Shown here: in pieces, positions 1 through 64,000 of the stretch
How the letters are laid out: every line of letters begins with the position of its first letter
Position numbering within the stretch: the first letter of the stretch is position 1
From: an uncultured Thermoplasmatales archaeon
GTDB taxonomy: Archaea; Thermoplasmatota; E2; DHVEG-1
Assembly: GCA_964467345.1 (NCBI GenBank)
Contig: CAYXPY010000001.1
Location: 82,986-146,985 of the forward strand
Length of the DNA: 64,000 nt
Reading direction: 5' to 3'
Made by a program: the position numbers and the translations under genes
The notes under the pieces: model-generated
Database searches by the model: none
What the model was told of the DNA's origin: nothing
What the model saw: the letters and a program-made list of their open reading frames with translations, nothing else

Positions 1-360
1 AATCTCACCTAAAAATACTGTATTCGTTCCAGCAATCACTTCTTTCCCGGATAAAATCTCAGATACCGTTTGCACACCATTTCCACAAGCAAGAACAAGT
101 ATCTTTGCTGATTTGCCAAGCTCAGTTTCATACCTTTTAAGCAGGCGTTTATCGTTCAGGAGATGGCATGCTGGTTCAAGTATCACCCAGCCTGTTACAG
201 GGACATTGTTTTTTAGCAGCAAGTCCTTTATTGATAATATCTCCTCTTGGCTTCCAGTATGACAGATGGTTGCACATTCACTACATCCTACAAGAAACAC
301 GGGTTGTGAATCAATCCGACGAAGAAGTTCGATGAAATCCTTTTGTTTTGTGATAATCAT
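1..360 (-). CDS. Cys-rich small protein, 3' end truncated by the window edge. Start ATG at 360. Possible metal- or Fe-S-binding role, loosely MetV/MTHFR-C-like.
   Basis: Manual reverse-strand translation from the ATG at 358-360 gives MIITKQKDFIELLRRIDSQPVFLVGCSECATICHTGSQEE...ACGNGVQ with four or more conserved-looking Cys. The open frame runs to position 1. Confidence 0.4.
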   Translation of the reverse strand, partial: MIITKQKDFIELLRRIDSQPVFLVGCSECATICHTGSQEEILSIKDLLLKNNVPVTGWVILEPACHLLNDKRLLKRYETELGKSAKILVLACGNGVQTVSEILSGKEVIAGTNTVFLGEI

Positions 361-479
361 TAGTTATCAAAATAGGTAACTCATTAATAAGAATTTGTTT
401 TTCAAATTAAAAAAGAATTAAGACAAAATGAAAAAAAAGATTATTAAGTACAAGAGGTTTACCTGAAATCGAGAAACTC

Positions 480-809
480 ATGGAGAGAACGATTGTACAA
501 TTTATGATTGAAAACATTTTTCTTTTTCTACCGATAGGTATCGCAGGAGTCGTTGCTACAGCGATTCTTATATTTCTACCGAAGAAAGAGATAAGTCCTC
601 AACAAGAAAAAACTACATCAGACATCATCACTCTTTTGGGCATTCGATTCGATTTGTATTTCGTAGTGTATCTTTTTATTTGGATTTCAATCATTATTAT
701 TGGACTGCTCTCAGACTACATACTCCCTACCCTCATTGGCGGTGTTATCGCTGCTCTCCCGCTTATTCTGTTACAGCTATTAAAACTAAAAAAATCAAAG
801 GAGCCATAA
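480..809 (+). CDS. Hypothetical small membrane protein with about 3 TM helices.
   Basis: ORF track. Hydrophobic segments present. Immediately upstream of the next membrane-protein gene. Confidence 0.4.
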   Translation: MERTIVQFMIENIFLFLPIGIAGVVATAILIFLPKKEISPQQEKTTSDIITLLGIRFDLYFVVYLFIWISIIIIGLLSDYILPTLIGGVIAALPLILLQLLKLKKSKEP

Positions 810-813
810 CGAC

Positions 814-1491
814 ATGTTTTTCATAGAAATTAACCAGAATTTTGGTGAACAAACAACGCTTCTTGCTCCTTTCATTTTTGTAATCGCTGTCACATGGATC
901 GTCCTTGTCATCTATTCCTACAAGAAATATGGGACTAAAATGACTTTGATGTATTTCTTACCAATAATCATTGCTACGTTTATGATTGAATCCGCAGGTG
1001 TCGCAAGTGGGAGATATTACTATCCAGGGTATATTCTGTATCTTTCGATTGTTGGTGGTGGTGTTCCTTTAATCATCATACTAGCATGGAGCGTAAATCT
1101 ATTCTTATTTATGAATTTGGGAAGACACTTCATCTCAAAAGTATATACAAAACGTAATTTAGTGCAGATTATTTTTATTTCAGCAACGGCGGGGTTATTC
1201 GGTGTGTGTTTAGATTTACTCGAGGACCCTCTAGCTCATTATAACAACTGGTGGATATGGGAAACCTCGTTAGAAGGAATCAAATATTTTGATGTTCCGA
1301 TTCTCAATTTTATCGGTTGGTTTATGTTGATTTTTTTTATGTCTATTGCTACGTTGTTAATCGAACGATCGAAATTTTCAGAGAACAGAAAGGTCCTCCT
1401 TTCAATATCATCATTGGCAATAACTGGGGGGGTTATTTTTGTCGTCCATGGTGCTATTGTAAAATTGTTTGAATTTATCGGTCTTTCTTAA
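814..1491 (+). CDS. Polytopic membrane protein, possibly DUF422/carotenoid-biosynthesis (CruF-like) family. Family assignment is tentative.
   Basis: 225 aa with about 6 hydrophobic helices. Lies directly upstream of a UbiA prenyltransferase, in the arrangement seen for lyeJ-cruF-type clusters. No diagnostic motif verified. Confidence 0.35.
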   Translation: MFFIEINQNFGEQTTLLAPFIFVIAVTWIVLVIYSYKKYGTKMTLMYFLPIIIATFMIESAGVASGRYYYPGYILYLSIVGGGVPLIIILAWSVNLFLFMNLGRHFISKVYTKRNLVQIIFISATAGLFGVCLDLLEDPLAHYNNWWIWETSLEGIKYFDVPILNFIGWFMLIFFMSIATLLIERSKFSENRKVLLSISSLAITGGVIFVVHGAIVKLFEFIGLS

Positions 1492-1551
1492 AAAAATCCC
1501 CCTACTTATAAACCATTAAAGTAATAAAGTAAATCCTGATTATTGGATGAC

Positions 1552-2487
1552 ATGGGTTTAAGGACCTTAACGATTGCCTGGATACGAATGATACGTCCTC
1601 CGATACTTTTTCTCTGTTGTTTTGGAGCGGTCGTCAGTGCATTAAATTGTGCAATATTTATGAATGAGAGTTTATCCTATGTTCAAATCCTCTTTTTGAT
1701 ACTTGCACCAGCATTCCTTTCCACAGGAACAATGTTTCACAATGACATTACAGATTTGGAGTCTGATAAAATCAATAGACCAAAGAAACCGGTTCCTTCG
1801 GGACTATTGAAAGAAAAAACAGTATATTACACAGGGATAGTCCTTATGATTGGATCCATTTTTTTAGGATTGCTGGTGAATTTTTGGGACAAAGGTGAAA
1901 TCAACTGGCAATGTGGTGTTCTGACATTCTTTTTGGTTGTTATCGGTCTGTATTATAATTACTATGGAAAACACCATGGACTTGTAGGCCATATGGCTGT
2001 TGCGATCGGGGTTGGTGCCATACCCTATTGGGGTGCACTGGCAGTTTTTCCAAATCAACCCTTGTTGATGTTACCATTGGCCGTAGCCATCTTCTTCCAG
2101 GAGACCGGGAGGGAGATAATGGTGTGCGCTGGTGATTATATCGGTGATATCAAAGCTGGTTTTAAAACAACCCCTGTACGCCACGGACGAAAACGCTCTA
2201 TGCAGATTGCTTTGCTATTTTATCTCTTATTTATCCCGATATTTCCCTTATCCGCCTATGACTGGGCAGGTCTGAATATGCCACAAGTTTTCGGGACTGT
2301 CTACCTGATCGGCGGCTTCATTTTAGCAATATCTTTAGTTACCACTTGGTTATTGACCTACAATGTCGTCATAAACACTGATGATGAAAAAAAGATATGG
2401 AAATCGTTCGAGCGATACGAAAGAACCGGAACTCGCGTGATGATTATCGTTTTCCAAATTTTTATTCTTCTCGAGGTATTTTACTAA
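1552..2487 (+). CDS. UbiA-family prenyltransferase, DGGGP-synthase-like.
   Basis: Asp-rich motif NDITDLESDKINRPKKPVPSG and a second motif DYIGDIKAG. N-terminus LTIAWIRMIRPP is typical of the UbiA superfamily. First in-frame ATG at 1552; the ORF track begins at a TTG at 1543. Confidence 0.8.
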   Translation: MGLRTLTIAWIRMIRPPILFLCCFGAVVSALNCAIFMNESLSYVQILFLILAPAFLSTGTMFHNDITDLESDKINRPKKPVPSGLLKEKTVYYTGIVLMIGSIFLGLLVNFWDKGEINWQCGVLTFFLVVIGLYYNYYGKHHGLVGHMAVAIGVGAIPYWGALAVFPNQPLLMLPLAVAIFFQETGREIMVCAGDYIGDIKAGFKTTPVRHGRKRSMQIALLFYLLFIPIFPLSAYDWAGLNMPQVFGTVYLIGGFILAISLVTTWLLTYNVVINTDDEKKIWKSFERYERTGTRVMIIVFQIFILLEVFY

Positions 2488-2730
2488 TCAGAATGCATAG
2501 AAATGAGAAAAACCCTAATATATTTTTACTCAACCACACGTCCATGAACAAATTTTTTGCGTACGCAAAAATATCTCGTATTCCAAGTATTGGTGCTCTA
2601 GGGATTGCCCCTGCCATATTATTTTCAATTGCTGAAATACCACCCGTAATTCTGTTGATAGGTATCCTTATCATTTGGTATGTTTTATGTACACCATTAC
2701 TTGGAGAACGAGGATTCAAACAAAGTAAGT

Positions 2731-2750
2731 AAAAAAAAAAAAAAAAAAAA
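2731..2750. repeat. A20 homopolymer immediately upstream of the geranylgeranyl-reductase gene's RBS.
   Basis: Twenty consecutive A on the + strand, followed by GAGGAAACTC and then the ATG. No minus-strand gene ends nearby, so it is not a terminator. Confidence 0.9.
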
Positions 2751-2760
2751 GAGGAAACTC

Positions 2761-3969
2761 ATGACATATGATGTAACGGTCGTTGGGGCAGGTCCTGCAG
2801 GCTCGACAACCGCAAAGTTACTCTCCGAAAAAGGTTTTAAAACCCTGTTAATCGATAAAGAGCAATTTCCTCGGGACAAACCATGTGGTGGAGGATTACC
2901 CCTACGCGTATTACAACGATTCCCTTATGTTGTCGTTGATAAGATTATTGAGGCGTACTCATCAAGCGGGACGGTTTTTTCTCCTTCATTGAAACACCAA
3001 ATTGATATCTGTAAAGACAGGCCAATAATATCTACAATCTTGAGGAAAAAGTTTGATTATGAATTGCTGAATTTCGCACAAAATGCAGGTGCCATTATTC
3101 AACAGCAAACTCTTGTTGATTCCGTCAAAACATCTGATGAAAAGGCGCAAGTGAAACTGCATCAAGGACAAACGATTGATACAGAGATAGTCGTTGGCGC
3201 AGATGGAGTAAACAGCGTGATTGCAAAAACAACGGGACTGCAAAAAACAGGGGCAGAAAAAGGTGTGTGTCTCCTGCAAGAGTTTGAGGTTGATGAAAAT
3301 ATTATGGATGAGTATTTTACCCCGTTTCGACATTGTTATATCCATTCGAGATTCAAATCAATAGGCGGTTATGGATGGGTCTTTCCAAAAAAAAAACATC
3401 TGAACGTAGGGTTTGGTATTGTCCAGGCCTTAAAAAATCTAGAACAGAAACCAAATATCCTGAAATGCTATCAAAGCTATGTCTCGTTGTTAAAAGAAAG
3501 CAATCTTATCCCGCAAGATTTAAAGAAAGCAGAAATCAAAGGCGGAGCACTGCCGACACATCCGTTAGAGAAAACCTATGGACGTCGCCTTCTCCTTGTT
3601 GGTGATGCAGCAGGATTTATCAATCCGTTATCCGGCGAAGGAATCTATTATGCCATGGCTTCAGGGAAAATCGCTGCAGAACTCATAACCGAAGCGTTAG
3701 AGAAAAATGACACAACAGAAGAATTTTTATCAAAATACCAGCGACTGTGGCAAAAAGATTTTGGTAAAGATATTGATCGTATCTTAACGGTTGTGAAAAG
3801 AGGAAGTGTTGAGTACACAGAACGGGTTATTCATATCGTAAGTAAAGATCGCAAACTGACCGATCTCATGATGGGGGTTATCACAGGAGAATTAGGTGTT
3901 GAGGAATACAAATGGAGAATACTCAGAAGGTTTGTTTATAGTTCGTTTAAGCATCGTCTAGGGTTGTAA
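2761..3969 (+). CDS. Geranylgeranyl reductase family flavoprotein (digeranylgeranylglycerophospholipid reductase-like).
   Basis: N-terminal FAD fingerprint MTYDVTVVGAGPAGSTTA, and an LLVGDAAGFINPLSGEGI motif typical of GGR/FixC-like flavoproteins. GGAAA RBS precedes the ATG at 2761. Confidence 0.8.
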   Translation: MTYDVTVVGAGPAGSTTAKLLSEKGFKTLLIDKEQFPRDKPCGGGLPLRVLQRFPYVVVDKIIEAYSSSGTVFSPSLKHQIDICKDRPIISTILRKKFDYELLNFAQNAGAIIQQQTLVDSVKTSDEKAQVKLHQGQTIDTEIVVGADGVNSVIAKTTGLQKTGAEKGVCLLQEFEVDENIMDEYFTPFRHCYIHSRFKSIGGYGWVFPKKKHLNVGFGIVQALKNLEQKPNILKCYQSYVSLLKESNLIPQDLKKAEIKGGALPTHPLEKTYGRRLLLVGDAAGFINPLSGEGIYYAMASGKIAAELITEALEKNDTTEEFLSKYQRLWQKDFGKDIDRILTVVKRGSVEYTERVIHIVSKDRKLTDLMMGVITGELGVEEYKWRILRRFVYSSFKHRLGL

Positions 3970-3989
3970 AAAAAGGAGCAGTGATTGAA

Positions 3990-5381
3990 ATGGACAAAAA
4001 GAAGGTATGTATCATTGGTGCAGGAATAGGTGGTTTAACAGCTGGCGCGTTACTCGTGCAGAAAGGGTTTTCTGTTGATATCTTCGAAAAGGAACAAACC
4101 GTGGGGGGACGAGCGGTTTCTATCGATATGTCTTCTCAGACCAAGGAATCGTATGTGAAGTTATTGGCGCGTTTTAATACACGTATCGTTTTTTCAGAAC
4201 CAAGTCTTGATGAAATTTTTAAAAACAAGATGTTCGAAGGATACACCCTTGACTTAGGGTTCCATATGATTGGGGGAGGAATCATTCAAAAGTTGCGTAC
4301 TATCATCATGGAATACTATGAAAAAATCACTATCTACAAATCAAGGCTATTCGAACAGAAAAACGGTCACTTTGGTTATTTTGTGACCACCGCTGACAAA
4401 ATTTCAATGTTACCCAATATTCTTCGGTTGCTTCTTTCTGGTGAACAAACCATGAAAGAATTAGATTCGGTCTCAATAACAGAGACAATTAAAAAATATG
4501 GGAAGGGCAAGATGAAAGCCGTCTTAGAGGTTAACCCTCGACTCATAAGTACCATCAACAATCTTGATGTGATTTCTACAGGAGAAGTGTTTAGAACACA
4601 AAAAGACATGAGACTTCGGGGGGTGAACTACCCAAAGGACGGGTTGTTAAAAATATCAAAAACAATCGCTGAGTATATCCAAAACAATGGCGGGAGAATT
4701 CATCTGAATAGCCCTGTTTCACAAATTGTTATAAAGAACAATAAGGCAGAGGGCGTTGTAGTCAAAGATAAAACACTCTTTTTTGATTGTGTCCTGTCAA
4801 ATATGGTGGTACAAAATCTGTTTACAATCGCTGATGAAACACAATTTCCGTCTCCATATGTGACGATGTTGAAATCCCTTGAGGGAACCGGGAGTCTTTG
4901 TGCGTATTATTCTTTAAAGACCATCAATCCAAGATTGCTGGGAAAGACATTTATTTTTGTTGAAAGAGACATCGGTGTTGATGGAAACGATGCTGCGGGG
5001 ATGATTGATTTCATCGCTTCAAAGGCAGAAACAGGGTTATCGCCCCCCTCGCAGTATTTGATACAGGCATATATCATCTGTACACCCAGGGAGGCAAGGG
5101 ATGAAGCGATGCTTAAAAAACTCAAAGGTGCATTGGATAAGAACCTTGAACGGATCATCCCTGGTTTTCGTTCACAACTTCGTTGGGCTGTGTATCCGAC
5201 GGTATGGCACTTGGATGGCGTTGCAAAGACACTTCATAACACAAAACCTGATATTCAAACACCTGTCGAAAACCTCTATATCATCGGTGATTGTGTCAAA
5301 GCTCCAGGAATCGGTATAAATTGTGCCATTAACTCGGCTCAGATAGTCCAAGAGATGCTTACAATATCAAACCATCAATAA
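3990..5381 (+). CDS. NAD(P)/FAD-dependent oxidoreductase of the phytoene desaturase (CrtI/CrtD)/amine oxidase family.
   Basis: Dinucleotide-binding fold KKVCIIGAGIGGLTAGALLVQKGFSVDIFEKEQTVGGRA. C-terminal IIGDCVKAPGIG is typical of CrtI-like enzymes. ATG at 3990 is 12 nt after GGAG; GTG at 3981 is an alternative start. Confidence 0.65.
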   Translation: MDKKKVCIIGAGIGGLTAGALLVQKGFSVDIFEKEQTVGGRAVSIDMSSQTKESYVKLLARFNTRIVFSEPSLDEIFKNKMFEGYTLDLGFHMIGGGIIQKLRTIIMEYYEKITIYKSRLFEQKNGHFGYFVTTADKISMLPNILRLLLSGEQTMKELDSVSITETIKKYGKGKMKAVLEVNPRLISTINNLDVISTGEVFRTQKDMRLRGVNYPKDGLLKISKTIAEYIQNNGGRIHLNSPVSQIVIKNNKAEGVVVKDKTLFFDCVLSNMVVQNLFTIADETQFPSPYVTMLKSLEGTGSLCAYYSLKTINPRLLGKTFIFVERDIGVDGNDAAGMIDFIASKAETGLSPPSQYLIQAYIICTPREARDEAMLKKLKGALDKNLERIIPGFRSQLRWAVYPTVWHLDGVAKTLHNTKPDIQTPVENLYIIGDCVKAPGIGINCAINSAQIVQEMLTISNHQ

Positions 5382-5383
5382 AA

Positions 5384-5402
5384 TTTTTATTTAATTATTT
5401 TT
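5384..5402 (+). terminator. Oligo-T rich stretch downstream of the CrtI-like gene. Putative archaeal terminator.
   Basis: T5 and T3-5 runs start 3 nt after the TAA stop. Confidence 0.3.
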
Positions 5403-5532
5403 AAAAATAAAAAAATATATATAATGAGTAAGTCCTACTACGGATAATAGTTGCCTTACAGAGAAGTAGAGCAATTAATATAATATCCATCTCCATTCAC
5501 AACAACAAAATACCTCGGTATATGGTGCCGTA

Positions 5533-6498
5533 ATGTCAGTAAAACTAACGATGAAGGAACCGTATATAAAAAACAGATTTCTGTCAAAAAAATTTAGAGG
5601 CTACTTTGATTTGCTCCGCCCGTTTACCTTACTTGCACCCTTCTTTGTCTCGATGTTTATCATGTTCGCAAGCCTCGTTTACAATAACAGGTTTATTGAA
5701 TTCCCGAACTGGTGGATTATCATAGGACAAGCCAGTCTTACCTTAGCGTTTCTAAACGGAGCATCCAATGCCTTAAACCAGGCAACAGATGTAGAATCTG
5801 ATAAAATATCAAAACCGTACCGCCCCATTCCTCGTGGAGTGGTGGAACGCGATGAAGCGCAAAGCATCGCCTACATTCTTTATCTGTTCGCCTTGCTTCG
5901 GGCTGTGACAATCAACACCTGGTTCGGAGTGTTTGTTTTCCTCATTATGTTGTTTACCGTGGTCTATTCTCTACCACCGCGAATGAAACGATTTCTCTTT
6001 GTCAATCAAGTCTGGATAGCAATCCCGCGAGGGTTGTTTGCAGTTCTTGCATCCTGGAGTGTTTTTGGGGATCCGTTTCAGATGGTGCCACTAATAATTG
6101 GTTTTATCGGACTCACCTTCTTCGTAGGAGCAATGACGACAAAAGATATCGTGGATTGTGAAGCGGACCGGAAAACTGGAACCCGGACACTCATTAACAC
6201 CTATGGTATTAAAAAAGCCGCGTTTATCTCATTACCGTTCCTCATCATACCGTTTGCACTCTTCCCGATACTGATTCATTACGAGATAATTGATGCATAC
6301 TTCTTACCTCTTACCATCTTTATAATACCCAGTTTTTTAATCTTTTACCTAATGATCAAACATCATCAAAGCGAAAGCTTAGAAAATGTACAAGCATGGT
6401 CACTGATGTATATCACCTACCTTTTCTATGCAATCGTATTTACTACCCTCATCATATTAGGAGAATTAGGACAACTAGATTTTTTCATACCTATTTAG
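5533..6498 (+). CDS. UbiA-family prenyltransferase, paralog A of a closely related pair.
   Basis: LLRPFTLLAP N-terminus. Motifs NQATDVESDKISKPYRPIPRG and KDIVDCEADRKTGTRT. About 9 TM helices. Confidence 0.8.
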   Translation: MSVKLTMKEPYIKNRFLSKKFRGYFDLLRPFTLLAPFFVSMFIMFASLVYNNRFIEFPNWWIIIGQASLTLAFLNGASNALNQATDVESDKISKPYRPIPRGVVERDEAQSIAYILYLFALLRAVTINTWFGVFVFLIMLFTVVYSLPPRMKRFLFVNQVWIAIPRGLFAVLASWSVFGDPFQMVPLIIGFIGLTFFVGAMTTKDIVDCEADRKTGTRTLINTYGIKKAAFISLPFLIIPFALFPILIHYEIIDAYFLPLTIFIIPSFLIFYLMIKHHQSESLENVQAWSLMYITYLFYAIVFTTLIILGELGQLDFFIPI

Positions 6499-6642
6499 TC
6501 AAAAAGAAGGAAATGTCTTATTTTTAAAAAAACATAAGGAGAAAACAAAAGATATACCGCTCTGCATTCATTAAAAAGATTCTTATATACATAAAACAAC
6601 TCTTTTATATAGAAAAGCTTAATATAAAAAAAAGGGAGACCT

Positions 6643-9600
6643 ATGCGAAGGTCGTACCTCTCAGTAGTCGGTATACTTCTTCTACTTGCACTTCCAGCGT
6701 TAAGCATGCCGATATCCTCGCAGGATGATACAAGCCTCCTTTGGAACCCCGCGTATAAGGACTGGCCGCATAGACAAGAGCTACAACTTCCCATCCCTAC
6801 AAATGATCCACGGGCTCATTATCAACCAATAGACCTTCGCCACAGGTTTGAAAAATCATGTTGGACTGAAAATGAGAACAATACGTCAATTCGTGTCTCT
6901 TGTTGGCATAAAGAACAATGGCATAATTTAGATTCGCAAATCTATTCTATTTTACAGGAGAACGGTAAGGTCAGTTCTATCACCGAATGCAACATTATTT
7001 TTTTGATCCCTGATTTCGCAGATGGGACAGAACGATACTTCGTGTATTATAGCGATGATAGAACATCCAAACCAAATTACATAGATCACGTTATGCTTGA
7101 AGATGCCAATTATACCTCATCGCCGTTACCTGAGCTTTCAGCCCAAGCAAGATTCTATGGCATCAAACAAGATGGGTTTTGCATCTACGGTGTAGGACAA
7201 GAAGGAACACTTCTCGATAGATCCTGTGCTCAAGTGGTTGTAAAACAAAACAGAGGAACAAAGGAATTCGATATCATTAATTCAGATCAAATCATATCAT
7301 TTGCATTTTCATATTATTACGGGAGTAAAGAAAAAGACGAAAGCGCTTCAGATCAAATTTTTCTCGATAAAAAGATCTTTGTCGACGGAAACCTCATGGT
7401 GGAATTTGGAATAATTAGCGAATCGAAAAAAAAGGATGTTCAGACGACTGCCATTTATCGATATTACTACTGTCCTTGTGAGGATAAACGGATATATGTT
7501 CATGTGAAACATGAAATGCTGAAAGATGCAGCAGTTCAAGGTATTGACAACATCGATGGACGTTTTGGTTCTTTAATATCCTTAAAAGCAAAAAGTGCCG
7601 CGGTCGAATCTTTAAATTTTGGGGAAATACACCCATTCCTTAACTTCTATAGTCATAATGAACGGATCGAGCAATACCAGTTAAATCAGAATCCTTCAAC
7701 AAAAGAACGAGAGTGGATTATCTCCTATAAAAACGACGCAAGCCTTGGATCGGAAGCATGGTTAAGTTATGGCGAGGGAAAGAAAGGAAAATCTAAGGCT
7801 GTTATTTTTTCATCCAATGAAGATATTGTTATCTCAGGAACGGATGAACAAGATGGAGTCCAGATAAAAGTCGCTGAAAAAGAATATCTTAACTTCCTTG
7901 GCACCGAGGTGGACTATGTCTCAATCAATTTCGGAAGACGATCATATAAACCAGGAGGGAGTCATGATGTCACGATACCATCGGATCTTACCGTGCAATT
8001 CGACGCGGAGGTATACGCCACAGATACAGGTGGATATGAAGCAGTACAAAAGGAATCAACGTTTTACAAAGCATTGATAAAATCTCGGAAGCTTTCCGGA
8101 GAGAATCAATTTGAACGAGAACAAAAAAGATACAATATTACTATCATTCCACGATTCGGGGGAACGCGGTTAACGCATCCCCGGCTGTCGAACCGCACGG
8201 GTAGTCTTTTTCCAGTGATGTGGGTTGAGTTGCATCGTGAAGGACAATTAATTGCTCAAGGTGTAGCAGATCGAGTTCTTTTTGTAAGAGCAAGAAAAAC
8301 CTTCCTTGACATACTAGAGGGTGAGTATCTTGTCAAAGTGTTTTTTAAAACTGAACGAAGGAAGGTTTTCACTGGTTCGACTATTGTAATTTTAAATAAA
8401 GATACGAAAGTCAATGTGTTTTGTACTTGGGAAAGAATAATACAATTTACTTTTATTGATGGAAATGGAAACGGAATACCTGGGATCCATGCCTGGTTAA
8501 CAAATAAAGATGGCATGATATTCGATGAAAATGATACAAAAGATGAGGGGGTAGGTATTGTCCGGGCCCCCTACAATGCAAATGAACCGTATTCCCTCCG
8601 AGCAGAATATAAAGGTATCATCATCTATGAATCAGGGCTGCAGAAAAGTCTTAAAAAATTAAATGTAGAGGTAATCGTTAATCTCTATACCTTTGATGTT
8701 ATCATAACAGATAGGCTTAACCTGCCACCAGGCATTGATATCATACCCCTTCTGATAAAATCAAATGGGAACAAAACACAACCATTAACCGCCATTGACC
8801 GGGGAAATGGATTGTTTACTTTTGAGGAACTCCCGAAAGGAGAGTATCATCTTCAAATCAGCTATGGTGAGTTTATTGATACTATCCATATCACGATTCC
8901 TGGTGAAAGCAACGTTATCAGAATGAGTTTTTCTGCAGCTTTTGATTTGACAATCCAATTGTTCGACTCGAAAGGGAATGGGCTCACAAATGACAATATT
9001 GAGTTTGTAATCCTCCGCGATAACAAAACCATAAGTAAAACAAAGGATAAAATTATTACTCTGCCTCCAGCGCACTATAAAATCAATGCCTATTTAGATA
9101 ACAAGCTTATTGGTGTAAAACAAGTTGAACTCATAAGTGATAAACATTTAATGTTGGTAACCACCGTTGAATCACTTTTCCCACTACTTCTTTCACTTCT
9201 GTTATATGTGTTGTTTGCTTTTTTTGTTATACTTACATTGTTAAAAAAATTTTCACTCTCCTCCCTCCTAAAATCTCTTGCAGTTCTCTTTGTTATTTTT
9301 TCGCTGTTCCAACCATGGTGGCTGTTCACCGGATCAAGTGCGAGGCTACCTATAGAAAAGACCACCGCGTTATACATTAACCCAGGAATGATGATAGAAA
9401 CAAAACAATACTATGGGGAATTGACTCTTACATTAGCTGAAATGCCAGAAATCTTCATTATGTTTCTTGCAGCAATGGTACCACTTGCATCATTTGCATG
9501 CATAAGCATAAGTCTCGGAATCATTTTGAAAAGAACACCGAAAAAGAAATATGCGTTTTTTTTAAGTGTGTTTGGAGTTGTTCTCCTTGCCATTCTGCTC

Positions 9601-9825
9601 CCCATGTTTTATGCGGGCACAACAAAATTAATCGAAACAAGCATTGGTGCAGTACAGGGGGAAGGGATGATGATGATCTCGATTGGCTCTGAAGAGGTTT
9701 TACTGAATTCAAGTTGGGGTTTTGCGTCAGGGTTTTATTTTGCTTGCCTGGCGGTCCTAGTAGCCATGATAGCAATAGTTTTAGATATCAAATTGCGGTT
9801 TAAACAGAAGAAAAAATTATTATGA
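6643..9825 (+). CDS. Large exported protein (1060 aa). N-terminal signal peptide, carboxypeptidase-regulatory-like beta-sandwich repeats, and a C-terminal domain of about 5 TM helices.
   Basis: Signal-peptide-like MRRSYLSVVGILLLLALPALSM. Long hydrophilic body with an IDGNGNGIPG-type motif. The last ~250 aa are strongly hydrophobic. Confidence 0.6.
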   Translation: MRRSYLSVVGILLLLALPALSMPISSQDDTSLLWNPAYKDWPHRQELQLPIPTNDPRAHYQPIDLRHRFEKSCWTENENNTSIRVSCWHKEQWHNLDSQIYSILQENGKVSSITECNIIFLIPDFADGTERYFVYYSDDRTSKPNYIDHVMLEDANYTSSPLPELSAQARFYGIKQDGFCIYGVGQEGTLLDRSCAQVVVKQNRGTKEFDIINSDQIISFAFSYYYGSKEKDESASDQIFLDKKIFVDGNLMVEFGIISESKKKDVQTTAIYRYYYCPCEDKRIYVHVKHEMLKDAAVQGIDNIDGRFGSLISLKAKSAAVESLNFGEIHPFLNFYSHNERIEQYQLNQNPSTKEREWIISYKNDASLGSEAWLSYGEGKKGKSKAVIFSSNEDIVISGTDEQDGVQIKVAEKEYLNFLGTEVDYVSINFGRRSYKPGGSHDVTIPSDLTVQFDAEVYATDTGGYEAVQKESTFYKALIKSRKLSGENQFEREQKRYNITIIPRFGGTRLTHPRLSNRTGSLFPVMWVELHREGQLIAQGVADRVLFVRARKTFLDILEGEYLVKVFFKTERRKVFTGSTIVILNKDTKVNVFCTWERIIQFTFIDGNGNGIPGIHAWLTNKDGMIFDENDTKDEGVGIVRAPYNANEPYSLRAEYKGIIIYESGLQKSLKKLNVEVIVNLYTFDVIITDRLNLPPGIDIIPLLIKSNGNKTQPLTAIDRGNGLFTFEELPKGEYHLQISYGEFIDTIHITIPGESNVIRMSFSAAFDLTIQLFDSKGNGLTNDNIEFVILRDNKTISKTKDKIITLPPAHYKINAYLDNKLIGVKQVELISDKHLMLVTTVESLFPLLLSLLLYVLFAFFVILTLLKKFSLSSLLKSLAVLFVIFSLFQPWWLFTGSSARLPIEKTTALYINPGMMIETKQYYGELTLTLAEMPEIFIMFLAAMVPLASFACISISLGIILKRTPKKKYAFFLSVFGVVLLAILLPMFYAGTTKLIETSIGAVQGEGMMMISIGSEEVLLNSSWGFASGFYFACLAVLVAMIAIVLDIKLRFKQKKKLL

Positions 9826-10714
9826 CCGCGAATGAGAGTGCAAACGTAAAATAGGTGGCATACATCAATATCCACGAGGATGTGTTTTCATATCTTTCAT
9901 TTTTGTGGTTGTTCAGCATTAGCCATCCAATAATGATGCTTAAAATACTAAGAAACGAAAGAGGTATGATTTCTGCAGGAATCATATGGAAATGTACCAA
10001 GGGAAGAATCAAGAAAAATGCACCAATCATGAAGAGAAGAGAAAAAAAAGAAGCGCTTTTTAAACCAAACACATTAACCAAGGTTTTAGTTCCTACCGTT
10101 TTATCTGCCTCAGCGTCTAATATGTCCTTTGTGGTTGTACCACCAAAAAGGAATAAAGCTGCAACACAACCGATCGAGAGTGGAAGGATGTCGAAGGGAT
10201 TTCCAAAAACACTCCAGGAAGCGATGATACCGAAGAAACCTCTTGGAATCGCAACCCATAGTTGATTGAGAAACAAGAATTTTTTCATGCGTGGTTTAAT
10301 CGAATACGTAATCGAAAAAAACGCAATAACTGAGATAAAAACAGCGAAGTGGATATTGACAACGCATGACAGAAGGATCGCTACTACATACAAGAACAGA
10401 GAAAATCTGTATGCTTCCTTTGGCGAGACGATTCCCTGCGGAATAGGACGATACGGTTTCGAAAGAGCATCTTCTTTCCAATCTGTTGCTTGATTTAATA
10501 CATTAGAGGCACCATTGAGGAGTGCAAAGCATATACTTGCAGAAAGAATCACCCAAAGGATTGATACAAGAGGAAGATTGGTAACCCCCGAATAAACAAG
10601 GCTGGCAACAATGACGCTGCTGGACACAATCAGCGGTGCCAAAAGGGTAAATGGTCTGAGAAGTTTTAAGTAAACACGTATGTTATGATCCACAACCTCA
10701 CCACAACCAATCAT
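9800..10714 (-). CDS. UbiA-family prenyltransferase, paralog B. Close paralog of 5533..6498.
   Basis: LKLLRPFTLLAP. Motifs NQATDWKEDALSKPYRPIPQG and KDILDAEADKTVGTKT. ATG start at 10714. Convergent with the large exported protein, overlapping it by 26 nt. Confidence 0.8.
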   Translation of the reverse strand: MIGCGEVVDHNIRVYLKLLRPFTLLAPLIVSSSVIVASLVYSGVTNLPLVSILWVILSASICFALLNGASNVLNQATDWKEDALSKPYRPIPQGIVSPKEAYRFSLFLYVVAILLSCVVNIHFAVFISVIAFFSITYSIKPRMKKFLFLNQLWVAIPRGFFGIIASWSVFGNPFDILPLSIGCVAALFLFGGTTTKDILDAEADKTVGTKTLVNVFGLKSASFFSLLFMIGAFFLILPLVHFHMIPAEIIPLSFLSILSIIIGWLMLNNHKNERYENTSSWILMYATYFTFALSFAVIIIFSSV

Positions 10715-10794
10715 ACTAGTACTCTGCTACATTTTTTTATTTAAATATATCTTTACAGTTCTTATCAAAAAAGGGGGTTTTTATAATAAAAGAC

Positions 10795-11295
10795 TTAACT
10801 AGACAAGCGTTTTAGACGATTGACACCGTCAATATCATATATGATTTTTTTAACCATAGAAGGCACCAATTCTTCCCATGGCTCATCATTAAGAATACGT
10901 CTGCGTATCTCCTTTCCAGAATATTCTTTTCTGTTAAAATAAACAGTCCCTTTTACCAGATATCCTTTTTGGGAGAATAATTTTTTTGTAAGGGGGTTAT
11001 TGGCGATAACGATATCAAAATCTGAGACGATGGAACATACGTGATCAACCCAGAGGGGGGGATTGTGAATATCAGGGATGGGCACAATCCGATAGTGGCT
11101 GACTCCATCGGCAGCTAACGACTGGGCAATCATTTGTCGTCGTTCAGCCTCAGAGAATGGATTCTCAGCTGTATCATGATATTGAGACGACCCGATGCCG
11201 ATTATGATCATCTCATAGCGTTGACTCAACCGCTTCAGTATCGAGAGGTGCCCCAGATGGAAGGGTTGAAAACGTCCGATAAATAACGCTCTCAT
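10795..11295 (-). CDS. nadM: Nicotinamide-nucleotide adenylyltransferase (archaeal NMNAT).
   Basis: MRALFIGRFQPFHLGHLSILKRL is the (H/T)xGH nucleotidyltransferase motif of archaeal NMNAT. Length is about 166 aa. Confidence 0.85.
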   Translation of the reverse strand: MRALFIGRFQPFHLGHLSILKRLSQRYEMIIIGIGSSQYHDTAENPFSEAERRQMIAQSLAADGVSHYRIVPIPDIHNPPLWVDHVCSIVSDFDIVIANNPLTKKLFSQKGYLVKGTVYFNRKEYSGKEIRRRILNDEPWEELVPSMVKKIIYDIDGVNRLKRLSS

Positions 11296-11373
11296 TTCAA
11301 ATCTACAGCCCTAAAGGAATAGTACTCTTTCTTTTTTTCAAATAATCTGAGTGAAGATGCAGGTTTGTGTAAT

Positions 11374-13398
11374 TTATCGTTCATCGCTACGAAGGGTGGT
11401 CTTTTGCGTCTTACGCTCTGATTCGAGTTCTACTTTCCCAATGATTTTAGGAGGGCGCATTTCTTTTAATTTTCGCAAAAGCTCTTCTTTCCCAGTTCCT
11501 ACCAGTGCATTTTGAAGAACATCGGTCAACGTTTCAACAGGGATAATTTCAATAATTGTTTTGTATTTATCCTCGATTAACACATCATTGAGATTTGCTT
11601 TCGGTATAAGTACGGTCTTGACTCCTGCCTCTGCAGCAGCCTCAATTTTTGCTGTCACACCACCGATTGGTAACACAGTTCCTCGGATGCTTATCGAACC
11701 TGTCATCGCGACATCCTGCCGCACTGGGACATTCTCCATAGCGGAAATGACAGCTGTTATCAGAGAAATGCTTGCTGAGTCGCCTTCTACACCTTCGTAG
11801 GTACCGATGAACTGGATGTGTATATCGTGTTTGGAGATATCTCGTCCCATATATTTTTTAATAATCGCAGAAATATTCTGAACCGATTCTTTCGCAATAT
11901 CACCAAGTTTGCCTGTGGCAATGACTTTTCCCTCTGATTGTGACCCTGCAGGTGTGACTTCTGCGACGATGGGCAGGACCAATCCGGAGAATTCACTCAT
12001 TGATGGATCAGCAGAATGGACTGCAAGTCCATTGACAACACCGACCTCTTCACCTAACGTTCTAAAGGACCGATAGCTCTTTTGCGATTCCAACGCCCTG
12101 TCTGCTACCTGCTGTTCTAGGGATCGTGCGATACGTTTTGCTTCAATGACATGATTCGGTGTGATGATTGTGTCGGCACGTTCATACGCAATATCTCCAG
12201 CCACTCGGATCAAACCACCAAGTTCACGTAATCGAAGTGATAGTTTTCCTTTCCGACCTGCCCGGCGTTGTGCTTCGTGAATGACCTCTGCGACTGCTTC
12301 TTTGGTAAAATGATGGATTTTCCCATCTTTCTTTACCTCTTGGGCGACAAATCGTATGAGTTTTTCCCGATTTTCATGGGTGTCTTCCATCACACTGTTC
12401 AGATAGCTTTCGTACCCATATCCTCGTATTCGAGATCGTAGTGCAGGATGCATACCATTTAAAGCATCAAGGTTCCCTGCGGAAACAAGAATAAAGTCAC
12501 AGGGAGCAGGCTCTGTTTTTACCATCGCACCAAAACTTCGCTCCGATTGTCCCGTAATTTGAAATTTTTTCTCCTGGATAGCGGTTAATAAATGTTGCTG
12601 TGAGGGTAACCCTAATGTGTTTATCTCATCGATATAGAGGACTCCTTTATGTGCGCGGTGAATAGCCCCCGCTTCGACAAGCTGATGTGGAGGTGTTTCC
12701 AAACCAGCTGACTGGAAGGGATCGTGACGCACATCTCCGAGTAATGCACCGGAATGTGCAGCGGTTGCATCAATAAATGGAGGGACATCATTTTTCTCAT
12801 GCGACACTAACAGTTTTGGAATCATTTGTAATTCTCTCCTCTGAGAAAATCCACCTCTTGCCACTATAAGATAAACCATGACGGCAGCAATGACCCCGAA
12901 AATTGCGTATTCGAATCGTTCTGTGACTATCGCTCCTATAAGAGACAGGGTTACTATTAATAAAACAATACCAAGAATCATGCTGTTTTGTTGTTCTACC
13001 TTTCTTTTTGCATCATCCCGTTGTGCTCGAATGATTTCTTGAGCTTTTCCTGCGGGGACGACACGTATTGTTGGGGTATTTGTGTCTTCGCTGTTTGGAT
13101 AGACAATTATATCTTCGAGTTCTCCTTTGGGTAAGAACTCAGTCATAGCACGAGCAACCATTGATTTCCCGGTCCCTGGGTCGCCAATAAGCATCACGTG
13201 TCGTTTCTGTTCGGCTGCCTTCTTGACGATAGCGACGGTTTGGTCTTGACCTATGACTTGATCAAGGAGGCTCTCGGGTACTTTGATGTCCTCAGTGGTA
13301 TTAAATTTAATATCCTGAATCCATTTATCGATAGGAGGTAACTCCTCTGTTTCTTGTTCATTTTTTTCTAGCGGGATATCTGTCTGTTTTTTAGCCAT
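11374..13398 (-). CDS. lonB: Archaeal membrane-bound ATP-dependent Lon protease (LonB).
   Basis: Walker A GDPGTGKS, a TM insertion within the AAA+ module, and a C-terminal Lon protease domain with the Ser-Lys dyad region. ATG at 13396-13398; the track's upstream TTG adds 2 aa. Confidence 0.9.
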
Positions 13399-13514
13399 GG
13401 TCAAAACACCTATTTACGAGCGTCTGGTTTCGCATCCTCTTTTAAGACCCATCGACATATACACATGACGTATTTCAATTTTTTTCTTACCTGTAAAATG
13501 TATCGCCGTTGGCT

Positions 13515-13528
13515 TTATAATATAATAG
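13515..13528 (+). promoter_or_regulatory. TATA-box-like element TTTATAATATAATA, about 26 nt upstream of the bactofilin-like gene ATG. A leaderless transcript is likely.
   Basis: AT-rich box in the divergent lonB/bactofilin intergenic region, at the archaeal -26 spacing relative to the ATG at 13546. Confidence 0.3.
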
Positions 13529-13545
13529 CTCATATGGTTTGAATA

Positions 13546-14469
13546 ATGGCTTTTGACAGAAAAACGCTTGTCGTTCCAGATAAAACCTCTTTTGAGGAGG
13601 ATGTCATCTCGACGAAGGGCGATGTCGTCATTGGTGATCGTTCACTAGTACGTTTTGGAGTGAATACCGATGGTCGCATTTTTGTTGGTGAACATGCGAT
13701 TATTGATGGTACTCTTGATTCGCCTCTTGATATTCGAGTAGATATCTTTTCATCAATAGGCGGCGATATCCGGAGTGGAGGGAACGTCTATTTAGGAGAG
13801 AAAACAAGAATTAAAGGGTCGCTTTCACTCAAAGGAGATCTGGATGTTGGTGATAGCGTTGAAATTGAGAAAGGATTCGAAGCAAAAGGATGGATCAATA
13901 TTAGAAACCCCGTCCCTATTGTTATATATATATTTGTATATCTAATGCAGTTGTTGAAATTGGGAAGAAGCGAAGAAATCGAACGGATACTTGAAGAATT
14001 GGAACAAAACGATGGAGACACCATACCAATATCCGAATCATTCCTTTTTTTACCAAATAACTCAATCATTAGCACATCCAGTTCAAAAGTCGAAGGAAAT
14101 CTACAGATTGGAAAAGAATGCAAATTATTAGGAAATTACGATGTGAAAGGAAATGTCTCAGTCAACGAGAAATCGGAAATCTTTGGTGCAATAAAATCCA
14201 CAGGAAACATATTTATCGGCAAAAAGGTAAAAATCCATGGAAATATTACCTCTACAGCGTTGGTGAATATCACAGACCAAGCACATATCATCGGTGACAT
14301 CGATGCAGAGGAAATTTTGCTATCAAAAACCGCTTCAATACAAGGAACAATACTAGCAAAGAAAGGCACCTCATTTGTCGATGTTGCAAAAGAAATGGCA
14401 TCTGAAAAGATTACCCGCTTTGACAATGATGTTGACATGGTTGATGAAGTAAAAGAAATGTTGGAGTAG
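13546..14469 (+). CDS. Bactofilin-like (CcmA/DUF583 polymer-forming cytoskeletal) protein with two beta-helical repeat regions and a central hydrophobic segment.
   Basis: Repetitive G-x-V/I-x-G beta-solenoid motifs, for example VVIGDRSLVRFGVNTDGRIFVGEHAIIDG and VEGNLQIGKECKLLGNYDVKGNVSVNEKSEIFG. Hydrophobic stretch PIVIYIFVYLMQLL. Confidence 0.6.
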   Translation: MAFDRKTLVVPDKTSFEEDVISTKGDVVIGDRSLVRFGVNTDGRIFVGEHAIIDGTLDSPLDIRVDIFSSIGGDIRSGGNVYLGEKTRIKGSLSLKGDLDVGDSVEIEKGFEAKGWINIRNPVPIVIYIFVYLMQLLKLGRSEEIERILEELEQNDGDTIPISESFLFLPNNSIISTSSSKVEGNLQIGKECKLLGNYDVKGNVSVNEKSEIFGAIKSTGNIFIGKKVKIHGNITSTALVNITDQAHIIGDIDAEEILLSKTASIQGTILAKKGTSFVDVAKEMASEKITRFDNDVDMVDEVKEMLE

Positions 14470-14475
14470 AAAAAA

Positions 14476-15669
14476 ATGCAACTTGGTATAGTTGGAAAAC
14501 CAAATGTTGGAAAATCTACTTTTTTCAACGCAGCTACCAAAGCGCATGCCGAGATAGCAAATTACCCTTTTACAACCATCGAGGCCAACCGTGGTGTCAT
14601 GTACATCCGCAAACCATGCCCCTGCAGAGACGCTCATGTTACCTGCACGCCTCATAACTCACGATGTATCGATGGGATACGATTCGTCCCCATCGAGGCG
14701 ATAGATGTCGCTGGACTTGTCCCTGATGCCCATAAAGGGAAAGGATTGGGAAACAAATTTCTTGATGATCTTCGACAAGCACACGCCTTAATCCATATTG
14801 TCGATGCCTCAGGAAGCACGGATGCAGAAGGAAACCCCTGTAATGTTGGGACCCACGACCCTCTCTCAGATGTCGCATTTCTTGAAAAAGAAATCAATTA
14901 TTGGCTCTTTGGTATCATAAAGAAAAGTTGGGAAGTCATCGCACGAAAATGCGAACTTGAAGGGAAAAAAATTGAAAAAATGCTTGCAGAACAGCTCACC
15001 GGTCTTGGGATAAAGGAAGAACATATCACCGGAGCTATCAGAAAAATCAATCTTGATAACGCAAGACCATCCCAATGGAAAGACGAACAGATTATCAAAC
15101 TCACGGATTATGTTCGTATCATAAGTAAACCAATTATTATCGCGTTTAACAAATGCGACAAAGCACCAGAAGCACTTATGGAAAAAAGAAACGAACTGAC
15201 AAACTATATTGTTATCCCCTGCAGTGCAGAAAGCGAGTTAGCTTTAAATAACGCATCAGAAAAAGGAATTATCTCATATACACCCGGTTCAAATGATTTC
15301 TCGATTCTTAAGAAAGAAGAACTGACTGAAAATCAACTCAAAGCATTGGAGTACATCAAAACACATGTCCTTGCAAAATATGGTTCGACAGGTGTACAAA
15401 AATGTATCGACGAAGCAGTACGCATGCTTGACCTCATTGTCGTTTATCCTGTTGAAGACGAACATCATCTGACTGATAAAGAAGGACGCGTGCTTCCTGA
15501 TGCGCACCTCATCCCACGAGGATCAACCGCAAAAGACCTTGCTTATAAAGTCCATACAGACCTCGGCGACCATTTTATCAGGGGTATCGACGCACGAACC
15601 CATCGGGTCATCGGGGCGGACCATCAGCTGAAAGACGGGGATATTATCAGCATCATCGCAGATGGGTAA
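14476..15669 (+). CDS. Obg/YchF(OLA1)-type GTPase, archaeal Ygr210-like, with a C-terminal TGS domain and a Cys-rich insert.
   Basis: G1 motif GIVGKPNVGKST. Cys insert CPCRDAHVTCTPHNSRC. C-terminal TGS-like region. Six-nt gap from the upstream gene suggests co-transcription. Confidence 0.8.
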   Translation: MQLGIVGKPNVGKSTFFNAATKAHAEIANYPFTTIEANRGVMYIRKPCPCRDAHVTCTPHNSRCIDGIRFVPIEAIDVAGLVPDAHKGKGLGNKFLDDLRQAHALIHIVDASGSTDAEGNPCNVGTHDPLSDVAFLEKEINYWLFGIIKKSWEVIARKCELEGKKIEKMLAEQLTGLGIKEEHITGAIRKINLDNARPSQWKDEQIIKLTDYVRIISKPIIIAFNKCDKAPEALMEKRNELTNYIVIPCSAESELALNNASEKGIISYTPGSNDFSILKKEELTENQLKALEYIKTHVLAKYGSTGVQKCIDEAVRMLDLIVVYPVEDEHHLTDKEGRVLPDAHLIPRGSTAKDLAYKVHTDLGDHFIRGIDARTHRVIGADHQLKDGDIISIIADG

Positions 15670-15970
15670 ACATCGCAAGCGGATACTTCGCCGAACATGT
15701 AGGTGCATATAGAGCTGCACGGTGAAGGGATAACGAGCTGCCCTGTAGATGCATAGGTATCTACAAAACAGCCTTTTATAGTCCGGTCTTGTTGCTTTTT
15801 TGGGATCACTAAAAAAATATTCTTCACTAGGAGGAAGAACGGTGTCGATAAGAAAAATTAGCAATAAAAGTCTATCGCGAAATTTGAAAACAAGAAAAGC
15901 GCCATTACGGGTGCTTCCCTTAGCCACCTTTAATTCTAGACACCATATAAAACAAAAAAGAAACAAAAAA

Positions 15971-16351
15971 ATGATGGAGGAATACGAATCTCAATCCATT
16001 CCCCCATCAACAATGCAAAACAAACTTCAAAAAGTCATTCGATCGACAGGGAACAGTCTTAAAAACACCGCGAAAAAAGCACCACTTACCATTAAACCAT
16101 TGATCAGTTTCCATTTCAAAATGAATCCTTTACGATGGATCTTGATACTTATCTTTGTCTATCTTGCTGCGGGAACCGGTATTGTGATGATCCAGGACGG
16201 GACCGAATCGCTAAAAACCATCGTCATCTATAGTATTATGGGATTTTTCACGTTCTTTATGGGCTATCTCGGTTGGATCCTTGCCCGTGATGTTCTCATG
16301 ATAGTCTTTGGAAAGAAACATGCTCGAAATGAGCTTGAAATTGAGACATAA
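15971..16351 (+). CDS. Hypothetical small membrane protein.
   Basis: ORF track 15800..16351. Internal ATG at 15971 (MMEEYES) is preferred because the upstream part is basic and low-complexity. Two predicted TM helices. Confidence 0.35.
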   Translation: MMEEYESQSIPPSTMQNKLQKVIRSTGNSLKNTAKKAPLTIKPLISFHFKMNPLRWILILIFVYLAAGTGIVMIQDGTESLKTIVIYSIMGFFTFFMGYLGWILARDVLMIVFGKKHARNELEIET

Positions 16352-16413
16352 ACATTGTCTCATCCTCTATCCTTTTATATCATTCTTTTTATTGTCCTGT
16401 TGAGGTATCCTAC

Positions 16414-17244
16414 GTGATCTTCTTTGATAACCATCTTCATCTTCGACGAGACGGGAGATTTCTTGACGCTATAAAAGAATTCCAAAACGCTGGTGGAACC
16501 CATTTCTGCCTGTGCCAATATCCGATGACAGCAATCGTCTTAAAAGAGAAAAGTTACCTATCGTGCTATGAAGAAACATTGCGTATGGCTGAAGAAATAC
16601 AAACAGCGATCAAGGTCGGTGTTTTTGTCGTTGTCGGTCCATACCCCGTCGACCTTCTTACATTACAGGAAACGTTCGGGAGAGAAGCAGCTATCTCGAT
16701 TATGAAAAAAGGGATGGATGACGCAGCAGCCCTTTGTGAAGAAAAAAAATGCATTGCTATCGGTGAGATAGGACGACCCCATTTTCCCGTAAACCAGCAA
16801 CTCATCCAAGACTCAAACGACATCCTAGTATATGGGATGCAGAAAGCAAAAGACGTTGGTGTACCGGTCGTGTTACATACGGAAACTACCACACCTTCGC
16901 AATGCAAAGAATTGGTTGAAATGGGAAAAAAAGTTGGTTTAAAACCAGAAAAAATAATCAAACATTTTGCACCACCGCTCATCAACTCCACTGAAAATTA
17001 TGGATTGATTCCATCGGTCCTTGCCAGCAGAAAAAATATAATCGAGGCGATCGGAAAAGGAACCCGGTTTCTTATGGAGACAGACTACATCGACGATCTC
17101 CGACGCCCTGGGGCAGTCCTTGCCCCAAAATCAGTGCCAAAACTGACAAAAAGGCTTATCGAAGAACAAATCATGTCAGAACAACAAGCATATACGATTC
17201 ATGTCACAAATCCTCAGAACATCTATGGAATGGAGATAGAATAA
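16414..17244 (+). CDS. TatD-related metal-dependent hydrolase (COG1099-like).
   Basis: N-terminal (V/M)IFFDNHLHL His motif typical of the TatD/amidohydrolase fold. GTG start at 16414. Confidence 0.6.
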   Translation: MIFFDNHLHLRRDGRFLDAIKEFQNAGGTHFCLCQYPMTAIVLKEKSYLSCYEETLRMAEEIQTAIKVGVFVVVGPYPVDLLTLQETFGREAAISIMKKGMDDAAALCEEKKCIAIGEIGRPHFPVNQQLIQDSNDILVYGMQKAKDVGVPVVLHTETTTPSQCKELVEMGKKVGLKPEKIIKHFAPPLINSTENYGLIPSVLASRKNIIEAIGKGTRFLMETDYIDDLRRPGAVLAPKSVPKLTKRLIEEQIMSEQQAYTIHVTNPQNIYGMEIE

Positions 17245-17308
17245 CATTTCCGATAATCAAACCTATAAAGAGGTAAATGATGTATTGATACACATCAGAG
17301 GACGTTGC

Positions 17309-17863
17309 ATGTCAATCTTTAGAGGTTTTATCGCAATAGATATTACCGCCACCCCGGCCTTACTGGGATTTGTAAAAGAAATAAGCAAGACAGGAGCGGA
17401 TGTGAAACTCGTCGAACCAGAAAACATCCATATCACGATAAAGTTCCTTGGTGACACTGATGAAAAATATATCGATGCCATCGAAATGAGCATCAAAGAA
17501 TCGGTCAAGGACATCTCACCATTTCCAATCACGCTCAAAGGAACAGGCGTCTTTCCAAATGACAAGTACATAAAAGTCCTATGGGTGGGTATCACTAATA
17601 CCAGCGAAATAGAAACAATAGCCCGTTCCATTGACACCTCGCTGGCTGCATTGGGATTCAAAAAGGAACAAAAAGGGTTTTCCGCCCATCTGACGGTGGG
17701 TCGTGTCAAAACAGCCAGGAAGAAAGATCAACTTCTCAGTGTCATAGAACGTTTCAACAACGAAGAATTCACTACTCAAGAGGTCCGTTCGATTGTGCTG
17801 AAGAAAAGCGACCTTACCCCGAAAGGACCGATTTATTCCACAATACGAGAAATACACCTATGA
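17309..17863 (+). CDS. thpR: RNA 2',3'-cyclic phosphodiesterase (2H phosphoesterase, ThpR/LigT).
   Basis: Two H-x-T/S-x motifs (HITIKF and HLTVGR) at the appropriate spacing. About 184 aa. Confidence 0.8.
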   Translation: MSIFRGFIAIDITATPALLGFVKEISKTGADVKLVEPENIHITIKFLGDTDEKYIDAIEMSIKESVKDISPFPITLKGTGVFPNDKYIKVLWVGITNTSEIETIARSIDTSLAALGFKKEQKGFSAHLTVGRVKTARKKDQLLSVIERFNNEEFTTQEVRSIVLKKSDLTPKGPIYSTIREIHL

Positions 17864-17893
17864 GATGGCGGTGAAACCATAGAACCTTGGTTT

Positions 17894-18655
17894 TTGATTT
17901 TAGCGACTCTGAACATCCTTCTGTTTGTCACCTCTGTAGTATTTATCATTCCAAAGATCACCTGGAAAAAAACGGTCCAGAACTATAAAAAAATACTCTC
18001 ATCTCATATCACCCCGCTGCTGCTCATCATTCTAGTGGTTCTTGTTCATCTCCTGGAAGTTAACATTATCGATCCCTTTACGACCTCGCTCATCGGCCAA
18101 GACTTCACAGCAGCTATAGAATCCATCGAAAACGGGGTGGTGTACTGGTTCTCCCAACATTGGACACCGATGCTTTTGTATTTTTTTGTCTTCATTTACA
18201 TCGGCTTGTACCCATTTCTACTCTGGTTTTCACTCCTCTATTTCTTACTTACCGATGAAAAAAAAGCGATGAAAACATTTGCCTATTGCCTTATTGGAAT
18301 TTATGTTATTGCGTTGCCATTTTATCTGTTCGTACCAATCACAAACGTCTACACCTATTACGGGGGAACTTCAGCACTAGACGTAGCAATCCCTACAGTA
18401 GAACAGTTTTTTTATACAACGACGACAAACAACAACTGTTTCCCTTCACTACACGTCGCAATGTCACTACTCATCGCAAAAACTGCATCCTTTACCAGGA
18501 ACAAAAGATTCATCTACCTAACCTATCTCTGCGCTATTGGCGTTATCTGCGCAGTTATCTATTTAGCTATTCACTGGATAACTGATGTCATCGGAGGACT
18601 ACTCCTTGTATTTGGGGTATTCGCTCTTGTTCACTACATCACAAAGGAGACATAA
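17894..18655 (+). CDS. PAP2-superfamily-like integral membrane protein.
   Basis: Six hydrophobic helices. C-terminal FPSLHVA and HWITDV resemble PAP2 motifs C2/C3. TTG start. Confidence 0.45.
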   Translation: MILATLNILLFVTSVVFIIPKITWKKTVQNYKKILSSHITPLLLIILVVLVHLLEVNIIDPFTTSLIGQDFTAAIESIENGVVYWFSQHWTPMLLYFFVFIYIGLYPFLLWFSLLYFLLTDEKKAMKTFAYCLIGIYVIALPFYLFVPITNVYTYYGGTSALDVAIPTVEQFFYTTTTNNNCFPSLHVAMSLLIAKTASFTRNKRFIYLTYLCAIGVICAVIYLAIHWITDVIGGLLLVFGVFALVHYITKET

Positions 18656-20014
18656 ATGATCCCTGGATCAAAGCAAACTGAGAACAAAGTCTTAAAAAAA
18701 ATTACACCGACTGCTAAGGAGAAAAAACAGATAGAACATATCATTGAATTACTCAAGCGAAAGGTACACAAAGAAATCATAAAGACAAAGATACCAATAA
18801 AAACGACACTTGTCGGGTCGACTGCGAAAGACACCTACATCCGTACTGCTGTCGACATCGACCTTTTCCTCCTCTTCCCAGCGACGACCCCGCGAGAAAT
18901 ACTACAAGAAAAAGGACTTGCCATTGGTCGTGCGATCCTGGAGGACCAGGAAGAATGCTTCGCAGAACACCCCTATATCCGGGGGACGTTTAAAGGCTAT
19001 AAGACGGAGTTGGTCCCCTGCTATAAAATCGACAATGCATCACAGAAACTCTCCGCGGTTGATCGTACGCCCTTACATACACAATACATAAACAAACACC
19101 TGAAGGAGTCGCAAAAAAGAGAAGTACGACTTTTCAAACAATTTCTCAAGGGTATCGGTTGCTATGGAGCAGAGGCAGAAATCGAAGGATTCTCAGGGTA
19201 TCTATGCGAAATCATGATCGTGAAATATGGGACATTCCAAGAGATAGTGGAAAATGTCGCACGATGGAGGTATGGAGAAAAACTTGCACTGTCTCCGGGG
19301 ACATCCCCTGATTTTACCAGCCCGTTAACTTTCATCGATCCGGTTGATTCTGAAAGGAATGTGGCATCTGCCCTTTCGAAAGAAAAATTTGATGTTTTAC
19401 AAAAGGCTTGTATAGACTATCAAAAACACCCACGCCTGAGCTTTTTCTTCCCTAAAAAACTTAAACCATGGTCGATTGTGACAATAAAAAAAGAGCTTCA
19501 AACGAGAGAAGTCATCGCAGTGAGATTTCCAAAACCAGAGATCATCTCAGAGAATCTGTATCCTCAAATACGAAAGGCACTCAGAGCAATATGTGATCTC
19601 TGCGAACAATATGACTTCATAATCCAAAACGCGACGTTTACTGTAGAACAGAAAAACGTATACATAATCCTTTTTCCAGCAGCAAGTACAATATCAAAAA
19701 CCGTTCTGCATACAGGACCACCGATAAGACTGAAAAAAAATGCAGATGAGTTCATAAATAAATGGCTGGCTCACCCACGTACAACAAAAAAACCTTTTGA
19801 GAAAGAAAAACGATTATATGTCGAAATAGAACGTGAATATACTGATATTGCAACACTTTTACACAGTCAAGTACAACAACTAAGTTTAGGCAAAAATATA
19901 GACGTTATGATTATAAGAAAATTCACAGTGCTCAAGAAAGAAGACTTACTACGAGAGGACCTTCGCGTGTTTTGGACCATGGTTCTTGACCAACGAATGA
20001 GCTGGGAGCGATAA
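18656..20014 (+). CDS. cca: CCA-adding enzyme (archaeal class I tRNA nucleotidyltransferase).
   Basis: VGSTAKDTYIRTAVDIDLFLLFP nucleotidyltransferase motif. Length of about 450 aa is typical of the archaeal CCA enzyme. AGGAGA RBS lies 6 nt before the ATG. Confidence 0.85.
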   Translation: MIPGSKQTENKVLKKITPTAKEKKQIEHIIELLKRKVHKEIIKTKIPIKTTLVGSTAKDTYIRTAVDIDLFLLFPATTPREILQEKGLAIGRAILEDQEECFAEHPYIRGTFKGYKTELVPCYKIDNASQKLSAVDRTPLHTQYINKHLKESQKREVRLFKQFLKGIGCYGAEAEIEGFSGYLCEIMIVKYGTFQEIVENVARWRYGEKLALSPGTSPDFTSPLTFIDPVDSERNVASALSKEKFDVLQKACIDYQKHPRLSFFFPKKLKPWSIVTIKKELQTREVIAVRFPKPEIISENLYPQIRKALRAICDLCEQYDFIIQNATFTVEQKNVYIILFPAASTISKTVLHTGPPIRLKKNADEFINKWLAHPRTTKKPFEKEKRLYVEIEREYTDIATLLHSQVQQLSLGKNIDVMIIRKFTVLKKEDLLREDLRVFWTMVLDQRMSWER

Positions 20015-20092
20015 TAAAGTCGAATTCCTATGATAATTCTTTGTATAGAAAAGAACCGGTATTTTCGTAATCCTTAAATCATAAAAGGAGAT

Positions 20093-20116
20093 ATGCATAT
20101 GCAATTACATATGCAT
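20093..20116. promoter_or_regulatory. 24-bp near-perfect palindrome ATGCATATGCAA/TTACATATGCAT over the annotated start of the beta-helix surface protein gene.
   Basis: One mismatch between the half-sites. An in-frame ATG at 20126 begins a signal peptide, so the palindrome may lie in the 5' leader. Confidence 0.5.
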
Positions 20117-23100
20117 GAGGATGGGATGAAACTAAAGAAATTGCTGATAGTGATTATTGGTATCTTACAATTTACACAATGTATGGGTTTTTTGGGTCTC
20201 ATCCAGACAAGCAAAGCAGATACACCCCCCACACTCTATGTAGGACAGCAGGAGACCTACACGCACATCCAGGATGCACTCGACGATGCGGCAGATGGCT
20301 ATAGAATCTTTGTCTACAACGGCACCTATAACGAGAACCTGATTATCAACAATCGAATCGACCTCTTTGGTGAAGATCGGAGCAATACGATCATCATAGG
20401 CGACGCAACGACAGTGATAACAGTAAATGCAGATAACGTCAATATCAGTCATTTTACAATAAAAAACAACGGTCCATTAGAAGCAAGTAGCGTTCTTCGT
20501 ATAAACGGCTTGAACTCGATTATAACTGATAACATCATTTCAGATGGATACCACGGAATTTACCTCTATAACACATATAATCATCTAATCTATGACAATG
20601 TGATTATCAATAATTCAGGGGATGGTATACGACTCTATCAATCATATAATATCATCAATATTAGTTATAATTCAGTATCCAAAAATAAGAACGGCATCTA
20701 CCTGTACGAATCAGATGGAGTCCGGATTTACAATAATAAGCTCCAAAATAACAACCAAAGCGGCATCTTCCTTAACAGCACATGCCAGAATAATATCATC
20801 AGCAAGAATAATGCTTCTCAAAATGGCGTCCATGGGATCTACTTAAACGACTACAGTGATTATCAAACGATAGTAGACAATCAAATCTTCTACAATAAAA
20901 ACTCAGGATTGGTTTTAGAAAACTGTAGTATGAATTTAAAAATAGACGGAAACACAGTCATAGGCAACACCAATTATGGTATAATGATTATAGGTTCAAC
21001 AAACAACATCAGTAACAACCTTGTTTCTCAGAATAAAAAAGACGGTATGTATCTCTCTGCTGACGATCATAACATGATTTATAAAAATACTATCACGTAT
21101 AACACACTCGCAGGAATCCGGATGTATAATTCTACCTATAACTACATCCGAAACAATAGAATTGGTTTTAACAAAGAATGTGGTATCTATCTTGATTTTT
21201 TTACCATACATAATCTGATTTACAATAATTACTTCCAGGACAACACAAAAAATGCAATTGATAAGAGTATCAATCGCAATAGATGGAATATCACGAGAAC
21301 AACCGGAACAAACATAATCCAAGGAACAACACTCCATGGTAACTACTGGGATGACTTTGATGAATCCAGTGAGGGAGCAATAGATGATGACTCAGATGGG
21401 GTTGCAGATGCACCATACACAATTTATGCTTTGAACACGGACAAAGGACCCATTCTTGATACAATAAATCCTTGGATACAGCTTCCTGTTGCATCTCCGG
21501 TTTCACAAACATTAGGAAGGAATACAAATCTTACCGTTCTAATAACTGACAATACGAAAATCAAGGAGGTTTATCTTAATATCTCTGGCCCAAACGGTCA
21601 GCGATTCAACACGAGCATCACTCAAAATAAGACAGGAGACACGTACTATTGTAATAAAATATTCTCATCGACTGGCAATTATACGTTTTTTATTGCTGCA
21701 CGAGACCCACGGAATTGGAACTTTTCGGCAAATCAGACATTTTCCATTCGACCTGGAGAAAAACCAACAGTAAAAGACAATTCACCGTTGACTGCAAAAC
21801 CTTCAAAGAAATACACCTTTAATGCAACCGTAACCTCAAAAAACGCCGTCGCCTCTGACCTGCAGGTCTTCGTCAGCTGGAGTCATGGAACTATCAGGAA
21901 TAACTCAACGATGGTACTCTCTCGAGGCAACTATTTTGTCGCAACAGTCACTCTTGCACATAGTATCGAAAATCTTACCTATCATTTCTATGCAACTGAC
22001 AAATGGGGAAGCAGCGTTGTTACTGAAAATAAAAAAATAAAAGTCATCGATACAGAACCTCCTGTGATTCATATCAACCGTTATGGCCCATCTGTTCAGG
22101 ATTTTCCAAATAGTTACACCTATGAAGCAACAATAACCGACGACTCTATTGTATCAACAGTGACGATCGAATATTGGTATAACAGCAGCAATAAGATGAA
22201 GACAAATATGGATTCAATGACAAATAATCGCTATAAAAAAGTGATTATTTTTGATGACGACACCCCTGAACTTTTTTGCATCATCAATGCAACTGACATC
22301 GCAGGAAACAAAAATGATACCAGGAATCCTATCGCATGTCACAACGGTCCATATAACGGTTTTATTCTCCAAGAGATAACATTTAATGGATCGAAGAGTT
22401 TCGATCTCGATGGAACGATTACCAATTATTCATGGGATTTCGGTGACGGTACAACAGCAAACAATTCCCTAGCGACACATGCGTATTTTTCAAGCGGTAC
22501 CTATACTGTGACATTAACTGTGACCGATGATCAAGGAAAAAAAGGAACAAACCAGACCCGTATTACAGTCATCCCATTCTCCCAACATTTGATACCGCTT
22601 GATCAACTTGCCCTCATTAACACAAGGTATAATCTTAATCTCAGTGAACCTTTCTTCTGTTACGATTCCGATGGTAATGGAGCTGTAGATAAATTTGTCG
22701 ATCCTGCCCAGATACTTATCACCATTCATGATACGCCACTGAATTTCAACAGCAACACCTTATTTTTAATTTCAATCGGTGAAGATGCTATTCCTGAATT
22801 CTTCTGGGAAACGACGACTGATCTGATTTTCCCTATTACACACACGATAGGAATGATTCAGAACAAGATAGTCGATGATTTAAATGAACAAGCTAAATTA
22901 TATGTCACAGTTGACAAGGGACAATGGATCTATATAGAAATCGATGATCCATACCCTGATTCACCAGTCACCATTACTACGAAAGGCAGGATGCTTTCTG
23001 CCGATAATTATTGGAGGAAAAATCAAAAAATCTATGTCTTTGACGATCCTGAAACCAGCTACGAGTTTCTTTTTATTAATATTTTCCCACCGCTGAGTGT

Positions 23101-23767
23101 GATCTTTTCACCAGCTGACGGGGGAGTGATCGATGGCGATTATCCAACAATCAGAATTACATATAATGCACCAGTGACCATCATCTCTGCGATATTTAAT
23201 CAAGACGACATTCATGCTGAGCTACTACGTTTAGACGATAAAAGTTACTTGTACACACCCCCAGGCTATCTGGAAAATGGAACGTATGAACTTGAAATCC
23301 AGGCGCAGGCTCTGCAAGGAAAAGGATACCTCGCCACTTCAGCTGTGTATTTTTATTTTTCCTATGAGCCAGCACCCCAGAAGAGTTTTCTTGAAAACAA
23401 CTGGTTTTTGATACTCACAGGTATTTTGGTTGGTATGATTGGAGGTATGCTGGTATTCTTTAGAACAAAGGATATCACCATTGAGGGATTTGTCTATCTG
23501 AGGAACAAAAAAATCATCCCGTTTTTTAAATCTGTTATCGTTGGACCTGTAAGCATCCAGATACCTCAGGAGCAGTTCAGCAAAGCCGAATTTTATATTG
23601 ATGGGCAACTGAAAGACGAAGTGACATCCTTTCCGGTCCGTTGGCAATGGAACGAAAAAGCGTTCCTGAAGCATACGCTTGAAACAAAAATTTATGACCA
23701 GGAAGGAAACAGCGCTTCAAGTGGTGAATTAGAATTCTATATTTTCAACCCGTTAAAAGGTAAATAA
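20093..23767 (+). CDS. Large cell-surface protein (1224 aa). Signal peptide, right-handed parallel beta-helix (NosD/pectate-lyase-like) repeats, a PKD domain, and a C-terminal TM anchor.
   Basis: Recurring NxxxxNxxxGIYL beta-helix repeats. WDFGDGTTANNSLATHAY PKD signature. Hydrophobic FLILTGILVGMIGGMLVFF near the C-terminus. Alternative start at 20126. Confidence 0.7.
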   Translation: MHMQLHMHEDGMKLKKLLIVIIGILQFTQCMGFLGLIQTSKADTPPTLYVGQQETYTHIQDALDDAADGYRIFVYNGTYNENLIINNRIDLFGEDRSNTIIIGDATTVITVNADNVNISHFTIKNNGPLEASSVLRINGLNSIITDNIISDGYHGIYLYNTYNHLIYDNVIINNSGDGIRLYQSYNIINISYNSVSKNKNGIYLYESDGVRIYNNKLQNNNQSGIFLNSTCQNNIISKNNASQNGVHGIYLNDYSDYQTIVDNQIFYNKNSGLVLENCSMNLKIDGNTVIGNTNYGIMIIGSTNNISNNLVSQNKKDGMYLSADDHNMIYKNTITYNTLAGIRMYNSTYNYIRNNRIGFNKECGIYLDFFTIHNLIYNNYFQDNTKNAIDKSINRNRWNITRTTGTNIIQGTTLHGNYWDDFDESSEGAIDDDSDGVADAPYTIYALNTDKGPILDTINPWIQLPVASPVSQTLGRNTNLTVLITDNTKIKEVYLNISGPNGQRFNTSITQNKTGDTYYCNKIFSSTGNYTFFIAARDPRNWNFSANQTFSIRPGEKPTVKDNSPLTAKPSKKYTFNATVTSKNAVASDLQVFVSWSHGTIRNNSTMVLSRGNYFVATVTLAHSIENLTYHFYATDKWGSSVVTENKKIKVIDTEPPVIHINRYGPSVQDFPNSYTYEATITDDSIVSTVTIEYWYNSSNKMKTNMDSMTNNRYKKVIIFDDDTPELFCIINATDIAGNKNDTRNPIACHNGPYNGFILQEITFNGSKSFDLDGTITNYSWDFGDGTTANNSLATHAYFSSGTYTVTLTVTDDQGKKGTNQTRITVIPFSQHLIPLDQLALINTRYNLNLSEPFFCYDSDGNGAVDKFVDPAQILITIHDTPLNFNSNTLFLISIGEDAIPEFFWETTTDLIFPITHTIGMIQNKIVDDLNEQAKLYVTVDKGQWIYIEIDDPYPDSPVTITTKGRMLSADNYWRKNQKIYVFDDPETSYEFLFINIFPPLSVIFSPADGGVIDGDYPTIRITYNAPVTIISAIFNQDDIHAELLRLDDKSYLYTPPGYLENGTYELEIQAQALQGKGYLATSAVYFYFSYEPAPQKSFLENNWFLILTGILVGMIGGMLVFFRTKDITIEGFVYLRNKKIIPFFKSVIVGPVSIQIPQEQFSKAEFYIDGQLKDEVTSFPVRWQWNEKAFLKHTLETKIYDQEGNSASSGELEFYIFNPLKGK

Positions 23768-23769
23768 TT

Positions 23770-24678
23770 TTAAACAATCGATTCGTCCTTCGTTGATGTG
23801 TCTTTTCCAGAGAGAAACGTCAAACCCTCTTCGGTCAGTTCTATCTCGTTATATGACACATAATGAAGAAGCTCATTTTGCAGTAATTTACGGACGATTT
23901 GTTCAAATTCAATCTTTGAGACATGAAGGACCACGGAAGCTGTTTCTGCATCCATATCTCTGGATTGTAGCATCCTTAAAAGCTCAATTTCTTTGTCCGT
24001 GAGCATGACTTCGTCTTGATATTCAGCAGAGGGATCTTCATACTCCTGAGTGAGATTCGTAACATAACTTTCAATGATTGTATCTAGGTTCAGACGATCG
24101 AGTTCCTTTCCTTCTTTACTGTAGAGGACACAGGTTTTTTGTAAAGGATCATATTTCCAGGATCCTACGTTTTTCCAGCTGTAACCCAGAAGACTTACAT
24201 CATCTCGGTGTATGATACCATCACCAGTTCGTTTCATCTGCGTCTGTTGTTTCTTCTTTCTATGCTGTCTATGCATGTAACGTTGTTCTGTCTGCAGAAG
24301 CGCTAAATCAACACCATAGTGACGTAGCTGCATGACAATTTGTTCTCCAGCTTGTTGCTTGAGTTCTTTTATGAAGAATAAACCTGTTTTTCCAACAAGG
24401 TCCATATAGACAATCCTAATTATCGCTTCGACTGCAGTTCCTAAACGAGAAGGATCAACAGTGTTTATCTCTTCAGAGATGTTGATGATAATCTCTGAGT
24501 TAGTGAACTCCGGATTTTCGATATTTATATATTTTAAAAAATCGTAATTTTGTTCTAATGTTTTTATGATAGCACCTATGACGGTCGCTGCAAAAGTCTG
24601 TGAGGTTCGCCGGCTTGCAACAGAATATAAAGTACGAAGGACTCCACCGATGACTTCAGTGTTTTTCAGATCAGTCAT
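23770..24678 (-). CDS. Hypothetical protein with a C-terminal winged-HTH-like region. Encoded downstream of the histidine kinase on the same strand.
   Basis: 302 aa. The C-terminal ~60 aa are helix-rich and resemble a TrmB/MarR-like wHTH. Seven-nt gap from the kinase gene. Confidence 0.45.
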   Translation of the reverse strand: MTDLKNTEVIGGVLRTLYSVASRRTSQTFAATVIGAIIKTLEQNYDFLKYINIENPEFTNSEIIINISEEINTVDPSRLGTAVEAIIRIVYMDLVGKTGLFFIKELKQQAGEQIVMQLRHYGVDLALLQTEQRYMHRQHRKKKQQTQMKRTGDGIIHRDDVSLLGYSWKNVGSWKYDPLQKTCVLYSKEGKELDRLNLDTIIESYVTNLTQEYEDPSAEYQDEVMLTDKEIELLRMLQSRDMDAETASVVLHVSKIEFEQIVRKLLQNELLHYVSYNEIELTEEGLTFLSGKDTSTKDESIV

Positions 24679-24684
24679 ACGTCA

Positions 24685-27600
24685 TCACGTTTTGAAATCA
24701 ACAATCATTTTGTAGATATAGGGAAGCTGTATTATAAATCTGCTTCCTTTACCAACCTCACTTTCAGCCCAAATCGTTCCATTGTGTTTTTTGATAATTT
24801 CTTTTGATATAAACAACCCAAGACCCGTGCCTTCATTATTACGGTCTTCGCCTGTATATGCTTGATAGAATTTTGTAAAAATTTTTTTGAGTTCATCTTG
24901 GGAAATCCCAATCCCAGTGTCCACAACGGAAATTAAAATATGATTATCTTTCTTTTCAACATCTAAACCGATGAAACCGCAGTCGGTGAATTTAAGGGAA
25001 TTTCCTATAAGGTTTTTTAACACCTGAGATAAACGAATTTTGTCACCAATGATATGGGGTAGTTGCGTTGGGATATTGACCTGGAATTCTAGTTTTTTAT
25101 TGATAATTGCTGGTCTCATGTCCTCGACGATTTCATTGAGGAATTCAACAGGATCTATTTTTTCCATATCGAATCGCATCGTGTCGCTATCAAGTCGTGC
25201 GACATCCAAGATGTCATTGACAAGTTTCAGAAGTCGTTCTGCGTTTCGGAGACTGATTTTCGCCCAATTCCGAATCTTTTCATTGCTTTCATTATCGTGA
25301 ATGATGAGATCCAGGTATCCTTTTATAGGAGTGACAGGTGAGCGAAGTTCATGAGCTGCGATGTTCATGAACTCTGTCTTTAATCGTTCGTTTTTCTTTA
25401 ATTCATCTTCAATTTCTCTCCGTTGGGTGATATCACGGACGGTACAGACAACACCACCGAATTCTGTTTGTTTCGTCAGAGGTGCTATGTTGACTTCGAT
25501 TGGGATAATATCACCATTACCAGATACAAGTTCCAATTCAACGTTCTCAATCTTATCGTTTTTCTTTCGTACATCAATAAAAATTTGTTGGAAGAAATAG
25601 ACTGAATCCTCAAGAAGATAGTTACGAAACGGTGTTGCTAATATCTGACTTTTCCGTCGTCCACATAGTTTTTCAAAAGAAGGATTTACATAGGTAAGCC
25701 GTCCTAGTGAATCTGTCGTAAACACGCCATCAGCAGAAGTTTCAGCAAGGATACGATATTTCTCCTCAGACTTCACAAGTTCTTCCCAGACTTTCTTACG
25801 ATCGGTGATATCCTCGATAGATCCTACGACATATTCAGGTGTATTTATTCCATCGAAAATGATGGTAAAGGTGTCCCGCATCCACCTATAACCTCGTGTT
25901 TTATGTTTGAAGCGGTATTCGATTGATTGAACAGCATTTTCTTTTAATTCATTAGATTTGATTATGTCAAGATGCTGGGTCCATTGAAGAGAATCCTCCG
26001 GATGGATGAATTCTTCTATCTTTTTTATGGGATAAGCGGTCATCTCCTTTGGCCCATATCCTATAACTTTCATTGAAGACGGGCTGACATAATCACAAGT
26101 TTGATTCTTTAAATTAAACTGATAGATCATATCAAGGGAGTTTTCCAAAACCACCTGAAATCTCTTTTCATTGTCACTTGCTGTTTCAACTGCGTTGAAG
26201 TTTTGATTATTATCGATATAGAAACCCATGATTGAAAAAGGTTGAGCCGATTCATTTTTGATCATATTAGCATAAAGCTTCGCCTGAAATGTAGTCCTGT
26301 CTTTTCTCACGCATGTTATCTCACCAATCCACTGCTTCTTCTGGTTCAGTGTCTGGACTATTTCATTAGTTTGTTCTTTCATGGTCCAGAATTTCGTCAC
26401 TGATTTTCCGATGATATCTTTATTGTGAGTATAGCCCCACATTCTGAGAAATGAATCATTTGCATAGGTGATCTTTCCATTCAGGTCAATTAAGGTAATC
26501 GGACAAATTGAGGATGCTATCGCGTCATCTTTTATTTTCATAAGATCTTCATTGTTTTTTCGTTTGGTAATATCAGACAGAACGACAAGATATCCAAAAC
26601 TCTGTTCTTGTTCGTTTAAAAGAGGTGATGCGTAAATGATGCCTCTCCTCTGTTTGTTCTGTTTCGAAACGACATCGATTTCAACAGGCACGGATTTTTT
26701 GACAACTTTACCCTTTAAAAAAATCTTTTTAATCGTTCGTCTAGATTCTTTTGTAAACAAGGGCAAATTATAAAAATTCATCCCTTTTATTTGATAGGGC
26801 GGACAGGTGACCCATTCGGTGATTGTGTTATTTGTATCTACTATCACACCATCATTATCTACGAGAATAATCGCATGTGGAAAAAAGTCGAACATCATGC
26901 GATGAAGGTTTTCCTGTTCCAATAACATGTCTTGTGTTTTTTTATTCTCAGTGATATCCTTTGAGATAACCAAAACCTCATTTATTTGAGAAGTCGAAGC
27001 ATCTTTCACAGGATTAATGGTCCTAGTGAACCAACTCCCATTCCTACTATGTGTATCTTTCAGAGGTAGCTCGTGATCCAATACCCAGGACAGCTTTTCT
27101 GTAAACTCCTTAGTTTCTTCAGGTGAATGAAAATCATGATAGGTTTTTCCTAACACGTCTATCCGCGTACGACCAAGTTGTGACAGGAACGCGTCATTTA
27201 CCATAAGATATCGGCAATTCGCGTCTAAGAGGCATATCGAGTCGTCCGAATATTGAATAATTGATTCGAGATGTTTTTCTTTCCGTTTTTGTTCTGAGAT
27301 ATCTTTTATGATGTACAGATACCCAAGATTTTTTCCATTAACGTTTTTCAAATTACATAAGGAAACCACGGCATCCAGTGTACCTTGGTTTTTCGAAAGT
27401 ATCTTTGTTTGTATTTGGTGCTGGAGACCCATGTGATTTTCTAATTTTCTTTCCAAGGTTGACCATTCATTTGTTGAATGAAGTGAAGCAACTGATTGTA
27501 AATACAGTTCGACATCGGTTTTTTCAAGGAGGGTTTCCGTATAAGCATTCCAGGAGATAATGCGTTTTTGTGTATCTAGAACAAGAATAGCAAGCAGTGA

Positions 27601-27822
27601 GTTTTCAAACGCATTGCGATAGATTACTGAAAGATGCTCAGGACTAAGAGTATTGCATCGTGTTTGAAAAGGTTCTAAAAGGACAGTGGACGTATCTGAA
27701 TTCTCTGTGAAGCGATCATCTGATTTTGCTATCGTCTTACCATTGCGGGAGGTTTTTTCCTGAGAGTTCCTTATCCGTTCTTCCTCTCGTAATATTTTTA
27801 CAATTTCAGGTTCGCTTGTCAT
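24685..27822 (-). CDS. Multi-PAS sensor histidine kinase.
   Basis: HisKA H-box FMNIAAHELRSP. HATPase_c N/G boxes (VVDTGIGI, GTGLGL). Five or more PAS/PAC repeats. The internal ATG (MTSEPEIVKILREEER) is preferred because a paralogous N-terminus occurs in the 52663..54060 protein. Confidence 0.85.
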   Translation of the reverse strand: MTSEPEIVKILREEERIRNSQEKTSRNGKTIAKSDDRFTENSDTSTVLLEPFQTRCNTLSPEHLSVIYRNAFENSLLAILVLDTQKRIISWNAYTETLLEKTDVELYLQSVASLHSTNEWSTLERKLENHMGLQHQIQTKILSKNQGTLDAVVSLCNLKNVNGKNLGYLYIIKDISEQKRKEKHLESIIQYSDDSICLLDANCRYLMVNDAFLSQLGRTRIDVLGKTYHDFHSPEETKEFTEKLSWVLDHELPLKDTHSRNGSWFTRTINPVKDASTSQINEVLVISKDITENKKTQDMLLEQENLHRMMFDFFPHAIILVDNDGVIVDTNNTITEWVTCPPYQIKGMNFYNLPLFTKESRRTIKKIFLKGKVVKKSVPVEIDVVSKQNKQRRGIIYASPLLNEQEQSFGYLVVLSDITKRKNNEDLMKIKDDAIASSICPITLIDLNGKITYANDSFLRMWGYTHNKDIIGKSVTKFWTMKEQTNEIVQTLNQKKQWIGEITCVRKDRTTFQAKLYANMIKNESAQPFSIMGFYIDNNQNFNAVETASDNEKRFQVVLENSLDMIYQFNLKNQTCDYVSPSSMKVIGYGPKEMTAYPIKKIEEFIHPEDSLQWTQHLDIIKSNELKENAVQSIEYRFKHKTRGYRWMRDTFTIIFDGINTPEYVVGSIEDITDRKKVWEELVKSEEKYRILAETSADGVFTTDSLGRLTYVNPSFEKLCGRRKSQILATPFRNYLLEDSVYFFQQIFIDVRKKNDKIENVELELVSGNGDIIPIEVNIAPLTKQTEFGGVVCTVRDITQRREIEDELKKNERLKTEFMNIAAHELRSPVTPIKGYLDLIIHDNESNEKIRNWAKISLRNAERLLKLVNDILDVARLDSDTMRFDMEKIDPVEFLNEIVEDMRPAIINKKLEFQVNIPTQLPHIIGDKIRLSQVLKNLIGNSLKFTDCGFIGLDVEKKDNHILISVVDTGIGISQDELKKIFTKFYQAYTGEDRNNEGTGLGLFISKEIIKKHNGTIWAESEVGKGSRFIIQLPYIYKMIVDFKT

Positions 27823-27904
27823 AATTCCCTTCCGAGGAATACCTGTAAGTATTTTTGCATCCCATTTTTGCATCCCATTTGAAATAAAAAAACCTACTGT
27901 TTGT

Positions 27905-28267
27905 TTACGTTTTTAATATCTTATCGACCCGCTGTAAGAGCGTCTCCTTGTCAAAGGGTTTCATAATGTAATCTGCCAATCCTTCATCAATCAAGACCTG
28001 CTTTCGCTTCTCAGAGATGTCTAAAACACTCATGAATGCGACTTTGATGTCCTTGTTTTTCTTTTTGATACGGTTAAAAACATCCCAACCGCTCATACCC
28101 GGCATCATAATATCTAATAAAACCAAGTCGACCTTTTCTTTTTCAAGTCTGCGTAATGCTTCCTCACCGCTGTAGGATGGCACGACGGTATATCCCCCTA
28201 GTTCCAGGACAGTTCTTGTCAAATCAACGATGTCAGGTTCGTTATCGACGACCATAATTTTTTTCAT
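27905..28267 (-). CDS. Response regulator receiver protein (CheY-like, no output domain).
   Basis: MKKIMVVDNEPDIV...DLVLLDIMMPGMSGWDV, with the conserved Asp pocket and a downstream Lys. Confidence 0.85.
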   Translation of the reverse strand: MKKIMVVDNEPDIVDLTRTVLELGGYTVVPSYSGEEALRRLEKEKVDLVLLDIMMPGMSGWDVFNRIKKKNKDIKVAFMSVLDISEKRKQVLIDEGLADYIMKPFDKETLLQRVDKILKT

Positions 28268-28439
28268 GTTATCGGCTCCTCATCCATGTTCGTAAGGCCG
28301 GTTTGGCTATAAGAACATATCGTAAATTGTTTATTATAATTATTCTTTTTTGTCTGATTGTCACTAGCCCATTTAAGAAAAAGAAAAGTATAAAATCTCA
28401 TCAACGATATGATTTTTGATAAAACCTGATGGGTGCGCC

Positions 28440-28943
28440 ATGAAGAAAAATGAAAATATCTTTATTTCCTTGGAGTTACAAAGAAATTTCGATTTAAAAG
28501 CACTAACACTCAGCGTTCAATTCGATAGAAATGCTCCTAATTTTTCAGAGGAAAATGAACATATCAACTGGTCTCCCACACCAGATGAGCTCGATTTTAT
28601 AAAAGAGGCTTTTGAGCTAATCGGAGGCAATACCATTCAAATAAAAGAGGTGAAGGAGACCCAAGAGGTCGAGAGTACACCGGCATTAGGCATGGAGACA
28701 ACAGAGCATTCGCATCGCTCTTCTGAGATTCGGATTGCCCCTTTACCAAACGACCTAACCGCTGAAATAACAGAGGGTCCAAGAACCCCCCATCTGAAAA
28801 GAAAGGATGATGAGGAAAAAATTTTCATACAAGCGGATGAGAAAAAAATCGATGAAATATTAAAACGAAAAAAACAGCAGTACGAAACAGATGATGATAT
28901 AGAAATTGACGATAAGATGACGAAACAAAAAAAGAAGAAATAA
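28440..28943 (+). CDS. Hypothetical acidic/Lys-rich protein.
   Basis: ORF track 28416..28943. ATG at 28440 preferred. Low-complexity charged C-terminus. Confidence 0.35.
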   Translation: MKKNENIFISLELQRNFDLKALTLSVQFDRNAPNFSEENEHINWSPTPDELDFIKEAFELIGGNTIQIKEVKETQEVESTPALGMETTEHSHRSSEIRIAPLPNDLTAEITEGPRTPHLKRKDDEEKIFIQADEKKIDEILKRKKQQYETDDDIEIDDKMTKQKKKK

Positions 28944-28957
28944 TGGTTTTTTATAAA

Positions 28958-29752
28958 TCAAAGAGGGATTTTATCAGGGATATCGTATTTTTTATGGTAT
29001 TTTGAAAGGGCATCATTCACTTCTGTCATGTAGGTCTTATCAGGTTTGATACTGTGTTCATACAAGGCATCGTATCTTTGAAGGAGGCCAGGATAGTGTA
29101 TTTTTATCAATTGTCGATAATGCTGTTTTTGATCTCCCTTCAATTCTAAGAACTTATGAAGCAGATATTGTGCATCAACACTCTGCGCGGCTTCAAACAG
29201 TGAATCTAACTCAGAGTCGGAGATATACGGTAAAAGTGGTATGAAGGCGATGCCTGCCTTGATATGATGCTTTCGAAGTATTTGTAGGGTCCTTATCCGT
29301 TCTGAAGGAGAGGGGACCGCTGGCTCAAAGACTTGAACGACTTGAGGATTCAATGACAATAGACTTATTGTTACTATGCAATCTAGGTGAGTGATAAGAT
29401 CAATATCTCTTAAAACTAAAGGTGATTTTGTGATGATATGACAAGAGAAATGATGGTCTTTTATGGTTTCAAGAACCAGCTTTGTTATTTCATAATCTTT
29501 TTCTGCGTTTTGATAGGGGTCATGGACTGATCCTATGATAATCCGACCGGGTTCCATCGATGTCAGTTCTTTTTTTAATACATCGATGATATTTTTTTTA
29601 ATGTAGATTATGTTTTCAAAGGAGGAATCACAGTACTGGCACCCGAATTCACAGTTCTGATAGGGATCAATACAATAATCACCATAAAAAAGTGAGTCTT
29701 TTTTCATGATCCTTTTAATAATCGAATCACAGTTAATCGATTTGTACTCCAT
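28958..29752 (-). CDS. Radical SAM protein of the spore-photoproduct-lyase-like/DNA repair photolyase family (COG1533).
   Basis: CEFGCQYC radical-SAM-like Cys cluster near the N-terminus. About 264 aa. Confidence 0.55.
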   Translation of the reverse strand: MEYKSINCDSIIKRIMKKDSLFYGDYCIDPYQNCEFGCQYCDSSFENIIYIKKNIIDVLKKELTSMEPGRIIIGSVHDPYQNAEKDYEITKLVLETIKDHHFSCHIITKSPLVLRDIDLITHLDCIVTISLLSLNPQVVQVFEPAVPSPSERIRTLQILRKHHIKAGIAFIPLLPYISDSELDSLFEAAQSVDAQYLLHKFLELKGDQKQHYRQLIKIHYPGLLQRYDALYEHSIKPDKTYMTEVNDALSKYHKKYDIPDKIPL

Positions 29753-31477
29753 TCACATCTCCTTTGGAGCAGAGATTCCTAGTAAATCAAGGGCATTATG
29801 AAGAACGATTTTTGTTGCGTGTACAAGGGCAAGCCGTGAGGAGCGAATCGAACTGTTTTCCTCAGATAGTACAGGGCAATCTCGATAGAATTGGTTGAAC
29901 GCTGAGGCTGTTTCGAAAAGGTAGTTTGTTACAAGATGTGGTTTGTAGCTGTTACAAGCGTCTTCAATGATAAGGGGGAATCTAGCTAGTTTTTTAATCA
30001 GTGTGGTTTCCGATCCATGGATTAATAGTGCAGGATCAAAGATATGTTCCATGATAGTTACTTTCGAAAGGATGCTGCATGCTCTCGCATGGGAATATTG
30101 AATGAAAGGAACCGCATTACCTTCGAAATTCAGGGCATCTTCCCAGGTAAATACAATGTCTTTTTCTGGTTGAACTTTTATGATATTGTACCGGAGAGAT
30201 CCGATACCGATTAATTCTGCGATTTTTCTCATTTCTGATTCTTCGAGTTCGTCAGATCTCCTTTTTTTAATCTCTTCATAGGCATGTTCGATGCATTCAT
30301 CTATAAGCTCATCAAGGTAGACGACCCGGCCTTTTCGGGTGGACATTTTCCCACCAGGTAAGGAGACAAATGCGTAGAAGACGACCTGGGGAAGGATCTT
30401 TGTTTTTAGAAGTTCGAGAGCCACGGTCACTTGTTTGGATTCCAGTTTATGGTCCTCCCCGAGTACATTGATGAGGATGTCTGCTTGATTTGCTTTCCAT
30501 CGATGGTAGGCGATATCCCTTGTCGCGTAGAGTGTGGTACCATTGCTTCTTAAAAAGAAAAATTTGGTATTTCTTCCATGGATACCAAATGGTTCCATAT
30601 CGATATAGAATGCTTTGTCTTCCTCACGGCAGTATTGTGTTTGTTTTAATTCTTTGACCACCTGGTCAACGCTTTTGTTATATACGAAGGTTGATTCAGG
30701 GATGTACGTATCAATGGTGATATGTATTCTCTGTAGACTTTGTTGTATACCGGCAAGCACGGGGGCGTACGCTGTATGGATCAATTCTATAGTTTTTTCA
30801 TCACCCTGTTCCAATTTTTTAACGATATCACCAATCTGTTCCGCTATGGTGCAATCCAGACCCATGCGCTCATTTGCAGTCTGATAGTATCCAACCATTT
30901 GATGATCAGCTTTTTTATAGTCTGACGGGGGGATGTCCTTTTGGTTCAGATTTTTAACCCCCCAGGCTAGAATCGCCACTTGTTTTCCCAGATCATCAAG
31001 ATAAAATTGTGATTCCACATCGTATCCTGCTGCCTTGAAGAGCCTTACGAGAGTATCACCGATGATGGGGTTTCTTGCGCGGCCAACATGCAAGGGACCA
31101 TTTGGGTTTGAAGAGGTATGCTCGATAATCACTTTTTTATTCTTTTTTTTCAGATGTCCATAGGTTTCTTTTTTTTCTAAAACTGATTGGAGTGTAAGAG
31201 AGGATAGTTCAGTAGTGTTTATGAAAAAGTTCACATAACTGCCCTTTGCTACTACGTTGGTAATCCAATTGCTTTTTGGAATGTCCTTGACAATCTGGGC
31301 TGCGATGTCAGCAGGGGATTTTTTTAGGAGCGGGGCAAGTTGGAAGCAAGGGAAAGCAAAATCACCCATGTTTTCTGGCGGGGTTTCAATTTTGATTTCA
31401 AAAGCAATATTAAATTTTGAGATAGCTTTTTGAATTCTTGATTTGATTTCATTTTTGCATTCTTCAAGCGGATACAT
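29753..31477 (-). CDS. argS: Arginine--tRNA ligase.
   Basis: Class I HIGH-type motif PNGPLHVGRARNPIIGD, a KMSTRKG-like KMSKS motif, and a C-terminal DALR anticodon-binding region. Confidence 0.9.
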   Translation of the reverse strand: MYPLEECKNEIKSRIQKAISKFNIAFEIKIETPPENMGDFAFPCFQLAPLLKKSPADIAAQIVKDIPKSNWITNVVAKGSYVNFFINTTELSSLTLQSVLEKKETYGHLKKKNKKVIIEHTSSNPNGPLHVGRARNPIIGDTLVRLFKAAGYDVESQFYLDDLGKQVAILAWGVKNLNQKDIPPSDYKKADHQMVGYYQTANERMGLDCTIAEQIGDIVKKLEQGDEKTIELIHTAYAPVLAGIQQSLQRIHITIDTYIPESTFVYNKSVDQVVKELKQTQYCREEDKAFYIDMEPFGIHGRNTKFFFLRSNGTTLYATRDIAYHRWKANQADILINVLGEDHKLESKQVTVALELLKTKILPQVVFYAFVSLPGGKMSTRKGRVVYLDELIDECIEHAYEEIKKRRSDELEESEMRKIAELIGIGSLRYNIIKVQPEKDIVFTWEDALNFEGNAVPFIQYSHARACSILSKVTIMEHIFDPALLIHGSETTLIKKLARFPLIIEDACNSYKPHLVTNYLFETASAFNQFYRDCPVLSEENSSIRSSRLALVHATKIVLHNALDLLGISAPKEM

Positions 31478-31610
31478 ACTATACTGCGGAAATTGTCTTG
31501 GTGTTATAAGGTTTTGTTATCGCTTTTTTGTTTTTTTTTTATCGCGCGTCCTAGACTAAGGAAAACCATCTAGATTTATATGTAATGAACGTATTAACGG
31601 TGCAATCGGG

Positions 31611-32036
31611 ATGGGTTGCATGGGAAAAACAATAGCACTTAAAATAACAAAAAAAGAGGAACAGATTATTGCAGAGCTCAATAGACTTGGATTGAGTAAT
31701 AGTGATCTTTTAAGAAACGCTCTTCGTGAATACTTATCTTACATTCATGAATCATCTCCAGAGGACACTGAGCTAAAAAACATTTTTATAAAGCAAGAAG
31801 ACAAACAGGCAAGAGTATTTGATACCTTTAAAGAACTGAAAGAAGAGATAAAGCATTTACGGCAAGAAATGGAAAAAAATCAAAAACAATTTGAAAACGA
31901 CATGACCTTACTTCAGAGACGATTATATCTGCTTTCGGTCAGTCATCCAATCGCGACTCAAGATTCATCATCAAGAAAAGAGCATAGTGTTCATGATATT
32001 CATCAGGAAGTTGATGAATTTCTTCAGAAACAGTGA
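31611..32036 (+). CDS. Ribbon-helix-helix (CopG/Arc-like) DNA-binding protein with a C-terminal coiled coil.
   Basis: KTIALKITKKEEQIIAELNRLGLSNSDLLRNALREYL has the strand-helix-G-x-S-helix RHH pattern. The heptad-like charged C-terminal half suggests a coiled coil. ATG at 31620 is an alternative start. Confidence 0.5.
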   Translation: MGCMGKTIALKITKKEEQIIAELNRLGLSNSDLLRNALREYLSYIHESSPEDTELKNIFIKQEDKQARVFDTFKELKEEIKHLRQEMEKNQKQFENDMTLLQRRLYLLSVSHPIATQDSSSRKEHSVHDIHQEVDEFLQKQ

Positions 32037-32082
32037 CAGTAATAACAGAGGAACAAAAAACCACAGTGGATGTTTTCTTAGG

Positions 32083-32457
32083 TTAAGGTGGTGTGACAAA
32101 ATATCCTTTTACCGTCTGGAGTAACTGCCTTGTGTCGAAAGGCTTGGTGATGTAATTTTTAATGTATTGTTTGAGGTCATCCATCTTCCAATCGCATTCA
32201 TCCTTGGCTGATATCATGGAGATGATATTGCCTTGATTGAGTCCCTTGGTTATTATTTCACGAATGGTCGCCCATCCATCCATATGAGGCATCATGATAT
32301 CCATGAGTATGACACCTTTGAAACCGTGTTCGAGTTCGTCTATGCAGTCTTTGCCGCACGGGACTGTGTATACCTCAAATCCTTCTGATTCAAACAATTC
32401 CCGTACCGTGATAAGAATATCAGGATCGTCATCCACAATCATGATCTTTTTTTGCAT
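32083..32457 (-). CDS. Response regulator receiver protein (receiver only).
   Basis: MQKKIMIVDDDPDIL...GVILMDIMMPHMDGW. Confidence 0.8.
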   Translation of the reverse strand: MQKKIMIVDDDPDILITVRELFESEGFEVYTVPCGKDCIDELEHGFKGVILMDIMMPHMDGWATIREIITKGLNQGNIISMISAKDECDWKMDDLKQYIKNYITKPFDTRQLLQTVKGYFVTPP

Positions 32458-32567
32458 CCGAATCCAAATAAGGAAACAGATGGTACGGTTATTAATTTTT
32501 TGTTATCCATCCATTGAAAATATGTTGCATGCATTGAATCGATGAAATGAGCCTGAAAAAAATATTT

Positions 32568-32822
32568 TTACGTAATCATTGGGTCAAATGCGTCTGTGTT
32601 GTTTGGGGGCCGGGGGTGATTTCGCCCGTTTAATCTTTTTGCAATCTGGTGTAAAAAATTCTTTTCTACCATTTCTACTTGTCTTTTACTGAGATTCGTC
32701 TTCCTAATCAATATTTCCCCTCGTTCGTTAATGACCTCGATGATGCCTCGCTCTGCGTCTGAGATTACTTTAAATGTTTTTCCTTTTGTTTGGAGCCAAT
32801 CCCAGATGTGTTCACCTGTCAT
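32568..32822 (-). CDS. Small protein (84 aa) of unknown family. Paralog A, divergently paired with KaiC-like gene 1.
   Basis: About 40% identical to 33836..34063, sharing the pattern IWxWxQ...K(V/A)IS..E.G.I......I(L)R(K/R)T.LS..QV. No Cys or His. Confidence 0.55.
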   Translation of the reverse strand: MTGEHIWDWLQTKGKTFKVISDAERGIIEVINERGEILIRKTNLSKRQVEMVEKNFLHQIAKRLNGRNHPRPPNNTDAFDPMIT

Positions 32823-33047
32823 AAAAATTCCTTAATTTTTATATATTTTTAAGTTAGTTTATTGGTATTTAAACATTCCGATAAAATCAGTTCAAAACCT
32901 GAACGAGTCAAAGAACGAGGTTCTTCCAGGGTCATATTTTCAGTCTGACAGATTTACACCTTATGTTTATATAGTCGTAATAAGAGAAATTGACGCGGTA
33001 AACATTAAAGAGATGGAACAAGATAGTGTTTACCTTGAGAGTGAAGC

Positions 33048-33839
33048 GTGAGTGAATTTCGTATCCCTAATATAAAACTTGAAATGCTACGGGAAGAAGA
33101 GGTGGTGTTGAAGACCCAAATCCCCGGGTTTGATGAATTATTTAAAGAAGGGGGCGTTCCGAAGCGAAACGCCATTTTGGTCGCTGGTGGAGCAGGTACC
33201 GGTAAGAGCACATTGTGTAGACAAATCTGTTATAATCTTGTTACGCAGGGTAAGCATTGTATGTATGTGAGTTTCGAGGAGAGTATCGAGAAAATTGAGC
33301 GAAGTATGTCTGCGTTTGGTTGGGATGCGAAAAGATACGTTGATTCAGGGCATTTGCTCATCCAGAAGATTAATCCGTTGGATATTCTTCGAATGAAATT
33401 CGGTTCGGTGAGCGGATCTGGTTCAGCGACAGAGTTATCCTATAAGATTAAACCATTGATTATCCCAAAAGATTTTAATCCAGAGATCATCGTCGTTGAT
33501 TCATTAACCGCTGTTATCTCTGCGTCTATCAGCAAGGAGAAAAACTACCGGGTATATCTCCAGCAGCTGTTTAATTTCTTTGAAGATACCCATGCAACAT
33601 CCTTTTTGATAACAGAGACTGAACCGATTCCGACGAGGTTCAGCGAGACAGGGATTGAAGAATTTTTAGCAGATGGGATCATTGTGTTATATAATCTCCA
33701 GCTTGGTGATTGCCGGCAGAACGCTATTGAGGTGCTGAAGATGCGGTATTCAAATCATCAGAAGAAAATATTTTCGATGGAAATCTACAATAAGGGGATA
33801 AAAGTGTATCCGGACCGACAGATATCATTACCGGTCTAA
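33048..33839 (+). CDS. KaiC-like single-domain RecA-superfamily ATPase, copy 1.
   Basis: IPGFDELFKEGGVPKRNAILVAGGAGTGKSTLCRQ is the KaiC/RadA-paralog signature. GTG start at 33048; ATG at 33084 is plausible. Confidence 0.8.
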   Translation: MSEFRIPNIKLEMLREEEVVLKTQIPGFDELFKEGGVPKRNAILVAGGAGTGKSTLCRQICYNLVTQGKHCMYVSFEESIEKIERSMSAFGWDAKRYVDSGHLLIQKINPLDILRMKFGSVSGSGSATELSYKIKPLIIPKDFNPEIIVVDSLTAVISASISKEKNYRVYLQQLFNFFEDTHATSFLITETEPIPTRFSETGIEEFLADGIIVLYNLQLGDCRQNAIEVLKMRYSNHQKKIFSMEIYNKGIKVYPDRQISLPV

Positions 33840-34063
33840 AGATAGGTAAAGGGTTCTTTTCTGTCACCGATTTTATTAAGGGCATAGGTTGCAAAGATAA
33901 GTTCTATGGTTTTTACTTGCTGTCGTGAAAGGCCGGTGCGGCGCAAGATGATGTTGTCACATTCGTCATAAATTGAGATGGTGCCTGACTCTCTGTTTGA
34001 GATTGCTTTGAGTATTCTGTTGTTTTGCACCCATATCCAGATTTTAATGCCCTTCGTGCTCAT
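33836..34063 (-). CDS. Small protein (75 aa), paralog B of 32568..32822. Divergently paired with KaiC-like gene 2.
   Basis: Homology to paralog A. ATG at 34063. The 3' end overlaps the KaiC-1 stop by 4 nt (convergent). Confidence 0.55.
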   Translation of the reverse strand: MSTKGIKIWIWVQNNRILKAISNRESGTISIYDECDNIILRRTGLSRQQVKTIELIFATYALNKIGDRKEPFTYL

Positions 34064-34233
34064 GTTTTCATTCTCGTGTATCTATGATATATATTTCATT
34101 TAATAAATATATAAATATTTTCATAAATATTAATATACTATAATGAAACCATGTCAATAATCGTCATGCAAACTGGAGTCGAAGATAACAAATTAATTAT
34201 ATATCCACAATTATACAGAGGCGAGGGTGGATC

Positions 34234-34992
34234 ATGGCGCTCATCCAGACTGATACTAAAGTTACAGTGAGTAAAATGGAACGTGTGAAAACAGGTATTA
34301 AAGGACTCGACGAACTAATCTCAGGAGGGCTGCCAAAAGAAAGCATCACCCTTGTCTCAGGACCACCAGGAAGCGGTAAATCTATTTTCTGTTATCAATT
34401 CATTGCCCAAGGTGTCCAAGACGGTGAAAAATGCCTGTATCTTACACTTGATAAGAAAATCGAAGGACTACTCCTGCAAGCCTCAGAGTTGGGACTGAAT
34501 TTCGCACCAGCAATCCAAACCGGACAAGTCAAATTCCTCTTCCTCAATATCAATAAAAAACTCATCTACGAAAGCATGATCAATGAAATCCTCTCAGGCA
34601 ATTATGACCGTATCGTCCTTGACTCGATAACACCCTTATCAGAGATGCCGATTTATATCAACAACCCTGAATTCACCAGCGAGGTCGATAACATCGACCA
34701 TGGAGAAATAACGTCAGGGAACTTCCCAGTCAGACGGCTCCATCTCCATTACATCATGAACGCTTTGGAAACAGCAAAATGCACTGCTGTCGTGACCTCA
34801 GAGCTCCCATCAGGTTCAACACATTACTCCCGTGATGGCCTCTCTGAATTCCTCGCAGACGCAGTAATTATCCTAAGTCTCGACCCGACAATGGACCGCC
34901 GCAAGCTAGCTGTAATGAAAATGCGAAGCACCAAACATACACTGAAGCCACAGAACATAGAAATCGGCAAGGGCGGCATGCAAATAGTCTAA
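34234..34992 (+). CDS. KaiC-like single-domain RecA-superfamily ATPase, copy 2.
   Basis: VKTGIKGLDELISGGLPKESITLVSGPPGSGKSIFCYQF...GEKCLYLTLD matches the KaiC family closely. Confidence 0.85.
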   Translation: MALIQTDTKVTVSKMERVKTGIKGLDELISGGLPKESITLVSGPPGSGKSIFCYQFIAQGVQDGEKCLYLTLDKKIEGLLLQASELGLNFAPAIQTGQVKFLFLNINKKLIYESMINEILSGNYDRIVLDSITPLSEMPIYINNPEFTSEVDNIDHGEITSGNFPVRRLHLHYIMNALETAKCTAVVTSELPSGSTHYSRDGLSEFLADAVIILSLDPTMDRRKLAVMKMRSTKHTLKPQNIEIGKGGMQIV

Positions 34993-34996
34993 GAAC

Positions 34997-35464
34997 ATGT
35001 TCCAATACCGACCACCAAAACAGCTCCGGGCGCTTTTCATTATCCATTATGCACCCCTGCTGCTGATTATCCTCATAGGACCCCTTACTGCGTATTACGG
35101 TGTCTGGGAGATCCCTTTACCGAAACTTATGACGATCATTTCAGGATGTATCGTTTTTCTCCTTGGCACGTATGTCTATTTCAAATGGGAAATCTTCTGG
35201 CATAAAACATACAAAGGACAGCTGGTGACTGATGGGATCTTTCAACAGATCAGACATCCCCATTACACCTCCATCCTCATCGTTGGGTTCGGCCTAGCAT
35301 TGTTTTTCTATTCCCTCTTTGCATTTGCCATCTCTGTGATCGCCATCCCATTAATGATATGGAGTATAATCGATGAAGAAAAGGTACTGATGAAACAGTA
35401 TGGGGAGCCTTATAAGGAATATATGAAAAAGGTGCCCTGGAGAATCATCCCAAGGATCTTCTGA
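34997..35464 (+). CDS. Isoprenylcysteine carboxyl methyltransferase/phospholipid methyltransferase family membrane protein.
   Basis: C-terminal IRHPHYTSILIVGFG...EEKVLMKQYGEPYKEY ICMT/PEMT signature. Four-nt gap after KaiC-2 suggests co-transcription. Confidence 0.65.
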   Translation: MFQYRPPKQLRALFIIHYAPLLLIILIGPLTAYYGVWEIPLPKLMTIISGCIVFLLGTYVYFKWEIFWHKTYKGQLVTDGIFQQIRHPHYTSILIVGFGLALFFYSLFAFAISVIAIPLMIWSIIDEEKVLMKQYGEPYKEYMKKVPWRIIPRIF

Positions 35465-35488
35465 TGATCCTTGCATCACTTCCTTTAA

Positions 35489-36550
35489 TCATTCGCATTC
35501 GATTTTCGGAGGCATCCATTCTCTTTTCTTGAAAAAGAGATAGATCATATAGGTGCACAGGATCGTTGAAACCACCAATATCGCAATGATCCACGGCCAT
35601 TCAATAAGATCATTTATTTTACCGATACCAAATATCGTAGCAAGCGTGTTTGGGACAAGACCTGCTGTCGCCAGCACCGCAAGCCATGTTGCAATAAAAG
35701 CCAACCGGTTGTTCAACATCTGTAATTGGTTATTATAAATGGTCTGCAGCACTTCTAAACCAGATGCGAGCACCTCGCTCATATGTTCACTGAGTGCTAT
35801 CTGTCTGTTGATATCATCACCCAGGATACCGATACGCTGTAAAAGCTTCTGATTATCTGAGACGGTCTCGGCATCTCCATACCGTAACGAGTTTATCACA
35901 TCCCATGACGCCCAAAGGGTGTTTAGATAGGTAATCAACGCATGCTTCATTTTATAGATGTCATTGCCGATTTCAACCCGTGGTGCCTTTGGGTCAATCA
36001 TGTATTTCCCAAGTTCATCGCCTTCTTCTTCGATTTTCCGTAGACCATTGAAATTCTTCTGATTGTTCTCATCGATGATACGAGTCAGAAGAATCGTCAA
36101 TCTATCGTTCCAAGGTAAATCCTGGCGGATTTTCTTCATAAAGATGTCCGCGTATCGGTAGATTTTTTGTAAACGGATGACTTCTTTTGGATGAATGGTG
36201 AGTATCAAATTTTTTCGTACCAAAATCAGCAACGGATAGACCTTGACATCAAATTTATCCACTCGAACTGCTGGTAACATTAAACCTAACTCTGTATCAA
36301 GATCCTCATAAGCCGAATAGGGGTCTGTTAGGACACTTGCGACAAGCTGCAAACTAAACTTCAGTGATGATGCGATAACAAAACTATCCTCGTTGATATT
36401 CTCAACAGTAAAATCCATCCATTCTAAAGCCTCTTCCTGTAAATGTCCGACAATTTCAGAGATATCGTCACTTTCTTTTTTTATTGTGACACCATCTTTC
36501 GAGAGTGAGACGTAAAAAGCGCTTTTTTGTGTCTTTTCGGCTTCGCCCAT
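35489..36550 (-). CDS. CorA-like divalent cation transporter. Tentative, with an atypical GIN/GIG motif in place of GMN.
   Basis: Large soluble N-terminal domain plus two C-terminal TM helices, preceded by the loop FGIGKIN. Overall CorA/ZntB-like topology. Confidence 0.45.
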   Translation of the reverse strand: MGEAEKTQKSAFYVSLSKDGVTIKKESDDISEIVGHLQEEALEWMDFTVENINEDSFVIASSLKFSLQLVASVLTDPYSAYEDLDTELGLMLPAVRVDKFDVKVYPLLILVRKNLILTIHPKEVIRLQKIYRYADIFMKKIRQDLPWNDRLTILLTRIIDENNQKNFNGLRKIEEEGDELGKYMIDPKAPRVEIGNDIYKMKHALITYLNTLWASWDVINSLRYGDAETVSDNQKLLQRIGILGDDINRQIALSEHMSEVLASGLEVLQTIYNNQLQMLNNRLAFIATWLAVLATAGLVPNTLATIFGIGKINDLIEWPWIIAILVVSTILCTYMIYLFFKKREWMPPKIECE

Positions 36551-36654
36551 GATTACTCACCCTGCATGAGATTTTGCTTTAGAATGAGACTACATCAGCA
36601 GGGTGCATATAAAACTACGTTTGAAGGTTTCAAAGTAACATAAAAAAAGAAGGA

Positions 36655-36728
36655 CGGACCTGTCGGGATTTGAACCCGAGTCAGAGGCTCCGGAGGCCTC
36701 TGTGATATCCAAGCTACACTACAGGCCC
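36655..36728 (-). tRNA. tRNA-Arg (anticodon CCG).
   Basis: Reverse complement folds as acceptor GGGCCTG/CAGGTCC (one G-U pair), anticodon arm GAGGC-CTCCGGA-GCCTC, and T-arm TCGGG-TTCAAAT-CCCGA. 74 nt, no encoded CCA. Confidence 0.8.
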
Positions 36729-36880
36729 AAGACAACCCGGCTAATCCGCAGAAGAATTAATAGGTTTTGCGTGGTCTTTCTTTTTTCTTTATATAGATAG
36801 TTTTAGACAAAGAGTAATATTCTATTCGGAATCTCAAAACACTATGGAAAAAACGTAGCAAAAGAAATCCTACTGCCAAT

Positions 36881-37060
36881 CTAAGGTTTTGGTGCCTCGT
36901 TTTCCTGTTTTTTTGTTTTAAACTCAGTATAACCGCATTTACCGCAGCTTGTTCGATCTTTATGATCTGCAAGGAACACGCCGTCCCCGCATTTCGGGCA
37001 GCTTTTCCGCTGCCGAACAATCTTTTCACCTTCAACCTTAAACACTTCTCTTTTTTCCAT
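36881..37060 (-). CDS. rps27ae: Ribosomal protein S27ae (eS31).
   Basis: Manual translation [48 protein letters not shown] contains the C4 zinc ribbon. The antisense 149-aa ORF (36757..37206) is spurious. Confidence 0.8.
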
Positions 37061-37078
37061 GAGTTCACCCTTCTTTTC

Positions 37079-37474
37079 TTAGGCTTGTTTCTGAGCAGAC
37101 GGTGGCTTAGTTTCTGCTTTTGCAGGCTTTTCCTTTGGAGCCTCTTTCTTCTCAGCTCCTTCTTTTGAAGTTTCTTTCTTTGCTTTTTTCTTTGTCCCCA
37201 GACCATTGCGTTTCAGAATGGGATCTGCTTCCCGTGCTTTTGCATCTTCGATAGAGTGGTAAATCTTCGCATAGCCAACTGTTTTCCGGGAGCCAAAAGA
37301 AGAATGCATCGCGTCGACCATGATGGTTTCCTTCTTCGTGTTGAGTTTCTCAGCAAGTTCACTGCGAACCAGCTCTCGTTTCGGAGTACCTTCACCTTCA
37401 TGAAGAACTGTAAAACGAATCTCGGTTCTGCCAAGCAGGACATTATCAACTTTCGATTGAATCTCAATTTCCAT
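37079..37474 (-). CDS. rps24e: Ribosomal protein S24e with a Lys/Ala/Glu-rich C-terminal extension.
   Basis: MEIEIQSKVDNVLLGRTEIRFTVLHEGEGTPKRELVRSELAEKLN is the canonical S24e N-terminus. A tail of about 35 aa follows (KKKAKKETSKEGAEKKEAPKEKPAKAETKPP). Confidence 0.85.
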   Translation of the reverse strand: MEIEIQSKVDNVLLGRTEIRFTVLHEGEGTPKRELVRSELAEKLNTKKETIMVDAMHSSFGSRKTVGYAKIYHSIEDAKAREADPILKRNGLGTKKKAKKETSKEGAEKKEAPKEKPAKAETKPPSAQKQA

Positions 37475-37480
37475 AGGACA

Positions 37481-37981
37481 TCACATTCTATCTAATACTT
37501 CTTTTACCTTCTGTTTATGAGCCGTTGTTGCTTGTACGACTACGACCCCCTTATTCGGCAATCCATATATTACTGTTACGCCTGGAGGAGCAAGGTATAT
37601 TGCAGCCAAAGAAGCAAGATCCTCCTCCCCGTCGACCTCGATACAAACCGGGCCAGCCTGCAGATTCTGAAAAACGCTGTGAATCGCGTCCCATAGCTCA
37701 TCAGAAATCGTCCCTGGAGGGTTTTTTATCAGGAGATGGACCGCCCCAAAGGCTTGGATGCATGCTTTCATCTCTTCAGGGTAAGGTTTACGTTCTAGGA
37801 TAAAATCGACGATACAAAGGACGGGAGAAAACCCATGCTTCAGAAGAGTGTAGGTGACCTTGTCTCCAACAGAAACAATGTGCTTTTCTTTTTTAAGGAG
37901 TTTAAGAAGGGTTGGTTCGTCGACCAATTGTCCAATGTAGCCTTTCAAAGTATCCTTGAGATCATCAGGTAAAACATGCAT
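37481..37981 (-). CDS. DUF359 protein, likely the archaeal GTP-dependent dephospho-CoA kinase.
   Basis: Conserved position in the rpoE-spt4-DUF359 operon. GVTVIYGLP and VSVGDKVT segments are typical of DUF359. Confidence 0.6.
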   Translation of the reverse strand: MHVLPDDLKDTLKGYIGQLVDEPTLLKLLKKEKHIVSVGDKVTYTLLKHGFSPVLCIVDFILERKPYPEEMKACIQAFGAVHLLIKNPPGTISDELWDAIHSVFQNLQAGPVCIEVDGEEDLASLAAIYLAPPGVTVIYGLPNKGVVVVQATTAHKQKVKEVLDRM

Positions 37982-37983
37982 CG

Positions 37984-38169
37984 TTAACTTACCTTTAAAG
38001 CATATTTCCCAGGTTTTGTGATGTTCATCTTCTTGGCCACCTGGGAATGTTCCGGGTCACGAACAATCACATACCCTCGCCATCGGCTTACGGTCTGATC
38101 AGAACAGTTTGGACAGCGGTCCTTTTCCGTTAACAAATGACAGGATTTACATGCATTTAATGTTTTCAT
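37984..38169 (-). CDS. spt4: Transcription elongation factor Spt4 (RpoE''), a zinc-ribbon protein.
   Basis: 61 aa with CKSC...CPNC. Immediately downstream of rpoE, overlapping it by 4 nt. Confidence 0.85.
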   Translation of the reverse strand: MKTLNACKSCHLLTEKDRCPNCSDQTVSRWRGYVIVRDPEHSQVAKKMNITKPGKYALKVS

Positions 38170-38777
38170 TTTTTCTCCCTTTGTTCATCCTTTTTTTCTT
38201 TTCGGTCTTCCCGTTTTTTTTCGCCTCGTTTTTCATCTTTTGGTTCTACGAGCCATTCATGGGTACCTAACGCTGGTTGTCGCATGGTCAGACCGATTTT
38301 GCTTTCCCGAGCAGATAATTCGTTTAAACTTACGGCGACTATCCGGGCGCGTATCGCATCACCGACTTTAAGGATCCGTTTTGTTTCTTTTCCCTGAATG
38401 CGTCCGCTTTCTGCATCAACATCCACATAATCGTTCATAATCTGGCTCATATGGAGCAGGGCATCAAGAGGACCGATATGGCAAAAGGCACCGAACTCGA
38501 CGATTTCACAGACCATACCATCAACAATCTCCTGAAGGAGGGGATTGAAGGTGAGAGCTTCGAATTCAACTTTCTGATACATACCCCCATCACCATGGAT
38601 GACGATACCGTCACCTAGCGGGGTGATGTTATCGACAGCGACAATTAACCCATAATTCCGCCGGATGGTCCCTTCAAATGTTTTCTGGACGATATCTTTT
38701 ATAGCCTCGTTTAAATCTTCACCAAATCGCTCGGGAGGTACTCGAATCGTATCATTAATTTTTGCTAAGGCGTACAT
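38166..38777 (-). CDS. rpoE: DNA-directed RNA polymerase subunit E (Rpo7) with S1 domain.
   Basis: N-terminal Rpb7-like fold followed by an S1 domain. Conserved operon context. Confidence 0.85.
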   Translation of the reverse strand: MYALAKINDTIRVPPERFGEDLNEAIKDIVQKTFEGTIRRNYGLIVAVDNITPLGDGIVIHGDGGMYQKVEFEALTFNPLLQEIVDGMVCEIVEFGAFCHIGPLDALLHMSQIMNDYVDVDAESGRIQGKETKRILKVGDAIRARIVAVSLNELSARESKIGLTMRQPALGTHEWLVEPKDEKRGEKKREDRKEKKDEQREKK

Positions 38778-39011
38778 TATCTCACTTTTTTATCCTTGAT
38801 TAAAGTTCGAACTGGAATGGTCTTATTCCTTAAATTCTTTTTGAGTGGTAAAAGAGCTGAAAAACAGGGTAAAATTTCTTCCTATAACCCAAGAAACGTT
38901 CAGAGATTCCTTGTTAAGGAGAAGATTTATAAAATACTCACTATTCCCCTTCTTGTAACACTACGTCATAGAGTTGCTCCGTAGAAAGAAGAATTACAAG
39001 GAGAAAGAATC

Positions 39012-39446
39012 ATGGCAGAATTTAAAGTCGTCGTCAATGATATACAATCTGGTAAATCATACAATATCCCTGTGAGCGGACATCATGCCAACTCATTGAT
39101 AGGCAAGAAAATCAACGATGAAGTCGATGGCATCTTCGTCTCACTTCCAGGATACAAACTCAAAATAACTGGAGGAACCGATAAAGATGGATTCCCCATG
39201 AGGCACGATATCCCTGGATCGACCCGGAGACGTTTGCTTCTCAGCAAGGGTCTTGGTTTCAAACCAAAGGAGAGAGGGAAACGAAAAAAGAAATCAGTCC
39301 GTGGGAACACGATAAACCAGGAAATCGTCCAGGTGAATATGAAAGTCTTGAAACCTGGTGCGAAACCAATCGAAGAAATCATCAAAGGCGAAGGGAAAAC
39401 AGAAGTAAAAGAAGCAGCTCCTAAGGAGAAGAAAGAGGAGCAATAA
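39012..39446 (+). CDS. rps6e: Ribosomal protein S6e.
   Basis: [21 protein letters not shown]...[10 protein letters not shown] is the S6e signature. Confidence 0.9.
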
Positions 39447-40690
39447 TGAGTTTTCCGAAACCACCTGAGGTCAACATCGGGATGATTGGACATGTTGACC
39501 ATGGGAAAACGACGCTGACTCAACGGTTAACCGGAAAATGGACTGATGAGCATTCCGAGGAACTGAAGCGAGGTATTTCGATTCGTCTTGGGTATGCTGA
39601 CGCTGCTTTTTATAAATGTCCTAATTGTGAGGATCCCTCTTGTTATACGACGCAGAAAGTCTGTCCGAATTGTAAAGGTAAAACTGAATTATTACGTGTG
39701 GTTTCTTTTGTTGATGCACCGGGACACGAGACACTGATGGCAACGATGCTTTCTGGTGCAGCCATTATGGATGGGGCAGTGCTTGTGATTGCTGCAAACG
39801 AAGTCTGTCCTCAGCCTCAGACCCGGGAACATCTCATGGCTTTGGAGATTATCGGTGCAAAACGGATAATTATCGTGCAAAACAAAATCGACCTCGTCTC
39901 AGAGGAAGACGCAGTCAAGAACTATGAACAGATCGTGAAGTTCGTGAAAGGAACCTGTGCTGAGAGTGCACCCATTATTCCAGTGAGTGCGCATCATGAT
40001 ATTAACATTGATGTGTTGATTAAGACAATGGAGGATTACATCCCAACCCCAAAGAGAGATATGGAAAAACCACCGCTGATGTATGTTGCCCGGAGTTTTG
40101 ATGTCAATAAACCTGGGGCAAAACATAGTGAATTAAAAGGTGGTGTAGTAGGAGGATCACTTCTACAAGGGACGATTAAAAAAGGGGAACAAATCGAGAT
40201 CGCACCTGGGAGAAAACGGGAGGTGGAAGGAAAGGAGGTCTTAGAACCGATCTTTACCACCGCTCATTCGTTGATGACCGGTGGAACCATGACTGAGACG
40301 GCCTTACCCGGTGGATTGATTGCGATTGGTACCGAGCTTGACCCTACAATGGTCAAATCTGATTCATTAGCAGGAAAACTTGTGGGACGACCCGGACAGC
40401 TTCCCCCAGTGCTGGATACATTTGATTTATCGATGTGCCTTCTGAAACGAGCGGTAGGAACGGTTGATGAGAAGAACGTCGAACCGCTCAAGACCAATGA
40501 ACCGTTGATGCTGACGGTTGGGACCGCGACCACTGTCGGAATCATCAGTGAACTTCGTCCAAATTGGATCCGGGTGAAACTGAAACTACCGGTCTGTGCT
40601 GATCAAGGGCAACGTATCGCGGTGAGCAGACGCATCGAAGGAAAATGGCATCTGATTGGGTACGGGGAGATAAAATCCACAAAACAGTGA
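39446..40690 (+). CDS. eif2g: Translation initiation factor 2 subunit gamma (aIF2-gamma).
   Basis: G1 [10 protein letters not shown], zinc-knuckle insert [22 protein letters not shown]4 NKID. TAATG overlap with rps6e. Confidence 0.9.
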
Positions 40691-41049
40691 TCTTGGATAG
40701 CAGTGCTATCCTGATGTTTTTTGAATTTTCTGTTGATTGGAAAAGGGAGCTTGACCGTCTTGTTGGCGCGTATCGTCTTGTGGTCCCAGCAGCAGTGGTT
40801 CGGGAGCTAACGGTTCTTGCGACTCAGAAAAAAGGTCAGAAGAAAATCCTAGCTGCTCTAAAGCTCATCGAGAATCTTGAAAGAATTGAGGATTCTGCAG
40901 GTTTGGCTGATGAAGCTGTACTGAATATTGCCAAGGAGACCCAGGGGATTGTGGTGACGAATGATTCGGTGTTGCGGCATCGGTTGAAAGCGCAGGGAAG
41001 CTTTGTGATTTTTTTACGGGGTAAGAAAAAATTGGTTGTGGATGAATAA
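40687..41049 (+). CDS. PIN-domain protein.
   Basis: (V)ILDSSAIL N-terminal acidic motif and ...[12 protein letters not shown]-terminal Asp motif. GTG start in a GTGA overlap with the aIF2-gamma stop; the ATG at 40645 would overlap by 46 nt. Confidence 0.6.
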
Positions 41050-41103
41050 GAAGGTCTTATGAAGAAAGTTTTTATAAACAGTCCCTATTCAGCATGCTAT
41101 CGC

Positions 41104-41221
41104 GTCGGGGTGGCTCAGCCTGGTCAGAGCGCCTGACTCATAAGCTCAGCTCAAAGGTTCGTCTGAAGCGTAGTTGCGCTAAGATATCAGGAGGCCGCGG
41201 GTTCAACTCCCGCCCCCGACA
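41104..41221 (+). tRNA. tRNA-Met (anticodon CAT; elongator or Ile2-type) with a ~43-nt intron at the canonical 37/38 position.
   Basis: Acceptor GTCGGGG/CCCCGAC, D-arm GCTC-AGCCTGGTCA-GAGC, anticodon stem CCTGA...TCAGG interrupted after CTCATA by 41143..41185, T-arm GCGGG-TTCAACT-CCCGC. G1:C72 argues against an initiator. Confidence 0.8.
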
Positions 41222-41444
41222 CCTTATTTAAATACTCAACAGGAGAAAAAACACCCTTTTTTCGTGACTGCACTCTGAACCCGCAAAAGGAAGGAATCTG
41301 AACCTGCAAGGTAATGACAAAAAGACTTAAAAACAAAACATGACTTCAATTTCAATTGAAAAAATTGCTTAATCTCTGTTCCTTCGGAGGATATTGTTTT
41401 TATAGGAGAACATTCATTTAAAATATTGATACAGGGGGAAAATC

Positions 41445-42110
41445 ATGAGTAGAAATCATTTATTTAGAAAAGGTTTGACGGCTGGAATTATCTCACTTTT
41501 CTTTGCAACTATCATTATCCCATCATCGTATGCAGATGATTCATTCACTTACTTCTCAGACAAAGAAAATGCAATACCCGCTAGTGCAGAAAATTGGTCG
41601 TATAGCAATTTTACGCTCCCTAATGTTCATATCACCTATGACCGCAACAAATGGAAATGGGGAGTTGTAGAGTTCGAGGATTCTAACCCGGAATTTGATT
41701 TGAATTACTCGTCCTTTGGGACTAATCCTGATTGGGTGAATGTTGGGTTCAATATAACGATTTTCTGCCATACGCAAGCACAAGTATTCCCAGCATGGTT
41801 TGAGATGGACATCGAGTTAGCCCCAAATGGAAGCATCCCTCAAGGCATGGGTGGTGGAGGCGCTATTTTGAGGAGATGGAATTGGACATCGCAAGAACAC
41901 TTGGCGTATTTTGCTATCACGAAAGACATGGTAAATACTGACGTTCAAGGGAAAATCGCTGTGGTAGGAATTCCACCAAGATTGTTTTTCCTATCATATT
42001 TATTCATTCCTCTTCACATATTTTGGTGGTTCGCTGATTTCAGAATGATCATTCCCTTGGAGGAACGACGTGGGGCTACAATGGAATTTACCATCCATGT
42101 TCATGATTAA
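41445..42110 (+). CDS. Secreted hypothetical protein with signal peptide.
   Basis: N-terminal LTAGIISLFFATIIIPSSYA signal-like segment. No recognisable domain. Confidence 0.5.
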   Translation: MSRNHLFRKGLTAGIISLFFATIIIPSSYADDSFTYFSDKENAIPASAENWSYSNFTLPNVHITYDRNKWKWGVVEFEDSNPEFDLNYSSFGTNPDWVNVGFNITIFCHTQAQVFPAWFEMDIELAPNGSIPQGMGGGGAILRRWNWTSQEHLAYFAITKDMVNTDVQGKIAVVGIPPRLFFLSYLFIPLHIFWWFADFRMIIPLEERRGATMEFTIHVHD

Positions 42111-42156
42111 AATCAATATATTTGATAGGAGATTATGATAAAGGAGGTAGGAAAGT

Positions 42157-43158
42157 ATGGATAAGAAACCTCTGATTGGAGTCAGTATCCTGGCTGTGGT
42201 TCTTCTTGTGATGGGTTCATTGAGTAATGTTGTTGGGTATCAAACACAAAATATTGAAAAATCACAATTCTTATCTATGAAAAAGACGCAAAGTTCAGCC
42301 ATCGATTCTTTTAATAATGAAACAGAATTAAAATATTACGATGTAGAATTATTAGATATAGTCTTGGGATTCGAACGAGATATTTGGAAATCCGCTATTC
42401 GACTGACTCAAGATGAGATGGCTGCCTATGCCGGGTGGACTTTGACAAAAGTCAACATTGCGTTTTGTGCAGATGCCGGGTGTTCTGTAGCAGATGTTCG
42501 GATTTATCTTTATGGCAAGGGAACAAATGTATATCCTGGTCCCCTTATTGCCAATGATACTGTATGGACAATAGATACAACAGGTATAACGACTGTACCT
42601 CTTGTAACATCCATCAATCTCTCTGACTATGAGGAACTCTGGATTGCGATTGAATGGACACCTATTGACACACAAGGTGTAGGTATTTTTTACGCTTGGA
42701 TGGACCAATTATCTGGGCCTCATGTTACAAATAAAAGCGACTTTATCTTCCTTAATAGCTGGGGCTGGACTCAATTGCATACAATCAATCCGGTATGTGA
42801 TGGTCGATGGGGAATAGGAGCAATTATTGAAGACACCCGTCCAACGGAGTTGATGATTGGGTATATCCATGGACCAGTTGGAATAACAACGAAAATTTCA
42901 AATATTGGTGTAAGAGATGCCGAAAATGTTTCTTGGTCAATATCGGTTAATGGTGGTTTTCTTCATGGAGTGGTTATTTTAGAAAGTGGAATGCTCTCGT
43001 TATTAGATATGGGTTCCTCTACAGGAATTAATGTCGGTATGTTCTTTGGATTCGGCAAGATACTAATTATAATAACTGCTGAGGCAAAGAATGCACCTGA
43101 AGTTCAAGCAATAAAAACTGCAATTTTACTTGGCCGTTTTGTCTTCAGAATTAAATAA
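42157..43158 (+). CDS. Secreted hypothetical protein with signal peptide/N-terminal anchor.
   Basis: LIGVSILAVVLLVMGSLSNVVG N-terminal hydrophobic segment. AGGAGG RBS upstream. Confidence 0.5.
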   Translation: MDKKPLIGVSILAVVLLVMGSLSNVVGYQTQNIEKSQFLSMKKTQSSAIDSFNNETELKYYDVELLDIVLGFERDIWKSAIRLTQDEMAAYAGWTLTKVNIAFCADAGCSVADVRIYLYGKGTNVYPGPLIANDTVWTIDTTGITTVPLVTSINLSDYEELWIAIEWTPIDTQGVGIFYAWMDQLSGPHVTNKSDFIFLNSWGWTQLHTINPVCDGRWGIGAIIEDTRPTELMIGYIHGPVGITTKISNIGVRDAENVSWSISVNGGFLHGVVILESGMLSLLDMGSSTGINVGMFFGFGKILIIITAEAKNAPEVQAIKTAILLGRFVFRIK

Positions 43159-43175
43159 AACCAAAAGGTTGGAAA

Positions 43176-44072
43176 ATGATGATAAGGAAATGGTTGGCAA
43201 TAGGAATCATTCTCTTGTTCGTTGGTGTGACCATAGCACCAACTATCAGCTTCAACACCGTGAAAGCATCCCAGGATGACGACTTGGTGGAAGTCACCAC
43301 CCAAGCATGCGGCATCCAAGGATATGGTGATACTACTGTGAAACTCACCAGGGAACAATACCAGAACCTGGAACAGTATCTGGTGGAGTTAAGAGCCAGG
43401 TTGAACCAGACAACAACCAGGGAGGAAGCAGCCCCCATCTTCAAAGAAGCAGTGGTGGAGCTGGATAAGTACGGGTTGTTACCAAAAGGGATGAGTGTTG
43501 AGCGAGCACAGAGGTTGGTGATATCCAAGTGTGTTAGTCAAAGGTCTGGAGAGTTATTAAAAAGAGTATTTGGAGGAAATCAAAATAGTGAAAATTTTAA
43601 TGAGTATTGTACAGTTTCTGGCAAAGTAACGAGAGCAAGATCTTTTGGTGCATTTTATCCAATTCGTCTCCTCTTATCAGTTTTAGGGAATAGAATTAGT
43701 GATTTTTGGATGGTCAGATGGGTATTTTCAGAAATCCTTTTAGATTTGCGAAGTATATATTTTCCCTTGTATTTATTTAGTGAATTCAGTATCGGTGAAA
43801 GTTATTGGTATTATCAAGAACAACATTATGAGTATTATCCCTCCGTTGGATGGATTTCATCTACTGGAACTAATGGTTTAATAAATTATACTGGAGAGTT
43901 TTATGGTCAAATACGAGAAATACCAACATTAAATTTGGGTCCAGTAGGAAAAGAAATCTATTATTCAGGTATCTACGGTTTTGCAGGATTTTGTATTAGA
44001 AAATCAAACGGTAGTGAGTTAATAGGTTCATGTCGTTTAATTGATATCGGACCTTCTCCCCCTGAACAATAA
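43176..44072 (+). CDS. Secreted hypothetical protein with signal peptide.
   Basis: WLAIGIILLFVGVTIAPTIS N-terminal hydrophobic segment. No recognisable domain. Confidence 0.5.
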   Translation: MMIRKWLAIGIILLFVGVTIAPTISFNTVKASQDDDLVEVTTQACGIQGYGDTTVKLTREQYQNLEQYLVELRARLNQTTTREEAAPIFKEAVVELDKYGLLPKGMSVERAQRLVISKCVSQRSGELLKRVFGGNQNSENFNEYCTVSGKVTRARSFGAFYPIRLLLSVLGNRISDFWMVRWVFSEILLDLRSIYFPLYLFSEFSIGESYWYYQEQHYEYYPSVGWISSTGTNGLINYTGEFYGQIREIPTLNLGPVGKEIYYSGIYGFAGFCIRKSNGSELIGSCRLIDIGPSPPEQ

Positions 44073-44126
44073 TCATATGAACTGACAATCTGAAATTGTC
44101 TGAAAATGATAATCTAAGGATCAACA

Positions 44127-44153
44127 AAAAAAAAAAAAAAAAAAAAAAAAAAA
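44127..44153. repeat. A27 homopolymer tract on the + strand.
   Basis: Twenty-seven consecutive A, 55 nt after the stop of the last cargo gene. No minus-strand gene upstream that it could terminate. Confidence 0.9.
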
Positions 44154-44341
44154 CTGTGTCAATACTTTTCCTCTGGTTTCTTAAAATCGACAAAATATTG
44201 GAGGAGCATTGAATCCCTGGCAATCATTCCCAGTGGGGGATTTTATGCCAGTCCTTCACTTCCCCCACGGGTGGGAGCACTGAAATCTTGGCACGCATTC
44301 CCGACAGGAGCATTATATTCCCTTTTTGGTGGGAGCTGTAA

Positions 44342-44369
44342 CCCCGGGGGTACATGTCCGCCCCCGACA
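44342..44369 (+). repeat. Degenerate direct repeat of the tRNA-Met 3' end (T-arm and acceptor). Candidate attR.
   Basis: CCCCGGGGGTACATGTCCGCCCCCGACA versus tRNA CCGCGGGTTCAACTCCCGCCCCCGACA. Confidence 0.45.
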
Positions 44370-44582
44370 TGCTATTTATTAGCACGGTTATTTAGAGGAG
44401 AAAAATCATTTTAATTAATTATTAAATGAACCGTTAAAAAGAGTAAAAACCTCGAATAAAAATATCTAATTGAATATTACATTTTATTATCTTCTGAGAA
44501 ATTTATCATTATTTTGTCCAACTTCTATGTGAATATTTTTTTATACTATGGATAGAGTATGAAATAAAGAGGCAGGTAAAAC

Positions 44583-46175
44583 ATGAGAAAAATACTACTA
44601 GTGACAATCATTCTCCATATCATTTTTGTAAATTCTGTCTCTGTTCTTGGAATTGTTGACACAGTTAAAACGACAATTGGTCAAGCCGAAGACATAGATG
44701 ATATCATCATTGATAAGATGGAACAGCGACATCTTCCTGGTTTGTCAGCTTCAATAGTAATTGGGAAAACCGTTCGGTGGCAAAATGCATATGGTTATGC
44801 CAACATAGAAAGAAACGTCATGGTAACAAATAAGACGTTGTTTAAGATTGCCTCAGTTTCAAAAACGATTACAGCAACTGCGTTAATGCAACTCTACGAT
44901 CAAAAGCTTTTCAACCTATCCGATCCAATAAACGAGTACCTTCCGTACCCGGTGATTCATCCACTGTATCCCTCAACACCTATTACATTTCACATGCTAC
45001 TGACACATTCATCTGGGATTAACGACAATTGGGAGTACTTGTTTTATTTTCAAGGTGATGCACCAATTCCTTTTCAGGTTTTTCTTGAGGAATACTTAGT
45101 TCCAGGAGGATTGTACTATGATGCTGAGAATAATTTTTGTCACTGGGAACCCGGAACAAGTTGGGATTATAGCAATATCGCTGTTGCATTGGTCGGTTAT
45201 TTGGTTGAAGTTATTTCAGGTGTTAACTTTACAGAGTATGTAGAGTCTTCGCTTTTTTCTGCTTTGGAGATGGATGAATCCGCGTGGTATTTACGAGATC
45301 TGAATGTGTCACATATAGCGATGCCGTATCATTGGAACGGTGCAGGATACCAACCCTACGGTCATATCGGGTATGTCGATGTTCCCGCGGGTGATTTGAG
45401 AACCAGTTCGTCTCAGCTTATCCATTTTCTGACGATGTTTATAAACAATGGTGTCTACAAAGGCCAGATGATTCTTGAGAATAGTACCGTGCATTTGATG
45501 TTAACTCCGCAGTTACTATTTCAACCAAATATCGGGTTGATATGGTGGAAAAGCTCAATCGGTGGAAGAACGGTTTGGGGACATAATGGGGTAGATTTTG
45601 GGGCACGAGCGATGATGCATTTTGACCCAAGCACCAATATAGGCGTTGTTGTACTTACCAACGGGGAAGGAGATCTTTCAGATATTTGTGATACACTTTT
45701 TGACTATGCAGAAACTATAGTAAATGTTCCTCCAGATGTTCCAATAATTAAGGGGCCAACAACAGGTAGACCAAATACGCTCTATACATATACCCTCGAA
45801 ACAATAGACACAGAAGGAGACGATGTATACTTTTGTATAAACTGGGGAGATGATACCGCCGAGGTTTGGATAGGGCCTTATGCATCTGGTGAAGAGGTAC
45901 TGGCAACTCATTCATGGTCAAAGATGGGTATCTATAGTATCAAGGTCAAAGCTAAAGATGTATATGATGGTGAGAGCGACTGGACTGTTTTGTCTGTAAC
46001 CATGCCAAAAAATGTAATTTCCAATTTAGAGGCTCATCGAATATTCAATTGGTTGTTTGAACGATTTCCAAACGCCTTTGCTATCATACGATGGATTCTT
46101 AATTCCTACGAATCGAACTTTATTTATCTTCCAATTTTTATCTTTTTTGGTGGTAACTATCACCCTAAAATGTGA
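44583..46175 (+). CDS. Exported beta-lactamase-family serine hydrolase with a C-terminal PKD-like domain and conserved tail.
   Basis: Signal peptide. S-x-x-K active-site motif ASVSKTITA. Class C beta-lactamase/PBP-like body. C-terminal PKD-like INWGDD...HSWSKMGIYSIKVKAKDV. Confidence 0.75.
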   Translation: MRKILLVTIILHIIFVNSVSVLGIVDTVKTTIGQAEDIDDIIIDKMEQRHLPGLSASIVIGKTVRWQNAYGYANIERNVMVTNKTLFKIASVSKTITATALMQLYDQKLFNLSDPINEYLPYPVIHPLYPSTPITFHMLLTHSSGINDNWEYLFYFQGDAPIPFQVFLEEYLVPGGLYYDAENNFCHWEPGTSWDYSNIAVALVGYLVEVISGVNFTEYVESSLFSALEMDESAWYLRDLNVSHIAMPYHWNGAGYQPYGHIGYVDVPAGDLRTSSSQLIHFLTMFINNGVYKGQMILENSTVHLMLTPQLLFQPNIGLIWWKSSIGGRTVWGHNGVDFGARAMMHFDPSTNIGVVVLTNGEGDLSDICDTLFDYAETIVNVPPDVPIIKGPTTGRPNTLYTYTLETIDTEGDDVYFCINWGDDTAEVWIGPYASGEEVLATHSWSKMGIYSIKVKAKDVYDGESDWTVLSVTMPKNVISNLEAHRIFNWLFERFPNAFAIIRWILNSYESNFIYLPIFIFFGGNYHPKM

Positions 46176-46203
46176 TATGCATCTCCCCGAAATATTTTTA
46201 TTT

Positions 46204-47019
46204 ATGAAACCATTAAACGCATCAAAGTATAATCAAGATGATTCAATGACTTCAATGAAACCTTGGTATCAAGCATTATTTGAGAATTACGCAAATACCT
46301 ATGAAAAAGAACCATATACAAAGGGAACTATTGGTGAATGTGATTTCATTGAAAAAGAAATTGGATATAATAAAGGTCTCAAGATTCTTGATATCGGATG
46401 TGGAACCGGAAGGCATTCTATTGAACTAGCAAAACGCGGATATCAGGTTACAGGAGTGGATTTATCTGATTCGATGCTTAAAAAAGCAAAACAAAACGCA
46501 AAAAAGTACCAGGTCGCGGTTAAATTTGAACAACATGATGCACGAAGTTTAGGATATAAATCTGAGTTTGATGTAGCTATTATGATTTGCGAAGGAGCGT
46601 TTTCTTTGATGGAAACTGATGAGATGAATTTCCAAATACTAGAAAATGCTTATCATGCCTTAAAATCAAAAAACAGTAAATTAATATTTACCACGCTTAA
46701 TGGATTTTTCCCTCTTTTTCACTCAGTAAAAGATTTCATGGAATCTGAAAAAAAGGAAGGGACTTCAGAATATTCTCAAAACAAGTTCGATTTAATGACG
46801 TTCAGAGACCATGGTATAACTACTTTTATTGATGATGACGGAAAGAAAAAAGAACTAACGTGTAATGAACGATACTATGTTCCATCTGAAATAACTTGGA
46901 TGTTGAAATCACTTGGCTTTACGAAAATCGACATCTTTGGTGCCAAGCTTGGAGCATTCAGTAGAGATGATCCATTGACCACCGAGGATTTTGAAATGTT
47001 GGTCATCGCAGAAAAATAA
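46204..47019 (+). CDS. Class I SAM-dependent methyltransferase.
   Basis: Motif I ILDIGCGTGRHS, post-I acidic VDLS, motif II. ATG at 46177 is an alternative start; the track's upstream extension overlaps the previous gene. Confidence 0.7.
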   Translation: MKPLNASKYNQDDSMTSMKPWYQALFENYANTYEKEPYTKGTIGECDFIEKEIGYNKGLKILDIGCGTGRHSIELAKRGYQVTGVDLSDSMLKKAKQNAKKYQVAVKFEQHDARSLGYKSEFDVAIMICEGAFSLMETDEMNFQILENAYHALKSKNSKLIFTTLNGFFPLFHSVKDFMESEKKEGTSEYSQNKFDLMTFRDHGITTFIDDDGKKKELTCNERYYVPSEITWMLKSLGFTKIDIFGAKLGAFSRDDPLTTEDFEMLVIAEK

Positions 47020-47053
47020 AAAAAGTGGTTTTATCTGCTGGTTTCACATCAGA

Positions 47054-47467
47054 TTATCCCTCAAACTCATCTGTTATTTTCTGTAACGCCTGGATGAGAC
47101 CATCTAATTGTTTGATTATTTTTAAAGCCTCTATTTTACTTCCTTTCAGTTTTATCCTGTTTTTAAGAAGGGCCATGGCAGTTCCAATCTTCCCTTCAAA
47201 AATATCCCGATATACTCCATAGTTCCCGGTGATGACAAAAACAGCATCCTTCCCGGTAAGTATACCCTCCGTGTGAAGAATAAAATCATGTAACCTGCCA
47301 TCGTTGAGTTCCAGATAGAAACTCATCATCGTATCCTTGGGAGGGACATGTTCGATGATGCCAAGTAACGATGTTGTCAAGTTCCCAAGATCTTCCACAG
47401 GATCAAGATTCTCATCGATATATCTCTTCCCGTATTCTATCCATTCATCTGACAGAAATTTTACCAT
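47054..47467 (-). CDS. SCP2 sterol-carrier-like domain protein.
   Basis: 137 aa. C-terminal GKIGTAMALLKNRIKLKGSKIEALKI resembles the SCP2 signature. Confidence 0.55.
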   Translation of the reverse strand: MVKFLSDEWIEYGKRYIDENLDPVEDLGNLTTSLLGIIEHVPPKDTMMSFYLELNDGRLHDFILHTEGILTGKDAVFVITGNYGVYRDIFEGKIGTAMALLKNRIKLKGSKIEALKIIKQLDGLIQALQKITDEFEG

Positions 47468-49524
47468 TCTTCAAAGTCCCCTAACACGGAGTGAAGAACA
47501 TCTCGAAAAATTCTATCCTCCTCAGGGGTCAGTCCCTTGGGGAGGGGATACAGCACATGCTCCTTGCGATAAATGCCCTTAAATAAATAGTTAATAAGGG
47601 TGAAAATATTGCCCATGACCAGGGATTTTTCTGTGGTCTCCAGTAAGGTCGTACTAATTCTACCTGCGGCTTTTGGGTCGTTATGGTCATAGAAATAGTC
47701 ATATTCAATGTAGATGAACTTGCCTGTGTCCAGAGGACTGATAAATCCCAACGCATGCTCCAGCTGATACTTATCGCCGACCTCGGCAAACATGTCAATC
47801 CATCGCAGGATGTGTTTTTTATCACCTGCCCAGACCGCTCCACCAGGCCCCATCGCCATCCGCTGTCTCATGAGTCGGGAAGGTAAAATACGGAACGCAT
47901 GGAGCCAGACCACATTCGTGAACTCTGGTTTTGCGTAAATTTTTTTGAAGAATTCCTGCAGGTCAGAATCGTAGACCTTTGCGATGTTAGCTGGTGTCGC
48001 ATCCAATCCTTGCTCCAGATGTTTTTTCATAGGTCCTGCAAAAATCGCCTTGAGCGGGTCTTTCTCCTCTGAAAGTATTTTTAAAAATTCGCTTTCTTTC
48101 AAGGACGCCAATTTCGGTGATCCAAGGATCAAGGTCTTAAGCATGGCTTGATCAATGATGCAATCAGCCATTTCTTCAACGATTTTTTTATCCTCCTTGG
48201 TGCAGATTACATCTACGACGTAGCGGAGTTTCAGATAGTTCTTACAGACATCCTCAAAATCTGTCGCTATCTGCCGTGTCGGGCATATGAACTCCGCAAG
48301 ATATTTATAAGAAAGAACAGCAAGTGACAGACCAATTCTTCGCTTCCCCAGCTCTAGGACCAAATCAAGGGCATCTTGAACATTATCAAACGGAACAAAG
48401 ACCGCTTCCTCCGTTTCGAACACAGGGAAGAGTTTCACTGTGACCTCTGTAATAATATACGAGGGGCTTAGAGAGATATTTGTAAATCCATTATCGGTCG
48501 CATATGGGTTTGATATCTCCAGGTCATGATGATGACGGATGTTGCCATCCATATCGACGAGTTCAAGGTCGATGAAATTATCTGCAAAACAGCCATAGGT
48601 ATTTCCCCAGGTTGTTACAATCCCGGTCGTTGCGATGTTGGCGCATACATGTGCTCCGGCTTCTGCGACATTGGCCCGTAACTTATGTCTATAGGCCTCT
48701 TTTTGGAGTTCAAAAGATGTGACCCCTGCGCCCACCGTGGCAGTGGAGCTTTCCGTATGAATGGATAGTTTTTTCATCCGTAAGAGGTCAATGACGATTC
48801 CTCGTTCCAGACTGGTCGCATTGGATAGCACCGTTGGTGTCGCAACTGATAGCGCGGTTCCACCGCTGCGGGGCAAAAAAGGTATGTTCTTTGTGTTTGC
48901 GAACTGAATGATTTTTGATACCTGCTCGGCATTCTCAGGCATGACGATATAGTAATTCAAGGCAGCATCAGGAGGGATGATGGAACGGATATACGATGAG
49001 ATAATCACGGGATCATTGGTAGCCCATTGGTCACCAACAATACCACGGAGACCTGTGACGATATCGTCCTGTGGTATTTTCTGCAGCTGGGTTTTATCCA
49101 GTGATGCAACATATTCCTTCAAGGCTTTGGCAACTTTCTCGGGACGTAGCTGGGTAGCAAAATTACATTGTTTATCACAGACACCACATAGGCAACAAGA
49201 ATCGGCAATCTCAATGAGTTTCTCTGTTGGTTTAATTCTCCCTTGTTGTAAATGCTTGACTAGTTCCATCCGACCCTGCGGCCAGTATGCGAGATACCCA
49301 TGTTTTTTCCCGGAAGGGCATAAACCAGACCCAAGAAAATCGATACGGCACATCCCACAGTGGGTTCCTTTTTCCGCAATCCGCACTGCGTCATCTAAAC
49401 TAGTTTTTTTCAGTGTTACGACCTGATTTTTTGCCATCTTTTTTTCCTCCATGGCAACTATTTGTTTGTTTTTCATGTCATTTCTGTTATTAAATGTTTT
49501 TATTCGTTTTTTGTCCTGAATCAT
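47461..49524 (-). CDS. FAD-binding oxidoreductase (FAD-linked oxidase/PCMH family) with an N-terminal Cys-rich Fe-S-like domain.
   Basis: N-terminal HCGMCR...CPSG and CCLCGVCDKQC clusters. FAD-binding-4-like IPFLPRSGGTALS. About 690 aa. Confidence 0.5.
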   Translation of the reverse strand: MIQDKKRIKTFNNRNDMKNKQIVAMEEKKMAKNQVVTLKKTSLDDAVRIAEKGTHCGMCRIDFLGSGLCPSGKKHGYLAYWPQGRMELVKHLQQGRIKPTEKLIEIADSCCLCGVCDKQCNFATQLRPEKVAKALKEYVASLDKTQLQKIPQDDIVTGLRGIVGDQWATNDPVIISSYIRSIIPPDAALNYYIVMPENAEQVSKIIQFANTKNIPFLPRSGGTALSVATPTVLSNATSLERGIVIDLLRMKKLSIHTESSTATVGAGVTSFELQKEAYRHKLRANVAEAGAHVCANIATTGIVTTWGNTYGCFADNFIDLELVDMDGNIRHHHDLEISNPYATDNGFTNISLSPSYIITEVTVKLFPVFETEEAVFVPFDNVQDALDLVLELGKRRIGLSLAVLSYKYLAEFICPTRQIATDFEDVCKNYLKLRYVVDVICTKEDKKIVEEMADCIIDQAMLKTLILGSPKLASLKESEFLKILSEEKDPLKAIFAGPMKKHLEQGLDATPANIAKVYDSDLQEFFKKIYAKPEFTNVVWLHAFRILPSRLMRQRMAMGPGGAVWAGDKKHILRWIDMFAEVGDKYQLEHALGFISPLDTGKFIYIEYDYFYDHNDPKAAGRISTTLLETTEKSLVMGNIFTLINYLFKGIYRKEHVLYPLPKGLTPEEDRIFRDVLHSVLGDFEEW

Positions 49525-49534
49525 GTTTTTTTTT

Positions 49535-49547
49535 AAAAAAAAAAAAA
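49535..49547 (-). terminator. Oligo-T (T13 on the minus strand) about 33 nt downstream of the metalloprotease stop. Putative archaeal terminator.
   Basis: A13 on the + strand, directly after T9. It is downstream of the gene's stop in its direction of transcription. Confidence 0.4.
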
Positions 49548-49579
49548 TAATCGAGTCACTAGTTTTAGATCGGATGCAT

Positions 49580-51250
49580 TCAGCTGAGCTGAACCTGCAT
49601 CTTGTTGAGAAGCAAGGAGAGGAAGGCGGAGAGGAACGGATGCTTCTGTAGAAATGTTTTTAGGAAATCAAATTCGAATTGTGATACGAGTGGCATGTTC
49701 ACATCAAGGGTCGCCCATGGACTTTCTGCATTAAAAACGTCTTTTGCTTTTACTTTGACTTGATAGGTTCCTTTCTTTGTCCATGAGTGATTGGCATGTA
49801 CGACGAAGCCTGGTGGGAACGCACCAAGCCATCCTGTGTTGCTGCCATCGCCCCAATCGATCCAGTAGAAGATTGGATCCATATCTAGGTCCGTTGTGGT
49901 GGTGTTGAACATATACTGTTGTCCGGGTTTCCCTTTCGCAGGTCCTGTGATCGTAGGGGTATTGGGTGCATTATCAATGGTAACTGTGTCAGAATCGGGT
50001 GTGGGGTCGATGTTTCCGACCGTATTAATCGCACGAGCATCCATCACATGAGGGCCATGGGGGAGCGGAAATGTGGTGAACATGTAGTTCTCGACAGGCT
50101 GGTTATAGAAACCATCGCTGGGTATCGCTGCATTCCAATATCCACCGTCTATGCGATAGAGCACGACCATAATATTGTTTATTGATACATCGTTGCCTGG
50201 ATTGTGCGTCTGGGGATTATTATTTGGATAGGGGACTTCGGTTGCAGTACCCGTATAGGTGAGAGTCTGGAGTGGTGTTGGATCCTGCGGATAGGGATTT
50301 AACACTGTTTCCGGGAAGGTGTCAACGATATCTTGAATCGTGTCCATATCGGTGTCTCTCCAGCCAACCTGAAGCTTTGTTCCTGAAGAAAGTACAAGAG
50401 CATTGGTATCCATCAGACACCCTGATCCTTCGATATCAGCAGCATTCAGGTACCCACTGTATTCGGTGATTCCATCATATTCATCGGTTGCCCAGAAGAT
50501 GTGCCCGGTCTCGTGGGCCATAACTTGGTTCATGGCAGAGATACCCCATCCGTCGTTATCGTAGGTCATCACGAGATACGGACCACCGAGGAAGGCGTAG
50601 GCGAAATACCCATCCGAGAAATTTCCACCTACATCGTTGCTGCTATCAACGAGAAACACGGTAAAGCACCAATCGGTTCCTTTTGCAGTTCGCATCGCGT
50701 TAACATAATCCCGTGTTCTCTGCATCCAGTCACCGGTCGTGTACCCAAGATAAGCCATCGCCTCACATACCCAGAGTTTCTCGTAGGTAGGATCGGTCAT
50801 CGCAGAAGGATGAATGATTGGTTCATAACTCGTTGGTACAGCTGTGTGAACATCCAAGACATAGCTAAGACTAGCCCATTGATTCTGGCCGACCCACCAG
50901 GACATGGCTTGATTGATCTGGGTTTGAACATTGTTTATTTCTGTTGGAGTCCAATTTTCTGTGTTTGGATCAATTGCTCCATTACTTTCTAGGAAAATCA
51001 ACCCGACTGACACAGAACCGATTAAGTATTCGCTTGTGTCGTAATAACCAGGTTCAGGACCAGATGGAGAGGTCATGACGGAAGGGTCTACGTAGCGGAG
51101 GAGGTCATCGCTGAGTACTTCGATTTCACCTGGACATTCGTTTGTTAGGTTTTGTGTGTTTTCAATTCTTTTTTCAGTGTGCGCAGAAAGTGCCAAGGTG
51201 CTTACGCATAATAAGCCTATTATAAAATAACAAACAATCTTAGTTTTCAT
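49580..51250 (-). CDS. Secreted zinc metalloprotease, M6 (immune-inhibitor-A)-like, with a C-terminal PKD-like domain and conserved tail.
   Basis: Signal peptide. HETGHIFWATDEYDG matches the M6 HEXXHXXGXXDEY motif. C-terminal IDWGDGSNTGW...HSWTKKGTYQVKVKAKDV PKD-like domain. Confidence 0.7.
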   Translation of the reverse strand: MKTKIVCYFIIGLLCVSTLALSAHTEKRIENTQNLTNECPGEIEVLSDDLLRYVDPSVMTSPSGPEPGYYDTSEYLIGSVSVGLIFLESNGAIDPNTENWTPTEINNVQTQINQAMSWWVGQNQWASLSYVLDVHTAVPTSYEPIIHPSAMTDPTYEKLWVCEAMAYLGYTTGDWMQRTRDYVNAMRTAKGTDWCFTVFLVDSSNDVGGNFSDGYFAYAFLGGPYLVMTYDNDGWGISAMNQVMAHETGHIFWATDEYDGITEYSGYLNAADIEGSGCLMDTNALVLSSGTKLQVGWRDTDMDTIQDIVDTFPETVLNPYPQDPTPLQTLTYTGTATEVPYPNNNPQTHNPGNDVSINNIMVVLYRIDGGYWNAAIPSDGFYNQPVENYMFTTFPLPHGPHVMDARAINTVGNIDPTPDSDTVTIDNAPNTPTITGPAKGKPGQQYMFNTTTTDLDMDPIFYWIDWGDGSNTGWLGAFPPGFVVHANHSWTKKGTYQVKVKAKDVFNAESPWATLDVNMPLVSQFEFDFLKTFLQKHPFLSAFLSLLLNKMQVQLS

Positions 51251-51538
51251 ATTTCTTCCCTGCGATAAGTTATCACAGTGGGCTTATTTATATATTTCTT
51301 AGTAATAATTCAGTTATTCTCCGAGAAACAAAAAGACTTTTACTAAGAAAAAAAGATGAAAAAGAGGCGAATTTCTAGAGTAAAGAATAATTATTTCTCT
51401 TATCACGCTTGCTTAAGATAATATCACTTGCTATTGCACTCGTGTAAAAAATATAAAAAAAACAACAGAAATTCAAGAAATAATGATAAAAAAATAAATA
51501 TATCTGTTTGTGATTAAAATAATGAGAAAGGATGTCCT

Positions 51539-52519
51539 ATGAGAAATAAACAGAAAAAAACTGTCCTGTATGCTTGCCTGGGATCTGTACTCTTCATTCT
51601 TCTCACCTTATCTGGTTGTATGCATAAAATCCCAGAAGACCCAAATACGTTTACTAGGACAATTCTTTTCGATAGTCTTACCCGGTCGTATCGAATCCAC
51701 ATCCCGCCATTAGTACCAGAGAACAGCAGCCCCGCTCTTGTGTTTGTTCTTCATGGTGGTGGCGGTACTGCTGAGGGCATGGAACGAACCTTGACCCAAG
51801 GGGGATTTAACACACTGGCTGACCACTATGGCTTCCTTGTTGTGTATCCCGATGGCATTGAAAAAAATTGGAACGATGGAAGAAAAAACGTCTCTGATCC
51901 CGCCCATGAACAAAACATCGATGACGTCGGTTTTATTCAAGCCCTTATTGAGAATCTTACTGATGAATTCAATATTAATCCCACTCAAATATTTTCTACA
52001 GGAATATCAAATGGGGCGATGATGTCCTATCGTCTTGCATTTGAGATACCTGAAAAAATCGCTGCGATCGCCCCAGTCGCAGGAGCAGTACCAATCGATC
52101 TGCTGTCGCATAACATATCAGATAATCCAGTCTCTGTCTGCGTTATCAGTGGAACACATGACCCGCTTGTACCATGGGCAGGAGGATTGGTCGGTACTCC
52201 AAGAAACCCACGGGGGGTTGTGATCTCGGTACCTGAATCTGTCTTATTTTGGGTCCTGCATAATAACTGTTCCACTACACCAAATAGCACGGTATTACCA
52301 GATAAAGACCCAAAAGACCATACCTGGATTCAACAAGACACCTATACAGGAGGCGCAGGGAACGCCGAGGTGGTTTTATACACTATTTATAACGGGGGTC
52401 ACACCTGGCCAGATGGGTACCAATATCTCCCTGAGATACTCGTCGGGAGAACATCCCATGATATGGATGCAAATACAGTGATTTGGGATTTTTTTTCCAC
52501 CCATTCAAAACAACAATAA
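51539..52519 (+). CDS. Lipoprotein esterase of the PHB-depolymerase/LpqC (COG3509) alpha/beta-hydrolase family.
   Basis: Lipobox LTLSGC. LVFVLHGGGGTAEGM. Nucleophile elbow GISNG. Confidence 0.7.
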   Translation: MRNKQKKTVLYACLGSVLFILLTLSGCMHKIPEDPNTFTRTILFDSLTRSYRIHIPPLVPENSSPALVFVLHGGGGTAEGMERTLTQGGFNTLADHYGFLVVYPDGIEKNWNDGRKNVSDPAHEQNIDDVGFIQALIENLTDEFNINPTQIFSTGISNGAMMSYRLAFEIPEKIAAIAPVAGAVPIDLLSHNISDNPVSVCVISGTHDPLVPWAGGLVGTPRNPRGVVISVPESVLFWVLHNNCSTTPNSTVLPDKDPKDHTWIQQDTYTGGAGNAEVVLYTIYNGGHTWPDGYQYLPEILVGRTSHDMDANTVIWDFFSTHSKQQ

Positions 52520-52662
52520 AACGATATCAGTGATTTGTTGATACGAGGTTATTTACCGCTCTGGTGAAGAGAATATCATAGAAGAGAAAGACTCCCACTC
52601 AGGTACCAAGCCTACCGAATTTTGATTGATAGTTTTGCGTATTTAAAAAATGTTTGTATACC

Positions 52663-54060
52663 TCAATGTTTCTTTGTTTTTTTTGTTTTTTTTGGTTGCG
52701 TGGATTTGGCTTGTTGTTTAACCATACCATCCTGGGTCTTTTTTTTCGTCTGACCTGTGTCTGTATTCTCGGTGACATCGCTCATCGTGGTATAAACAGA
52801 AACTACTTTTCCGTTTTCGTCAAAGAGGAAAAAATCATGGGAGATAACATACCTTTTTTCACCAGTTATCGTCTGGAATTCCCGTAAATTACCGCTTGTA
52901 TACGATGTTCCCTGAGATATCTTCTGCGAGAAGGACTTCTTCGCATTCATTCGTTCATGTTTGGAGATGAAATCAAAGATTGATCTTCCGATTACTTCGT
53001 CTTTTGTATACCCAAATGTCTGGCACCATTTCTCATTGACATCTGTAATCACGCCTTTCGGATTTAAGGTATGGTAGGGAACTGGTGCTTTTTCATAGAG
53101 GAGTTTGAATTTCTTCTCTGATTCTTGTAAGTTTTTTTCCATTTTCTTTTGATCACTGATGTCTTTGATGACACCGATTGAGCCGACGATTTTATCTTCA
53201 TGATTTTTCAGAACACTCAGGGAGAGATCGACGTCTAATTGTTCGTTATCCTTCTTTTGTATTTTTGTTTCAAGATGGTGTTGCATACCTTTTTGGCGAA
53301 TGTTCTGCGATCGTATTTTTTGCCATTCGGAGTGTGGATAGAGGTCCTTGACAGGCTTAAGATGTAAGTTTTGTTTATCCATCTCTAGTAATGTTTCTGC
53401 ATATTTGTTCCAGGAGATGATTCGTTCATTTTCATCGGTTAATGTGATAGCGACAGCAGAGTTATCAAAAATTGTTCTGTATCTTTTTTCAGATTCTTTT
53501 AATTCTTTTTCGACTTTCTTTAGCTCAGTGATATCTGTTATGATTGCGACTGACCCGACGATTTCCCCGTTGCATCCTTTTAAAATACACAGCGAGAGGT
53601 CTACATCGAAGGGACTTTTGTTTTTTCGTAGCATCTTTGTTTCCATACGATATCGAATACCTTTTTGCCGAACGTTTTCCAGGCGAATTTTCTGCCATTC
53701 TTCAGACGGATAGAGAGAATGCACAGGCTTCATGAACAGATCTTTTTCTTGCATGTGTAACAGATCTTCTGTGTATTTGTTCCAAGAAACAATGCGTTCT
53801 TGGTTATCTGCCAACATGATAGCTACCGAGTAATTGTCAAAAATTGTTTCAAATTTCTCTTGCGGGCTTACTAAGTCGATAATGGTCCTTTTTGGTTCGT
53901 ATCGGGAAGATTCTGTCGAGTTTGTGGATATAAATTCCTTCTGCTGAATCAGGGTAGTTGACGTGCAGTTCCGGTTGGAATTGCTTGACAAAGGTTTCGG
54001 TAGTTTTCCTAATCGTTCCTCTTCTCGAAGTGTTTTTATTATCTCTGGCTCAGTTTTCAC
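52663..54060 (-). CDS. PAS-domain protein (2-3 PAS repeats, no kinase domain) with a Lys/Thr-rich C-terminal tail.
   Basis: PAS repeats paralogous to those of the 24685..27822 kinase. Shares its N-terminal motif EPEIIKTLREEER. Ends ...KKTKKTKKH. Confidence 0.7.
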   Translation of the reverse strand: MKTEPEIIKTLREEERLGKLPKPLSSNSNRNCTSTTLIQQKEFISTNSTESSRYEPKRTIIDLVSPQEKFETIFDNYSVAIMLADNQERIVSWNKYTEDLLHMQEKDLFMKPVHSLYPSEEWQKIRLENVRQKGIRYRMETKMLRKNKSPFDVDLSLCILKGCNGEIVGSVAIITDITELKKVEKELKESEKRYRTIFDNSAVAITLTDENERIISWNKYAETLLEMDKQNLHLKPVKDLYPHSEWQKIRSQNIRQKGMQHHLETKIQKKDNEQLDVDLSLSVLKNHEDKIVGSIGVIKDISDQKKMEKNLQESEKKFKLLYEKAPVPYHTLNPKGVITDVNEKWCQTFGYTKDEVIGRSIFDFISKHERMNAKKSFSQKISQGTSYTSGNLREFQTITGEKRYVISHDFFLFDENGKVVSVYTTMSDVTENTDTGQTKKKTQDGMVKQQAKSTQPKKTKKTKKH

Positions 54061-54342
54061 GTGACCACCTCTAAAATCCTATTTTTCATTAATTGGACGA
54101 TACCGCTCTTCACATGATACGTATGTGTTGTTCTGCCCAACTCTTTTATTCTCTCTGTAATCGCGTCCCATCTCTAACAGCCTCATTAATGAGGTCAGCA
54201 TAGGAAATACATTCACTGTATTAAAAATTACTCACAAGACTTCGGTTTCTATGATTCTTCTGTCTAAAATGACGATGGAACCAAGACAGGGAAAATTTTA
54301 AATCCTATTATTTATACATCCCCGTCGGAGGCACTGAACAAT

Positions 54343-55320
54343 ATGTGGTTACAAATACGTCTTTATGTGCTCGTTGGTCTTATGTTTGCGATCCTATATG
54401 GGATCCTAACAGGAATTGGATATTATTTAGGGGTCACAGGATTCTATTTTTATATCCTAATCACCGGGGTAGCTGCGGGTTTTGTCTTGTTACAATATAT
54501 CATCGGACCGAAAATCGTGGAATGGTCCATGAAAATCAAGTATGTCAGTGAACAAGAATACCCGAAACTTCATATGATGACCGCAGAGTTAGCGGTAAAA
54601 GCAGGGCTTCCCAACAAACCAAAGGTAGGTATATCGCAGCTACCGATACCTAATGCCTTCGCGTTTGGTCGGACTAAGAGAGGCTCACGGGTCTGTGTCA
54701 CCAGAGGGCTTCTCGACCTTTTAAATGATGATGAATTAAAAGCGGTCCTTGGGCATGAGATCTCCCATATTAAGCACCGGGACGTGGCGGTTATCACAAT
54801 TCTAAGTGTGATTCCAATGATATGTTACATGCTGTATATTACGTTTTTATGGGGTGGTATGGGTCGACGCAGCCGGGATAGCGGGGGAGCAATCGCTATC
54901 GGGCTTCTTGCCTTGGTTGTGTATTTCATCACCAGTCTGCTGGTGATGTACGGGTCACGGATACGGGAATACTACGCAGATAAAGGCAGCGCCGAGCTTG
55001 GAAACCAACCGCATCATTTAGCAACCGCTCTGTATAAACTGACACTAAGTTCAGCACGGACCCCTAAACATGCACTGAAACAAAGTGAAGGGATGAAGGC
55101 GTTTTTTATAAATGATCCGTCCAGAGCCATGTATGAGGTTCGTGAGCTGAAGGATATCGACCTGGATATGAGTGGCACGATTGACCAAAACGAACTGATG
55201 ATGCTTTCAGCAAAAAAAGTAACCCTTAAGACCGGGGATAAACTCATTGAAATCCTCAGTACACATCCCAATGTCGTGAAACGAATCAAACATCTCGCAT
55301 CTTTTTCAGAAAACCAGTAA
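54343..55320 (+). CDS. htpX: HtpX-like M48 zinc metalloprotease.
   Basis: HEISHIKHRD HEXXH motif between TM helices. Four TM segments. Confidence 0.85.
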   Translation: MWLQIRLYVLVGLMFAILYGILTGIGYYLGVTGFYFYILITGVAAGFVLLQYIIGPKIVEWSMKIKYVSEQEYPKLHMMTAELAVKAGLPNKPKVGISQLPIPNAFAFGRTKRGSRVCVTRGLLDLLNDDELKAVLGHEISHIKHRDVAVITILSVIPMICYMLYITFLWGGMGRRSRDSGGAIAIGLLALVVYFITSLLVMYGSRIREYYADKGSAELGNQPHHLATALYKLTLSSARTPKHALKQSEGMKAFFINDPSRAMYEVRELKDIDLDMSGTIDQNELMMLSAKKVTLKTGDKLIEILSTHPNVVKRIKHLASFSENQ

Positions 55321-55393
55321 AATCAGAGGCACCAAGTTCGTTATGACAAAGAAGAAAAACTTGGAATGACGCGAGAAAAGATTCATATTTTAT

Positions 55394-55409
55394 AAAAAAA
55401 AAAAAAAAA
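55394..55409 (-). terminator. Oligo-T (T16 on the minus strand) 8 nt downstream of the small membrane-protein gene. Putative terminator.
   Basis: A16 on the + strand, adjacent to the stop of the 55417..55665 minus-strand gene. Confidence 0.4.
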
Positions 55410-55416
55410 GGGGATT

Positions 55417-55665
55417 TTATTTTTGTACTACACCACCCCATTTCGAGATATACACAATGCCTAAGACGGAAACCACTGTGATTATCAATCCCATAACTAT
55501 CCCGTAGATAAGGGCTGTTGTGTCTGGAAATCCGCCTTCTTGCCACAGTCCAGCTAGTTTCATCGCTCCGATAATGATATCTTTCCAGATGAGAGCTATG
55601 ATAAAGCCAAATGCTGCAGCTATTGATACTGCTATTGTGCTCTTTATTTCCTTTATGGTTACCAT
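55417..55665 (-). CDS. Small membrane protein (82 aa, 2 TM).
   Basis: Two hydrophobic helices. Upstream of the folate operon, on the same strand. Confidence 0.45.
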   Translation of the reverse strand: MVTIKEIKSTIAVSIAAAFGFIIALIWKDIIIGAMKLAGLWQEGGFPDTTALIYGIVMGLIITVVSVLGIVYISKWGGVVQK

Positions 55666-55746
55666 GTTTCACCTCCCCTTATTTATGATTGAGCTGAAAA
55701 CATTGAAATGCTATTTAATCATTTCGAAAAAAACACCATTTTTTGA

Positions 55747-56775
55747 TTATTCCAAGGGAATAAGACTCTTTCCATAGAGGAACCGCAGACAGAGCAATGG
55801 CCAGGCAATCAATGATAACATAAGAAGTAAAGTAGCCATGATTCCAAAATGCTCTGTCAAGGTACTTAAAAGCACAACAGGGATTAAGAGAAGCGCAAGA
55901 CCTTCATGAGCTCCTTCGTAAATAAGCATCAGATTCCGATTGCGAAGCGATGTTGTCAAAATCCCCCGTGTCGTAAAGAGTAAAACAAAGGCTAATATGA
56001 AAAAAAAAGCAAGAGGAAACGGAAAACCATTGATGAGATATGATGAGTATCCGAAAATCAACGGCAGCAGCGCTACACCAATGTGCAAAAATTTTATAGC
56101 ATAAGCATACACGATAAATGAGAAGGGTTTTTGTAGCTCATTTTCAACCACCTGGGTTCCAAAGAGAACAGGAGTGGTCGTGATCCCTAGTTTTGTATCG
56201 TATTCCACATCTTTCAAATTTGCTGAGACACCAACGCTGAAGACCCACTGTAACGCTGCAACACAGGAGATACTCAGAGCGAAAAACGATATTTCCCTTG
56301 AGACGGTGAACGCACCAAGCAGCCCATAGCAGAACACTGCAGCAGCCAAGACATATTCCATACCTGGTGTTCGCTTGCTGTATCGATTATACAGAGTCAT
56401 TAGGAGAAACGAAAGCAACAATAAGACTACAGAACGAAATGAAAAGAAAAAAACAACGACGATACTCAGTGAAACAACAAAAGCACCAAGAAAAAGACCC
56501 TGTGCCTGCGATCGTGATATCGCTCCGGATATCAGTGGTCGTTGTACCACATATTCTGACTGTTGGTCAACCTCCATGTCGAAGTAATCGTTTTGGACAA
56601 ACACAAAGATATGACCAAGGACGCCAAGTAGTAATAACATCAAAAGAGAAAAACCATTATATTGACCATTACACAATGCCCCAAAAACAGGGGTAAATCC
56701 GATGAAAAGGATGCCATAGGGTCGAATCAGTTTTAGGTACTCTAAAATAACCTTCACAATCTCAAAATCCTTCAT
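55747..56775 (-). CDS. UbiA-family prenyltransferase (fourth in the window), encoded in the folP-folK-PTPS operon.
   Basis: LIRPYGILF N-terminus and NDYFDMEVDQQSEYVVQRP Asp-rich motif. Its start abuts the PTPS stop with no gap. Confidence 0.75.
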   Translation of the reverse strand: MKDFEIVKVILEYLKLIRPYGILFIGFTPVFGALCNGQYNGFSLLMLLLLGVLGHIFVFVQNDYFDMEVDQQSEYVVQRPLISGAISRSQAQGLFLGAFVVSLSIVVVFFFSFRSVVLLLLSFLLMTLYNRYSKRTPGMEYVLAAAVFCYGLLGAFTVSREISFFALSISCVAALQWVFSVGVSANLKDVEYDTKLGITTTPVLFGTQVVENELQKPFSFIVYAYAIKFLHIGVALLPLIFGYSSYLINGFPFPLAFFFILAFVLLFTTRGILTTSLRNRNLMLIYEGAHEGLALLLIPVVLLSTLTEHFGIMATLLLMLSLIAWPLLCLRFLYGKSLIPLE

Positions 56776-57114
56776 TCAAAGGTGCATCTCTACCCATTTC
56801 CCGTGCCCTTCCCAAAGGCGGAGTGAATAAACCGGTAGCTTCTCTTTCAACTGCACATTTATCCATTCAAGGATATGCTCAGCGGTTGGGTTTTCAAAAA
56901 GCTCATTTAAAGCCTGATGATCCAGTTTCTCTATGATGGTGGTTTCTACTATTTCCTTTATTTTTGCAAAATCCACAACCATTCCATCCTTTTTTATAGC
57001 TCCCTCGATAACAACCTCGAGTTTATAGGTATGACCATGGAGTTTCTCACATTTGCCCTTGTAATGAGGGATATAATGCGCAGCGTCAAAATAGAACTCT
57101 CGACATAATCTCAT
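56776..57114 (-). CDS. 6-pyruvoyl-tetrahydropterin synthase family protein (PTPS-III/QueD-like).
   Basis: CREFYFDAAHYIPHYKGKCEKLHGHTYKLEV contains the Cys and His zinc/active-site residues of the PTPS fold. 112 aa. Confidence 0.75.
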   Translation of the reverse strand: MRLCREFYFDAAHYIPHYKGKCEKLHGHTYKLEVVIEGAIKKDGMVVDFAKIKEIVETTIIEKLDHQALNELFENPTAEHILEWINVQLKEKLPVYSLRLWEGHGKWVEMHL

Positions 57115-57168
57115 AACTGATGCTCCTTTTTCTTATCTGAGTATGGAGACCTTGGATATAAACATCAT

Positions 57169-57648
57169 CTATCTATAGAGGATGACTTTTTCAAACCAAC
57201 GGCGACTTTGATACATCTCTTGGATAGAGAGTTTTTTTTCTGGATGGATGAACTCTGGGTCAAGGTCTAAAAGCGGTTGGAGCATAAAGAGTCGGTCTTG
57301 AATCCGAGGATGAGGGATGATGAGGTCCTTAGTTTTTACAACAACATCGTCATAAAACAAAATATCTATGTCGATACTCCGTGGTCCATTTTTCACTGTT
57401 TTTGTCCGTCCAAGTTTTTGTTCGATTGATTTGAGACGGACTAACAGTTCTTCTGGGGTTAGCATCGTTTCAATTTCAGCACAACAGTTCAGAAACCAAT
57501 CCTGTTGAACCTCTCCAACGGGTTCGGTGAGATAGAGACGAGACATTTTTTTTATCGTACAGAAATCAGAAAGATGGCTGAGTGCGTCATGGATGTTTTT
57601 TTCCTTATCACCGATATTTGAGCCAAGACCAAGGAACACTTTTGCCAT
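57169..57648 (-). CDS. folK: 2-amino-4-hydroxy-6-hydroxymethyldihydropteridine pyrophosphokinase (HPPK).
   Basis: MAKVFLGLGSNIGD...LYLTEPVG...GPRSIDIDIL is the canonical FolK signature. TAATG overlap with the folP stop. Confidence 0.85.
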   Translation of the reverse strand: MAKVFLGLGSNIGDKEKNIHDALSHLSDFCTIKKMSRLYLTEPVGEVQQDWFLNCCAEIETMLTPEELLVRLKSIEQKLGRTKTVKNGPRSIDIDILFYDDVVVKTKDLIIPHPRIQDRLFMLQPLLDLDPEFIHPEKKLSIQEMYQSRRWFEKVILYR

Positions 57649-58481
57649 TATGCATCCCGAATCGCGTCAGCAATCTGCAGGGCTTGTTTACATTCTTTGA
57701 CATCATGAACACGAACAAGGTTTGCCCCGTTCAGAGCTGCGATAGCTACTGCTGCAATGGTCCCCCAGAGACGTTCTGTGACCGGCTGTCCTGTGATTTC
57801 TCCGATGAATGCTTTCCTTGAGGGACCGACCAGAATCGGGCAGCCAAGGTTCTGAAACGTGTCTAAGTGCCGAAGGATCTGAAGATTATGAGGGACTGTT
57901 TTTCCAAAGCCAATCCCAGGGTCTATGATAATCTGCTGTATCTGTTCATTATGGGCGGTGGTGATCTGTTTATGAAAAAACAAAGAAATCTCTGAAAGAA
58001 CATCGTTGTAGAACGGGTTCTTCTGCATAGTTTTTGGTGAACCTTTCATATGCATAAGAACAACAGGGACGTTATACTTGGCTATGGTTCTCCTCATTTC
58101 TGGATTTGTCAACCCGGTGATATCGTTTATGAGATGAGCACCTGCATTCAGACAAGCCTCCGCAACCTGAGGCTTGTGGGTATCAACCGAGAGGGGAACA
58201 GACACCTCATCTAAGAGTTTCGTTATCACAGGCAATATCCTGTGTATCTCTTCTTTTTCAGAGATTGGTAGAGACCCGGGTCGCGTGCTTTCTCCACCGA
58301 CATCAATGATATCCGCCCCCTCAGAAGCCATTTTTTTCCCTTGCTGCACGGCAGTATCGACATCCGTGAACACTCCTCCATCAGAAAACGAGTCTGGGGT
58401 GACGTTAAGAATGCCCATGATAAGGGTTTTGTCAAATCTTAAAGAATACTCTCTACAGATGATCGGTGGTAGTGTCACCAT
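57648..58481 (-). CDS. folP: Dihydropteroate synthase.
   Basis: IMGILNVTPDSFSDGG pterin-binding motif. About 277 aa. Confidence 0.9.
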   Translation of the reverse strand: MVTLPPIICREYSLRFDKTLIMGILNVTPDSFSDGGVFTDVDTAVQQGKKMASEGADIIDVGGESTRPGSLPISEKEEIHRILPVITKLLDEVSVPLSVDTHKPQVAEACLNAGAHLINDITGLTNPEMRRTIAKYNVPVVLMHMKGSPKTMQKNPFYNDVLSEISLFFHKQITTAHNEQIQQIIIDPGIGFGKTVPHNLQILRHLDTFQNLGCPILVGPSRKAFIGEITGQPVTERLWGTIAAVAIAALNGANLVRVHDVKECKQALQIADAIRDA

Positions 58482-58873
58482 AAGTATTCCAAAATGACGA
58501 CGACCTATTAATACTCAGTGATAGAGTGGAAAAACCATGACTATTTTGTAAGGAAATCAAACGGTGACTAATAACTGAAATGGTGACCTAGGAAGAGGAT
58601 TAATCAAGGAGCTGAATTATTATTTAGAATTATTATATAATTTGATAACAATTGTACAACAAGACTTTATAAGGAGCAAATCAACCCCTTTACTGCATGA
58701 TAGTAATCGGACTTTTATCCACGGAAGAAGAAGCACAGGAAATCCAATTTATTGCAAAGATATGTACCGTCGAGAACCGTATTCGCTATCTTGTGCATGT
58801 TGATCGGATAAAACGGCTTGCCGACGAGCAACACAGCCTATAACGTAAATTACAAAAACATCCTTTTTGTTGT

Positions 58874-59758
58874 ATGGATTCGATGACCGTACTGATTATT
58901 TCTTCAACAGAGGATCCTGCAAGTATAAATATGAAACAAGGGCTTTTAGAACAAACAACATGGGAGGAACAGGGAACCTTCTACAACTTCCCTGTCCTAA
59001 GACATTGTTTCATGAAGAATCTTATGTTAGTCACAATCCCGGATAAAAAAATACGGCATGAAAACATCGATCTTGAGATTGAAGAACAATTACATCTCAC
59101 CCCCAAGATAGCTATTTTTCTGTCAAGACATCGCAGTAAAATGGGGGAACCAACTCTTACGGTTCATCCTATTGGTAATTACGGGGATGCAGAGTTTGGG
59201 GGGAAACCAAAAACCTTAGTACGTGCGGCCCCAAGGATGATGACGCATCTTCTCCGGCTTATTAAAAAAAACCTCATGACAACGAGTCTTGAGTATCAAG
59301 TCTGTTACGAGGTGACTCACCATGGACCGTTTTTAAGGATCCCAACACTGTTTGTTGAGGTGGGAAGCACGGAGGAACACTGGCAGAAAAAGGAGCCTGC
59401 ATCGGTAATCGCAACGTCCCTGCTGGAATTGTTTTCAAAATATCACTATGAAGAAGACTATCCAAAGGACATCCCTGTGTTGATTGGGATTGGCGGGGGG
59501 CATTATGCACCTCGATTTACCGATGTCGCGTTTCAGAAAAACATTGCTTTTGGTCATATGATACCATCGTATCATATTGACGTGGGAAACATCGATTGGA
59601 CGATGATCCAAGCAGCGATACAAGCCACACCTGATACGTCTGGGGTCTATCTTCATAAGAAATCATTGAAAAAATCACAGGTCACCAGTTTTAGACAGAT
59701 GATAAGCGATCATGGCATCCCCGTCGTCTCTAGTGACGAGTTACCTGCCTTGATGTAG
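58874..59758 (+). CDS. dtdA: D-aminoacyl-tRNA deacylase, archaeal type (DTD2).
   Basis: About 290 aa, with SRHRSKMGEPTLTVHPIGN and GGGHYAPRF segments characteristic of archaeal DtdA. Confidence 0.7.
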   Translation: MDSMTVLIISSTEDPASINMKQGLLEQTTWEEQGTFYNFPVLRHCFMKNLMLVTIPDKKIRHENIDLEIEEQLHLTPKIAIFLSRHRSKMGEPTLTVHPIGNYGDAEFGGKPKTLVRAAPRMMTHLLRLIKKNLMTTSLEYQVCYEVTHHGPFLRIPTLFVEVGSTEEHWQKKEPASVIATSLLELFSKYHYEEDYPKDIPVLIGIGGGHYAPRFTDVAFQKNIAFGHMIPSYHIDVGNIDWTMIQAAIQATPDTSGVYLHKKSLKKSQVTSFRQMISDHGIPVVSSDELPALM

Positions 59759-60673
59759 GTGTTGGTTTGCGAGTTGATGGGCACGGCGCAATGGCTCTGG
59801 GTTTTTCGTTTGACAGAAGTGTTTGACGACATCTACACTTGTTTTGAGAGACACACGATGTCCTGGTGAAACATAAATGGGTCGAACGTCTTTTCGTAAG
59901 GAAAACGCATATCCCCTGCTTTCAGAATCGATGATCACCTGAGAATCTCGTATGGTGCCATAGAGAAGGGTTTTTGCCACACCAATCGTCGGTATGTCCA
60001 GAGTAATTCCTGCATGAGATGCAAAGCCACACCGTGCAGGATGGATGATGCCGTTTCCATCAAGTAATACCAGAGAGGGTTTTAATCGGAGCTTACTAAC
60101 CAGTGTGTGGACAAGCGGAAGTTCCCTATATGAAAAATACGTTGAAATGAATGGAAAATCCGTCCGTTCGAATACCACGGATTCTTCGAGAACATTCATG
60201 TGTGTATAGTCAAGAACAACACAGGCTCCACAGGCTTCATCAAACTCATTATCAGGATAGGCGACGTCAATACCAGCGACGGTTTTGATATCAGTAAAAT
60301 CATCAGTCAGTGAGATTTTTTTACTGAGCTGGATTTGTTCCTCACGGAGCTTTTTCAAAGGATACGTTGTGTTAAAATCATCAAAGAATACGTTGTCAAA
60401 ATCAACAATCCTGCCGTTTTCAACGGAAATTGAGTCCTGGTGTAATCTCCGTATTTTATCCTGTATACCTAAGCCAAACCCACCGAGTCGTCCATCGGAA
60501 TAGACGATTTTAAAGCAGGGCATGTCATCAGCATTTGGATTCTGGTTCATCATACGGCCTACAGCTCTCGCTGCGATTTTATCACCTAATGCAACCGCGA
60601 CCGCCCCATAGGTGGAGACCTTTCCAGGGGGGATTTGCCGTACCAAATCGTAGGTGTACTCAAAAAGATTCAT
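59741..60673 (-). CDS. nfi: Endonuclease V fused to an N-terminal MGMT-like (O6-alkylguanine alkyltransferase fold) domain with an altered active-site motif.
   Basis: C-terminal EndoV motifs GIDVAY, LLDGNGIIHPARCGFASHAG, PTIGVAKT. The N-terminal ~95 aa (TYGAVAVALGD...AARAVGRMMNQNP...MPCFKIV...GRLGGFG) match the MGMT C-domain, with PCHR replaced by PCFK. Confidence 0.8.
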   Translation of the reverse strand: MNLFEYTYDLVRQIPPGKVSTYGAVAVALGDKIAARAVGRMMNQNPNADDMPCFKIVYSDGRLGGFGLGIQDKIRRLHQDSISVENGRIVDFDNVFFDDFNTTYPLKKLREEQIQLSKKISLTDDFTDIKTVAGIDVAYPDNEFDEACGACVVLDYTHMNVLEESVVFERTDFPFISTYFSYRELPLVHTLVSKLRLKPSLVLLDGNGIIHPARCGFASHAGITLDIPTIGVAKTLLYGTIRDSQVIIDSESRGYAFSLRKDVRPIYVSPGHRVSLKTSVDVVKHFCQTKNPEPLRRAHQLANQHLHQGR

Positions 60674-60750
60674 ATAGAAACATCAATTATGCGGTGTATA
60701 TATTTTCCCCTGTATACTCCTGAAGATAAATCTGGAGAATTTGAACTCGT

Positions 60751-61551
60751 ATGAACAGCATTAAATTTCTTGGGACCGCGGGAGCACGGTTTGTTGTCAT
60801 GAAGCAGCTTCGGGCGTCGGGAGGAATCTGGTTGACCCTGGGGGGGACACAGGTCCTTGTTGACCCTGGCCCGGGTTCACTGCTTCATTGTCTCACAAGT
60901 AGACCAAAACTAAACCCCCAGGACTTGCAGGGAATTATCCTTACCCATCGTCATCTGGATCATTCCAATGATGTCAATATAATGATTGAGGCGATGACCA
61001 ATGGTGGATTTAATAAAAAGGGGGTCGTGTTTGCCCCAAGAGACGCTCTTGAAGATGACCCAGTGGTCTTACAGTACGTGCGTCAACAGCTTCAATCAAT
61101 TGAGGTTCTGAAAGAAAAAGGCCGCTATGAGATAGGGAACATCGTTTTTGAAACACCGATACCTCTGAAACATGGGGTTGAAACCTATGGCATTAATTTC
61201 AAAACGAAGGGGAATACGATTTCCTTGATTACCGATACCGATTATTTTCCTGGTCTTGCATCGTATTTTACGGGGGAGATACTTATCATAAATGTTGTGT
61301 TGATGGATGATAAAAACGCCATTGAGCATCTATGTTTACAAGAAGCTGAACAAATCATTAAGGAAAACAAACCACGACTAGCGATTCTGACTCACTTTGG
61401 TATGGGGCTGGTCAAAGCCAAACCATGGGAAATTGCTGAGAAGATGACGAAAAAACTGGGAATTGAGGTCATTGCAGCCCGAGATGGTATGACAATCGAT
61501 ATAGAATCGTATACAAATAGTTATAATTCTCAACATCGATATCAAAAATGA
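60751..61551 (+). CDS. MBL-fold metallo-hydrolase.
   Basis: ILTHRHLDHSNDV (HxHxDH) motif. Confidence 0.75.
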   Translation: MNSIKFLGTAGARFVVMKQLRASGGIWLTLGGTQVLVDPGPGSLLHCLTSRPKLNPQDLQGIILTHRHLDHSNDVNIMIEAMTNGGFNKKGVVFAPRDALEDDPVVLQYVRQQLQSIEVLKEKGRYEIGNIVFETPIPLKHGVETYGINFKTKGNTISLITDTDYFPGLASYFTGEILIINVVLMDDKNAIEHLCLQEAEQIIKENKPRLAILTHFGMGLVKAKPWEIAEKMTKKLGIEVIAARDGMTIDIESYTNSYNSQHRYQK

Positions 61552-62540
61552 TGACGATACGGGCACTTCTCCCAAAATACCACGCCATTCTCGAAGAAAA
61601 TGGGCTTGCTCGCTATCTTGATTGTAAACAGGTTCCTGTGTCATTTCAGAAATCCCAATCGACCGAGGACCTATGGTGTATCCATAGGAAAGCCCTTGAT
61701 TCGTTAAATGTGCAAAATACGGCACCGGAACTATCGCTTCTTGACCTTAAAATCGAGCTTGCGGAGCGTCTCTTCCAGGCATGTTGTTTCTGTGAACGCA
61801 GATGCAAGGTTGATAGAAGAACAACCACAGGTATCTGTGGTGTGCAAGAATCCCATATCGCTCTTGAGTTCCTGCATTATGGCGAGGAACCGGTGCTTGT
61901 CCCTTCACATACAGTCTTTTTTTCAGGTTGTACTTTTCATTGTGTGTTTTGCCAGAATTGGGATATCAGTCAGGTTCCTTGTGGAACGATCATCCCACCA
62001 AAGCAGCTCGCATCAACGATACAAGAAAGGAAAAAACAGGGTGCTCGGAATGTGAACTGGGTGGGCGGGGACCCGACGTGTCATCTTCTATATATTCTGA
62101 AGGTTCTGAAGCTGTTGGACAGTAATATCGCGCAGGTGTGGAACTCAAATATGTACTGCTCTGAAGAGACCATGACATTGTTAGATGGAGTGATTGACAT
62201 CTACCTTACAGATTTCAAATATGGCAATGATTCCTGTGCGAAGAGGCTTTCTGATACCGATGGATATCTGTCTGTTGTGAAAAGGAATCATATGTTAGCC
62301 TACAAGCAGGGTGAAGTCATCATCCGGCATCTGGTTCTCCCGAATCATGTTGATTGTTGTTCAAAACCAATCATTCAATTCATCGCAAAACAGCTACCTG
62401 ATGCGGTCGTAAATATCATGGATCAGTATAGACCTGAATATATGGCCTATGAATACAAAGAGATATCCAGACCAACATCACCAGGGGAAGTCGCACAGGT
62501 GAGAAAATACGCAGAGAAGCTAGGAATTCACCAGCTATAG
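61548..62540 (+). CDS. Radical SAM protein, PflX-like (COG1313) or AmmeMemoRadiSam-type.
   Basis: CFCERRCKVDRRTTTGIC N-terminal Cys cluster and radical SAM CTFHCVFC. ATGA overlap with the MBL gene. Confidence 0.65.
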   Translation: MMTIRALLPKYHAILEENGLARYLDCKQVPVSFQKSQSTEDLWCIHRKALDSLNVQNTAPELSLLDLKIELAERLFQACCFCERRCKVDRRTTTGICGVQESHIALEFLHYGEEPVLVPSHTVFFSGCTFHCVFCQNWDISQVPCGTIIPPKQLASTIQERKKQGARNVNWVGGDPTCHLLYILKVLKLLDSNIAQVWNSNMYCSEETMTLLDGVIDIYLTDFKYGNDSCAKRLSDTDGYLSVVKRNHMLAYKQGEVIIRHLVLPNHVDCCSKPIIQFIAKQLPDAVVNIMDQYRPEYMAYEYKEISRPTSPGEVAQVRKYAEKLGIHQL

Positions 62541-62545
62541 AATTG

Positions 62546-63418
62546 TTATACCTCGAGGTCTTTTTCTAGTACAATTGTTGCTTTTCCCCCGACTTTGACT
62601 TCGTCGTCTCGAATCTCTACAAAGACACGCCCGGGTCTGCCGATACTGTCACCTTGTTCACAAATGACTTTGTTCTTTTTGATTAGGTGATTCTTCGCAA
62701 GATAACTGCAGACAGCGCCATTTGCAGTACCGGTGACAGGATCCTCCTGTATTCCGTAGAGGGGGGCGAAGTTCCTGGCGTGATACACGGATTGTGGGTC
62801 GATGGTCTCAAAACTAAACACATGGAAGCTTCCCACTTGTATCTTCCGACAGACGTCAGCTACTTTGCGATAGTCAGGTTTCATATTTCTCAGAAGGTCA
62901 AGTGATTTGATACAGACGGGTAAGGTGAACAGACCGGTAGAGACACTTTGTTTTGGTAGTGTATCATCGATATCACGGACGTCAATCTGGAGAGAATCGG
63001 CAATTAAAGATATATCAAAATATATATTTTTATATATCGGTCTTGCCTGAGTCATCATCACCCTGTCAACCAGCCCATCACCAGAACGAAAAACAGAGAC
63101 AGACAAGATACCTGCTTTTGTCTCCTGAGTAAAGACCGCGGTTTTCTTCGACAATCTCCCCCGAGAAGCCAGAGTAAAAAACGTAGCAATCGTCGCATGC
63201 CCACAGAGGTCAACTTCGACGCTTGGTGAAAAGAACCTCACTTTACAATCTGCAACGTTGCTTGGAAAAACAAAAGCGGTTTCAGAGACAGACAGTTTTT
63301 TTGTTACCTGCTTCATCTGTTCATCTGATAACATTGGTGAATCAACCACGACCCCTGCAGGGTTCCCCCCTTGTGATGATTCTGAGAAAGCGTTGACTTT
63401 ACAGACCGTAACGTTCAT
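62546..63418 (-). CDS. PhzF-family isomerase-like protein.
   Basis: MNVTVCKVNAFSESSQGGNPAGVVVD...SETAFVF...LCGHATIA is the PhzF/DAP-epimerase-like signature. Confidence 0.7.
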   Translation of the reverse strand: MNVTVCKVNAFSESSQGGNPAGVVVDSPMLSDEQMKQVTKKLSVSETAFVFPSNVADCKVRFFSPSVEVDLCGHATIATFFTLASRGRLSKKTAVFTQETKAGILSVSVFRSGDGLVDRVMMTQARPIYKNIYFDISLIADSLQIDVRDIDDTLPKQSVSTGLFTLPVCIKSLDLLRNMKPDYRKVADVCRKIQVGSFHVFSFETIDPQSVYHARNFAPLYGIQEDPVTGTANGAVCSYLAKNHLIKKNKVICEQGDSIGRPGRVFVEIRDDEVKVGGKATIVLEKDLEV

Positions 63419-63424
63419 AACAAA

Positions 63425-64000
63425 TCATCGTTTAAAGTTCCATTCCTCGGTTAAAAAACATTCTTTTTCAAATTTTTTTGCTAAAGAACGCTCTTCGTCA
63501 CATAGAGTTCCTTCATTCAAGTCCACATGGAACTCCTCTTCAAACCCCTTTTTCATCGCAGAGGAGACTTCCTCAAAACCGACATCCCTTCCAACCACAT
63601 GTCGTATGGATGTGACCCTCTGTTTCACATCAGCAATAAGCTTATCCTTCATCTTCTCATTTGGCACTTTTAACAATGAAAACATTTTTTCAACATCAAC
63701 ATCCATCAGGATAGTACCATGTTGGAGCACTGTTCCAGCTTTTCTAGTCTGAGCGTTCCCTGAAATCTTACGCCCACCAGCAACAATATCATTGATAGGA
63801 GCATAGACACTCTCAATTCCCAGATACTCTAATCCTTTGATTATCGCTCCGCAAATCCGTCCATAGCTTTTCAGGATGCTTTTAGGAATTTCTGGATGAG
63901 ATTCAGGAACCACGATGCTGTACGTAACTTCTTTTTCATGAAAAACAGCACCCCCACCAGTGATCCGACGCACATAATTAACACCAAGCTTCACACAGGT
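63425..64000 (-). CDS. Lipoate-protein ligase/octanoyltransferase family protein. N-terminus lies beyond the window edge.
   Basis: RRITGGGAVFHE and KISGNAQTRK motifs of the LplA/LipB catalytic domain. The open frame continues to the window end, so the true start is upstream. Confidence 0.6.
   Translation of the reverse strand, partial: TCVKLGVNYVRRITGGGAVFHEKEVTYSIVVPESHPEIPKSILKSYGRICGAIIKGLEYLGIESVYAPINDIVAGGRKISGNAQTRKAGTVLQHGTILMDVDVEKMFSLLKVPNEKMKDKLIADVKQRVTSIRHVVGRDVGFEEVSSAMKKGFEEEFHVDLNEGTLCDEERSLAKKFEKECFLTEEWNFKR

Follow-up and report, generated by a model that had tools for sequence, protein, structure and literature searches.

We describe a tight, conserved cluster of genes on a 64,000-nucleotide stretch of archaeal DNA (the window), encoding a PF04240 protein of the Caroten_synth/CruF family, several UbiA paralogues (PF01040), a GGR-family flavoprotein and a CrtI/CrtD-like flavoprotein, with intact catalytic motifs. 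By analogy with haloarchaeal crtD, lyeJ and cruF, the operon may act on a long polyisoprenoid and modify its terminal isoprene units by prenylation and hydration of the LyeJ/CruF type, with a C40 carotenoid as acceptor; we give this reading a probability of roughly 40%. The source archaeon belongs to the Thermoprofundales (MBG-D), which corrects the lineage. Members of this order are uncultured and are among the commonest archaea of sediments worldwide. To our knowledge, their lipids and pigments have not been described.

The cluster starts on the forward strand with a gene for a 3-TM protein (sTM, 480-809, 109 aa), followed by the PF04240 gene (814-1491), UbiA1 (1543/1588-2487), the 62-codon relic of a further paralogue, UbiA5 (2544-2732), the GGR gene (2680/2761-3969), the Amino_oxidase/CrtI-family flavoprotein gene (3981/3990-5381), UbiA2 (5533/5611-6498) and the gene of a 1060-aa membrane-anchored protein (6643-9825). 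The initial annotation had listed six genes in a row; coordinates and strand were correct, but only five of the six are intact and the sixth is the UbiA relic. The third UbiA which it placed about 3 kb further on is indeed found, as UbiA3 (9800-10714, reverse strand), 47% identical to UbiA2 and convergent with the 1060-aa gene, with an overlap of 26 bp. A fourth UbiA (55747-56775, reverse strand) is outlying, at 55.7 kb of the window.

Twenty-five related loci were compared. Synteny of the module is kept in about 20 species-level genomes even though the flanks differ and the order is sometimes rearranged, from which a functional link between the genes follows. UbiA1 is the direct neighbour of PF04240 in 21 of the 25 species-level genomes, the CrtI-like gene was found in every one of the 16 loci that extend 5 kb or more downstream, and inversions in the loci L021 and L028 have not broken up the group. 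This grouping is far beyond chance. A reading in which unrelated housekeeping isoprenoid genes simply lie side by side could appeal to the expectation that any archaeon should have a GGR and a DGGGPS-like UbiA, and to the presence in the group of the 1060-aa gene, which has no evident isoprenoid link. We disfavour it as very improbable: five to eight genes remain syntenic in genomes whose PF04240 identity is as low as 46-50%, the flanking DNA has nothing in common, the adjacency survives inversions, and neighbouring genes are 4-20 bp apart (97 bp between PF04240 and UbiA1).

The protein at 814-1491 had been proposed to be CruF-like, and the Pfam profile search bore this out, matching PF04240 over residues 23-203 with 68.3 bits (E 1.2e-18, cut-off 25). 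The protein has six TM segments, gave no match in NCBIfam, and is from its family a putative isoprene double-bond hydratase. It belongs to an isolated subfamily, beyond which the nearest relatives are short forms from uncultured archaea with 28-37% identity. A homologue of 75% identity carries the JGI label 'bisanhydrobacterioruberin hydratase', which is in favour of the carotenoid reading, as are the PF04240-UbiA pairs found in L032 and in the Asgard archaeon Sigynarchaeum (L033), the closest outgroups. Against it, PF04240 is widespread and often occurs without carotenoid genes.

The sTM gene stops 4 bp short of the PF04240 start, and it is kept directly upstream of PF04240 in 19 of the 25 related genomes with 31-82% identity. 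A scan of sTM and 12 orthologues at E<=10 gave neither a Pfam nor an NCBIfam match. Small ORFs likewise precede PF04240 in the outgroup loci L033, L034 and L035. The sTM gene is part of the same unit as the PF04240 gene, and its product is probably a subunit that partners the PF04240 protein.

Every group of UbiA orthologues retains the NDxxDxxxD/NQxxDxxxD and DxxxD motifs, and PF01040 is matched with 105-120 bits. UbiA1, a DGGGPS-like prenyltransferase, bears the motif ...DKINRPKKPVPSG, and both its Asp-rich motifs are conserved across 20 orthologues. It starts 97 bp past the PF04240 gene, with the CrtI-like gene 1.5 kb downstream, and scores 105 bits on PF01040; its top NCBIfam model was PRK12884 (125 bits, cut-off 269). 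UbiA2 (PF01040, 119.5 bits) has a KDxxDxEADxxxGTxTL motif conserved among orthologues, which are present in 15 loci with 58-95% identity. It scored 116/269 bits on PRK12884, 81/296 on a DGGGPS model, 71 on BchG and 72 on the homogentisate phytyltransferase (HPT) model, the last over its full length, and is a DGGGPS/ChlG/HPT-like prenyltransferase. UbiA3 (PF01040, 120.5 bits) scored 93/269 and 75/296 bits on PRK12884 and the DGGGPS model, respectively; its motifs are conserved and the gene is found in 9 loci.

DGGGPS and chlorophyll synthase are the closest characterised relatives of these proteins; LyeJ/CrtEb was not among the sequences compared. This affinity, which counts against the carotenoid reading, suggests an alternative in which the locus synthesises and tailors ether lipids and yields archaeol or GDGT lipids that carry hydroxyl groups or other modifications. 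UbiA1 or UbiA2 would then be a divergent DGGGP synthase, GGR a lipid saturase, a flavoprotein of the MA0127 type would hydrate geranylgeranyl double bonds together with PF04240/sTM, and the extra UbiAs would attach other prenyl groups. We consider this a serious candidate, at somewhat better than one chance in three. It draws on the PDB searches, where MjDGGGPS (6m31) is nearest to UbiA1, UbiA2 and UbiA3 (E 1e-11 to 1e-12) and the top match of UbiA1 (E 1.4e-11) and UbiA2 (E 1.3e-12), and on the best plasmid-protein matches of the UbiAs, which are PGAP-named DGGGPS. Each orthologue HMM also prefers haloarchaeal DGGGPS over the other paralogues, with UbiA1 highest (53 bits). The Asgard archaeon points the same way, having a PF04240-UbiA pair and no crt genes nearby. 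On the other hand, none of UbiA1, UbiA2 and UbiA3 reaches the cut-off of the DGGGPS equivalogs (PRK12882, PRK12883, PRK12872.1-1): their scores are at most 84 bits against cut-offs of 296-353, UbiA1 having 84.2/353 and 82.6/296, and a true haloarchaeal DGGGPS from Haladaptatus, taken as positive control, scored 356 bits on the model with cut-off 296. The genome may therefore encode a canonical DGGGPS at some other place, and the earlier description of UbiA1 and GGR as the canonical archaeal ether-lipid pair is not supported (83 versus 356 bits on the same model). The MenA and UbiA equivalogs of NCBIfam were not reached at cut-off by any of the UbiAs either.

The GGR protein, which gene calls in public contigs give as 402 aa, passed the cut-off of TIGR02032 (226.8 bits, cut-off 158.8) and remained below those of the equivalogs DGGGPL_reductase (126/580 bits), the Thermoplasmatales model (116/780) and BchP-ChlP (186/343). 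It carries DKPCGGG and YGWVFPx7GFG, the latter corresponding to the catalytic motif YxWxFP...GxG as defined in PMC10821996. Its closest solved structure is 3oz2, the digeranylgeranylglycerophospholipid reductase of Thermoplasma acidophilum (E 5.7e-30, full length), which argues for ether lipids. MjDGGGPS and this reductase are thus the nearest characterised relatives of UbiA1/2/3 and of GGR, and the Asp-rich, YxWxFP...GxG and Cys motifs are common to the ether-lipid enzymes and the cluster proteins; the cluster differs from that pair in scores between one quarter and one third of the equivalog cut-offs, in having three to five UbiA paralogues instead of one DGGGPS, and in their clustering with PF04240 and a CrtI-like protein. 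GGR is present in 14 of the 25 loci; among the 16 complete ones, 4 have a cluster that lacks it, which speaks against the ether-lipid alternative. So do the substrates of the characterised PF04240 enzymes, which act on carotenoids only, and the rarity of the clustering (25 of 185,579 GTDB species), a distribution that suits an accessory pathway better than core lipid synthesis.

The flavoprotein matched Amino_oxidase in Pfam (57.5 bits) and was under the NCBIfam cut-offs for crtI_fam (66.2/238), CrtID (65.5/640), desat_CrtD (61.7/550) and hydcarot_desat_CrtD (57/500); among plasmid proteins no crtI match was found at E<=1e-3. Its N-terminal GxGxxG FAD motif, IIGAGIGGLTAG, is located at residues 9-20, and a C-terminal FAD-binding segment, YIIGDCVKAPGIGI, aligns to 3ka7 and 4rep. 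From these matches it is a CrtI/CrtD-superfamily FAD protein and a candidate desaturase, hydratase or isomerase. It lies nearer to the CrtI/CrtD-type gamma-carotene desaturase 4rep (E 1.7e-13) than to amine oxidases (L-amino-acid oxidases, about 29 bits), in favour of the carotenoid reading; CrtI 4dgk gave 22.7 bits. The top PDB match is 3ka7, an oxidoreductase from Methanosarcina mazei (E 2.6e-19). MA0127, a CrtI homologue of Methanosarcina which makes hydroxyarchaeol (Mori 2015, as cited in PMC10821996 and PMC12777485), comes from the same genus; 3ka7 is at most a candidate orthologue. Together with Hgs, a CrtC/AttH-family hydratase that makes OH-GDGT (bioRxiv 10.1101/2025.10.20.683597), it is a precedent from anaerobic archaea for carotenoid-type enzymes that hydrate the isoprenoid chains of ether lipids. 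Such homologues acting on archaeal ether lipids weigh against the carotenoid reading. PF04240 differs from AttH/CrtC in fold and family, and a Ted-type radical SAM desaturase is absent near the cluster.

The UbiA5 relic covers residues 1-44 and 284-334 of the 334-aa UbiA5 of locus L011 (BLASTP E 7e-11 and 8e-12), and represents an internal deletion of a UbiA4-like paralogue. Intact UbiA5 lies between UbiA1 and GGR in 18 of the 25 genomes under the JGI name '4-hydroxybenzoate polyprenyltransferase', and UbiA4 and UbiA5 match ubiA_proteo weakly (45-63 bits). The operon could accordingly be read as making a prenylated aromatic or quinone-type cofactor, with the UbiAs prenylating a head group, a MenJ-like GGR, and the flavoprotein and PF04240 modifying the side chain. 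The GGR score on the MenJ model (104 bits), the full-length homogentisate phytyltransferase match of UbiA2 and a ubiA-annotated gene among the listed transcripts of one MBG-D MAG fit with this. We regard it as improbable, as all these scores are far under the cut-offs, the window and two relatives have lost UbiA5 by deletion and kept all other parts of the cluster, and Mqn, Men, Ubi or methyltransferase head-group genes are absent in and beside the cluster at all loci.

The 1060-aa protein has one N-terminal hydrophobic segment and about five C-terminal TM segments, with no Pfam match above cut-off. Its gene adjoins UbiA2 and UbiA3 in 9 related genomes, one of which is the rearranged L021, and its membership of the pathway is uncertain.

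[quoted passage not shown] The resemblance of the layout to these haloarchaeal genes, claimed in the initial annotation, is partly upheld: PF04240, UbiA and a CrtI/CrtD-superfamily flavoprotein are tightly spaced on one strand within 4.6 kb in an archaeon, as in the haloarchaeal module, but relatedness is at superfamily level only (CrtID 65.5/640, crtI_fam 66/238 bits) and the gene order is unlike that of Haloarcula japonica. GGR, two to four further UbiAs, the 3-TM partner gene and the 1060-aa protein are extras here. GGR and the additional UbiAs, having no bacterioruberin counterpart, count against the carotenoid reading, as do the missed cut-offs. The host is a non-halophilic sediment archaeon, and the crtB or brp/blh context of the haloarchaeal module is absent from the window. 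Neither crtB, crtI, crtY nor rhodopsin genes were found within the 64 kb, and none recurs in the DNA that flanks the 25 related loci; many host genomes come from anoxic sediments. Both observations favour ether lipids over carotenoids. With a resemblance this distant, a carotenoid and the host's ether lipids are both possible substrates.

For this order there is already a published report of carotenoid genes. According to PMC9585477, a genome survey of 2022, Thermoprofundales subgroup E has crtB, crtD, crtZ, cruA and crtU beside heliorhodopsin, some genomes hold complete bacterioruberin gene sets, and CruF is new to Thermoplasmatota. Because of this, the earlier statement that such chemistry is not expected in this lineage is weakened, and the carotenoid reading gains. 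The same reading was reached there independently for the same order by KEGG-type annotation, and the PF04240 family described here is in all likelihood the CruF family annotated in that paper; its main text does not include operon architecture, UbiA multiplicity, GGR, a 3-TM partner or a biochemical test.

For the carotenoid reading we infer the following catalytic steps, substrate and product. A UbiA-type prenyltransferase, most likely UbiA1 since it is the constant neighbour of PF04240, would ionise a prenyl diphosphate on its Asp-rich motifs and then alkylate a terminal C=C of the acceptor. This would be a C40 carotenoid made by the crt genes reported elsewhere in the order. Water would quench the tertiary carbocation formed. 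Together with its 3-TM partner, the PF04240 protein would convert remaining isopropylidene double bonds to tertiary alcohols, the CrtI/CrtD-like flavoprotein may desaturate, or alternatively hydrate or isomerise, neighbouring positions, and the GGR-family enzyme may saturate selected double bonds. This would give a bacterioruberin-like 'membrane rivet' of C45/C50 size that is hydroxylated and may be partly saturated. The DGGGPS-like paralogues UbiA2 and UbiA3 could be housekeeping enzymes or add further prenyl groups. A rather unlikely variant, to which we allow about one chance in four, takes the operon away from carotenoids: it would make an undescribed lipid class in an order that ranks among the most abundant benthic archaea, for example archaeol or GDGT chains that LyeJ/CruF-type chemistry has prenyl-extended and/or hydrated at their terminal isoprene units, or else a membrane-spanning, GGR-saturated C50 rivet of the 'bacterioruberane' type.

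With six to eight genes the operon is compact enough to be put to the test, and the pairing of PF04240 with UbiA enzymes is shown in several archaeal lineages. Should a C50-type carotenoid be made, bacterioruberin-like chemistry would reach beyond halophiles into anoxic and low-light sediments, which would suggest that it serves a structural purpose, the stiffening of membranes, and not photoprotection. Tailoring of ether lipids would define new biomarkers, and hydroxylated archaeols and GDGTs as markers of methanogens, ANME or Thaumarchaeota could be confounded. A new lipid class or a 'bacterioruberane' rivet would be a new sedimentary biomarker, and also a third independent recruitment of carotenoid-type enzymes to ether-lipid tailoring.

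The genes were called from an ORF listing together with Pfam and NCBIfam scans; where two start coordinates are given, the second is that of the gene calls on public contigs with identical sequence. The genes listed in the initial annotation are present and all lie on the + strand: a PF04240 (Caroten_synth) protein of the CruF family (814-1491), the UbiA paralogue UbiA1 (1543/1588-2487), which carries the DKINRPKKPVPSG motif quoted there, a geranylgeranyl-reductase-family flavoprotein (GGR; 2680/2761-3969; TIGR02032, 226.8 bits against a cut-off of 158.8), an Amino_oxidase/CrtI-family flavoprotein (3981/3990-5381) and UbiA2 (5533/5611-6498). The proposed HMM check of 814-1491 against PF04240 gave 68.3 bits (cut-off 25), which supports a CruF-like signature at the level of the family. 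The span had been described as six genes in a row. What looked like a gap at 2544-2732 (+) is the relic of a fifth paralogue, UbiA5: 62 codons in which N-terminal residues run in frame into C-terminal ones. Five genes of the span are thus intact, and the remaining element is this relic.

Immediately upstream, separated from the PF04240 gene by 4 bp, lies a conserved gene for a 109-amino-acid protein with three TM segments (sTM; 480-809, +). This protein was considered as a small lycopene-cyclase subunit of the CrtYc/Yd or CrtYe/Yf type and rejected, as a scan of 12 orthologues at E<=10 gave no Pfam support. Downstream lies a 1060-amino-acid protein (6643-9825, +) with an N-terminal anchor, about five C-terminal TM segments and no family match. 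The stop of its gene overlaps the convergent UbiA3 gene (9800-10714, -; 47% identity to UbiA2) by 26 bp, and synteny with UbiA2 and UbiA3 is found in 9 genomes.

The proteins of the window were mapped by BLAST onto 25 related loci. The shared layout is sTM, PF04240, UbiA1, UbiA5, GGR, CrtI-like gene, UbiA2, 1060-amino-acid protein and, on the - strand, UbiA3. PF04240 is followed by UbiA1 in 21 of the 25 loci, and the CrtI-like gene is present wherever the downstream sequence extends for 5 kb or more (16 of 16 loci); UbiA5, UbiA2 and GGR were counted in 18, 15 and 14 loci, respectively. Two main clades have different flanking genes, and the genes remain grouped in L021 and L028 despite inversion or shuffling of the cluster. 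Intergenic gaps of 4-20 bp suggest that sTM is co-transcribed with PF04240, and GGR with the CrtI-like gene. Because the layout is conserved despite differing flanks and rearrangements, and because of these short gaps, the cluster is a functional unit and not a chance grouping; mere juxtaposition of genes is very improbable, and less likely than either a carotenoid or an ether-lipid pathway.

UbiA5 is intact, with 334 amino acids, in 18 of the 25 related genomes. It is deleted in the window, in L007 and in L015, the relic in L007 being identical in kind to that of the window and the one in L015 different, and in L006 its site is occupied by an IS200-type Y1 transposase gene. A fourth paralogue, UbiA4 (55747-56775, -), is weakly ubiA_proteo-like, had no PDB match and lies near a Pterin_bind (dihydropteroate-synthase-like) gene (57648-58481, -). 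UbiA4 and UbiA5, 27% identical to each other, stand apart from the other UbiAs as a pair, for which the JGI name is 4-hydroxybenzoate polyprenyltransferase. A quinone-type pathway is unlikely as the role of the cluster, and ranks below both the carotenoid and the ether-lipid readings.

Both Asp-rich motifs are retained across the orthologues of all UbiAs, and no UbiA reached an equivalog cut-off in NCBIfam. UbiA1 scored 125 bits on PRK12884 (cut-off 269) and 83-84 on the DGGGPS models; for comparison, a haloarchaeal DGGGPS named by PGAP scored 356 on PRK12882 (cut-off 296) and 206 on PRK12884. Among PDB entries and plasmid sequences, the closest characterised relatives were DGGGPS (PDB 6m31; plasmid matches) and then chlorophyll synthase. 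With HMMs of the orthologue groups, haloarchaeal DGGGPS outscored the other paralogue groups, and UbiA1 was the top scorer. This pattern suggests that the UbiAs radiated in star-like fashion from an ancestor resembling DGGGPS. GGR has the motifs of its family and is matched best by 3oz2, the lipid reductase of Thermoplasma (E 5.7e-30). The flavoprotein is a remote member of the CrtI superfamily (crtI_fam, 66 bits of 238; CrtID, 65.5 of 640); among solved structures it is closest to an uncharacterised oxidoreductase from Methanosarcina mazei (3ka7, E 2.6e-19) and to a gamma-carotene desaturase (4rep, E 1.7e-13). It matched CrtI itself at 22.7 bits and amino-acid oxidases at about 29 bits.

The PF04240 subfamily is isolated, with only 17 matches below 1e-10 in an exhaustive phmmer search of 1.84 billion representatives. 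Its closest outgroups are forms of about 200 amino acids from uncultured archaea. Among four outgroup loci, PF04240 adjoins a UbiA gene in two, giving minimal pairs in the Asgard Ca. Sigynarchaeum (L033, 7833-9523) and in another uncultured archaeon (L032, 7098-8591), both without a CrtI-like gene. PF04240 is often preceded by a small ORF in the outgroup loci, as in L033, where a 55-amino-acid ORF abuts its start. Bacterial members (Klebsiella and Vibrio plasmids, other genomes) had no carotenoid genes alongside, and family membership alone is therefore no proof of a carotenoid substrate. PGAP names the genes on the Klebsiella pneumoniae (L040) and Vibrio europaeus (L041) plasmids 'carotenoid biosynthesis protein'; their hosts are non-pigmented and the neighbours are TetR/LysR regulators. 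Haloarchaeal CruF, LyeJ and CrtD were not retrieved by profile searches with distant PF04240 representatives, by cluster names or by plasmid tblastn; the matches obtained were limited to DGGGPS paralogues from haloarchaea, ChlG, EboC and PF04240 genes of bacteria.

Archaeal housekeeping genes are present in the window. A 118-nt tRNA, presumably intron-containing, was found by Rfam at 41104-41221 (+) and was not reported by ARAGORN. Metagenomes contain more than 120 close relatives of the PF04240 protein, some named 'Thermoplasmatota archaeon', and these names and the many matches led us to suspect a Marine Group II origin. This was rejected after a scan in which each GTDB species was represented by a single genome, since the gene is confined to 25 MAGs, all Thermoplasmatota-type and from sediment or spring, including Thermoplasmatales archaeon SM1-50 (80% identity), which belongs to Marine Benthic Group D / Thermoprofundales.

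No crtB, crtI, crtY, rhodopsin, GGGPS or CarS gene was found in the rest of the window, nor does any of them recur beside the cluster across the 25 loci. Possibly lipid-related are a 155-amino-acid PEMT/ICMT-family membrane methyltransferase (34997-35464, +), a PAP2 phosphatase (17894-18655, +) and a 687-amino-acid FAD_binding_4 protein (47461-49524, -) followed by a 556-amino-acid protein without a family match. The window also has a KaiC-like ATPase gene pair (33048-34992, +) and two multi-PAS proteins (24685-27873, - and 52663-54060, -), one of them a histidine kinase.

[quoted passage not shown] The initial annotation had likened the cluster to this module, and the family triad of PF04240, UbiA and CrtI-like proteins supports the likeness in part, whereas the scores, as on CrtID, are only remote. 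The cluster of this benthic order of archaea is related to the bacterioruberin module but greatly expanded and strongly divergent from it. For Thermoprofundales subgroup E, mostly from surface sediments, Liu et al. 2022 (PMC9585477) report the gain of heliorhodopsin with crtB, crtD, crtZ, cruA and crtU on its flanks. They credit some genomes with full bacterioruberin gene sets and give CruF as new to Thermoplasmatota; 'BchG', plausibly UbiA2 or UbiA3, is also listed as gained. The carotenoid reading is thus already published at the annotation level, unlike the operon architecture.

Because of the exact family triad, the KEGG-type annotation and the crt genes reported in the order, we tentatively favour a C40 carotenoid as substrate, with a probability of about 0.4. 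The chemistry that we propose, for whichever substrate, is of the LyeJ/CruF type: a prenyl cation would alkylate a terminal isoprene double bond, and water would be added to the alkylated terminal unit; the flavoprotein may perform redox or hydration steps, and GGR partial saturation. Ether lipids come next as a quite possible substrate: every UbiA is DGGGPS-like, GGR is of the lipid type, the flavoprotein is methanogen-like, the habitats are anoxic, and crt genes are missing from the window and from the flanks of the related loci. Also in favour of ether lipids are two precedents for carotenoid-type enzymes acting on archaeal lipids, the CrtI homologue MA0127, which makes hydroxyarchaeol (Mori 2015, as cited in PMC10821996 and PMC12777485), and an AttH/CrtC-like hydratase, which makes OH-GDGT (bioRxiv 10.1101/2025.10.20.683597). 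PDB 3KA7, considered as a possible orthologue of MA0127, was mentioned in no paper found. The cluster would be of greater significance if it turned out to make a membrane lipid not seen before.

Follow-up and report, generated by a model that had tools for sequence, protein, structure and literature searches.

Two genes for KaiC-like ATPases in the genome of an uncultured Thermoplasmatales archaeon each lie opposite a small, divergently transcribed gene, and the locus raises the question of whether the small proteins are partners of the ATPases. The four open reading frames all lie where the original prediction had placed them: from left to right they are small1 (32568..32822, minus strand; 84 aa, pI 9.6), KaiC1 (33048..33839, plus strand; 263 aa), small2 (33836..34063, minus strand; 75 aa, pI 9.7) and KaiC2 (34234..34992, plus strand; 252 aa), with the 3' ends of small2 and KaiC1 overlapping by 4 nt. 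The window (the whole 64-kb stretch of DNA analysed) contains these two small genes of the family, these two KaiC genes, and none further. Four nucleotides past KaiC2 begins a plus-strand gene (34997..35464) for a membrane methyltransferase, as had been proposed, with matches to the PEMT family (39.4 bits vs. a cut-off of 25) and to ICMT (26.8 bits vs. 24); its score to the NCBIfam equivalog for protein-S-isoprenylcysteine O-methyltransferase is 53.4 bits, below the cut-off of 160. KaiC2 and this gene presumably share one near-leaderless transcript. On the other side, a stand-alone CheY-like receiver gene (32083..32457, minus strand) follows small1 on that strand at a distance of 110 nt, and its assignment as a receiver-only response regulator is secure (PF00072, 2.2e-23, 83 bits, residues 5-116 of 124). 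The more peripheral gene at 31611..32036 (plus strand; 141 aa) had been described as an RHH protein; there is indeed a weak N-terminal RHH-like match over 18 residues (RHH_1, PF01402), but at 17.8 bits it is under the 20.5 cut-off, and the remainder of the protein is coiled-coil-like. A PAS histidine kinase and a CheY gene are present ~4 kb from the cassette.

Both ATPases match the Pfam KaiC family PF06745 with high scores (KaiC1, 1e-53, 182.6 bits; KaiC2, 7.4e-44, 150.3 bits; cut-off 26.6), in agreement with their original description as single-domain KaiC-like proteins, and in sequence comparison with the PDB they match best KaiC and two single-domain proteins, PH0186 and PH0284, the solved examples of this type (2zts and 2dr3). 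They share only 29% aa identity with each other. KaiC1 can be aligned with the CI domain of KaiC and has Walker A (GGAGTGKST), catalytic (FEES) and Walker B (VVDSLT) motifs that are intact and are kept in 12 orthologs; judged by these motifs it is apparently an active single-domain ATPase. KaiC2 retains Walker A (GPPGSGK[ST]; GPPGSGKS in the window) and Walker B (VLDSIT), but the catalytic Glu-Glu is absent, and 11 of 11 orthologs have an invariant LDKK in its place. There is also a weak local match of KaiC2 to MEDS (PF14417; E=0.0099, 16.2 bits vs. a cut-off of 29.8). The loss of the glutamate pair agrees with the iKaiC concept, inactivated KaiC domains being a recognised theme (PMC5847659).

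The original prediction had allowed for a timing role, which the ATPases do not bear out. Circadian KaiC has tandem CI and CII domains and is about 500 aa long. The proteins described here belong to the same ATPase superfamily, and the idea of a ring with a small partner is common to both systems; however, KaiC1 and KaiC2 are single-domain proteins, KaiC2 lacks the catalytic glutamates, the NCBIfam circ_KaiC scores (96.9 and 56.2 bits) are well below the equivalog cut-off of 546, and neither KaiA nor KaiB is encoded among the neighbouring genes scanned. Nor is the KaiB fold, which is thioredoxin-like, among the structural matches of the small proteins, which are predicted to be ββββα. A second comparison is with ArlH and with CirA, a regulator of the KaiC-like type that is linked to genes for motility and the cell surface (PMC10983859). 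The likeness lies in the operon linkage of KaiC1 to genes for surface NosD/PKD and DUF7289-like proteins in most relatives, but the ArlH equivalog scores (64 and 50 bits) are far under the cut-off of 215, the locus lacks arl genes as well as any ATPase or platform gene of an archaellum or pilus, and from the window the surface-protein cassette has been lost.

There is also a resemblance to the single-domain KaiC proteins of other archaea, described as signalling hubs by Makarova, Galperin and Koonin in 2017 (as cited in PMC5847659). To our knowledge, the partners and outputs of such hubs are almost entirely undescribed. Archaeal KaiC-family ATPases are proposed to act as signalling hubs through partner proteins (PMC5847659), and the present locus is alike in its PF06745 domains, its signalling neighbours (CheY and the PAS histidine kinase), its small uncharacterised companion proteins and its catalysis-deficient copy. 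It differs in the companion family, which has no match to described KaiC-associated domains in the libraries searched.

The small genes could be suspected of being chance open reading frames, but this is ruled out. Hundreds of orthologs with 57-100% identity are present in Thermoplasmatota MAGs, and dN/dS is ~0.07-0.1 (most pairs are saturated at synonymous sites); because of the dN/dS of ~0.1 and the abundance of orthologs, small1 and small2 are real genes under strong purifying selection. They are paralogs as had been stated (BLASTP E=7e-13) and both contain the core IWxW...K.IS...G.I...R.T.LS..QV noted earlier, although their identity is 34% (23 of 68 residues) rather than about 40%. Profile searches gave no significant Pfam, NCBIfam, PHROG, PADLOC or PDB-sequence match, which upholds the earlier failure to place them, and judged by these libraries small1 and small2 appear to found an undescribed protein family. 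The family is narrow, with 126 clusters among 1.84 billion representatives, and is made up of basic proteins about 75-85 aa long. Two sets of apparent distant relatives were discarded: the betaproteobacterial matches (L013-L015) fall within RseP and go back to one seed word, EVINERGE, a chance similarity, and an 816-aa profile match (P0335) is an Ig-repeat protein aligned over five short stretches and was treated as spurious. A viral origin finds no support, with no relatives on IMG/VR contigs and no PHROG match, and for a defence system the PADLOC match is at the P-loop level only.

Structure prediction suggests a common architecture consisting of a ββββα domain (modelled with confidence in small2, pLDDT 84), a flexible linker and a C-terminal peptide. 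The tail is predicted to be disordered, the linker varies in length across the family, and the peptide follows a consensus [DE]-P-[MF]-x-x, being FDPMIT in small1 and EPFTYL in small2; the two paralogs thus bear different clade-specific tails, each beside a different KaiC paralog. Structural matches of the small proteins are in the twilight zone only and include immunity and anti-adaptor proteins; those to WGR, PUR repeat and polo box domains score below conventional homology significance, with no sequence-profile match and no WGR signature. Because a globular domain, a variable linker and a conserved disordered C-terminal peptide recur family-wide, the small proteins have the look of docking adaptors. 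They resemble in this respect the HbYX proteins and the acidic tip of bacterial SSB, in which a globular domain and flexible linker also carry a short C-terminal peptide, but there is no homology to these.

The KaiC-linked arrangement is well conserved within its lineage. All 12 related Thermoplasmatota loci keep the order KaiC2-small2-KaiC1-small1 (the named relatives are Thermoplasmatales archaeon SM1-50 and Thermoplasmata archaeon M9B2D); the methyltransferase gene adjoins KaiC2 in 11 of the 12, the remaining contig (L002) ending at KaiC2, and the block is partly kept in a further locus, L021. The flanks are less stable, the CheY and RHH-like neighbours being kept in L001-L006 only and the CheY/RHH/ArgRS adjacency being lost in L007-L012, and the KaiC/small-gene block outlasts the surrounding synteny. 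This bears on a reading in which small1 is the partner of the stand-alone receiver at 32083..32457 (for example as an anti-adaptor-like binder) rather than of KaiC1, with the KaiC genes as neighbours in a signalling island. The receiver does lie next to small1 in the window, but its adjacency is lost where the KaiC block persists, small2 has no receiver neighbour, and the structural similarity to IraM is not significant; we regard this reading as highly improbable.

Two features of the original prediction do not survive the wider comparison. Genes for a NosD/PKD surface protein and a DUF7289-like protein separate small1 from KaiC1 in 10 of the 12 relatives as well as in L021, and in most relatives KaiC1 is the third and last gene of the NosD/PKD operon; the direct adjacency of small1 and KaiC1 in the window is therefore derived, not the original state. 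The DUF7289-like protein has an N-terminal hydrophobic segment, and a literature search found no papers on DUF7289. The second feature is the duplication of the small gene and its ATPase as a unit. A neighbour-joining tree places small2 in clade B (100% bootstrap) with a sub-lineage linked to Usp/CBS genes, and groups small1 (clade A) with proteins that have no KaiC link (L033 and clade C). Because the small proteins come from two separate old clades, which split long before the lineage of the cassette, and KaiC1 and KaiC2 are so divergent, duplication as a unit is unsupported.

The wider family also speaks against a KaiC-specific partnership, its members being largely unlinked to KaiC elsewhere. 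Most of those outside the cassette lineage have no KaiC gene within ~6 kb; five loci of the Usp/CBS type, as well as L020, L025, L026/27 and L033, have no KaiC close to the small gene, and only 1 of 43 clade-C metagenome loci has one. Other neighbours include Usp/CBS and two-component genes and, in clade C, ABC transporter, RimK and FMN-reductase genes. In favour of a signalling role, the clade-C locus L035 again has a NosD-like gene and a KaiC-domain gene divergent from the small gene, and signalling genes recur beside other members: a PAS protein, receiver, MCP and CheW in L033, ArlD/E and HATPase_c in L025, a HAMP protein in L016/L037, and CheY, histidine kinase or PAS neighbours in ~9 of 43 clade-C loci. 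The association of KaiC with the small proteins is confined to one lineage; synteny within a single order-level lineage can persist by descent alone, and adjacency there argues only weakly for partnership.

With the C-terminal motif conserved in all clades, the tail points to a receptor common to these organisms rather than to KaiC1 or KaiC2 specifically, and the small proteins could be general adaptors that dock on a machine shared by these archaea, such as the 20S proteasome alpha-ring, the ribosome, RNA polymerase or some conserved ATPase, their position beside KaiC being inherited gene order. Proteasome activators end in hydrophobic-Tyr-X (HbYX), and the clade-C endings M-Y-A (…PMYA), M-Y-S or M-F-A and the V-Y-L of some clade-B members conform to this; the [DE]-P-[MF]-x-x tail is moreover kept in clades with unrelated genomic contexts, and KaiC adjacency is missing in most lineages. 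The tails encoded in the window nonetheless fit HbYX poorly, as small1 (…PMIT) ends M-I-T with no aromatic residue and small2 (…FTYL) ends T-Y-L with no hydrophobic residue before the tyrosine. No proteasome gene adjoins any family member, and a KaiC block that is steadier than its flanks and shares promoter regions argues for some functional coupling. On balance a general adaptor seems unlikely. A dedicated role of the small proteins as KaiC partners is a plausible hypothesis.

The spacers between the divergent genes contain conserved promoter blocks. These have 74-92% identity, whereas the remaining spacer sequence has ~50% and 4-fold sites have 44%. Upstream of small1 there is a TATA-like block (32853..32879, minus strand) with the sequence AATGTTTA[A/T]ATAC...AAA..AAC and a mean pairwise identity of 82%, vs. 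50% in the rest of the spacer. Facing KaiC1 is a second block (32941..32974, plus strand) that contains a perfect TTTATATA box (32966..32973) preceded by a conserved GTGT.AAA.TGTCAGA element, and the block is kept whether KaiC1 or the NosD-like operon lies downstream. In the other spacer, a near-invariant 35-nt element, TATATTAATATTTATGAAAATATTTATATATTTAT (34103..34137, minus strand), is located upstream of small2 and combines a TATA-like box with extra conserved sequence; it has 92% identity, vs. 44% at 4-fold sites, and is unique in the window. A conserved TATA-containing block (34187..34206, plus strand) precedes the ATG of KaiC2 by ~30 nt. The spacers show no sign of a structured RNA, with no Rfam match and a fold z of -1.35. 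Each small gene and a KaiC operon have a conserved bidirectional promoter region in common, and because the small gene is divergent from that operon across a spacer whose promoter blocks are conserved far beyond neutral expectation, the small protein and the divergent ATPase operon are probably co-regulated.

The same regions invite the alternative that the small proteins bind nucleic acid and act as local transcription regulators of their own gene and of the divergent KaiC operon, with the tail recruiting or sensing another factor. Their basic pI, the divergent orientation and the operator-like conserved DNA fit this equally well. However, the small proteins have no recognised DNA-binding motif or family match, their twilight-zone structural matches are mixed with immunity and anti-adaptor proteins, and small archaeal transcription factors do not typically end in a conserved peptide on a disordered linker. 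Nor does the conserved promoter element accompany the gene elsewhere: upstream of the clade-B genes of the Usp/CBS lineage the motif is another one, a TTGTACAA palindrome, and a test of autoregulation that looked for a promoter motif common to the KaiC-linked and the Usp/CBS-linked genes of clade B found none. The AT-rich blocks may simply be where TBP/TFB bind, or where some other regulator does, for instance the RHH-like neighbour. We consider direct regulation of transcription by the small proteins somewhat unlikely.

We tentatively favour the possibility that the small proteins are co-regulated adaptors or regulators of a lineage-specific, vertically conserved KaiC-centred signalling cassette. 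This cassette would combine an apparently active KaiC1, accompanied in most relatives by NosD/PKD and DUF7289-like genes; a KaiC2 that keeps the nucleotide-binding motifs but has lost the catalytic Glu-Glu; a PEMT/ICMT-type membrane methyltransferase putatively co-transcribed with KaiC2; and two anciently diverged small proteins, each with a predicted ββββα domain, linker and tail. The small proteins would dock on a partner through the C-terminal peptide, the best candidates here being the neighbouring KaiC-type rings, and once docked could modulate or relay the nucleotide state of the ATPase, with the differing tails of small1 and small2 conferring partner specificity. In this scheme we infer the co-transcriptional coupling, the docking as a physical contact, which protein is the partner, and any downstream output. 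A bolder version, which we think very unlikely, would make the small proteins the first of a new archaeal class of tail-docking micro-adaptors that plug into ring ATPases (KaiC-type here, and possibly other rings or the 20S proteasome elsewhere) and connect them to different inputs; in the cassette the two paralogs would link active KaiC1, the pseudo-ATPase KaiC2 and the methyltransferase into one switch for surface-protein expression. The locus is a compact and conserved test case, in which an apparently active KaiC and a catalytically degenerate one occur together with a membrane methyltransferase and two proteins of the new small family. If the small proteins do bind KaiC rings (or promoter elements), this would show how KaiC hubs are wired; if they do not, the small proteins still make up a new family of distinct structure, whose C-terminal motif lends itself to testing.

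The window has a NosD/PKD gene elsewhere (20093..23767) with an adjacent 302-aa open reading frame, but their similarity to the missing surface-protein genes is at the domain level or absent, and we do not regard them as the relocated cassette. The 5' end of KaiC1 is overlapped by a conserved leader with a putative 12-codon upstream open reading frame, GAGATGGAAC..GATAG (33013..33051, plus strand), which extends into the GTG start at 33048; an ATG at 33084 is a possible alternative start. The same leader precedes the NosD-like gene in the relatives.

Four genes make up the KaiC-like locus, all of them exactly where the original prediction placed them: two small genes, small1 (32568..32822, minus strand, 84 aa) and small2 (33836..34063, minus strand, 75 aa), and the ATPase genes KaiC1 (33048..33839, plus strand, 263 aa) and KaiC2 (34234..34992, plus strand, 252 aa). 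No further copies of either gene type were found in the 64-kb window. The divergent small/KaiC pairs are separated by spacers of 225 nt and 170 nt, and small2 and KaiC1 are convergent with their 3' ends sharing 4 nt (33836..33839); their transcripts might interfere with each other or act as antisense. The locus is a conserved KaiC-based cassette that includes an apparent pseudo-ATPase paralog, and it fits the known pattern of KaiC-centred signalling neighbourhoods in archaea. The surrounding genes, including those for ArgRS, S27ae, S24e, Spt4, RpoE' and aIF2-gamma, identify the window as archaeal, and the named sources of orthologs include Thermoplasmatales archaeon SM1-50 and Thermoplasmata archaeon M9B2D. 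A tRNA-Arg(CCG) gene (36652..36729, minus strand) lies between a CorA-like gene and the S27ae and S24e genes. A two-component system lies 4 kb from the cassette, in the segment 20093..28279; it comprises a 1224-aa NosD/β-helix/PKD surface protein on the plus strand and, on the minus strand, a 302-aa ORF that resists annotation, a multi-PAS histidine kinase of 1062 aa and another stand-alone receiver (27908..28279).

BLAST comparison of every locus ORF with the window proteins shows that the order and orientation of KaiC2-small2-KaiC1 plus small1 are maintained in all 12 related Thermoplasmatota genomes (L001–L012). A PEMT/ICMT-family methyltransferase gene sits beside KaiC2 in 11 of them, these being all whose contigs reach that far (L002 ends at KaiC2), and the side carrying CheY (a stand-alone receiver gene), the RHH-like gene and ArgRS is kept in L001–L006 only, so the core block holds together better than the genes around it. 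A partnership of small1 with this CheY is the least probable of the roles we consider, and an improbable one. The small2/KaiC1 3' overlap is 4–10 nt in the window and L001–L007, and is replaced by a gap of ~30 nt in L008–L012.

In L003–L012 about 3 kb separates KaiC1 from small1, and this cassette (~2900..6000; 1264..4386 in L021, a locus of the same sub-lineage as the window) adds two genes to the KaiC1 operon, 5' of KaiC1 and on the same strand. One encodes a NosD/β-helix/PKD surface protein of 620–630 aa, anchored in the membrane by its C-terminus, and the other a ~280–300-aa protein whose N-terminus has a hydrophobic segment; the latter is recorded as DUF7289 in L021 and matches that family weakly in L009. 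The window (32823..33047), L001 and L002 lack the cassette. Because all 13 sequences conserve the small1-side spacer, including both of its promoter blocks and a short leader/uORF, whether or not they carry the cassette, the direct small1/KaiC1 adjacency in the window would most simply be a secondary state following clean loss of the two operon genes; the opposite polarity, with insertion in the other lineages, is possible. The conserved leader spans 33010..33051, and its 12-codon uORF (MEQDSVYLESEA*; 33013..33051, plus strand) overlaps the KaiC1 GTG start. Relatives conserve the first part of this uORF/leader (GAGATGGAAC..GATAG) 5' of their NosD-like gene, so it could have a regulatory function or be a deletion-junction remnant.

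The small ORFs are genuine genes, each represented by more than 100 clusters of orthologs (48–100% identity, with length nearly always the same). For the window together with 12 genome loci, dN/dS is ~0.07–0.1, with synonymous sites saturated in most pairs; the components for the window versus L001 are 0.031/0.468 for small1 and 0/0.397 for small2. Their proposed paralogy is genuine (BLASTP E=7e-13), at an identity of 34% over 68 residues rather than the slightly higher 40% first suggested. No match to either protein was found in Pfam, NCBIfam, PHROG, PADLOC or PDB sequences, and a profile run against 1.84 billion representatives yielded no more than 126 clusters at E≤1e-3, nearly all of which are stand-alone proteins of 55–100 aa. 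An 816-aa Ig-repeat match in this search is spurious, as are betaproteobacterial 'relatives' (L013–L015, ~6001..6192), which are chance matches within the RseP protease seeded by the common word EVINERGE. The proteins form an undescribed family with a clear C-terminal motif and a fold that is probably new or highly divergent. Alignments resolve three groups. The tails of clade A (small1-like) read FDPM[IV]x and those of clade B (small2-like) EPFTYL, and clade-C proteins start with GxWxWxQP and end in [DN]PM[YF]A.

Both divergent spacers contain conserved blocks. In the small2/KaiC2 spacer these are a 35-nt element (34103..34137; 92% mean pairwise identity) and a second block (34187..34206; 86%), against 51% in the remaining spacer and 44% at small2 4-fold degenerate sites; in the small1 spacer they lie at 32853..32879 (82%) and 32941..32974 (74%), against 50% in the remainder, and the latter block includes a perfect TTTATATA box oriented towards KaiC1. 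The 35-nt element occurs once in the window, has no match among known RNAs and has no significant RNA fold (z = -1.35). The blocks are best read as putative archaeal TATA/BRE promoters with additional candidate regulator sites. Such operator-like DNA, together with the basic character of the small proteins, their divergent orientation and the variety of neighbouring operons, would suit local transcription regulators, a role we regard as doubtful but not far-fetched, as the proteins lack any DNA-binding signature and no promoter motif travels with the small gene.

KaiC1 and KaiC2 match Pfam KaiC (PF06745) at 1e-53 and 7.4e-44, and their nearest solved structures are KaiC and the single-domain PH0186/PH0284 proteins; both score below threshold for circadian KaiC and for ArlH. 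Alignment with orthologs shows that KaiC1 retains Walker A, the catalytic FEE[ST] and Walker B. KaiC2 retains Walker A and B, and since LDKK (around residues 72–75) stands in place of the catalytic Glu-Glu in all 11 orthologs, a replacement also seen in the pairwise alignment with KaiC1, it is a conserved, probably hydrolysis-impaired paralog. It looks like a pseudo-ATPase or nucleotide sensor, in keeping with the archaeal 'inactivated KaiC' theme (PMC5847659). The membrane methyltransferase gene (34997..35464) starts 4 nt after KaiC2, a spacing kept in every relative with downstream sequence. ICMT/PEMT-type enzymes methylate C-terminal carboxylates or lipids, and here one is closely tied to KaiC2, next to small proteins that themselves carry conserved peptides at their C-termini; classic ICMT chemistry is inapplicable to these tails because they lack Cys.

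We tentatively place first a role for the small proteins as adaptors in the KaiC-centred cassette, ahead of local regulation, on account of their domain-linker-peptide architecture, the clade-specific tails beside two distinct KaiC paralogs, the persistence of the KaiC/small block, and precedents in KaiC hubs (PMC5847659) and CirA (PMC10983859). The adaptor and transcription-factor readings fit the data about equally well.

The proposal that KaiC and its small partner were duplicated as a unit is not favoured. In a neighbour-joining tree (73 columns, 200 bootstraps) small2 falls in the fully supported clade B with Usp/CBS-linked proteins, and small1 groups with L033, a distant clade-A member, and clade-C proteins; the A/B split therefore predates the KaiC-linked lineage, and KaiC1 and KaiC2 are only 29% identical. 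Unit duplication would require several later losses of KaiC linkage and is not the economical reading. The original prediction of a unit-duplicated KaiC/partner module, possibly a timer, is thus only partly supported, as linkage to KaiC elsewhere, whose absence it had itself named as counting against it, is largely missing.

Outside the window lineage the family is mostly not linked to KaiC; apart from one clade-C locus (L035), L021 is the only KaiC-linked locus beyond L001–L012. A second clade-B sub-lineage has the conserved arrangement GrpE-DnaK-Usp(-)-[37–40-aa ORF]-small-CBS(-)-TrpRS/TyrRS (L017–L019, L022–L024, L028–L029), with no KaiC in these neighbourhoods. L033 lies ahead of genes for a 114-aa unknown, a multi-PAS protein, a receiver, an MCP and CheW. 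Clade-C neighbours include a HAMP protein (L016), ArlD/E-like genes with a large HATPase_c protein (L025), and a TSP3-repeat protein (L020). L026 and L027 carry a unidirectional small-gene cluster with a helicase, AAA ATPase, PD-(D/E)XK nuclease and family-B DNA polymerase that looks like a mobile element, virus or integrated element; no relatives were found in IMG/VR. Among 43 clade-C metagenome loci the recurring contexts are Tsr3 / small / ABC transporter and RimK/RLAN / small-FMN reductase-OYE, with CheY/HK/PAS/HAMP neighbours in ~9 and a KaiC-domain gene in one, L035. There (564..5514), a NosD-like gene followed by a gene for an 810-aa protein with a C-terminal KaiC domain is divergent from an HTH_20/MarR-like gene and then the small gene, a layout that echoes the window-clade arrangement. 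The small proteins could instead be adaptors to a universal receptor, the KaiC adjacency being merely inherited, which we consider unlikely and rank third; one form of this idea invokes HbYX-like tails (the hydrophobic-Tyr-X pattern of proteasome activators), which clade-C tails fit and those of small1 and small2 fit poorly.

In the Usp/CBS sub-lineage a TTGTACAA palindrome is conserved directly 5' of a TTTAAAG box, sometimes repeated (L017, L022, L023, L028), in the spacer between the Usp gene and the 37–40-aa micro-ORF. This palindrome may serve as an operator and bears no relation to the elements of the window. This micro-ORF is immediately 5' of the clade-B small gene, and the window encodes a 50% identical, 48-aa homolog (MIVIGLLSTEEEAQEIQFIAKICTVENRIRYLVH…; 58697..58843, plus strand) between folate-biosynthesis and D-aminoacyl-tRNA deacylase genes, 25 kb from the small genes.

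What the first reader, a model, noticed from the sequence alone, without database searches (positions are those of the whole stretch)
41195..44369. tRNA-Met-associated islet bounded by a degenerate copy of the tRNA 3' end. It carries three secreted proteins but no integrase.
The last ~27 nt of tRNA-Met (CCGCGGGTTCAACTCCCGCCCCCGACA) recur 3.1 kb downstream at 44342..44369 (CCCCGGGGGTACATGTCCGCCCCCGACA). This includes an exact GC-rich 12-mer, in a genome that is about 60% AT. That geometry is what site-specific integration into a tRNA 3' end leaves behind (attL and attR). Between the repeats lie three consecutive genes for signal-peptide proteins with no recognisable domains, an A27 tract, and a GC-rich structured stretch. 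There is no integrase, excisionase or replication gene. This is either a decayed integrated element or a small cargo islet mobilised in trans. The cargo proteins are candidates for a novel surface or secreted function.
Basis: seen in the sequence. Interest (0 to 1): 0.6.

Follow-up and report, generated by a model that had tools for sequence, protein, structure and literature searches.

The report
tRNA-anchored cassette islet in Thermoplasmata
The 3.1-kb islet is real: it is one integrase-less gene cassette inserted at the 3' end of a tRNA(CAU) gene, a site where related uncultured Thermoplasmata archaea hold variable arrays of such cassettes, each ending in the same conserved ~95-nt repeat.

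Summary
An intron-bearing tRNA(CAU) lies at 41104-41221. Its last 12 nt recur exactly at 44358-44369 and nowhere else in the window.

The second copy belongs to a conserved ~95-nt unit:
- P arm: TTTTT-GGAGGGAACTGTAACCCCGGGG plus 5-7 variable nt
- core: CCGCCCCCGACA
- a semi-conserved flank (F)

I found 47 distinct copies in related MAGs and metagenome contigs. In all 12 loci where the tRNA is visible, the 19 extra copies lie downstream of it, on the same strand, 0.9-8.2 kb apart.

The segments between copies are unrelated. They encode secreted proteins, ABC transporters, small enzyme sets and a type I restriction system. Near-identical contigs differ by whole segments, and homology breaks at the core. 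That is the signature of site-specific recombination.

No integrase lies in the window. In the tRNA-Met loci none lies in the arrays, though two carry one about 5 kb upstream. One repeat copy (L107/L120) adjoins a 192-aa tyrosine recombinase.

In the window the variable zone runs to 47053 and includes the beta-lactamase-like and methyltransferase genes. c2 and c3 belong to large lineage-specific secreted families. c1 is nearly an orphan.

Verdict: a CIME-like or integron-like variant of known tRNA integration. A trans-acting integrase is inferred, not shown.

The parts
41104..41221 (+). tRNA(CAU), elongator Met or Ile2 type, with an intron of about 43 nt after the anticodon loop. It is the anchor (attB/attL side) of the array.
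   Evidence: Rfam tRNA 58.9 bits. 83-100% identical over the full gene in 29 related loci, always after S6e-eIF2gamma-PIN.
41210..41221 (+). Core copy 1, CCGCCCCCGACA. It is the 3' strand of the acceptor stem plus the discriminator base, and the proposed crossover segment (attL).
   Evidence: Exact 12-mer, two copies in the window. Homology breakpoints between related contigs fall at this segment.
41222..41444 (+). Left end of the cassette. Flank type F2 (CCTTATTTAAATACTCAACAGGAGAAAAA) is followed by a ~180-nt leader carrying a TATA-like box and a GGGGG ribosome-binding site ahead of c1.
   Evidence: F2 follows the tRNA in L001, L010 and L075, and follows internal repeat copies in L010, L004, L110, L121 and L117. 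The leader is 83.5% identical over 206 alignment columns to the sequence after an internal repeat in L118. Promoter and RBS are read from the sequence, not tested.
41445..42110 (+). c1: 221-aa protein with an N-terminal signal-like leader. Nearly an orphan.
   Evidence: ORF. Only a sub-threshold DUF6515 Pfam hit (E 0.005, 17.1 bits, cutoff 24.9) and no PHROG. Only 11 representative clusters at E<=1e-3 among 1.84 billion. Absent from every fetched locus.
42157..43158 (+). c2: 333-aa secreted-type protein with two beta-sandwich domains.
   Evidence: 327 proteins at E<=1e-3. About 94 are family-level homologues (E<=1e-39); the rest match only the short N-terminal leader. Source names, where given, are almost all Thermoplasmata/Thermoplasmatota. 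No Pfam family. AlphaFold model pLDDT 84. Only generic beta-sandwich matches: GH2 non-catalytic domains and transglutaminase barrels, TM <= 0.28.
43176..44072 (+). c3: 298-aa secreted-type protein, helical N-terminal part plus a beta-rich C-terminal domain.
   Evidence: More than 1000 homologues at E<=1e-5 with no Pfam family. Source names, where given, are almost all Thermoplasmatota (one is labelled Actinobacteria). Model pLDDT 76. No PDB match below E 0.1.
44126..44153 (+). A28 homopolymer. Its significance is unknown.
   Evidence: The window also has A20 at 2731-2750 and A16 at 55394-55409, so this is not specific to the islet.
44155..44312 (+). Conserved non-coding stretch. It holds two degenerate direct copies of the P-arm motif (GGAGCAYTGAA at 44203 and 44274). 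These may be extra arm-type sites or decayed repeat units.
   Evidence: Internal repeat D2. 72-85% identical to L139, L108 and L116. No covariation. Folding z = -1.0.
44313..44357 (+). P arm of the repeat unit: CTTTTTGGTGGGAGCTGTAACCCCGGGGGTACATGT.
   Evidence: nhmmer E 4e-22 against the repeat profile. The block GGGAACTGTAACCCC is 70-99% conserved per column in 47 distinct copies.
44358..44369 (+). Core copy 2, CCGCCCCCGACA (attR, or an internal attP-like junction).
44370..44410 (+). Flank type F1: TGCTATTTATTAGCACGGTTATTTAGAGGAGAAAAA.
   Evidence: The same flank directly follows the tRNA in L002, L004, L007, L008, L011, L013, L021, L114, L115 and L130.
44583..46175 (+). Secreted beta-lactamase-fold hydrolase with a PKD domain. 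It lies in the variable zone but has no terminal repeat.
   Evidence: Pfam PF00144 at 4.8e-55 and PKD. A 39% homologue sits inside a repeat-bounded cassette in L013.
46255..47019 (+). SAM-dependent methyltransferase. The likely start is M67 of the listed ORF. It also lies in the variable zone.
   Evidence: Pfam. A 75% orthologue sits in a repeat-bounded cassette in L003, in inverted orientation.
47054..49524 (-). Conserved right-hand chromosomal flank: a 137-aa protein and a 687-aa FAD-binding protein. The esterase at 51539-52519 (+) belongs to the same flank.
   Evidence: In L117 these orthologues (71-84% aa) follow the last repeat copy directly, in the same order and orientation. Esterase orthologues follow the last repeat in L002, L004 and L114.

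Best explanation
The 3' end of this tRNA(CAU) gene is a site-specific recombination hot spot in one clade of uncultured Thermoplasmata.

Gene cassettes of 0.9-8 kb carry an attP-like site of about 95 nt. The site has a P arm with the motif GGGAACTGTAACCCC, the 12-nt core identical to the tRNA 3' end, and a flank F. Cassettes recombine with the tRNA core, or with the core of a resident cassette. Successive insertions build the array tRNA-core | cassette | P-core-F | cassette | P-core-F and so on.

The window's islet, 41222-44369 with c1-c3, is one such cassette sitting next to the tRNA. The cassettes carry no recombinase of their own. A tyrosine recombinase encoded elsewhere is proposed to insert, excise and swap them. 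The candidate is the 175-190-aa family found beside one repeat copy.

Shown: the repeat family, its exclusive position and orientation, the unrelated cargo, the breakpoints at the core, and the absence of an integrase in the window and in the arrays.

Inferred: that recombination is enzyme-catalysed and site-specific, that it works in trans, and which enzyme does it.
For: (a) There are 47 distinct non-tRNA copies of the unit. The strongly conserved blocks are separated by 5-7 variable nt, and the indels are not multiples of three, so the unit is non-coding.

(b) In 12 loci where the tRNA is in view, all 19 extra copies are 3' of it and co-oriented. Contigs with several copies but no tRNA in view are also internally co-oriented.

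(c) Cargo between copies is unrelated. It includes a papain/NosD protease, an ABC-2 transporter pair, beta-lactamase-like proteins, isochorismatase plus Pyr_redox, UbiA plus GGR, three radical-SAM/SPASM proteins plus NAD synthase, Fic, AbiEii, and type I R-M.

(d) Sharp breakpoints at the core (with the identities below):
- L127 is 98.9% identical to L002 from the core onward, but has a P arm where L002 has the tRNA body.
- L123 and L129 are 98% identical up to ...GACATT, then unrelated.
- L004 and L002 are 95.5% identical up to 11 nt past core 2. Different cassettes follow, and homology resumes at the next repeat.
- The same cassette is first after the tRNA in L002, L004 and L114, but follows an internal copy in L119 and L121.

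(e) L001 is 91% identical to the window in core genes. It shares the tRNA plus 42 nt of F2 and then carries the L010-type cassette. That cassette is 85% identical to L010, while the core genes of L001 and L010 are only 77% identical.

(f) The conserved right flank follows the last repeat directly in L117, L002 and L004.

(g) A 192-aa tyrosine recombinase (PF00589, 4.9e-30) ends about 140 nt from a repeat copy in L107 and L120. Its family numbers more than 180 clusters; the named members are Thermoplasmatales or Saliniplasma.

(h) The repeat matches no Rfam family.
Against: No integrase was found in the window. In the tRNA-Met loci none lies in the arrays; two of them (L021, L015) carry one about 5 kb upstream, in L021 next to tRNA-Arg. 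Only one element (L107/L120) pairs an integrase with a repeat copy. Three other members of that integrase family have no repeat or tRNA within 10 kb.

No excised circle or strictly empty site was observed.

Flanks F1 and F2 follow both the tRNA and internal copies, so B' and P' cannot be told apart.

The recently exchanged c2-c3 block (42136-44110) does not end at the repeats. Some shuffling in this region therefore uses other routes, such as homologous recombination between shared leaders.

The window's beta-lactamase and methyltransferase segment has no terminal repeat.

All comparison sequences are MAG or metagenome contigs, so misassembly at repeats is possible.
Confidence: 0.7

Rival explanations
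1. These are ordinary decayed integrated elements. Each segment was once an autonomous virus or plasmid with its own integrase, integrated at the tRNA. The integrase and replication genes were later deleted, leaving dead att scars. Nothing is mobilised today.
For: A full tRNA plus a 3' fragment is the classical scar of integration (PMC9897764). Tandem integration followed by decay to integrase-less remnants is documented in bacteria (PMC5704250). One integrase sits next to a repeat. The window has degenerate partial copies at 44203 and 44274.
Against: 47 copies with unrelated, mostly 1-3-gene cargo all keep the same ~45-nt P arm at 70-99% per-column conservation, while the surrounding intergenic DNA is unalignable. 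That is not expected of neutral scars from independent elements. Cassette gain, loss or replacement is seen between contigs 95-99% identical, so the events are recent. No virus or plasmid genes are present: no PHROG family, and no match in the phage or plasmid collections or in IMG/VR.
Confidence: 0.2
2. The repeat is a regulatory or RNA module, such as a terminator-plus-promoter unit or a small tRNA-like RNA. It was duplicated along a hypervariable secreted-protein region, and homologous recombination between copies reshuffles the genes.
For: The unit starts with a T run and is followed by leaders with TATA-like boxes. Many copies have partial dyad symmetry, GGGAAC...GTTCCC. Leaders and signal-peptide regions are shared among otherwise unrelated genes. 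The c2-c3 exchange does not use the repeats.
Against: The unit has a fixed orientation relative to the tRNA whatever the orientation of the flanking genes. It contains the exact tRNA 3' end. It matches no Rfam family. Folding is weak, with mean z = -1.2; the left arm is constant while the right arm varies, so there is no covariation. Breakpoints fall within a few bases of the 12-nt core rather than anywhere along the ~95-nt homology.
Confidence: 0.08
3. The match is a chance recurrence of a GC-rich 12-mer.
For: None beyond the short length of the exact match.
Against: Shuffle expectation is 0.11 even with one mismatch allowed, and 0 of 100 shuffles gave two matches. The surrounding ~95 nt are conserved in 47 copies elsewhere.
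Confidence: 0.01

Closest known systems
CIMEs (cis-mobilizable elements) and tandem accretion of genomic islands at tRNA genes in bacteria (Streptococcus ICESt1-related elements; review PMC5704250)
   Same: The elements are flanked by attL and attR, lack integration and transfer genes, and sit at the 3' end of a tRNA gene. Arrays build up by site-specific integration into a resident att site. Mobilisation depends on a recombinase supplied by another element.
   Different: This case is archaeal. The units are much smaller (0.9-8 kb, often one to three genes) and more numerous per site. All share one conserved P arm despite unrelated cargo. No parental integrase-bearing element of ICE/IME type is seen, and derivation by decay is not shown.
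Integrons and CALINs, including the archaeal ones (PMC9668308)
   Same: One primary site is followed by an array of cassettes, each ending in a dedicated recombination site. Most arrays are seen without an integrase. Cargo is adaptive, secreted or defensive.
   Different: No IntI lies beside the primary site, which here is a tRNA gene. The repeat has no attC-type hairpin or GTTRRRY core. Cassettes are often multi-gene, lie in either orientation and carry their own promoter-like leaders.
Archaeal integrative elements at tRNA genes with pNOB8-type (type II) or SSV-type 'suicidal' integrases (PMC7253208)
   Same: The target is the 3' part of a tRNA gene, a direct repeat of the tRNA end bounds the insert, and tandem integrations are known for type II elements.
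   Different: No integrase gene or int(N)/int(C) stumps lie at the borders, and the repeat unit is non-coding. There are no virus or plasmid backbone genes.
tRNA gene fragments left by integration, as catalogued in Thermococcaceae (PMC9897764)
   Same: A partial 3' tRNA copy marks the far end of the insert.
   Different: Here only 12-14 nt are tRNA-identical. The remainder of the unit is an element-specific conserved arm repeated many times.

Membership tests
Site-specific integration at a tRNA gene (attL/attR direct repeats) | An intact tRNA at one border and a direct copy of its 3' end at the other | tested here: met
   tRNA at 41104-41221. The 12-nt copy is at 44358-44369 on the same strand.
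Site-specific integration at a tRNA gene (attL/attR direct repeats) | Presence/absence or replacement polymorphism in relatives, with breakpoints at the repeat | tested here: met
   L127 vs L002/L114, L123 vs L129, and L004 vs L002. L001 vs the window breaks 42 nt after the tRNA.
Site-specific integration at a tRNA gene (attL/attR direct repeats) | An integrase gene inside the element | tested here: not met
   No PF00589 hit in c1-c3 or the neighbouring genes. The tyrosine-recombinase profile finds nothing in the 64 kb.
Site-specific integration at a tRNA gene (attL/attR direct repeats) | Excision to a circle and regeneration of the empty site | not testable with these tools
   This needs reads from the source sample or an experiment.
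CIME / tandem accretion | attL and attR are retained while recombination and transfer genes are absent | tested here: met
CIME / tandem accretion | Several elements in tandem at the same att site | tested here: met
   Two to four co-oriented copies in L002, L003, L004, L013, L114, L117, L110, L129 and others. In the window there is one full copy plus degenerate ones.
CIME / tandem accretion | Derivation by decay of an ICE/IME, and mobilisation by an incoming integrase-bearing element | tested here: inconclusive
   Only L107/L120 place an integrase in an adjacent cassette. No conjugation or replication genes were seen anywhere.
Integron | An IntI-type integrase adjacent to the primary site attI | tested here: not met
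   Upstream of the tRNA lie PIN, eIF2gamma and S6e in all relatives.
Integron | attC sites: imperfect inverted repeats that fold as hairpins, with R''/R' core sites | tested here: not met
   Mean folding z = -1.2. Only 9 of 47 copies fall below -2. The left arm is constant and the right arm variable.
Integron | An array of cassettes, each ending in a recombination site, anchored at one primary site | tested here: met
SSV-type (suicidal) integrase element | The att site lies inside the int ORF, leaving int(N) and int(C) stumps at the borders | tested here: not met
   Repeat copies differ by indels that are not multiples of three. The small ORFs over the repeat have no Pfam hit. No recombinase-like ORF lies at either border. 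SSV-type enzymes are divergent, so sensitivity is limited.
Second tRNA gene, split tRNA half or tRNA pseudogene | Recognisable tRNA arms (T arm with a GTTCRA loop) or an Rfam/ARAGORN call | tested here: not met
   No tRNA call at 44300-44370 at E<=10. Only 12-14 nt are tRNA-identical, and the T-loop is not conserved.

The most novel reading that the evidence does not exclude
This clade of Thermoplasmata runs a tRNA-anchored, integron-like gene-capture system. Integrase-less, promoter-bearing cassettes of one to several genes carry a dedicated ~95-nt recombination site. A minimal, catalytic-domain-only tyrosine recombinase encoded elsewhere inserts, excises and reorders them at the 3' end of tRNA(CAU). 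The tRNA gene plays the role of attI.
Probability: 0.3. Interest if true: 0.8.

Novelty: new variant of a known kind. Interest (0 to 1): 0.55.

Why it matters
Integration at tRNA genes and tandem accretion are textbook. What is unusual here is an archaeal locus where dozens of small, unrelated, integrase-less gene sets all end in one conserved recombination-site-like unit and stack behind one tRNA gene.

If the cassettes are moved in trans, this is a second, non-integron route to cassette capture. It would operate in an abundant but uncultured sediment and freshwater archaeal lineage. It would also explain how these organisms diversify their secreted and surface proteins and their defence genes.

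The work gives concrete substrates for a recombination assay: the tRNA core, the P arm motif and a candidate 192-aa recombinase.

On the practical side, the repeat explains why four MAG contigs end inside this tRNA gene. It also explains why annotation pipelines would miss both the intron-bearing tRNA and its fragments.

Tried and rejected
- ARAGORN in default mode missed the intron-bearing tRNA. Rfam found it.
- Rfam at E<=10 on 44050-44600 gave only noise, GlsR25 and CrcZ at about 13 bits.
- Folding the GC-rich stretch on either strand gave no signal. RNAalifold on four homologues gave no covariation support.
- An exact-sequence look-up of c2 found it is not on record.
- IMG/VR scans with two 16-mers gave 26 hits. 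All but one (L091) were chance matches in high-GC contigs. The full degenerate pattern gave no viral contig.
- A search for the small integrase family in IMG/VR returned only generic tyrosine recombinases at 40% identity or less.
- Three long contigs carrying relatives of the L107 integrase have no repeat unit and no tRNA within 10 kb. The enzyme-to-site link therefore rests on one element.
- SSV-type partition of an integrase gene was considered and rejected.
- A split-tRNA or 3'-half gene was considered and rejected, because there is no T-loop and no tRNA call.
- 'F1 directly after the tRNA equals the empty site' was considered and dropped. F1 also follows internal copies, so it cannot be assigned to the chromosome rather than to cassettes.
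- Distant blastn of the islet against the phage and plasmid collections gave no match. PHROGs gave no family for c1-c3.
- The first script for folding statistics timed out and was rerun with fewer shuffles.


Full report
**1. What is in the window**

The window comes from an uncultured Thermoplasmata archaeon. Its eIF2-gamma is 91-97% identical to those of about 15 MAGs labelled Thermoplasmata or Thermoplasmatota.

Rfam finds a tRNA at 41104-41221 (58.9 bits). It has anticodon CAT and an intron of about 43 nt after the anticodon loop. ARAGORN in default mode misses it. The first pair is G1-C72, so it is an elongator-type tRNA (Met, or Ile2 after modification). That reading is mine, from the sequence.

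Upstream lie ribosomal protein S6e, eIF2-gamma and a PIN_9 protein. Further out are RpoE', DUF359, tRNA-Arg(CCG), CorA, two KaiC-like ATPases and ArgRS.

The last 12 nt of the tRNA, CCGCCCCCGACA, recur exactly at 44358-44369 and nowhere else in the 64 kb. Shuffles give 0.11 expected matches even with one mismatch allowed.

Between the two copies lie three ORFs with signal-peptide-like N termini and no Pfam or PHROG family, apart from a sub-threshold DUF6515 hit for c1. There is also an A28 run and a G+C-richer non-coding stretch.

Two details need correcting. The A tract is A28, not A27. The stretch is not detectably structured: z = -1.0 and -0.6.

**2. The second copy belongs to a repeat family tied to this tRNA**

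I fetched 80 loci through eIF2-gamma. S6e-eIF2gamma-PIN-tRNA(CAU) is conserved in about 30 of them, but what follows the tRNA differs almost everywhere.

The window sequence 44322-44430 matches two things. It matches the sequence directly after the tRNA in several relatives. It also matches extra sites a few kb downstream of the tRNA in L013, L004, L002, L003 and L010.

Anchoring on the 12-mer shows that these extra sites share far more than the tRNA end. A profile built from them was used to search all fetched DNA. A pattern scan of JGI metagenome contigs added 25 more loci.

Together this gives 47 distinct non-tRNA copies. Their consensus is:
- a T run
- GGAGGGAACTGTAACCCCGGGG
- 5-7 variable bases
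- (T/G)(T/C)CCCGCCCCCGACA
- a semi-conserved flank

Two common flank types are F1 (TGCTATTTATTAGCAYGGTTATTTAACAGGAGAAAAA) and F2 (CCTTATTTAAATACTCAACAGGAGAAAAA).

Only the last 12-14 nt are tRNA-identical. The arm in front of the core is specific to the repeat. Copies differ by indels that are not multiples of three, so the unit is non-coding.

In all 12 loci where the tRNA is in view, the 19 extra copies lie 3' of the tRNA on the same strand. Contigs with several copies but no tRNA in view are also internally co-oriented. Spacing between successive cores is 0.9-8.2 kb.

More distant relatives (eIF2-gamma at or below 82%) mostly lack the unit. Exceptions are L021 and weak hits in L026 and L030.

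**3. What lies between the copies**

The segments are unrelated to each other. They encode:
- a papain/NosD-type secreted protease
- an ABC-2 transporter pair
- a beta-lactamase-fold protein
- isochorismatase plus a pyridine-nucleotide oxidoreductase
- UbiA plus geranylgeranyl reductase
- three radical-SAM/SPASM proteins with an NAD synthase
- Fic, AbiEii and an Mrr-like nuclease
- a type I restriction-modification system, on a contig that IMG/VR files under a giant-virus bin

Genes lie in either orientation. None of the segments has virus or plasmid backbone genes.

**4. Evidence that the core is a recombination point**

Four cases of sharp homology breaks support this.

(i) L127 is 98.9% identical to L002, and 98.7% to L114, from the core onward. 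Upstream of the core, L002 and L114 have the tRNA body, while L127 has a repeat arm and another gene. Near-identical populations therefore differ by a tRNA-proximal cassette.

(ii) L123 and L129 are 98% identical through a gene, the arm and the core up to ...GACATT. They are unrelated thereafter.

(iii) L004 and L002 are 95.5% identical over 6.6 kb, up to 11 nt past the second core. They then carry different cassettes of 3.0 and 4.0 kb. Homology resumes about 50 nt before the third core.

(iv) The same cassette, encoding a ~500-aa secreted protein, is first after the tRNA in L002, L004 and L114. In L119 and L121 it follows an internal copy. Homology starts at the core.

For the window itself, the closest relative is L001, at 91% nt identity over 2.3 kb of core genes. 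It shares the tRNA and 42 nt of F2. It then carries a different cassette, the one found in L010. That cassette is 85% identical between L001 and L010, although their core genes are only 77% identical.

The left ~200 nt of the window cassette (41238-41441) recur at 83.5% identity after an internal repeat copy in L118.

This pattern is what site-specific recombination at a short core produces.

**5. Extent of the variable zone in the window**

In L117 the last repeat copy is followed directly by orthologues of the window genes at 47054-47467, 47461-49524 and 51539-52519. They are 71-84% identical at the protein level and in the same order and orientation. In L002, L004 and L114 the esterase orthologue follows the last copy.

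The beta-lactamase/PKD gene (44583-46175) and the methyltransferase (about 46255-47019) therefore also lie in the accessory zone, although no repeat follows them. Homologues of both sit inside repeat-bounded cassettes in L013 and L003.

The non-coding stretch 44155-44312 holds two degenerate direct copies of the arm motif (GGAGCAYTGAA). It is conserved at 72-85% in L139, L108 and L116. It shows no covariation. I read these copies as extra arm-type sites or decayed units. That reading is an inference.

**6. The missing recombinase**

No integrase was found in the islet, within about 13 kb on either side, or anywhere in the window. A profile of tyrosine-recombinase catalytic domains finds nothing in the 64 kb at E<=1.

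In the tRNA-Met loci none lies in the arrays. L021 has a 451-aa integrase beside tRNA-Arg, about 5 kb upstream of tRNA-Met. L015 has an integrase about 5 kb upstream.

Among about 50 repeat copies, only one element pairs with an integrase. In L107, and the near-identical L120, a 192-aa catalytic-domain-only tyrosine recombinase ends about 140 nt from the flank side of a copy (PF00589 at 4.9e-30; HxxR and Y motifs present).

Its family has more than 180 clusters, mostly of 175-190 aa. The named members are Thermoplasmatales or Saliniplasma. Three other members on long contigs have no repeat and no tRNA nearby. The link is a lead, not a demonstration.

SSV-type partition of an integrase gene is not supported.

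**7. The cargo**

c2 has about 94 full-length homologues; source names, where given, are almost all Thermoplasmata or Thermoplasmatota. Its model (pLDDT 84) is two beta-sandwich domains with only generic matches.

c3 belongs to a family of more than 1000 proteins. Its C-terminal beta domain is modelled with confidence, but it has no PDB match below E 0.1.

c1 is close to an orphan, with 11 representative clusters in 1.84 billion.

The block 42136-44110 (c2-c3) is 93.4% identical to contigs L132-L138. There it sits in a long cluster of secreted proteins, without c1 and without repeat units at the homology ends.

One of those contigs belongs to MAG JAFNFT. The housekeeping genes of that MAG at the tRNA locus are only 76-81% identical to the window. 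Subject to binning error, c2-c3 was exchanged recently, and by a route that did not use the repeats.

Leaders and signal-peptide regions are shared at 85-92% among otherwise unrelated genes. This would give homologous recombination plenty of substrate.

**8. Comparison with known systems**

The scar itself, a full tRNA plus a 3' fragment, is classical (PMC9897764).

The closest functional analogue is the bacterial CIME, or tandem-accretion, picture. Those elements keep attL and attR, have lost their recombination and transfer genes, stack at one tRNA gene, and move with a recombinase supplied by another element (PMC5704250).

The array logic also resembles integrons and CALINs, which are known in Archaea (PMC9668308). 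However, IntI, attC hairpins and promoterless co-oriented cassettes were tested and not met.

Archaeal type II elements integrate in tandem at tRNA genes, and SSV-type ones split their own integrase gene (PMC7253208). Neither signature is present here.

I therefore file this as a new variant of a known kind. The mechanism class is known. The novel elements are the combination of many small integrase-less cassettes, one conserved element-specific arm, and a tRNA gene acting as the primary site in an archaeon.

**9. Verdict**

- Best explanation, probability about 0.7: the islet is a trans-dependent cassette inserted by site-specific recombination at the tRNA core, and is part of a clade-wide array system.
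- Main rival, about 0.2: the same scars, but dead remnants of once-autonomous elements.
- Regulatory-module reading: about 0.08.
- Chance: about 0.01.
- Interest: 0.55.

Noticed in passing
L107 1939-2517 (+); L120 811-1314 (-); family P0121-P0240: A large family of minimal (175-190 aa, catalytic-domain-only) tyrosine recombinases in Thermoplasmatota. A few members are 300-323 aa with an N-terminal SAM-like domain. In L144 and L145 an N-domain ORF (175 aa) lies 45 nt upstream of the C-domain ORF (176 aa), as if the gene were split.
   Followed up: partly
L140 5526-14453: One of these small recombinases sits between two divergent clusters of secreted proteins of similar make-up. Each cluster has a NosD/beta-helix protein and ends in a c3-like ~295-aa protein. 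The layout resembles an invertible or shufflon-like region.
   Followed up: no
window 42136-44110 vs L136 (JAFNFT010000012) and L075 (JAFNFT010000071): The c2-c3 block is 93.4% identical to a contig of a MAG whose housekeeping genes at the tRNA locus are only 76-81% identical to the window. This points to recent lateral exchange of a 2-kb block, or to a binning error.
   Followed up: partly
window 42150-42245, 43171-43273, 41383-41441 vs L132 15282-15377, 17142-17246, 15234-15286: Upstream leaders and signal-peptide coding regions are 85-92% identical between genes whose mature parts are unrelated. This looks like a shared 5' module in the secreted-protein repertoire.
   Followed up: no
window 43176-44072 (c3): The family has more than 1000 members with no Pfam family; source names, where given, are almost all Thermoplasmatota. 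The confidently modelled C-terminal beta domain (residues ~140-298, block-mean pLDDT 79-97, mostly >=90) has no Foldseek match in the PDB below E 0.1.
   Followed up: partly
L005, L009, L027, L073 (contig ends): Four MAG contigs end inside the tRNA(CAU) gene. Three end at about position 59, within the intron. This is probably an assembly break caused by the repeated 3' end and the strain-variable DNA behind it.
   Followed up: no
L091 (IMGVR_UViG_GVMAG-S-1041346-124_000001): A contig filed in IMG/VR under a giant-virus MAG carries a true copy of the Thermoplasmata repeat unit, next to a type I restriction-modification system and a 397-aa coiled-coil protein that I took to be RmuC-like from its sequence (not scanned). 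It is probably a misbinned archaeal cassette array.
   Followed up: partly
L021 5288-6640 (+) next to tRNA-Arg at 6714-6787 (-); L015 5369-6334 (-): L021 has a 451-aa tyrosine integrase directly beside the neighbouring tRNA-Arg gene, about 5 kb upstream of tRNA(CAU). L015 has a 322-aa integrase with a SAM-like N domain, also about 5 kb upstream. The L021 case suggests a second integration site; the window has no counterpart at its tRNA-Arg (36652-36729).
   Followed up: partly
window 2731-2750, 44126-44153, 55394-55409: Long A homopolymers of A20, A28 and A16. The first lies inside the ORF 2680-3969. These may be real slippage-prone tracts or a sequencing artefact.
   Followed up: no
window 46057-47019: The listed methyltransferase ORF (TTG start, 320 aa) overlaps the end of the 44583 gene. 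Comparison with the L003 orthologue suggests the true start is M67, at about 46255.
   Followed up: partly
L120 808-1443 (-): The integrase reading frame is preceded in frame by about 40 residues that, to my eye, resemble the N terminus of a bacterial ATP synthase beta subunit (not checked with any tool). This is probably a chimeric assembly.
   Followed up: no
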